NCBI GenBank assembly: GCA_032718475.1 | Contig: JAUCBJ010001901.1 | Coordinates: forward strand, 1 to 32,802 | Reading direction: 5' to 3' | Source: Nemertoderma westbladi | Taxonomy: Eukaryota; Animalia; Xenacoelomorpha | Length of the DNA stretch: 32,802 nucleotides | Part shown: positions 1-32,802 of the stretch, piece after piece | Layout: every line of letters starts with the position of its first letter | How positions within the stretch are numbered: position 1 is the stretch's first letter | The notes under the pieces: generated by a model | The model's database searches: none | What the model saw: only the letters and a program-made list of their open reading frames with translations | Told to the model about the DNA's origin: nothing | Made by a program: the position numbers and the translations under genes

Positions 1-695
1 TTTGTGATGCTTCACGGTGTGTTATCTGTCAACATGTTAGGTTAGGGGGTTCAGGGGACAATATCACAGTTACCGGAACAACCGAAGGTAGAAAGAAAAT
101 AATAGCAGCCGCACAAATCCGAAAAGATATCGTTTTGAAAAGGATAAATTATCTGGGATTAGACTCTGAGTTTGTACATCATTGCAACAATGAGTGTTAC
201 AAATTATACACATTAAAGAAAACACTTCTAAAAAAACAAAGAGAACCGGAAGTGATAGAGGAAACCAACGGAAAAGAAAATGAGTCTGTTCCAAGTCCAA
301 CTAAAAGGCTCAGGTCCGAAATCGCCTCACGTCACCAAGGGTCATTTCCTAAAGACGACCCCACCCAATTAACTTGCATTATATGCGGTAATCAAAAGCA
401 TGGCAGTACTAGGGAGAAATACAGGATATGCGAGACAAATAGAGCAACAACATTTCTTGCAGCTACTAATTTCTTTAAGGATGAAATATACGTCAAAACC
501 TGTGATCTTGACAATGTACAAGCTGTCTTTGCTGCGGATTTATTTTATCGCAAGCTTTGTCTTGAAGCATATATTCAAAAATATAAGAGGCGATGCCAGC
601 AATCTTATGGTGTCGAACAAGCAACGTCCTCTTAAGGCAAAGCTATAAATTACATCAAACCACTGCTTCAAGACATTTTTGACAGTGGTTATGGT

Positions 696-2291
696 TTGAC
701 ACTCAGTGAAATTCGAGATTTTGTGAGCGGAAAGTCTGAAGACTGTGTATTAACAAACAAAGAAGTTAAACTTTACATGATTAAACTATTCGGTGACAAA
801 ATCCAGTTTTCCAAACCAATTGAAATGAATCAGCCACTTCTTGTGTACTCGTCTTCGCTTTCAACTGACCAGGTAGCAGCTAAACTTCGTTCTGTTGACA
901 CTGTGAGGGATGCTGGACTACTAGTCAGAAAATCGATCTTAGAAGCAAATTTTAATCTTGATGACGAATTTGGAGATTCCAATCAACTGGAATATTCTTG
1001 GAAAAAAACGCCAATTCCAGAACCATTAGTTGATTTCTTGTCTCAGGTATTAAATTTTGACAAACTTGATATCCTTTCTTCTGTTAATGGAAACAATCAA
1101 CCGGATTTGTCAGCTGATGGTGAAGGAGATGTTAATGGTGACCCAGAAGTCAATGAGGGCGATATTCTAACTGATAAATCAGAATCCAATTTATCATGCA
1201 GGATTAGAGCGCTGTTCCAGATACTATATTATAATGTTCATAAAGGAAGAAAGAAAACACCGCTGCATTTAATGGTTGGTCATTCAATTCATGAAAAATG
1301 TAAAGGTAGACAACTTATAACTTCATTTAATAAAGCTGGTCTCTCAGTCAGCTATAACGAGGTTATGGAATCGCGTAGAAATCTTGCACAATACACTATT
1401 CATTCTTGTTCCATAAACGCAGCTCTTCCAAGTCACTTTACATCAAATAACTTTACAGTTGGAGCAATGGATAATTTCGATCATGAGGAATCCACCCTTT
1501 CTGGTCTACAGGGAACTCACGACACCGTTATGGTTTTATTCCAAGAAGCTCCAAGTGTAATTCCAAGCAAACCAAAACTCTCGACAATCGTTCAGAGTAA
1601 ATCAGCTAAGCGCTCTGGATCCTTACTTCCTTGTCAACATCTCAGATCCTATGATAAACCATCAAAATCAGTTATACAAATCCCACCGGATTTTCCAGTT
1701 TCTGAAGTGACAACGTGCTCAACAAATAGCGATGTAAGACAAGAGGAGACTGTGATAAGTATGCTACAAGCTGTAGGAGGTTTACACAACCAAAACACTG
1801 TGACATGGTCTGGGATTCACGCAATTATCTCAAACGAAGACGTCCCTCTACAACATGTAGGTTTTCTACCAATATTACCTTATCCTGTTACTAAGTATGA
1901 CAGTGTATATTCAGCTATGAAAAATTTTCAAAGCTTACTTGTCCATCTACAACAACAGGCACTTCCACTTGCATGTGATGAAGGAGTCTACCATATTGCT
2001 GCTGAAATTCAATTGGTGTCTAACGAATTTAGTGATATTGTGCTTCTAATGGGGTCATTTCATCTTACAAAAATACTCCTTGCATGTATTGGAAAGTATG
2101 TTGCAGGTAGCGGCCTAGAATCTGTTCTTATTGAAAACAGTGTGTTCGGACCTAACATTACTGAAAGTGTCTTAAAGGGTAGCAATTATGTAAGGTCAGT
2201 TAAGGGAATGTTTATGCTGGCGGAAGTTGTAGAGCGACTAAAATGGAAATCCTTTCTAAGCAACATACAAGATGATGAGTACAAATTCTAA
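696..2291 (+). pseudogene. Academ-like transposase fragment (N-terminal part of the catalytic domain)
   Basis: 531-aa ORF with MDNFDHEESTLSG..GTHDT, CDEGVYHIA and MGSFHL motifs. Bounded by an in-frame stop (633-635) upstream and a frameshift at ~2290. Confidence 0.7.
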
Positions 2292-3619
2292 GTACAAATT
2301 CAAAATCTATATTAGAAGAATTTGAAACGTTCTCACATAAAAATATAGAGCGTTCTGAACAATGCCAATATCTGGAAGGTTTTTTATATCTTGTAGGTCT
2401 TTTGAAGTGTCTTATTAGAGCAGATAGAGAGGGAAACTGGAAACTATATCTGGAAACAATGAAGCAAGTTATTCCTGTTTTTCATATATTTGACAGAATA
2501 AATTTCTTAAGGTGGGGATCATTATTTCTTCAGCAAATGCTGAATCTTGATAAATCACATCCTGAGGTTTATGATCAGTTCATGAAAGGCCATTTTGTTG
2601 TACGGAGAACTAAAGGGAAGTTTAATGCGGTTGGTGTCGATATGGCTCTGGAACAGACAATAAATAGATCTCAAAAGTCAAGTGGTGGAATTATTGGTCA
2701 ATCTAAGCGAAAAGACTATATTGCAGAATGGAACCTGGTCTATCATGAGGTTCTTTCAATTCGACAAGCAATGCAAGTACTACTTAATGTTAGACAAGTC
2801 GATTATGAACTGCAGATACATCATGAGTGGAAACCTCAGAAACGAGATGGATTTAAGTATAGCAAAAATGGTGCAGAATACGAATGCAAAGAAAATCCCT
2901 ATATTAATGGAGGTGAGGTTAAACTTCATAATTTATTAACAAACGAAATTGTACCACCATCAACTTCCGAAAAGCTAAACGAAATTGTACCACCATCAAC
3001 TTCCGAAAAGCTACTTAACTTTTTGACCCTGGCAGACAATGTCTATTCCTCCTTTCATTATGAAAGATTTATCAAGTGCTCCAAGCCTCTATCAGCTACC
3101 ATACATAGACAAAATCTTCCTACTTTTCAAAGTACAACAATCGGGGATCAATGCTCAAAACAACAACATAAAAATTCTATCAAAGAACTGTTGCAATCGC
3201 AAAGGTCAGTTGATATCGCTAAGGAAAGAGGAATGGAAATGGAAGAGATCCTTAGCTTCGATATCACACCATCGTCTTTGATTGATAGTCATGGTGCTAC
3301 AACTAAGCCAATGAAATCCAGTTTAATTTCTGAGTTAATGAGAATGATGGAAAGTGTAGACATGAATTTTGAAAAAGACACCGCACTAAAGACATGTCTT
3401 GTTGTTGATGTTATGAATCAACTTCGCAGAATACCACTAAAGGGAAAGGGAACATTTCGTGAAATTTTCGAAGCGTCCAACCGTATTGTGAAGAGTGTCT
3501 GCATATTTAATCGAGTTGATTACGTTTTTGACAGTTATCTACCATCATCGATCAAAAATGCAGAGAGAGAAAGACGATCTTCAGTTCAACAACTATCACT
3601 CACCTCCCATTACTCCTGA
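2291..3619 (+). pseudogene. Academ-like transposase fragment (C-terminal transposase part and start of the nuclease domain)
   Basis: The frame is open from 2291 (STNSKSILEEF...) through LIRADREGNWKLYL, DMALEQTINRSQKSSGGIIG, VVDVMNQL and DYVFDSY..SIKNAERERR. Confidence 0.7.
2941..3012 (+). repeat. 36-bp in-frame tandem duplication (NEIVPPSTSEKL x2) inside the transposase
   Basis: aaacgaaattgtaccaccatcaacttccgaaaagct occurs at 2941-2976 and 2977-3012. Confidence 0.95.
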
Positions 3620-4412
3620 TGTGATGATTCCAGTTCAGATAGATAGGTTTTGGGCATCAGGAGAAAATAAAGTGTTGTTACAAGATGCGCTTAAAGGATT
3701 CATATTGGGTGTGTTGGAAAACCAACCGTTGGACACTATCTTAAGTGGTGTAGTTTGCGAAGATGAATCTATACCTGGAGTAATTCTAAAAGCGAACAGT
3801 GGAGGAGCGATCGAAGGTCTGGAGAAGTTCAACATTGAAGAAGCAGACCTGCGTCTCATTCCGCATATTTTGAACGCGGTTAAAGATGGATCTGAAAGAA
3901 TCATCGTGCTCTCAAATGATACCAATGTGTTGGTGCTGCTCATCCATTTCTACAACACTTTTCACGAGAATGGTTTGTCAGAGTTATGGATGAGAAAAAC
4001 GTCAACAGAACTTATCCCAATTCATCGACTTGTGGAACAGATCGGTCCTATTAGTGAGGCTATACTTGCATGTCATTACCTCACTGGATCTGATGTTACT
4101 AGCAAAATAGGCACCAAAAGGGCAGCCCTAAAGGTGCACCCAGAACTCTATTTAAAGAACTTCGGGCGATGTTTCCCACCTAATAAAGAATCATTCAAAC
4201 ATGCAGAGCAATATTTGGTTAAGGTCATAAAGCCACGATCGACTAGTAAAACGTTTGACAGTCTGCGATCCGAAATCGTTAGACAAGAAGGTGCTCCAAA
4301 CTTATTAAACCTTCCTTGTTCAAGTCATTCATTGCAGGGTCATTTTGTTGCCCTTGTAACAAAATGTTCAAGTGGTTTGTGTTGTGTGCATTCTACCATT
4401 TCCGTTAATTAA
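3600..4412 (+). pseudogene. XPG/FEN1-like (PIN + H3TH) nuclease portion of the Academ protein, C-terminally deleted
   Basis: EEADLRLIPH, SNDTNVLVLL, HYLTGSDVTS and LPCSSHSLQGH are followed abruptly by a broken Cys cluster (CCPCNK / CSSGLCC, 4345-4385). Confidence 0.68.
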
Positions 4413-4555
4413 ATTACACTAACGATACACTTTAAATGGGTTTTCTGAAGAATGCAAATTTTAAATTTCAAAATGCAAAGGTTTTCAAAAAATGAACGAA
4501 TCAATACGTGTGAAATGTAGCATGAATGATAACTGGGTGAAGCTTAAACACCGCC

Positions 4556-5900
4556 TATGACCATCACTAGTATCCACCTGCTCCGCGTCATTAGAACCTT
4601 TGGTCGTTGTGTCCTGTGTCGTTATGACCATCACTAGTATCCACCTGCTCCGCGTTATTAGGACCTTTGGTCGTTGTGTCCTGTGTCGTTATGACCATCA
4701 CTAGTATCCACCTGCCCCGTGTCATTAGGACCTTTGGTCGTTGTGTCCTGTGTCGTTATGACCATCACTAGTATCCACCTGCTCCGCGTCATTAGGACCT
4801 TTGGTCGTTGTGTCCTGTGTCGTTATGACCATCACTAGTATCCACCTGCTCCGCGTCATTAGGACCTTTGGTCGTTGTGTCCTGTGTCGTCATGATCATC
4901 ACTAGTATCCACCTGCTCCGCGTCATTAGGACCTTTGGTCGTTGTGTCCTGTGTCGTTATGACCATCACTAGTATCCACCTGCTCCGCGTCATTAGGACC
5001 TTTGGTCGTTGTGTCCTGTGTCGTCATGACCATCACTAGTATCCACCTGCCCCGCGTCATTAGGACCTTTGGTCGTTGTGTCCTGTGTCGTCATGATCAT
5101 CACTAGTATCCACCTGCTCCGCGTCATTAGGACCTTTGGTCGTTGTGTCCTGTGTCGTTATGACCATCACTAGTATCCACCTGCTCCGCGTCATTAGGAC
5201 CTTTGGTCGTTGTGTCCTGTGTCGTTATGACCATCACTAGTATCCACCTGCTCCGCGTCATTAGGACCTTTGGTCGTTGTGTCCTGTGTCGTTATGACCA
5301 TCACTAGTATCCACCTGCCCAGCGTCATTAGGACCTTTGGTCGTTGTGTCCTGTGTCGTTATGACCATCACTAGTATCCACCTGCTCCGCGTCATTAGGA
5401 CCTTTGGTCGTTGTGTCCTGTGTCGTTATGACCATCACTAGTATCCACCTGCTCCGCGTCATTAGGACCTTTGGTCGTTGTGTCCTGTGTCGTTATGACC
5501 ATCACTAGTATCCACCTGCCCCGCGTCATTAGGACCTTTGGTCGTTGTGTCCTGTGTCGTTATGACCATCACTAGTATCCACCTGCCCCGCGTCATTAGG
5601 ACCTTTGGTCGTTGTGTCCTGTGTCGTTATGACCATCACTAGTATCCACCTGCCCCGCGTCATTAGGACCTTTGGTCGTTGTGTCCTGTGTCGTTATGAC
5701 CATCACTAGTATCCACCTGCTCCGCGTCATTAGGACCTTTGGTCGTTGTGTCCTGTGTCGTTATGACCATCACTAGTATCCACCTGCTCCGCGTCATTAG
5801 GACCTTTGGTCGTTGTGTCCTGTGTCGTTGTGACCATCACTAGTATCCACCTGCTCCGCGTCATTAGGACCTTTGGTCGTTGTGTCCTGTGTCATTATGA
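4556..5900. repeat. 67-bp minisatellite, 20 near-identical copies
   Basis: Unit tatgaccatcactagtatccacctgctccgcgtcattaggacctttggtcgttgtgtcctgtgtcgt; 1345 bp / 67 = 20; only scattered substitutions and no spacers. Confidence 0.97.
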
Positions 5901-7138
5901 AATATTTATAATAATTTCATAAAGCTTCAATAAATTTAATAATATTTCCCCATTTTTTTTTTAAAGAAAAAAATATAAAAAAAGTTTATATACTTTTTCA
6001 TTTTTTTATTTTGTTTTGTTATGTCCTTAAAATATCTGGAAACTTCAGAGTCAAGCAACAAATGTTATAACTCCGAAATAAACATTGGTACAGCTAAACC
6101 CATTATTTTTGTTTTGTAATTTGTTGTTAACTTAACTTTATGGGGGTTAGAAACAATAGTTAAACAACTTCATAGGTGTTAGTGTTAACTGGTATCGTGG
6201 AAACACACAAGTTGTAGGGTTAATGTATAAATTATTTATTATTACAATATAAATATAATATTATTAGTCCAAGCCCAGACACCAACATTTAAAATATGAA
6301 AAAATCATTTATAAATGTACCGAAAATTCAACTTTAAGTACCGCGTACTTTATAATACGCACGCTTAGAGGATGCGTCTACTATGATAGTACAGTTTACA
6401 GTACTGGTATGAAATGCAGCATGACAAACAAATACTGATAATTAAATTAATTAATTATACCCCCCCCCCCCCCCCCCCTAAGTTTGTTTGTATTCATTCT
6501 GTGTGATTTGTGACGTCAGAAGAAATTGGACCCCTGCGACCGCACTGAAAAAATTCTCGCCCAAAACAACAATGGAGAATTGTGAAAACATTAACTATTT
6601 ATATTTCGCAGCAAATCAATTATTCAATTTATTGAACACCTACGCTCTAAATCGCAACTGTTCGCATCGCAGTTTAGATAACAGTTAAAAAAATACACAC
6701 ATCAATCATTTCATACTCAGTCGGTCATAAAAGTTCACGAAATTCTAATATATATGGTAATCTAGTTCCACAGGAGATAACATAGACAATTAATTATTTG
6801 GAACAATAATAATTAATTAATTAACCGGTGTCATACATTTTAACACTTTTTTAACTTTCTAAAAGTTAAAATAAGGAAGAAATTTGAATAGCGCCACTGC
6901 TAAAAACATGAAATAATTTTTTAATAATTTTATTATCTAGATGTTCATATTATCTTGGCCCTGTAAAATAATCAGTCGATTTGTTCATTTTCTGGAATTT
7001 TTCTTGGGTGGGACATTAGCAATTAATAATACTATATAGAATAACTAACAATAATAATACATATTGCCATATTCTAGAACTTGTAGGTTCTAAAAATATG
7101 CCATTGAACAATTAATTTAATGGGAGAATTAAAAATAA

Positions 7139-7144
7139 TTTATT
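7139..7144 (-). promoter_or_regulatory. Candidate polyadenylation signal (AATAAA) for KDELR
   Basis: tttatt on the plus strand, ~530 nt downstream of the KDELR stop, after a T-rich (sense) 3'UTR-like stretch. Other candidates exist in this AT-rich region. Confidence 0.3.
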
Positions 7145-7670
7145 GTCTATAATAAATGACGCCTCTTGTACCAATATAGTAACAAATACCCGGGTATAAA
7201 AATAAAGCGAACAGCACACAACCCAATTAGACTGGAAAATAACGAAAAACTTATATACCAACATACAATACAACGAAACCCACGATTTATAACTCAGACG
7301 GAGTGTTTGTCACACCACATCGAAACGCCGTTCAAATCATAAAAATAAATTAAGTCCAACTTAAATTCCAATAACAATATATTCAAAAAGATACTCCAGT
7401 CACTTTAAAGAAATAAATTACCCACATAAAGACGGGAAATACACTAAGGTACAATAAATAGGCGTACATGTAACCACGCAACAGTAAACAAGCTGTCGCG
7501 TGGTTACATGGTAAACAAATCGTTGTTCCCTAACAACCAGCCACCAACAGTGTCAATAAGAGAGTACAATATGCAGCGGGGTGGTCTCGTTCTCTAGACC
7601 ACACCCACACGAGTTCGGTATGAAATTCGTAACCTAGGGAACGTGCTAAACAATCTCCAAACATAATGCG

Positions 7671-7705
7671 TCACGCTGGCAGAGTCAGTTGCTTTCCTTT
7701 CAGCA
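7671..7705 (-). CDS. KDELR: KDELR coding exon 5 (35 nt, stop codon)
   Basis: Acceptor tatgtttttag; encodes (V)[13 protein letters not shown], matching the typical KDELR tail VLKGKKLSLPA. Confidence 0.95.
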
Positions 7706-10700
7706 CTAAAAACATAAAGGCAATTAAATTCATTAGTTTTTAATGGACTTTTCGTAAAAGTATTATATTTTTATCGGCGATATAATACGAATTGAAAGAG
7801 CGTTAAAATATATATAAATTGCTCCAAGATGGAGCTGTCAATCAATAGTTAGTATAGTACCTAGAGCTGTCAATCAATAGTTAGTATAGTACCTAGAGCT
7901 GTCAGTCAATAGTACCTAGAGCTGTCAATCAATAGTACCTAGAGCTGTCAATCAATAGTAACTAGAGCTGTCAATCAATAGTAACTAGAGCTGTCAGTCA
8001 ATAGTAACTAGACATGTCAATCAATAGTAACTAGAGCTGTGAGTCAATAGTAACTAGAGCTGTCAGTCAATAGTAACTAGAGCTGTCAGTCAATAGTAAC
8101 TAGAGCTGTCAGTCAATAGTACCTAGAGCTGTCAGTCAATAGTTAGTATAGTACCTAGAGCTGTCAGTCAATTGTAACTAGAGCTGTCAGTCAATAGTAA
8201 CTAGAGCTCTCAGTCAATAGTAACTAGAGCTGTCAGTCAATAGTAACTAGAGCTCTCAGTCAATAGTAACTAGAGCTCTCAGTCAATAGTAACTAGAGCT
8301 GTCAGTCAATAGTAACTAGAGCTGTCAGTCAATTGTTAGTATAGTACCTAGAGCTGTCAGTCAATAGTAACTAGAGCTGTCAGTCAATAGTTAGTATAGT
8401 ACCTAGAGCTGTCAGTCAATAGTAACTAGAGCTGTCAGTCAATAGTACCTAGAGCTGTCAGTCAATAGTAACTAGAGCTGTCAGTCAATAGTAACTAGAG
8501 CTCTCAGTCAATAGTAACTAGAGCTGTCAGTCAATAGTAACTAGAGCTGACAGTCAATAGTTAGTATAGTACCTAGAGCTGTCAGTCAATAGTAACTAGA
8601 GCTGTCAGTCAATAGTAACTAGAGCTGTCAGTCAATTGTTAGTATAGTACCTAGAGCTGTCAGTCAATAGTAACTAGAGCTGTCAGTCAATAGTACCTAG
8701 AGCTGTCAGTCAATAGTAACTAGAGCTGTCAGTCAATAGTAACTAGAGCTCTCAGTCAATAGTAACTAGAGCTGTCAGTCAATAGTAACTAGAGCTGACA
8801 GTCAATAGTTAGTATAGTACCTAGAGCTGTCAGTCAATAGTAACTAGAGCTGTCAGTCAATAGTAACTAGAGCTGTCAGTCAATAGTAACTAGAGCTGAC
8901 AGTCAATAGTTAGTATAGTACCTAGAGCTGTCAGTCAATAGTAACTAGAGCTGTCAGTCAATAGTAACTAGAGCTGTCAGTCAATAGTAACTAGAGCTGA
9001 CAGTCAATAGTTAGTATAGTACCTAGAGCTGTCAGTCAATAGTAACTAGAGCTGTCAGTCAATAGTACCTAGAGCTGTCAGTCAATTGTAACTAGAGCTG
9101 TCAGTCAATAGTAACTAGAGCTCTCAGTCAATAGTAACTAGAGCTGTCAGTCAATAGTAACTAGAGCTGACAGTCAATAGTTAGTATAGTACCTAGAGCT
9201 GTCAGTCAATAGTAACTAGAGCTCTCAGTCAATAGTAACTAGAGCTGTCAGTCAATAGTAACTAGAGCTGACAGTCAATAGTTAGTATAGTACCTAGTTC
9301 TCTCAGTCAATAGTAACTAGAGCTGTCAATCAATAGTAACTAGAGCTGTCAGTCAATAGTAACTAGACCTGTCAATCAATAGTAACTAGAGCTGTCAGTC
9401 AATAGTAACTAGACATGTCAATGAATAGTAACTAGAGCTGTGAGTCAATAGTACCTAGAGCTGTCAGTCAATAGTTAGTATAGTACCTAGAGCTGTCAGT
9501 CAATAGTAACTAGAGCTCTCAGTCAATAGTAACTAGAGCTGTCAGTCAATAGTAACTAGAGCTGTCAGTCAATAGTAACTAGAGCTGACAGTCAATATTT
9601 AGTATAGTACCTAGAGCTGTCAGTCAATAGTAACTAGAGCTGTCAATCAATAGTAACTAGAGCTGTCAGTCAATAGTAACTAGAGCTGTCAGTCAATAGT
9701 AACTAGAGCTGTCAGTCAATAGTAACTAGAGCTGTCAGTCAATAGTAACTAGAGCTGTCAGTCAATAGTAACTAGTTCTCTCAGTCAATAGTACCTAGAG
9801 CTGTCAGTCAATAGTAACTAGAGCTGTCAGTCAATAGTAACTAGAGCTGTCAGTCAATAGTAACTAGAGCTGTCAGTCAATAGTAACTAGTTCTCTCAGT
9901 CAATAGTACCTAGAGCTGTCAGTCAATAGTAACTAGAGCTGTCAGTCAATAATAACTAGAGCTGTCAGTCAATAGTAACTAGAGCTGACAGTCAATAGTT
10001 AGTATAGTACCTAGAGCTGTCAGTCAATAGTAACTAGAGCTGTCAGTCAATAGTAACTAGAGCTGTCAGTCAATAGTTAGTATAGTACCTAGAGCTGTCA
10101 GTCAATTGTAACTAGAGCTGTCAGTCAATAGTAACTAGAGCTCTCAGTCAATAGTAACTAGAGCTGTCAGTCAATAGTAACTAGAGCTGTCAGTCAATAG
10201 TAACTAGAGCTGACAGTCAATAGTTAGTATAGTACCTAGAGCTGTCAGTCAATTGTAACTAGAGCTGTCAGTCAATAGTAACTAGAGCTCTCAGTCAATA
10301 GTAACTAGAGCTGTCAGTCAATAGTAACTAGAGCTGTCAGTCAATAGTAACTAGAGCTGTCAGTCAATAGTACCTAGAGCTGTCAGTCAATAGTAACTAG
10401 AGCTGTCAGTCAATAGTAACTAGAGCTGTCAGTCAATAGTAACTAGAGCTGTCAGTAAATAGTACCTAGAGCTGTCAGTCAATAGTAACTAGAGCTCTCA
10501 GTCAATAATAACTAGAGCTGTCAGTCAATAGTAACTTGATCTCTCAGTCAATAGTAACTAGAGCTCTCAGTCAATAATAACTAGAGCTGTCATTCAATAG
10601 TAACTAGAGCTGTCAGTCAATAGTAACTAGAGCTGTCAGTCAATAATAACTAGAGCTGTCAGTCAATAGTAACTTGATCTCTCAGTCAATAGTAACTAGA

Positions 10701-13700
10701 GCTGTCAGTCAATAGTAACTAGAGCTGTCAGTCAATAGTAACTAGAGCTGACAGTCAATAGTTAGTATAGTACCTAGAGCTGTCAGTCAATTGTAACTAG
10801 AGCTGTCAGTCAATAGTAACTAGAGCTCTCAGTCAATAGTAACTAGAGCTGTCAGTCAATAGTAACTAGAGCTGTCAGTCAATAGTAACTAGAGCTGTCA
10901 GTCAATAGTACCTAGAGCTGTCAGTCAATAGTAACTAGAGCTGTCAGTCAATAGTAACTAGAGCTGTCAGTCAATAGTAACTAGAGCTGTCAGTCAATAG
11001 TACCTAGAGCTGTCAGTCAATAGTAACTAGAGCTCTCAGTCAATAATAACTAGAGCTGTCAGTCAATAGTAACTTGATCTCTCAGTCAATAGTAACTAGA
11101 GCTCTCAGTCAATAATAACTAGAGCTGTCATTCAATAGTAACTAGAGCTCTCATTCAATAGTAACTAGATCTCTCAGTCAATAGTAACTAGAGCTCTCAG
11201 TCAATAATAACTAGAGCTGTCAGTCAATGGTAACTAGAGTTCTCAGTCAATAATAACTAGAGCTGTCAGTCAATAGTAACTAGATCTCTCAGTCAATAGT
11301 AACTAGATCTCTCAGTCAATAGTAACTAGAGCTCTCAGTCAATAGTAACTAGAGCTCTCAGTCAATAGTAACTAGAGCTGTCAGTCAATAGTAACTAGAG
11401 CTGTCAGTCAATAGTAACTAGAGCTGTCAGTCAATAGTAACTAGAGCTCTCAGTCAATAGTAACTAGAGCTGTCAGTCAATAGTAACTATAGCTCTCAGT
11501 CAATAGTAACTAGAGCTGTCAGTCAATAGTAACTAGAGCTGTCAGTCAATAGTAAGTAACTAAAGCTCTCAGTCAATAGTAACTAGAGCTGTCAGTCAAT
11601 AGTAACAAGAGCTGTCAGTCAATAGTAACTATTGACCTGTCAATCAGTAACTAGAGCTGTCAGTCAATAGTAACTAGAGCTGTCAGTCAATAGTTAGTAT
11701 AGTACCTAGAGCTGTCAGTCAATAGTAACTAGAGCTGTCAGTCAATAGTAACTAGAGCTGTCAGTCAATAGTTAGTATAGTACCTAGAGCTGCCAGTCAA
11801 TAGTAACTAGAGCTGTCAGTCAATAGTAACTAGAGCTGTCAGTCAATAGTAACTAGAGCTGTCAGTCAATAGTAACTAGAGCTGTCAGTCAATAGTAACT
11901 AGAGCTGTCAGTCAATAGTACCTAGAGCTGTCAGTCAATAGTAACTAGAGCTGTCAGTCAATAGTAACTAGAGCTGTCAGTCAATAGTTAGTATAGTACC
12001 TAGAGCTGTCAGTCAATTGTAACTAGAGCTGTCAGTCAATAGTAACTAGAGCTCTCAGTCAATAGTAACTAGAGCTGTCAGTCAATAGTAACTAGAGCTG
12101 TCAGTCAATAGTAACTAGAGCTGACAGTCAATAGTTAGTATAGTACCTAGAGCTGTCAGTCAATAGTAACTAGAGCTGTCAGTCAATAGTAACTAGAGCT
12201 GTCAGTCAATAGTTAGTATAGTACCTAGAGCTGCCAGTCAATAGTAACTAGAGCTGTCAGTCAATAGTAACTAGAGCTGTCAGTCAATAGTAACTAGAGC
12301 TGTCAGTCAATAGTAACTAGAGCTGTCGGTCAATAGTAACTAGAGCTGTCAGTCAATAGTACCTAGAGCTGTCAGTCAATAGTAACTAGAGCTGTCAGTC
12401 AATAGTACCTAGAGCTGTCAGTCAATAGTAACTAGAGCTGTCAGTCAATAGTAACTAGAGCTGTCAGTCAATAGTAACTAGAGCTGTCAGTCAATAGTAC
12501 CTAGAGCTGTCAGTCAATAGTAACTAGAGCTGTCAGTCAATAGTACCTAGAGCTGTCAGTCAATAGTAACTAGAGCTCTCAGTCAATAATAACTAGAGCT
12601 GTCAGTCAATAGTAACTTGATCTCTCAGTCAATAGTAACTAGAGCTCTCAGTCAATAATAACTAGAGCTGTCATTCAATAGTAACTAGATCTCTCAGTCA
12701 ATAGTAACTAGAGCTCTCAGTCAATAATAACTAGAGCTGTCAGTCAATGGTAACTAGAGTTCTCAGTCAATAATAACTAGAGCTGTCAGTCAATAGTAAC
12801 TAGATCTCTCAGTCAATAGTAACTAGATCTCTCAGTCAATAGTAACTAGATCTCTCAGTCAATAGTAACTAGAGCTCTCAGTCAATAGTAACTAGAGCTG
12901 TCAGTCAATAGTAACTAGAGCTCTCAGTCAATAGTAACTAGAGCTCTCAGTCAATAGTAACTAGAGCTGTCAGTCAATAGTAACTAGAGCTGTCAGTCAA
13001 TAGTAACTAGAGCTGTCAGTCAATAGTAACTAGAGCTCTCAGTCAATAGTAACTAGAGCTGTCAGTCAATAGTAACTAGAGCTGTCAGTCAATAGTAACA
13101 AGAGCTGTCAGTCAATAGTAACTATTGACCTGTCAATCAGTAACTAGAGCTGTCAGTCAATAGTAACTAGAGCTGTCAGTCAATAGTAACTAGAGCTGTC
13201 AGTCAATAGTAACTAGATCTCTCAGTCAATAGTAACTAGAGCTGTCAGTCAATAGTAACTAGAGCTGTCAGTCAATAGTAACTAGAGCTGTCAGTCAATA
13301 GTAACTAGAGCTGTCAGTCAATAGTAACTAGAGCTGTCAGTCAATAGTAACTAGAGCTGTCAGTCAATAGTAACTAGAGCTGTCAGTCAATAGTAACTAG
13401 ATCTCTCAGTCAATAGTAACTAGAGCTCTCAGTCAATAGTAACTAGAGCTGTCAGTCAATAGTAAGTAACTAGAGCTCTCAGTCAATAGTAACTAGAGCT
13501 GTCAGTCAATAGTAACTAGAGCTCTCAGTCAATAGTAACTAGATCTCTCAGTCAATAGTAACTAGAGCTGTCAGTCAATAGTAACTAGAGCTGTCAGTCA
13601 ATAGTAACTAGAGCTGTCAGTCAATAGTAACTAGAGCTGTCAGTCAATAGTAACTAGAGCTGTCAGTCAATAGTAACTAGAGCTGTCAGTCAATAGTAAG

Positions 13701-16700
13701 TAACTAGAGCTGTCAGTCAATAGTAACTAGAGCTGTCAGTCAATAGTAACTAGAGCTGTCAGTCAATAGTAACTAGAGCTGGCAGTCAATAGTAACTAGT
13801 TCTCTCAGTCAATAGTAACTAGAGCTCTCAGTCAATAGTAACTAGATCTCTCAGTCAATAGTAACTAGAGCTGTCAGTCAATAGTAACTAGAGCTGTCAG
13901 TCAATAGTAACTAGAGCTGTCAGTCAATAGTAAGTAACTAGAGCTGTCAGTCAATAGTAACTAGAGCTGTCAGTCAATAGTAACTAGAGCTGTCAGTCAA
14001 TAGTAACTAGAGCTGTCAGTCAATAGTAACTAGAGCTGTCAGTCAATAGTAACTAGAGCTGGCAGTCAATAGTAACTAGTTCTCTCAGTCAATAGTACCT
14101 AGAGCTGTCAGTCAATAATAACTAGAGCTGTCAGTCAATAGTAACTAGAGCTGTCAATCAATAGTAACTAGAGCTGTCAGTCAATAGTAACTAGAGCTGT
14201 CAGTCAATAGTAACTAGAGCTGTCAGACAATAGTAATTAGAGCTGTCAGTCAATAGTAACTAGAGCTGTCAGTCAATAGTAACTAGATCTCTCAGTCAAT
14301 AGTAACTAGAGCTCTCAGTCAATAGTAACTAGAGCTGTCAGTCAATAGTAACTAGAGCTGTCAGTCAATAGTAACTAGATCTCTCAGTCAATAGTAACTA
14401 GAGCTCTCAGTCAATAGTAACTAGAGCTGTCAGTCAATAGTAACTAGAGCTGTCAGTCAATAGTAACTAGAGCTGTCAGACAATAGTAATTAGAGCTGTC
14501 AGTCAATAGTAACTAGAGCTGTCAGTCAATAGTAACTAGAGCTGTCAGTCAATAGTAACTAGATCTCTCAGTCAATAGTAACTAGAGCTCTCAGTCAATA
14601 GTAACTAGAGCTGTCAGTCAATAGTACCTAGAGCTGTCAGTCAATAGTAACTAGAGCTGTCAGTCAATAGTAACTAGAGCTCTCAGTCAATAGTAACTAG
14701 AGCTGTCAGTCAATAGTAACTAGAGCTGTCAGACAATAGTAACTAGATCTCTCAGTCAATAGTAACTAGAGCTCTCAGTCAATAGTACCTAGAGCTGTCA
14801 GTCAATAGTAACTAGAGCTCTCAGTCAATAGTAACTATAGAGCTGTCAGTCAATAGTAACTAGAGCTGTCAGTCAATAGTAACTAGAGCTGTCAGTCAAT
14901 AGTAACTAGATCTCTCAGTCAATAGTAACTAGAGCTCTCAGTCAATAGTACCTAGAGCTGTCAGTCAATAGTAACTAGAGCTCTCAGTCAATAGTAACTA
15001 TAGAGCTGTCAGTCAATAGTAAGTAACTAGAGCTCTCAGTCAATAGTAACTAGATCTCTCAGTCAATACTCATTAGTAACTACTAACTAGATCTCTCAGT
15101 CAATAGTAATTAGAGCTGCCAGTCAATAGCAACTAGAGCTGTCAGTCAATAGTAACTAGAGCTGTCAGTCAATAGTAACTAGATCTCTCAGTCAATAGTA
15201 ACTAGAGCTCTCAGTCAATAGTAACTATAGAGCTGTCAGTCAATAGTAAGTAACTAGAGCTCTCAGTCAATAGTAACTAGATCTCTCAGTCAATACTCAT
15301 TAGTAACTACTAACTAGAGCTGTCAGTCAATAGTAACTAGAGCTGTCAGTCAATAGTAACTAGAGCTGTCAGTCAATAGTAACTAGAGCTGTCAGTCAAT
15401 AGTAACTAGAGCTGTCAGTCAATAGTAACTAGATCTCTCAGTCAATAGTAACTAGAGCTCTCAGTCAATAGTACCTAGAGCTGTCAGTCAATAGTAACTA
15501 GAGCTCTCAGTCAATAGTAACTATAGAGCTGTCAGTCAATAGTAAGTAACTAGAGCTCTCAGTCAATAGTAACTAGATCTCTCAGTCAATACTCATTAGT
15601 AACTACTAACTAGATCTCTCAGTCAATAGTAATTAGAGCTGCCAGTCAATAGCAACTAGAGCTGTCAGTCAATAGTAACTAGAGCTGTCAGTCAATAGTA
15701 ACTAGATCTCTCAGTCAATAGTAACTAGAGCTCTCAGTCAATAGTAACTAGAGCTGTCAGTCAATAGTAACTAGAGCTCTCAGTCAATAGTACCTAGAGC
15801 TGTCAGTCAATAGTAACTAGAGCTCTCAGTCAATAGTAACTATAGAGCTGTCAGTCAATAGTAAGTAACTAGAGCTCTCAGTCAATAGTAACTAGATCTC
15901 TCAGTCAATACTCATTAGTAACTACTAACTAGATCTCTCAGTCAATAGTAATTAGAGCTGCCAGTCAATAGCAACTAGAGCTGTCAGTCAATAGTAACTA
16001 GAGCTGTCAGTCAATAGTAACTAGAGCTGTCAGTCAATAGTAACTAGAGCTGTCAGTCAATAGTAACTAGATCTCTCAGTCAAAAGTAACTAGAGCTCTC
16101 AGTCAATAGTAACTAGAGCTGTCAGTCAATAGTAAGTAACTAGAGCTCTCAGTCAATAGTAACTAGATCTCTCAGTCAATACTCATTAGTAACTACTAAC
16201 TAGATCTCTCAGTCAATAGTAATTAGAGCTGCCAGTCAATAGCAACTAGAGCTGTCAGTCAATAGTAACTAGAGCTGTCAGTCAATAGTAACTAGAGCTG
16301 TCAGTCAATAGTAACTAGAGCTGTCAGTCAATAGTAACTAGATCTCTCAGTCAAAAGTAACTAGAGCTCTCAGTCAATAGTAACTAGAGCTGTCAGTCAA
16401 TAGTAAGTAACTAGAGCTCTCGGTCAATAGTAACTAGATCTCTCAGTCAATAGTAACTAGAGCTCTCAGTCAATAGTAACTAGAGCTGTCAGTCAATAGT
16501 AAGTAACTAGAGCTCTCAGTCAATAGTAACTAGAGCTGTCAGTCAATAGTAACTAGAGCTGTCAGTCAATAGTAACTAGGCCTGTCAGTCAATAGTAAGT
16601 AACTAGAGCTCTCAGTCAATAGTAACTAGAGCTGTCAGTCAATAGTAACTAGAGCTGTCAGTCAATAGTAACTAGAGCTGTCAGTCAATAGTAACTAGAG

Positions 16701-19700
16701 CTGTCAGTCAATAGTAACTAGAGCTGTCAGTCAATAGTAACTAGAGCTGTCAGTCAATAGTAACTAGAGCTCTCAGTCAATAGTAACTAGAGCTGTCAGT
16801 CAATAGTAACTAGAGCTGTCAGTCAATAGTAACTAGTTCTCTCAGTCAATAGTACCTAGATCTGTCAGTCAATAATAACTAGAGCTGTCAGTCAATAGTA
16901 ACTAGAGCTGTCAATCAATAGTAACTAGAGCTGTCAGTCAATAGTAACTAGAGCTGTCAGTCAATAGTAACTAGAGCTGTCAGTCAATAGTAACTAGAGC
17001 TGTCAGTCAATAGTAACTAGAGCTCTCAGTCAATAGTAACTAGAGCTCTCAGTCAATAGTAACTAGAGCTCTCAGTCAATAGTAACTAGAGCTGTCAGTC
17101 AATAGTAACTAGAGCTGTCAGTCAATAGTAACTAGTTCTCTCAGTCAATAGTACCTAGATCTGTCAGTCAATAATAACTAGAGCTGTCAGTCAATAGTAA
17201 CTAGAGCTGTCAATCAATAGTAACTAGAGCTGTCAGTCAATAGTAACTAGAGCTGTCAGTCAATAGTAACTAGAGCTGTCAGTCAATAGTAACTAGAGCT
17301 GTCAGTCAATAGTAACTAGAGCTGTCAGTCAATAGTAACTAGAGCTGTCAGTCAATAGTAACTGACCTTTTGTAACGTAAAGGTAGAAGAAATCGCAGTA
17401 AAGGATAGTTTGAACACATCCGGCGACGATGGCGATAAGATCATAGAAACCGTCGGAGTAGTAACGGTATATCCAGTTGAGTAGATAGAGAGCGCGGTAC
17501 GAACCTAAAAGAGAAACACAGAGTAGTAACGGTATATCCAGTTGAGTAGATAGAGAGCGCGGTACGAACCTAAAAGAGAAACACAGAGTAGTAACGGTAT
17601 ATCCAGTTGAGTAGATAGAGAGCGCGGTACGAACCTAAAAGAGAAACACAGATTAGTAACGGTATATCCAGTTGAGTAGATAGAGAGCGCGGTACGAACC
17701 TAAAAGAGAAACACAGATTAGTAACGGTATATCCAGTTGAGTAGATAGAGAGCGCGGTACGAACCTAAAAGAGAAACACAGGTAATGACTTGTAATGACT
17801 CACCCAAAGAGAACAGGTAATGACTTGTAATGACTCACCCAAAGAGAACAGGTAATGGCTTGTAATGCTTTCTGCTTCACCAGTTTTACTAATAAGGAAT
17901 AGTTGTGGAAGGATGGCAACGGATTCTAAGTAAATAGAAAACGTCCAAAGAATCTGGGGAGAAATAATTAATAGAAATTGTGATTTGTCATACCAAAATA
18001 AAACAATGGGATCAAAACATTTTATGAATCTACGTTTGTCGTGGGCCAGTCAATTTAGTTTGCTTAGGTGGGGGGAGGGGTGTGTCTGTCTGTCTACCAT
18101 GTTACTTTGTCCGGGGGGAGTTCACCAAGGGGGTGGGGGTGTTCAACGATATGACCCCGGTATCTGCTAGGCCAAAAACTATATAAGAGACAATCCTCAC
18201 TGCCGTTCGAATATATTTGATTAGAAAATTGAAAAACTTATGAGAGGGATCTATCTCTTAAAGGTCTTATAACTTCACCGCTTTATTACACTGAATGTCC
18301 TTGAAATGATTCTATTCTCTCGTAAATATCACGAAATTGTTTCTGTATAACATAAAATGAAAAATTATACATTACATTATATAAAAAACATTAACACAAT
18401 TAATTATAATATAGTAAATCACCTTAATTATATAATATAATTAGACTAAATTGGGTCAAATTATCTGTAACTAAAAATATTAAATGTTTTACCTCCAATG
18501 GCGAGAAATCGTGGTTGACGAGGAATGCCAACCCGCCCACCGGTACAATGAGGAACTCGGCTCGGAAAGTGTCGTGGTTACTGTCGTAGGTCGCCTTGAA
18601 CTTAAAGTACATGAGGAAAATCGTCGCCGCAGACGAGGAAATAAAGAAAATCTTCATGGTGGTATTGTATAGGGAAATAAAGTTCGTTACCAAGTCCAGG
18701 TACCGAGTCACAAACACCAGAAGAAACATCACCTGTGTTTTACCAGATATTCCTAAAACAAAATGTAAGCAAATAATTTTTAAATCAATACTGATGGTGA
18801 TACCGTACCTCAATGTGTCAGGGAAATAAAGTAATTTTTGTACAAAAAGTATAAAAGCAACATTTTGTCCGACTTTTTGCATGACCTGAATGCTTTTACT
18901 ATTTCGAGGAAATGCGGTTAACCAACCCCCCCCCCCCCCCCCCCCCCACAAATTTTACTACAAATCTTGATGAGATTGAATGAAATTTGAAACATAGATT
19001 GTTTAACCTACATCCTCCTTAGTTGGTGAACCAGAATTTTTATTTTCTCTTTCAATATTTAGCTACAAGCGTTTGAATAAAAGTGCCTCCGCTCCGGCAA
19101 TTGCGTACCAGTCACCAGTCAGTTATTCTTCATAACCTTATAGTAGTTAGTTGGTTGGTAGCAATGGAAAGCTGGCCGTGCAAGGATTCCAAATATGTAA
19201 AAACATTTGAATTTGGTTGGGATATAGCTGAGTTATGGGAAATTCGAAAGTTGCAAGTAATGCAGGCCATTTATTCTATTAAATAAAAACACAATATTCT
19301 GGAACATTTTGTTTATCTTATAGTAACTTGGCAACAATGCAATGCCTATAATAATAATACTAAAGTATTTTTTTTTAAATTACGCAGCAGTTTATTTTTG
19401 CTAATAACTTCGCGAGTTTTAATCGTACGAAGATGGTTTTGGGCTCATTCTGTTCGGAATATAACGATTTTATTCAAATCTACTTACAATTTTATAATCT
19501 TATTATTTTTTCTCATTCAAAAACTATGTTAAATAAATACATCTTTTTGGAAATTATGTTTCAACATTCGAGATTTGCACTCTAATAGAGCAATAATCAC
19601 TCATTTCAGAAATATATGGGTTTAGAGGTTTTTATTTCGTTGCATTGCAATAATTATGATTCAAATGTATCCAAATCGTTGTCTTTCTGTAATTATTATT

Positions 19701-22177
19701 GAAATCGTTTAAATGTTTAGTAAGACGTGATGATTGATATAAGCATATCAGATACTTATTGTTAGTTAATGTTTCCAAGGAAACCTATTCATTTGTGGTA
19801 GCAGACGGACCATTGTGGTCGGAAATCCTTTTTTATATTATTGATGGATGTAATACAGTGTAATGAGTACATTAATGGATATGATTACAAAATGAAAGTT
19901 TTTATTGTATTCTTATTTATCGCGTTATTTTCATAACTTGGCATAGATTATTTACTGCCGAAGTAATATTTACAACTGTGCGGCATCCCTATCTAATGTG
20001 TGTTCTAGAGTTGATACAGAGACTGTCACTGATCTCTGGATTCTCCGGGCAATTTTTTGGTCTCTGGATAGGTCTCTCTGGTTCCCGGGTATTGAAAACA
20101 CACATTTTACCCAGAGATCAGTGATTTTTCAAATTAAAAAAATATATTGTACAATATAAAATGATAAATGAAGATTTTATCACAAAAATCTTTTTACTAT
20201 AAAAATAATTACTTTAATTTTTTAACAATTTTTAATACTCCGCTTCAACAAAATTATATAGCAACTTCTACCCTATTTTTAAGCATGACTCACACTAAAT
20301 GAACCAGTAATCTTCTATTTAATTTCAGGTGCGTTTCATAAGTTAAATTTGCACCTAAAGAGGGTTCTTATTTAAGAATAAGGGTGCTTAATTTGAACTC
20401 CCATGAAGTTTACATGTAAAAGTAGAGCTCTTTTCACCTTGTTGTAGGCTATATATTACGCGACCAAATAAAGAGAACGAGCGTAACTAGACTTGCAATA
20501 GGGTCGAATAGCGTACTGGACTTGTGCACTAACTGTATTCGTAAATGACCAAGTTTATAGAGTCCAGTAATACGTATATGATTTTAACAGTTGTGAATTC
20601 AGTGCCTTTTATATTTAACAAAGTCCCTATGTAGCAAAACAAATTAATGTAACTTTTAAAATTAACCCAAACTGTACTTGCGCTTATTTTTTTCATTAGG
20701 TAAGGGTTGAATCGGTTGGATTTACTGTAATTCAACCATAAATAGTTCTCAGTTCATACATACCTGTTTTTTGCTATAATCAAATTATAAGTACAAAAAT
20801 AAGCAAAGTCTCTGATCCCTGGCTCTGGTATTTTCCAAAATAATTATCTGGGAAGGTCTCTGGTTCACCGGGATTAAGAAAAATATGTCTCTGTTTCAAC
20901 TCTAGTATGTTAATCTTCAAACATCCCATAGAATCTAACCTAAGAACATAACCGCAGAACATATGTTCTGTTGCTATGGAAACTTTCCACCATATTTAAA
21001 TTGCTGAAAGGAAAGGCGTTTATTTAACAACATTACACGATTCCGAAAATTTATTATTACAGATAAACCAACGATTTGGATGCATTTGAGACGTAATTAT
21101 TGCAATGTCGCTAAATAATAAGGCGCGCTAAACCCATATATTTTTGAAACCAGCAATTATTGCTCTTTAAGGCAACAATAAAAAGCGCAAATAACTTCAT
21201 GACTTGAGAAATAAAGATTCTAAAAAACAGCTGACGTTTCGATTTACTTAACAATAATCATTAACTATCAATAATAATCAATAATCATTAAATTTTTGTA
21301 ACAGCGTTTTTGAATGAGAAAAATAATAAGATTATAAAATTGGAAGTGGATTTGAATAAAATCGTCATATTCCGAACATATTCCAAAACCAGCTCCGTAC
21401 GATCATAACAATGTCCAATGCCATAACTAGGCCTCCCTGTAAATATAGGAATACGTGATTAATATTGACTTGCGGCGAGGTGTCCGATAATTTGCGGCGA
21501 AATGGCATTCATAATGAGACACCTCGCCGCATACTATCAGCGGGGTGCGGGGAGGTGACCTGCGGCGAAGTGGGAAGTTGGCAGTACGGCGAGGTGACCA
21601 CTGACCAGCACCCTAAAACACCTATTTAGTGAACTTTTAACTACAATTTCTAGTATTGTAGTTAAAACATTACAGTAGTCATTACAGTAGCCAATCAATT
21701 CCCACATTCGGGTGTTGACGGTGAGACATTGTATAGATGTATTATATTGAACAGTTGGTACTTCCCTAAACCGAAGAAAAAATGGTAATATCTTGTAACA
21801 ACGTTGTTCTGCCGCTGCCTGATATCCCCAATGCGCCAATGGAATTAAATTAAAAAAGTAATACCATTATAATGATGAAATAATGAAATGAAATTTAACT
21901 GAATTATATATCGGTACCTGTCAGCCGGTAGTATATCAGTATATCACTGAGATACTTAGACAGCTACAGTAGAGCTGCTGTAGAGCTCATTACATATTAA
22001 TAATGTTATTGTACCGGTACCGGTCAGCCGGCATATTACCTGATTAATGTACTGCCAAGATACAGTTAATCAATTATAAAACAAACCTGCACAAGATCGA
22101 GTCTTCCATATCTTCAGCAGTAATACCACAATCGCCACCAAATGGCTCATATCTCCAAGTAGCCGAAAGATATTCAT
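7671..22177 (-). CDS. KDELR: ER lumen protein-retaining receptor (KDEL receptor / ERD2), complete 5-exon CDS, 212 aa: join(complement 22087-22177, 18493-18752, 17839-17953, 17367-17504, 7671-7705)
   Basis: Spliced translation: [51 protein letters not shown]...[103 protein letters not shown]. Exon lengths 91+260+115+138+35 = 639 nt; all introns GT-AG with matching phases. Confidence 0.97.
7832..17363. repeat. 23-bp satellite, ~9.5 kb, about 400 units, filling KDELR intron 4
   Basis: Consensus tagtaactagagctgtcagtcaa, with recurrent variants (gctctc, gatctc, tacct, +ttagtatag, +aagt). Confidence 0.98.
17367..17504 (-). CDS. KDELR: KDELR coding exon 4 (138 nt)
   Basis: Acceptor gtttctcttttag; encodes [46 protein letters not shown]; donor GTCAGT at 17366. 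Confidence 0.96.
17456..17780 (-). repeat. 65-bp x5 tandem repeat made of the KDELR intron-3 acceptor plus the first 49 nt of exon 4
   Basis: gtaacggtatatccag... recurs at 17461, 17526, 17591, 17656 and 17721. Each copy carries TGTGTTTCTCTTTTAG|GTTCGTAC on the minus strand. Confidence 0.97.
17778..17867 (-). repeat. 35-bp x~2.6 tandem repeat made of the end of KDELR exon 3 plus its donor
   Basis: acaggtaatgacttgtaatgactcacccaaagaga at 17778 and 17813, with a partial (exonic) copy at 17848. Gives GTGAGT donors at 17838 and 17803. Confidence 0.95.
17839..17953 (-). CDS. KDELR: KDELR coding exon 3 (115 nt)
   Basis: Acceptor tttctccccag; encodes [38 protein letters not shown]+G (contains the PQ motif); donor GTGAGT at 17838. 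Confidence 0.96.
18493..18752 (-). CDS. KDELR: KDELR coding exon 2 (260 nt)
   Basis: Acceptor tgttttag; encodes GISGKTQ...TRYLDL...[15 protein letters not shown]...NHDFSPLE; donor GTAAAA at 18492. Confidence 0.97.
20006..20904. mobile_element. Non-autonomous TIR element, hAT-like, in KDELR intron 1
   Basis: 18-bp TIR TAGAGTTGATACAGAGAC (20006-20023) / GTCTCTGTTTCAACTCTA (20887-20904), 17/18 match. Flanks GTGTGTTC / GTATGTTA match at 6/8 (degenerate 8-bp TSD). Subterminal TCTCTGG repeats occur at both ends. Confidence 0.6.
22087..22177 (-). CDS. KDELR: KDELR coding exon 1 (91 nt)
   Basis: ATG at 22177-22175; encodes [30 protein letters not shown]+G; donor GTTTGT at 22086. Confidence 0.97.
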
Positions 22178-23039
22178 GGTTGAAATTGATCTGGTAATAC
22201 TATTACTACTGTACTAACTAACTAATAGATTAAAAAAATAGACAATAAACAGTTAAATGCCAACGCCAAGTTGAAGTTTATTATTAAACCAAAACACTAA
22301 ATAAACAATAATAGAGACGCAAATAGAAACAAATTATATCTTCTTAAACTAAACAAACATGACTCGACTATGTAGTACTGTAATAGGAGGTCACAAGTAT
22401 AATATATTCACTACTGCACTAAGCTGCTAAGTATACAATTATTACAATTCACCAATAAAATAAAATAATGAAAAATAATGAATGGCAGAATAAGCGTAAT
22501 TGTTTACACAAATAGGACGAACAAATTTATATATTTAAAAACTTGATTTAATTATAGGTAGCATTTTTAAAATTTATGTTTTATTATTTCAGTATTTGGT
22601 TAAAATTAAACGAAAGTTAAAAATTAAATTAAGAAATAACAGTAAAGCCGCGAGTAAAAACTATTCAGCTATTGAAATGTACATAGGCCTAGTTAACAGG
22701 TTAAAAACGTCGATTATATAGGATCAAAATAAATAAATGCAGTTTGTCAATTTTCTCAATTAGTTATTAAGATAGGGGATAGGGTATTACATATTAGAGG
22801 TCTAATGTCTGAATGTGTATAATTAAATGGTGATAAAAAGTATTAATAGAGGTTAGAAAAAGTTAAAAAGTGGTGATATAAAGTTTTAAATAAGGTTAGA
22901 AAACGTTTAAAAGTTAAAAAGTTTAATTAGGCCTAAGGCAGTAAGGCGAGAAAAATATTAAAAGTTAATAAAAAGCCTTTAAAAGTTAAGAGTTACCGTA
23001 CTAGGCCTATGGAAGATATTTTACTTTTACATAGACCGC

Positions 23040-23650
23040 GTGACCACCATGTGCCATGATCAGATGATGGGGTAAACTTTAGCGGGAAATCTTTAAAGTG
23101 GGAGTTCAAATGGGACTGGGACCTACTATCCTGCTATCTGACTGATACTGTATTACTGTATTAATCTTAATATTTCTGCAAAATTTCTTTGCTCGCTACG
23201 CTCCCCTCGCTCGCCTTTTAATATTTTAATACTGTAGGTCTGCTGCAGTCGGTCCCGGTAGGCCAGTGCAGTGCAGTCTGGCAGTAGGCTGGTAGGTCAG
23301 TAGGTAGGCCAATGTAGGCGTAGCGGCGTACCGGTAGGACTAATCGATCCGACCCGTACTGCCGTAACGTACTGACTGACTGGCGTAACCCTGTAACCTG
23401 AAGAACTCGACCCAACTGCCAACTCTGCAACTGTCAGACTGTTGATACTGAACTATCAGCCAGTCAGTGTCATATTATACCGCAATACCGGTACCAGAAA
23501 TGAACCTGCACGAACTGAACAGCAGATTGCTGGATTGCTGGATTGTGGACTGCAGACTGCACAAGCACAATACGAACGGTTACGGCAGTACGGTAGCCTA
23601 AATGGAATGGACAGGCAGACAGAACATGCCACGTCTGCATGCGCCTTGTA
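23040..23650 (-). promoter_or_regulatory. Locally GC/CpG-richer segment upstream of KDELR; possible promoter or non-coding first exon region
   Basis: Composition contrasts with the very AT-rich 22200-23000. A candidate acceptor (ttaccag, 22191-22197, minus strand) 13 nt before the ATG suggests a 5'UTR intron. No TSS is identifiable. Confidence 0.3.
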
Positions 23651-24169
23651 ATGTTCATGCTTTTTAAGAAAATTGTGAAATTGATATAGGACGTGAGACG
23701 TTTGGTTTTTATATCTTTTTGTGTGCCTGTATCATTTCTTACTTCAGTAATGTTATTAGTTTACGCCATAAACTGATAAAAATTCACTACTGTATAGTTA
23801 TCATTAAAAATGAAACACCAAACACTCATAAGTACCGTACGCCCATCGCCCATATATGTAATCTATTTCACTAAGACTAAATATGCATTTTTATTCCGCG
23901 GGTAATTTTAATACAGTATACACTATACTATATTATATACAGTAAGTGCCCCGCGGGAGAAGTTTACAATATTATACGTATACACCATGTGCGATGCAAG
24001 CAAATATTATACTGTAGAAAACACTACTGGTACTTCTAATTAAGAATGAAATGTTAAAAATCAAAATCACAAATGCATTTAGAATTACTGTATTAAAATC
24101 GATTTAATAATAATATTAATAATACCAAGTGTCCTATTTTTATAACTTTCCTACTACAATGCTGCATTA

Positions 24170-24930
24170 CTGTACCAGCTTGTTGACAAAATTGCGCTAC
24201 CACAACTCCCTATCACCCATGACATTTGCTAGATCATCCGCATCTTCAAGGCCAGTGCGGCAGTGCCCTTTAAGATGCGTCTCAAGAAAGTCATGGGCTG
24301 TCGTGCACCATACTTATTCACTCCATGAGGCCGCCAAAGCACAAGATTATGCACTTGCACTTCGTTGGTCCTTACGACGAAAGCAATGTCCTGCAAAGCG
24401 GAGGCGGCTTTGTTCTAGTGTTAAGCTTGGGGAGACTAATGGGCAATGGAACATCTCCAATGTTGTATAGAGTCTGATTGGAATGTGTTCATTGTACTTG
24501 ACACAACTACAAGTTCGTTAGGCACAGCTTTGGTCGGCAATGAGTCTAATGACTTCCGGGTGGGATCGAACTGGTGATCTCCAGGATGAAAGTCTGTCGC
24601 TCTATCCATTCCGTTAGCGTCTCAGATGAAAAGTTGACCTGGAAATACTGATACCGTGTGTGTATGTCCGCAATTAACAACGAACCACATGACCTCCCAA
24701 CTGTCAATACCATCATCTGCTGCCACTGCGAGGTCAACCTTACTGTACTTCGATATAAACTTGCAAAGTCTGTATCGTCAGTCTTTATCAATCAGGACGA
24801 AAGTGGATTAAAAACAATAATACTGTAGGAAATGGCTGAAAGTCATTTCGATTTTAGTTCCCACAAATACGCAGCTTTAGAGATGGTCTAGCATGTGCAA
24901 TCTGCCAATAAAGTTTCAGCTTGAACGGAT
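24170..24930 (-). mobile_element. Decayed 3' fragment of an RTE-clade non-LTR retrotransposon
   Basis: Minus-strand pieces across frameshifts: QIAHAR, LYRSTV, SSETLTEWIERQ, LRTCSCVKYNEHI, NQTLY, TLEQSRLRFAGHCFRRKDQ, VHNLVLWRPHG, TGLEDADDLANVMGDRELW. These follow the order of the RTE post-RT C-terminus (RRLRFAGHC..LVLWxP..DRxxW). Confidence 0.8.
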
Positions 24931-25362
24931 AAAAAATAACGACATGAGGTAGTAAACTTGTTACATAAACAGTAATTGTTACGTAAACATAATACTGTAC
25001 AGGTACATAAACTTGTTCTAGACCTACTTCCATAGACATTATGATGTGGATCTAACTTGCACATGGAAATTGAACTGTGACTGTACTCAGATGAATTGCA
25101 ATCTACGCACACTGAACCTGAATTATCTGCTTACCTGATGCCAATCAATATAAGAAAAAATAATCAAATAATAATAATAATTTTAAAAAACTCCCGTAAT
25201 GTGCAGTATTCTATTTCTCATTCACATTTTATCTCAACTGTCAGTTTTTGGTACGAAATTTAAAATATTTTTTAAATTGTACTTATTTTGCAGGTTTTAA
25301 ATGGTTTTTGTTTTTAGATTATTTTATCGTAAGTAATTACAAAATACTTTTAAAATGTGCCA

Positions 25363-25850
25363 AGCGTCTACTCGACTATTACTTTAGCGTCTACTCGACT
25401 ATTACTTAGCGTCTACTCGACTATTACTTAGCGTCTACTCGACTATTACTTAGCGTCTACTCGACTATTACTTAGCGTCTACTCGACTATTACTTTAGCG
25501 TCTACTCGACTATTACTTAGCGTCTACTCGACTATTACTTAGCGTCTACTCGACTATTACTTAGCGTCTACTCGACTATTACTTAGCGTCTACTCGACTA
25601 TTACTTAGCGTCTACTCGACTATTACTTTAGCGTCTACTCGACTATTACTTAGCGTCTACTCGACTATTACTTAGCGTCTACTCGACTATTACTTAGCGT
25701 CTACTCGACTATTACTTAGCGTCTACTCGACTATTACTTAGCGTCTACTCGACTATTACTTAGCGTCTACTCGACTATTACTTAGCGTCTACTCGACTAT
25801 TACTTAGCGTCTACTCGACTATTACTTAGCGTCTACTCGACTATTACTTA
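25363..25850. repeat. 22-bp minisatellite, 22 copies
   Basis: Unit agcgtctactcgactattactt; three copies carry an extra T. Confidence 0.97.
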
Positions 25851-26484
25851 TCTTGCTTGTTTTAAATCTAACTAACCTCTCGGTTCCTAATAAATCATAC
25901 ATAATATATTATATTTAATTTATTTTAATTACTTATCCAGCTGCATTTAATATGTATTTAGATTGTCTCCCTGCTAACCAGACACGCTACACATTATTAT
26001 ACCAAACGTTTGTTTATATGCTTGAATCATGTTGACATGTTTTTTTTCTAAACTTGTTTTAATCAACATGTTATTTTAACATCTAAATAACATAATATCC
26101 AATCATGTTATAATCAAACATTTGTTGATCACGTTTTTATGATACCTAAATGTAACATGTTTTATCATGTAATTATTTAACATTTGTTTTACACGTTATT
26201 GTGTAACATAAATCATACATGTTTATTCCAGCTGTTTGTTAAATGCTACTTTGTCGTGTTGAACAAACGTCCTGCACATCATTGCCAATATGTCTTAAGG
26301 CTGTTTGAATAAACCGCCTAAAATTTACCGCCAAATTCGTTTATAGGCCTATAAATCATGCAGCAGTGCATGCAGTACTGCAGTACATCAGTCAGTCAGT
26401 CAGTCAGTAGACACTCCACTGCCTGCCCCAGCCTACCAGCACCCACTCAGCCACATTCTGAGAGCTTGACAGTAGTGCTGCAGG

Positions 26485-27283
26485 ACATGAGAGTAAAAAC
26501 CCAAGCGATCATTTTGTGAACATCCAATGATATTGCCTGTTTTATAAATGCTTTAAGTTGTTATGGGATGTTCTGTTTGATTGGTTGTTGTGTGATTTAC
26601 TTGCTAATCTTGGCCAGTATTAAATGCACTAAATCAACAAGCGATCAATGTAACTTAGTAGTTTACATTTAAATATTAGCAGTATGCCGGTAGCTCTACA
26701 TGTACTCTCAGACTCTAACACACTTACCTATGACGCTATGAGTGATTGTTTGCAGTGACTGACGTAATAATGAAAGAATGCAGGAATGTACTTAAGAATA
26801 TAATACAATTGATGGACTCTTCCTCTAGGTTCTAGGATAGAGCTGTAGAGGCCAGGCCTCTTTACAGCTTTAATCTTTGTAAAATACTGTCATATCGTAC
26901 AATACAGCAGTAACTGGACATTTAATGTAGGTAAATAATATGTAATACAGATATAATATAAATAATACTTTCCCTCACTTAATAATTATCATTGCTAATT
27001 CGCCGGGATGTGCTTTTAATTCACCAAGATATGTTTTCGAAAATCCCCCCCCCCCCCCCCCCCCTCCATCATGCCTCCTGTGAAACATATTGACTCCTAC
27101 TGTATATCTGTACACATTGATCAGTGCTTGTTGATTTAGTGTATTTAATACTGGCCAAGATTAGCAAGTAAATCACATAACAACCAATCAAACAGAACAT
27201 CCCATAACAACTTAAAGCATTTATAAAACAGGCAATATCATTGGATGTTCACAAAATGATCGCTTGGGTTTTTACTCTCATGT
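26485..27283. mobile_element. 799-bp non-autonomous element with ~167-bp TIRs and a perfect 9-bp TSD (Mutator/MULE-like)
   Basis: 26485-26651 is the reverse complement of 27114-27283 (2 substitutions, one 3-bp indel). TGCTGCAGG lies at 26476-26484 and 27284-27292. Confidence 0.88.
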
Positions 27284-28696
27284 TGCTGCAGGTAGGCAGT
27301 GTGTAGGCCAGCTGTTTACTGGTTTAAGTGCTGCAATAGGGTTGACCATACTGCCATATGTTTGTTTACTGCCGTATGCCTATATTAACTGTTTAAGTTA
27401 TTTTTAATTAAGCTTCATACTGCCTGACTGTCATATAAACTGATAAATCTTTTTATATTATACATTATATGTTATATAGGCCTACATAACATATATAATA
27501 CATAATACTGTAATATATGTCATATACATTATATATTATTTATGTACATTATATAGGCCTAGCAGCCTAGCCTAATTGTATTGTAATACCAGAATACAGT
27601 AATATGTCTGTATGTAATGCAGTCAGGCAGTGCAGTGCCAGTAATTCGATGACGACGACAGTTTAGATTGGGCTCTGTCTTCCTGGCGCTGGTTGGTCGA
27701 AACAACAGGCAAGCGGCAAGGGCTGCACTGGCAGACTGGCTGACTGGAAAAATATTATGGCCTCCTCGAAATGCCGGCCTACTACCGGTACAGCGGTACG
27801 TTGGAAAGAATTTTCGAATCCAGATCTTCTGTCAACTGTCAAGTTGGCCCACATTTAATGCGAAGGTTCTTCACTTAACAGGTTTGTATTGAACTTGAAT
27901 AGGCTTCTTACACATCGTTATTTCAGTGATTCAAGTGATTAAAATCCTAATCCTGTAATCTATTTGGATCAAATAGAGGGAAAAAGCGCCGGCGGTCGGA
28001 AGTAAATTACACATGCCAGCATGCGGTCCCAGGCAGCCAGCTAAAGATACGCATCAGATTCTGGCGATGAGGTTATTATTTTACTTACTACTACTGTACT
28101 AGGCCTTGCTGTTAGGTTAGGCCCACTTGGTACTTTGGGCCGTTTATAAATCGTCAGATCGTGCATATGCTTAAACTGTAATTTAAAATAAAACATGCCT
28201 TACTCTGGCTATCTATGGTAGGTAAGTAAATGTTTGCTTTATTTTTTACTCATTTCCTCTTTATAAACCAGTCCCCAGTGCAGTGGTAATGTGAAACAGT
28301 CTGTGATGGGTTGTGGTGACTTGTGCACGTTGATCTAATTGCTCCAATGCTATATGTATATATATTATTATCATTTTAGGTGGAATATATGAGCGACAAT
28401 GAATCCAATCATGTTTCCAATACGATACTCACACTGATTACCCAGACAACTAACAATACGTTGATCATTGATACTCAGAGGTGAGTTGTGATACCGCCTC
28501 TCCCTCTATCTACAACCTAACCCTATTCTAAGACAACACTAAACTCTAGACTTACCTAACCAAACCCTTTCACCAAGCTACCACTATATATCCCATGGCG
28601 ATATTTTCTCGAAATATTTTCCAGTCTCGATGTTTTATATATCGAGACGCTTTTTTATACTTTTGGAAGCAGAGACAGAAGTTGGGCGAGACAGAA

Positions 28697-30472
28697 GTCA
28701 CAGCCACTCAAAGCTATGTTACAACCACTCAATGCTATGTCACAGCCACTCAACGCTATCTCACAGGCGCTCAATGCCATGTCACAGCCACTCAATGCAA
28801 TGTCACAACCACTCAATGCTATGTCACAGCCGCTCAATGCTATGTCACAGCCGCTCAATGCTATGTCACAGCCACTCAAAGCTATGTCACAGACACTCAA
28901 CGCTATGTCACAGCCACTCAACACTATCTCACAGGCGCTCAATGCCATGTCACAGCCACTCAATGCAATGTCACAACCACTCAATGCTATGTCACAGCCG
29001 CTCAATGCTATGTCACAGCTGCTCAATGCTATGTCATACCCACTCAACGCTATGCCACAGCCACCCAACGCTATGTCACAGCCACAGCCACTCAACGCTA
29101 TCTCACAGGCGCTCAATGCCATGTCACAGCCACTCAACGCTATGTCACAACCACGCAATGCTATGCCACAGCCACCCAACGCTATGTCACAGCCACTCAA
29201 CGCTATGTCACAGCCGCTCAATGCTATGTCACAGCCACTCAACGCTATGTCACAGCCACCCAACGCTATGTCACATCACACCACCCAACGCTATGTCACA
29301 GCCGCTCAATGCTATGTCACAGCCGCTCAATGCTATGTCACAGCCGCTCAATGCTATGTCACAGCCGCTCAATGCTTTGTCACAGCCACTCAAAGCTATG
29401 TCACAGCCACTCAACGCTATGTCACAGTTACTCAACGCTATGTCACAGCCACTCAACGCTATGTCACAGCCAATCAACGCTAGCCACCCAACGCTATGTC
29501 ACAGCCAATCAACGCTATGTCACAGCCACTCAACGCTATGTCACAGCCACTCAACGCTATGTCACAGCCAATCAACGCTAGCCACCCAACGGCCAATCAA
29601 CGCTAGCCACCCAACGCTATGTCACAGCCAATCAACGCTATGTCACAGCCACTCAATGCTATGCCACAGCCACCCAACGCTATGTCACAGTCACCCAACG
29701 CTATGTCACAGCCAATCAACGCTAGCCACCCAACGCTATGTCACAGCCACTCAAAGCTATGTCACAGCCACTCAACGCTATGTCACAGCCAATCAACGCT
29801 ATGTCACAGCCACTCAATGCTATGCCACAGCCACCCAACGCTATGTCACAGCCGCTCAATGCTATGTCACAGCCACTCAACGCTATGTCACAGCCAATCA
29901 ACGCTAGCCACCCAACGCTATGTCACAGCCAATCAACGCTATGTCACAGCCACTCAATGATATGTCACAGCCGCTCAATGCTTTGTCACAGCCACTCAAA
30001 GCTATGTCACAGCCACTCAAAGCTATGTCACAGCCACTCAACGCTATGTCACAGCCAATCAACGCTATGTCACAGCCACTCAATGCTATGCCACAGCCAC
30101 CCAACGCTATGTCACAGCCGCTCAATGCTATGTCACAGCCGCTCAATGCGTCACAGCCGCTCAATGCTTTGTCACAGCCACTCAAAGCTATGTCACAGCC
30201 ACTCAACGCTATGTCACAGTTACTCAACGCTATGTCACAGCCACTCAACGCTATGTCACAGCCAATCAACGCTAGCCACCCAACGCTATGTCACAGCTAA
30301 TCAACGCTATGCCACAGCCACTCAATGCTATGCCACAGCCACCCAACGCTATGTCACAGTCACCCAACGCTGGCCACCCATCGCTGGCCACCCAACGCTG
30401 TGTCACAGTCACCCAACGCTGGCCACCCATCGCTGGCCACCCAACGCTATGTCACAGCGACAGCCACTCAAC
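28697..30472. repeat. 21-bp minisatellite, about 80 units, degenerate
   Basis: Unit gtcacagccactcaacgctat, with shorter derivative units (gctagccacccaac) toward the right end. Confidence 0.96.
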
Positions 30473-30645
30473 AATTCCCCATTTATTTTTATTTAGGTTT
30501 ACATCTAGTAGATAATTTATTGTAGATGATGAAGTCTTAGTCTAATATAATCGTAGTCCGAGCCTTATATTTTTTTAACACATAAATAAATTAATTTTCC
30601 AGATCCAAGATACGGGAAAGTTATTCCACTTTGCTAGCGACGGAT

Positions 30646-31257
30646 ATCCTTGGTGGAACGGACTCCGGATTCAGTGATATCGACGGATCCTTGGTGGAAC
30701 GGACTCCGGATTCAGTGATATCGACGGATCCTTGGCGGAACGGACTCCGGATTCAGTGATATCGACGGATCCTTGGTGGAACGGACTCCGGATTCAGTGA
30801 TATCGACGGATCCTTGGCGGAACGGACTCCGGATTCAGTGATATCGACGGATCCTTGGCGGAACGGACTCCGGATTCAGTGATATCGACGGATCCTTGGT
30901 GGAACGGACTCCGGATTCAGTGATATCGACGGATCCTTGGCGGAACGGACTCCGGATTCAGTGATATCGACGGATCCTTGGCGGAACGGACTCCGGATTC
31001 AGTGATATCGACGGATCCTTGGTGGAACGGACTCCGGATTCAGTGATATCGACGGATCCTTGGCGGAACGGACTCCGGATTCAGTGATATCGACGGATCC
31101 TTGGCGGAACGGACTCCGGATTCAGTGATATCGACGGATCCTTGGCGGAACGGACTCCGGATTCAGTGATATCGACGGATCCTTGGTGGAACGGACTCCG
31201 GATTCAGTGATATCGACAGATCCTTGGCGGAACGGACTCCGGATTCAGTGATATCGA
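30646..31257. repeat. 41-bp minisatellite, ~15 copies
   Basis: Unit ggatccttggYggaacggactccggattcagtgatatcgac; almost invariant apart from a T/C site. Confidence 0.97.
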
Positions 31258-31401
31258 TGCGGCTGAAACTGAATGATCAATGTAACTGAAAACTCCCCGT
31301 GACGTCCCAACATTGTTGTTTTAATTGTAATTTGTTTTATCGTAAATGTTAATTGTTGTCTATTTTACAATGTATTGCCCCGGGGTGGGGGGTGGGGGGG
31401 G

Positions 31402-31627
31402 GGGGAAACTGGACGCAATAAAAATTCATCCCTCTCCAGGGGAAATTCGACGCAAATAACAGCTGATTATCTCTCAAAAATAAAACTGTAACCTGTTCTA
31501 TTGTGTTTAGTTTATTGTTTTGGTTAAAATAATGTGCCACTGTAACCTGCTCCTTTCCCTAAATTGAGAATTTAACATTGAGGCGGGATATTAATTCGCC
31601 AAGATGAGATTTGCGTCCAGTTACCCC
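31402..31627. mobile_element. Possible small MITE remnant
   Basis: GGGG-A-AACTGGACGCAA (31402-31418) is inverted relative to TTGCGTCCAGTT-A-CCCC (31611-31627); no TSD established. Confidence 0.35.
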
Positions 31628-32802
31628 CCTTGTCTCCAATTTTGGAACATTGAAGTGAACAGGGAAATTTTTGCAACTATTTATTATATTTCAATATTGG
31701 ATAATAATTTCCTTTGTGCTCTGATGGATAGCCCATAAAATTTTAGGAAAAGTCACAGAATCTCGGTTTTCACAACATATCTGTTTCAAAGATACAGATT
31801 AATTTCAAAAAAATTTAAATGACCCTCACCCACCCCCCCCCCCCCCCCCCCAGGCCAAATAGCGTTAAAGAAGGCTGCGGTTGGTCTATATTATTACAGT
31901 TCAAATGGAATTTTGTTTCATTTTTGTATATACAGTACAATTTTACTTAAAGTTTGTGCAATGCAGTTCATTTGTTTAATAGGTGTTGTTGTTATTGTGA
32001 ACAATAACACTAGTTTTTAGGTGGTTAAGTTGTGCTGTACTGGCTACTACTACCTTGTGCTTAATAATATTCATGTTTTACACATAAATTATCTTCTTAA
32101 TTCGAACAATTGCATACCATGGGAACAATCCGGTGGTCGAATCAATGGATGACCAAATTAGTGTAGAGAATAACGATTTACAACGTTTAAAACAAACGTT
32201 TTCTTTGCATTAAAAAAACGTATATTTCCAAGCAATTTCGAAAGAACCGACGCATGATTCACGTTAGTTACACATGCTAGACACACGTTTAATTCAAACG
32301 TCATAAAGAACCGGCGATTGGGTAACGTTTGTTTCATGCTATTTACACGTTTACTTCTAAACGTTTATTACATGCCACCCGCTTGGACAAAATAACATGA
32401 AAATTACCTATTTCTGGACGTGTCGCAAACGTTTTTTCAAACGTTTGCCATGTTCAATAAAAATGTGATATAAACGTTAAAATAACATGCAATTGTTATC
32501 AGGGTATTAATTATATTTTTATCGGCATGGTGATGCAATATAGTTTAATTTCTCGCTATACGTACTGTACAATATGTCGATTATTATCACTATGTAAATC
32601 CTTAATAATAATAATAATAATAATAATGGTTTTCACTTTCAGACATTTCGCCCTCTAGCGGAAAACTTTGGAATTATAGATGGAGCAGTGTCGCGTCTCT
32701 TCAGAGACACAGACAGTGGGTCTATGCCAATAAGTTTTAGGGCCGAGCTTTAGTTGAGTTTATACGGATTAAAATCACGGAGATGGGAGAAGGATTTCCA
32801 TA

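What the first reader, a model, noticed from the sequence alone, without database searches (positions are those of the whole stretch)
17505..17838. KDELR intron 3 is built almost entirely from duplicated exon ends: candidate intron gain (or intron rebuilding) by tandem duplication
Seen: the sense intron reads GTGAGT-[CATTACAAGTCATTACCTGTTCTCTTTGG]-GTGAGT-[CATTACAAGTCATTACCTGTGTTTCTCTTTTAG], then four copies of [first 49 nt of exon 4 + TGTGTTTCTCTTTTAG]. The polypyrimidine tract and AG (TACCTGTGTTTCTCTTTTAG|GT) look like a modified copy of the last exon-3 codons (TACCTGTTCTCTTTGG|GT). Almost no unique intron sequence exists. From memory (unverified), vertebrate KDELR has one 253-nt exon here, equal to 115+138. 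Inference: either a young intron created by tandem duplication of exonic DNA, a long-proposed but rarely captured mechanism, or an older intron overwritten by boundary duplications.
Basis: partly seen in the sequence, partly recalled or inferred. Interest (0 to 1): 0.85.

Follow-up and report, generated by a model that had tools for sequence, protein, structure and literature searches.

The report
KDELR intron overwritten by mirage repeats
One 334-base intron of an animal's KDEL-receptor gene consists almost wholly of head-to-tail copies of the two neighbouring exon ends and is cut out exactly in spliced transcripts; it is likely an older intron whose two borders were amplified as known "mirage" repeats and whose middle was likely deleted, though birth of a new intron by duplication is not excluded.

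Summary
Intron 3 (17838-17505, minus strand) is 35 + 39 + 4x65 nt of exon-edge copies, and only the first of 2 donors with the last of 5 acceptors gives the 212-aa protein. Spliced contigs from two samples make exactly that cut, and both repeat units are in DNA runs of two samples. The position is uncommon: 114 of 116 genomic-looking animal fragments read through it, but an arthropod-like gene has an ordinary 73-nt intron at the same base. Both arrays fit the 'mirage' repeats of amphioxus (PMC3087553); the scan has noted these many times elsewhere in this genome and in others, which changed my reading. Two copies carry a branch-point motif that the exon lacks, and the arrays meet at a 4-nt microhomology, so I favour an older intron overwritten from both ends (0.6) over birth by tandem duplication (0.3). 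No close relative's gene was available, so the intron's age is untested, and the junction of the two arrays rests on the window alone.

The parts
22087..22177 (-). KDELR coding exon 1 (91 nt, predicted)
18493..18752 (-). KDELR exon 2 (260 nt)
   Evidence: PF00810; joined to exon 3 in X4 and X5 contigs (loose ends)
17839..17953 (-). KDELR exon 3 (115 nt); its last 29 nt are the template of the donor-side repeat; first donor follows it and is the one used
17804..17838 (-). 35-nt donor-side mirage unit: GTGAGT + copy of the last 29 nt of exon 3 (one mismatch, at the Ser codon); followed by an identical decoy donor
   Evidence: loop contig 17793-17857 in X1 and X2
17765..17803 (-). 39-nt core: decoy donor + 20-nt partial exon copy + acceptor tail; the two arrays overlap at the 4-nt microhomology CTGT (17781-17778), the inferred deletion joint
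   Evidence: not bridged by any laid contig
17635..17764 (-). 65-nt acceptor-side mirage units 1-2, with C>A at 17718 and 17653 that gives a CTAAT branch-point motif, A at -19 from the AG end (inferred relic of the older intron)
   Evidence: loop contig 17664-17758 in X1
17505..17634 (-). 65-nt acceptor-side mirage units 3-4, identical to exon 4 over 49 nt; unit 4 ends in the acceptor that yields the intact mRNA
   Evidence: loop contig 17494-17588 in X2
17367..17504 (-). KDELR exon 4 (138 nt); first 49 nt are the template of the acceptor-side repeat
7706..17366 (-). intron 4 (9,661 nt), nearly all a 23-nt satellite (about 400 copies) that starts within 5 nt of the donor
7671..7705 (-). KDELR last coding exon (35 nt with stop)
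   Evidence: joined to exon 4 in the X4 contig

Best explanation
Intron 3 is a working intron made of tandem copies of its two exon borders, and it is likely an older, lineage-restricted intron whose donor and acceptor were each amplified as mirage minisatellites and whose unique middle was then likely deleted where the two arrays share a 4-nt microhomology. Steps. (1, inferred) An intron with donor GTGAGT and a 3' end reading branch point TACTAAT + pyrimidine tract + AG already sat at CDS position 466. (2, shown as structure; order inferred) The last 29 nt of exon 3 plus the donor were duplicated (35-nt unit). (3, structure shown; trigger inferred) The intron's 3' end plus 49 nt of exon 4 were duplicated (65-nt unit), helped by a 7-of-8 match between the old branch-point region and exon 4 exactly 65 nt away; a crossover in the 5' part of that match gives the CTAAT variant and one in the 3' part gives the exon-type variant, which explains both unit types without a point mutation. 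(4, inferred) A deletion from a donor unit to an acceptor unit at CTGT removed the interior. (5, outcome shown, mechanism inferred) The spliceosome uses the first donor and delivers the last acceptor, likely by 5'-to-3' donor scanning and by exon definition across the only complete exon 4, with nonsense-mediated decay removing most errors; stepwise removal is an alternative, since every 65-nt unit begins GT and ends AG. The arrays are likely neutral and variable in length.
For: Unit design equals mirage design at both ends (against PMC3087553). Exact splicing in 2 of 2 spliced contigs, one from the sample whose DNA holds the units. CTAAT at -19 in 2 of 4 units; only 3 of 195 single substitutions of the exon-type unit would create a YTRAY motif at -15 to -35; the gene's other 3 of 3 introns have such a motif at -15 to -33. 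The motif lies at decoy acceptors, not the used one, so selection for splicing does not readily explain it (inference). CTGT shared by donor unit, junction and acceptor unit. Differences from the exon cluster in the splice signals (1 change in the 20-nt middle, about 5 in the 19 nt of the ends), as expected if the ends are old signals. Exon reads GG|GT, not AG|GT. Same position and phase holds a 73-nt unique intron in L001, with no significant likeness to its flanks (p 0.43), and P0233 and P0287/P0505 break there with Gly-Lys as a GTAAG donor would give. 43% of the window lies in tandem arrays.
Against: The position is rare in the sample: 114 of 116 genomic-looking fragments and L004 lack it, and L001 is arthropod-like while the window protein is not placed, so sharing may be parallel gain and says little about this lineage. 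The acceptor tail shares TTCTCTTT with the exon end: none of 11 real acceptors scored above 6 against 10 observed; p 0.015-0.024 by simulation (0.13 by own-tail shuffle). With the allele seen at 17870 in X3, X4 and X5 the exon reads GAGAG just before the copied stretch, so a duplication joint could have made GTGAG by itself, one inserted base short of the present donor. The branch-point argument is post hoc and rests on one base. No trace of the supposed interior was seen.
Confidence: 0.6

Rival explanations
1. De novo gain by tandem duplication (Rogers model). A 34-nt exonic stretch ending in the first 2 nt of present exon 4 was duplicated, probably several times; the joint read GTGAG (donor) and the downstream copy ended in a pyrimidine run + AG (if the Leu codon was then TTA). 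A few slips improved the signals, and mirage duplications later lengthened the intron.
For: The whole 39-nt core aligns to the exon end; position absent in 114 of 116 fragments and in L004; tail likeness p about 0.02; the codons here are pyrimidine-rich before G|GT, a natural proto-site that could also explain scattered parallel gains (L001, P0233, P0287); short tandem duplications are frequent in this window.
Against: Needs an unseen TTA allele and about 5 further changes, all in the signals; a single 34-39-nt intron is below the roughly 60-nt minimum cited for human cells in PMC3265369, where an engineered duplication was spliced in only 6-16% of transcripts; a 35-nt unit shifts the frame if retained (retention stops at codon 180); does not explain the CTAAT variant (3 of 195 changes).
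Confidence: 0.3
2. The units are real, but the window's version is shortened: the true allele (or the other haplotype) has a longer array and possibly a unique interior that the assembly collapsed, so 'no unique sequence' is an artefact.
For: Depth of the 65-nt loop contig over its unique flank is 44.7 in X1 and 7.5 in X2, against 3.6 expected from the window, while the 35-nt loop gives 1.5 and 1.7 against 1.4. The tool warns that depth is no copy number, and other loci or other individuals could explain it.
Against: The window resolves a 9.5-kb 23-nt array with internal variants and orders the two 65-nt variants 2 + 2, which suggests long reads; length variation between individuals is expected of mirages (PMC3087553).
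Confidence: 0.07

Closest known systems
Amphioxus 'mirage' minisatellites (Adh3; globins BflGb6, BflGb9). Ebner et al. 2010, PMC3087553; 6 passages seen
   Same: Tandem units that span an exon-intron border and carry the splice signal; both 5' and 3' borders can be affected; normal splicing continues; copy number differs between haplotypes; Adh3 units 10-72 bp cover the 35 and 65 nt seen here.
   Different: Here both borders of one intron carry arrays and they meet, leaving no unique interior; the passages seen show one border per globin gene. That paper also proposes mirages as a route to new introns, which is not what the favoured reading invokes.
Human F7 intron 7 37-bp VNTR. Borensztajn et al. 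2006, PMC1557585; abstract and outline seen
   Same: First unit spans the exon-intron border; identical downstream donors stay silent and the most upstream one is used.
   Different: Donor side only; tested experimentally in mammalian cells; here only 2 donors and the harder problem is 5 identical acceptors.
[quoted passage not shown]
   Same: Intron sequence resembles the flanking exons; position absent in most relatives; splits a Gly codon in phase 1 as in ATP2A1.
   Different: Those cases have an AG|GY proto-splice site in the exon and an intron-less outgroup; here the exon has GG|GT and no close outgroup was available.
Potato RdRp intron. Ma, Lan and Niu 2016, PMC4974935; part 1 of 5 read
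   Same: Duplication across an acceptor (intron end + exon start).
   Different: There a cryptic donor in the upstream copy made a new intron and kept part of the copy as exon; here all copies are removed with one intron and the protein is unchanged.
Variable internal tandem repeats at exon-intron borders of human duplicated genes. De Grassi and Ciccarelli 2009, PMC2812944; 8 passages
   Same: Repeats at borders spliced out of the transcript.
   Different: Young primate paralogs with frequent alternative forms; here a conserved housekeeping gene with one form seen.

Membership tests
Mirage minisatellite | Head-to-tail units that span an exon-intron border | tested here: met
   35-nt and 65-nt units
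Mirage minisatellite | Units carry the splice signal (decoy donors or acceptors) | tested here: met
   2 identical donors, 5 identical 16-nt acceptors
Mirage minisatellite | Regular splicing is preserved | tested here: met
   exact 334-nt skip in X4 and X5 contigs; contigs drop rare forms
Mirage minisatellite | Length instability between haplotypes | tested here: inconclusive
   loop/flank depth 44.7 and 7.5 against 3.6 in the window; depth is only a hint
Mirage minisatellite | The border existed before the duplication | tested here: inconclusive
   true for the 35- and 65-nt units under both readings; age of the intron itself untested
[quoted passage not shown] | Intron sequence is a copy of flanking exon sequence | tested here: met
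[quoted passage not shown] | AG|GT proto-splice site in the duplicated exon segment | tested here: not met
   present exon reads TTG G|GT in the window and, with no other letter listed, in X4 and X5; an earlier TTA allele cannot be excluded
[quoted passage not shown] | Intron absent in close relatives and outgroups | tested here: inconclusive
   absent in 114 of 116 fragments and L004, present in L001; no close relative found (best 84% protein identity)
[quoted passage not shown] | Precise removal, protein unchanged | tested here: met
   212 aa, same length as homologs
Recursive (stepwise) splicing | Intermediates spliced to internal AG|GT points | not testable with these tools
   only assembled contigs were available; each 65-nt unit has GT...AG ends
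KDEL receptor / ERD2 | PF00810 domain, about 212 aa | tested here: met
   E 1.9e-27, 97.3 bits over cut-off 25.6 for exon 2; 79-84% identity to full-length animal homologs

The most novel reading that the evidence does not exclude
A new intron born inside a conserved housekeeping exon by a 34-nt tandem duplication whose joint made the donor in one step, still legible base by base, at a pyrimidine-rich proto-site that has gained introns independently in at least three other animal lineages; in a genome that duplicates short segments at a very high rate, this would make intron birth by duplication datable and countable within one species group.
Probability: 0.3. Interest if true: 0.65.

Novelty: new member of a known kind. 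Interest (0 to 1): 0.35.

Why it matters
On the favoured reading it is a caution: two mirage arrays plus one deletion can turn an old intron into pure exon copies and so forge the signature that is used to claim intron gain by tandem duplication. It is also a compact natural test of splice-site choice (2 identical donors, 5 identical acceptors, the better branch points on the decoys). If relatives lack the intron, it becomes a clean, RNA-supported case of intron birth in an animal housekeeping gene.

Tried and rejected
No whole genome is held, so no genome-wide count of mirages, paralog search or splice-site model could be made. The look-up of sequencing runs listed 6 runs, all one organism, no RNA holder on record; no congener was offered; 5 of the 6 were laid (X6 not). 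No laid DNA contig covers about 17759-17792 (junction of the arrays) or, in X1 and X2, most of exon 4; the tool states that such holes prove nothing, so I draw nothing from them. Protein tree of 57 rows: the window protein falls in no supported group, so the lineage is not placed. DNA pattern in GTDB contigs: 3 matches, 1 real KDELR gene (L004), 2 chance (L002, L003); viral contigs 0. The metagenome pattern asked only for intron-bearing copies with a GTRA donor and fixed residues, found 1, and has no denominator. Idea that L001's intron also arose by duplication: not supported (p 0.43). Of 6 of 249 fragments that do not continue G-x-Y-R, 4 were set aside (P0206, P0276, P0305, P0341: truncated or ambiguous). 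The 249 come from the best 120 of 454 and best 150 of 850 hits; 'Q before the exon start' is only a proxy for genomic origin; 52 of 114 read-through fragments could not be assigned a group. Cluster look-ups gave no organism for P0233 or P0287; 'nematode-like' for P0233 is my recall of the motif. Literature searches for KDELR/ERD2 intron positions (5 papers; top 15 of 2,325 listed, none with the word KDELR) and for 'splice site duplication' (0) found nothing on this intron in the listings; only open-licence PMC and bioRxiv are covered and no supplements were read. Look-ups in the scan's notes by KDELR words, by place and by sequence were empty.

Full report
Observation. The minus strand carries a five-exon KDEL-receptor gene (91, 260, 115, 138, 35 nt; 212 aa; PF00810). 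Intron 3 (17838-17505, 334 nt, phase 1 in Gly156) is a 35-nt unit (donor + last 29 nt of exon 3), a 39-nt core (donor + 20 nt of the same copy + 13-nt acceptor tail) and four 65-nt units (first 49 nt of exon 4 + last 16 intron nt). Of 10 donor-acceptor pairs only first donor + last acceptor gives 212 aa; from the stop positions, 7 of the other 9 put a stop more than 50 nt before the last junction, one is in frame with 55 extra residues, one is frameshifted to the last exon.

Is it real and spliced? Six runs of one organism were listed, five laid. X4 (sample S3) and X5 (S2) each give one contig that skips exactly these 334 nt and joins other exons too, so I read them as RNA although they are labelled 'DNA?'. 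X1 (S1) and X2 (S2) hold both repeat units as perfect loop contigs, X3 (S2) holds pieces of both 65-nt variants. So in sample S2 the units are in the DNA and the transcript is clean. Loop depth over flank depth is 44.7 (X1) and 7.5 (X2) for the 65-nt unit against 3.6 expected from the window, and 1.5 and 1.7 against 1.4 for the 35-nt unit: a hint, not a measure, that the 65-nt array varies in length. No contig bridges the array or the junction between the two arrays; these rest on the window.

Is the position old? An animal KDELR gene in a contig filed under a bacterial bin (L004) has exons 91/260/253/35, with the window's other three introns and none at CDS 466. Among protein fragments called on genomic DNA, 114 of 116 read through Gly156 (19 arthropod-like, 34 vertebrate-like, 8 mollusc-like, 1 tardigrade-like, 52 unassigned) and 2 break there with Gly-Lys, as a GTAAG donor would give (P0233, P0287). 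A pattern scan of metagenome contigs for the intron-bearing form found one locus, L001, an arthropod-like gene with an ordinary 73-nt intron at exactly CDS 466 and one further intron at 281; that intron is not significantly like its flanks. The position is therefore patchy: neither universal nor unique. The window protein could not be placed in a tree (best identity 84%), so these data do not date the intron in this lineage.

What the anatomy says. Before consulting the scan's notes I put birth by duplication at 55%, because the 39-nt core aligns to the exon end throughout, the acceptor tail shares TTCTCTTT with it (p 0.015-0.024 against simulated acceptors, 0.13 against its own shuffles) and an allele at 17870 makes the exon read GAGAG next to the copied stretch. 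Three things moved me. First, the notes (unchecked AI notes) report junction-spanning arrays in many genes of this genome and name the 'mirage' literature, which I checked: PMC3087553 describes tandem duplications of either intron border, with splice signals, normal splicing and length variation, and PMC1557585 shows that the most upstream of identical donors is used (abstract). The 35- and 65-nt units are such arrays under any reading. Second, units 1-2 differ from exon 4 by one base that yields CTAAT with the A 19 nt from the AG end; only 3 of 195 single changes would make such a motif there, the gene's other three introns all have one at -15 to -33, and the used acceptor lacks it. The simplest account is that it is the old intron's branch point, whose 7-of-8 match to exon 4 at 65 nt seeded the duplication and yields both unit types by crossover position. 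Third, donor unit and acceptor unit share CTGT exactly where they meet, as a deletion of the interior would leave. In addition the exon has GG|GT where the duplication model needs AG|GT, and the changes needed all fall in the signals. These arguments are post hoc and partly rest on single bases.

Verdict. Older intron overwritten by two mirages and a deletion 0.6; birth by tandem duplication 0.3; shortened assembly hiding an interior 0.07. Shown: structure, reality of the units, exact splicing outcome, patchy position in other animals. Inferred: order of events, relic branch point, deletion, exon definition and NMD. It is a member of the mirage kind (three features met, two inconclusive); it resembles but is not filed under Rogers-type gain (proto-site not met, outgroup untested). 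Tandem-duplication gain is itself documented (PMC3443670, PMC3265369, PMC3629103, PMC2891723, PMC4974935). I found no paper on this intron or on a double mirage without interior in the listings, which cover open-licence papers only. Interest 0.35; 0.65 if relatives prove to lack the intron.

Noticed in passing
window 7832-17363: KDELR intron 4 (9,661 nt) is almost all one 23-nt satellite, about 400 copies, starting within 5 nt of the donor; its unit is not a copy of the exon end.
   Followed up: partly
window 636-4412 (+): Three long overlapping open frames (551, 446, 306 aa) with no Pfam hit; looks like a decayed large DNA transposon-like element (my recall of such ORFs, untested).
   Followed up: partly
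window 28697-30457 (+): 21-nt array, about 81 copies, open in several frames (one reads as MSQPLNA repeats); coding status unknown.
   Followed up: no
window 30646-31257 (+): 41-nt array x 15 that begins about 45 nt after an acceptor-like TTTTCCAG; could be a repeat inside an exon of a neighbouring gene.
   Followed up: no
window 4556-5900 and 25363-25850: Near-perfect arrays of 67 nt x 20 and 22 nt x 22; with the others, 43% of the window is tandem repeat.
   Followed up: no
window about 26487-26645 and 27125-27285: Inverted pair of about 160 nt, seen by eye; MITE-like.
   Followed up: no
window 17870: Synonymous allele in exon 3 in X3, X4 and X5 but not X1 or X2; X2 and X3 are one sample, so it is likely heterozygous or pooled.
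   Followed up: partly
proteins P0122-P0370: Many fragments leave the KDELR alignment at residue 174 (21) or 167-170 (13), suggesting further lineage-specific introns in the same ancestral 253-nt exon.
   Followed up: no
L001 4563-4268: Extra phase-2 intron at CDS 281, absent from the window and L004: L001's lineage may be rich in gained introns.
   Followed up: no
L004 (contig OZ220042.1): A spliced animal KDELR gene lies in a contig filed as a bacterial bin, so that bin holds animal DNA.
   Followed up: no
protein P0002: The Cyprideis model (383 aa) holds the KDELR sequence twice in tandem.
   Followed up: no
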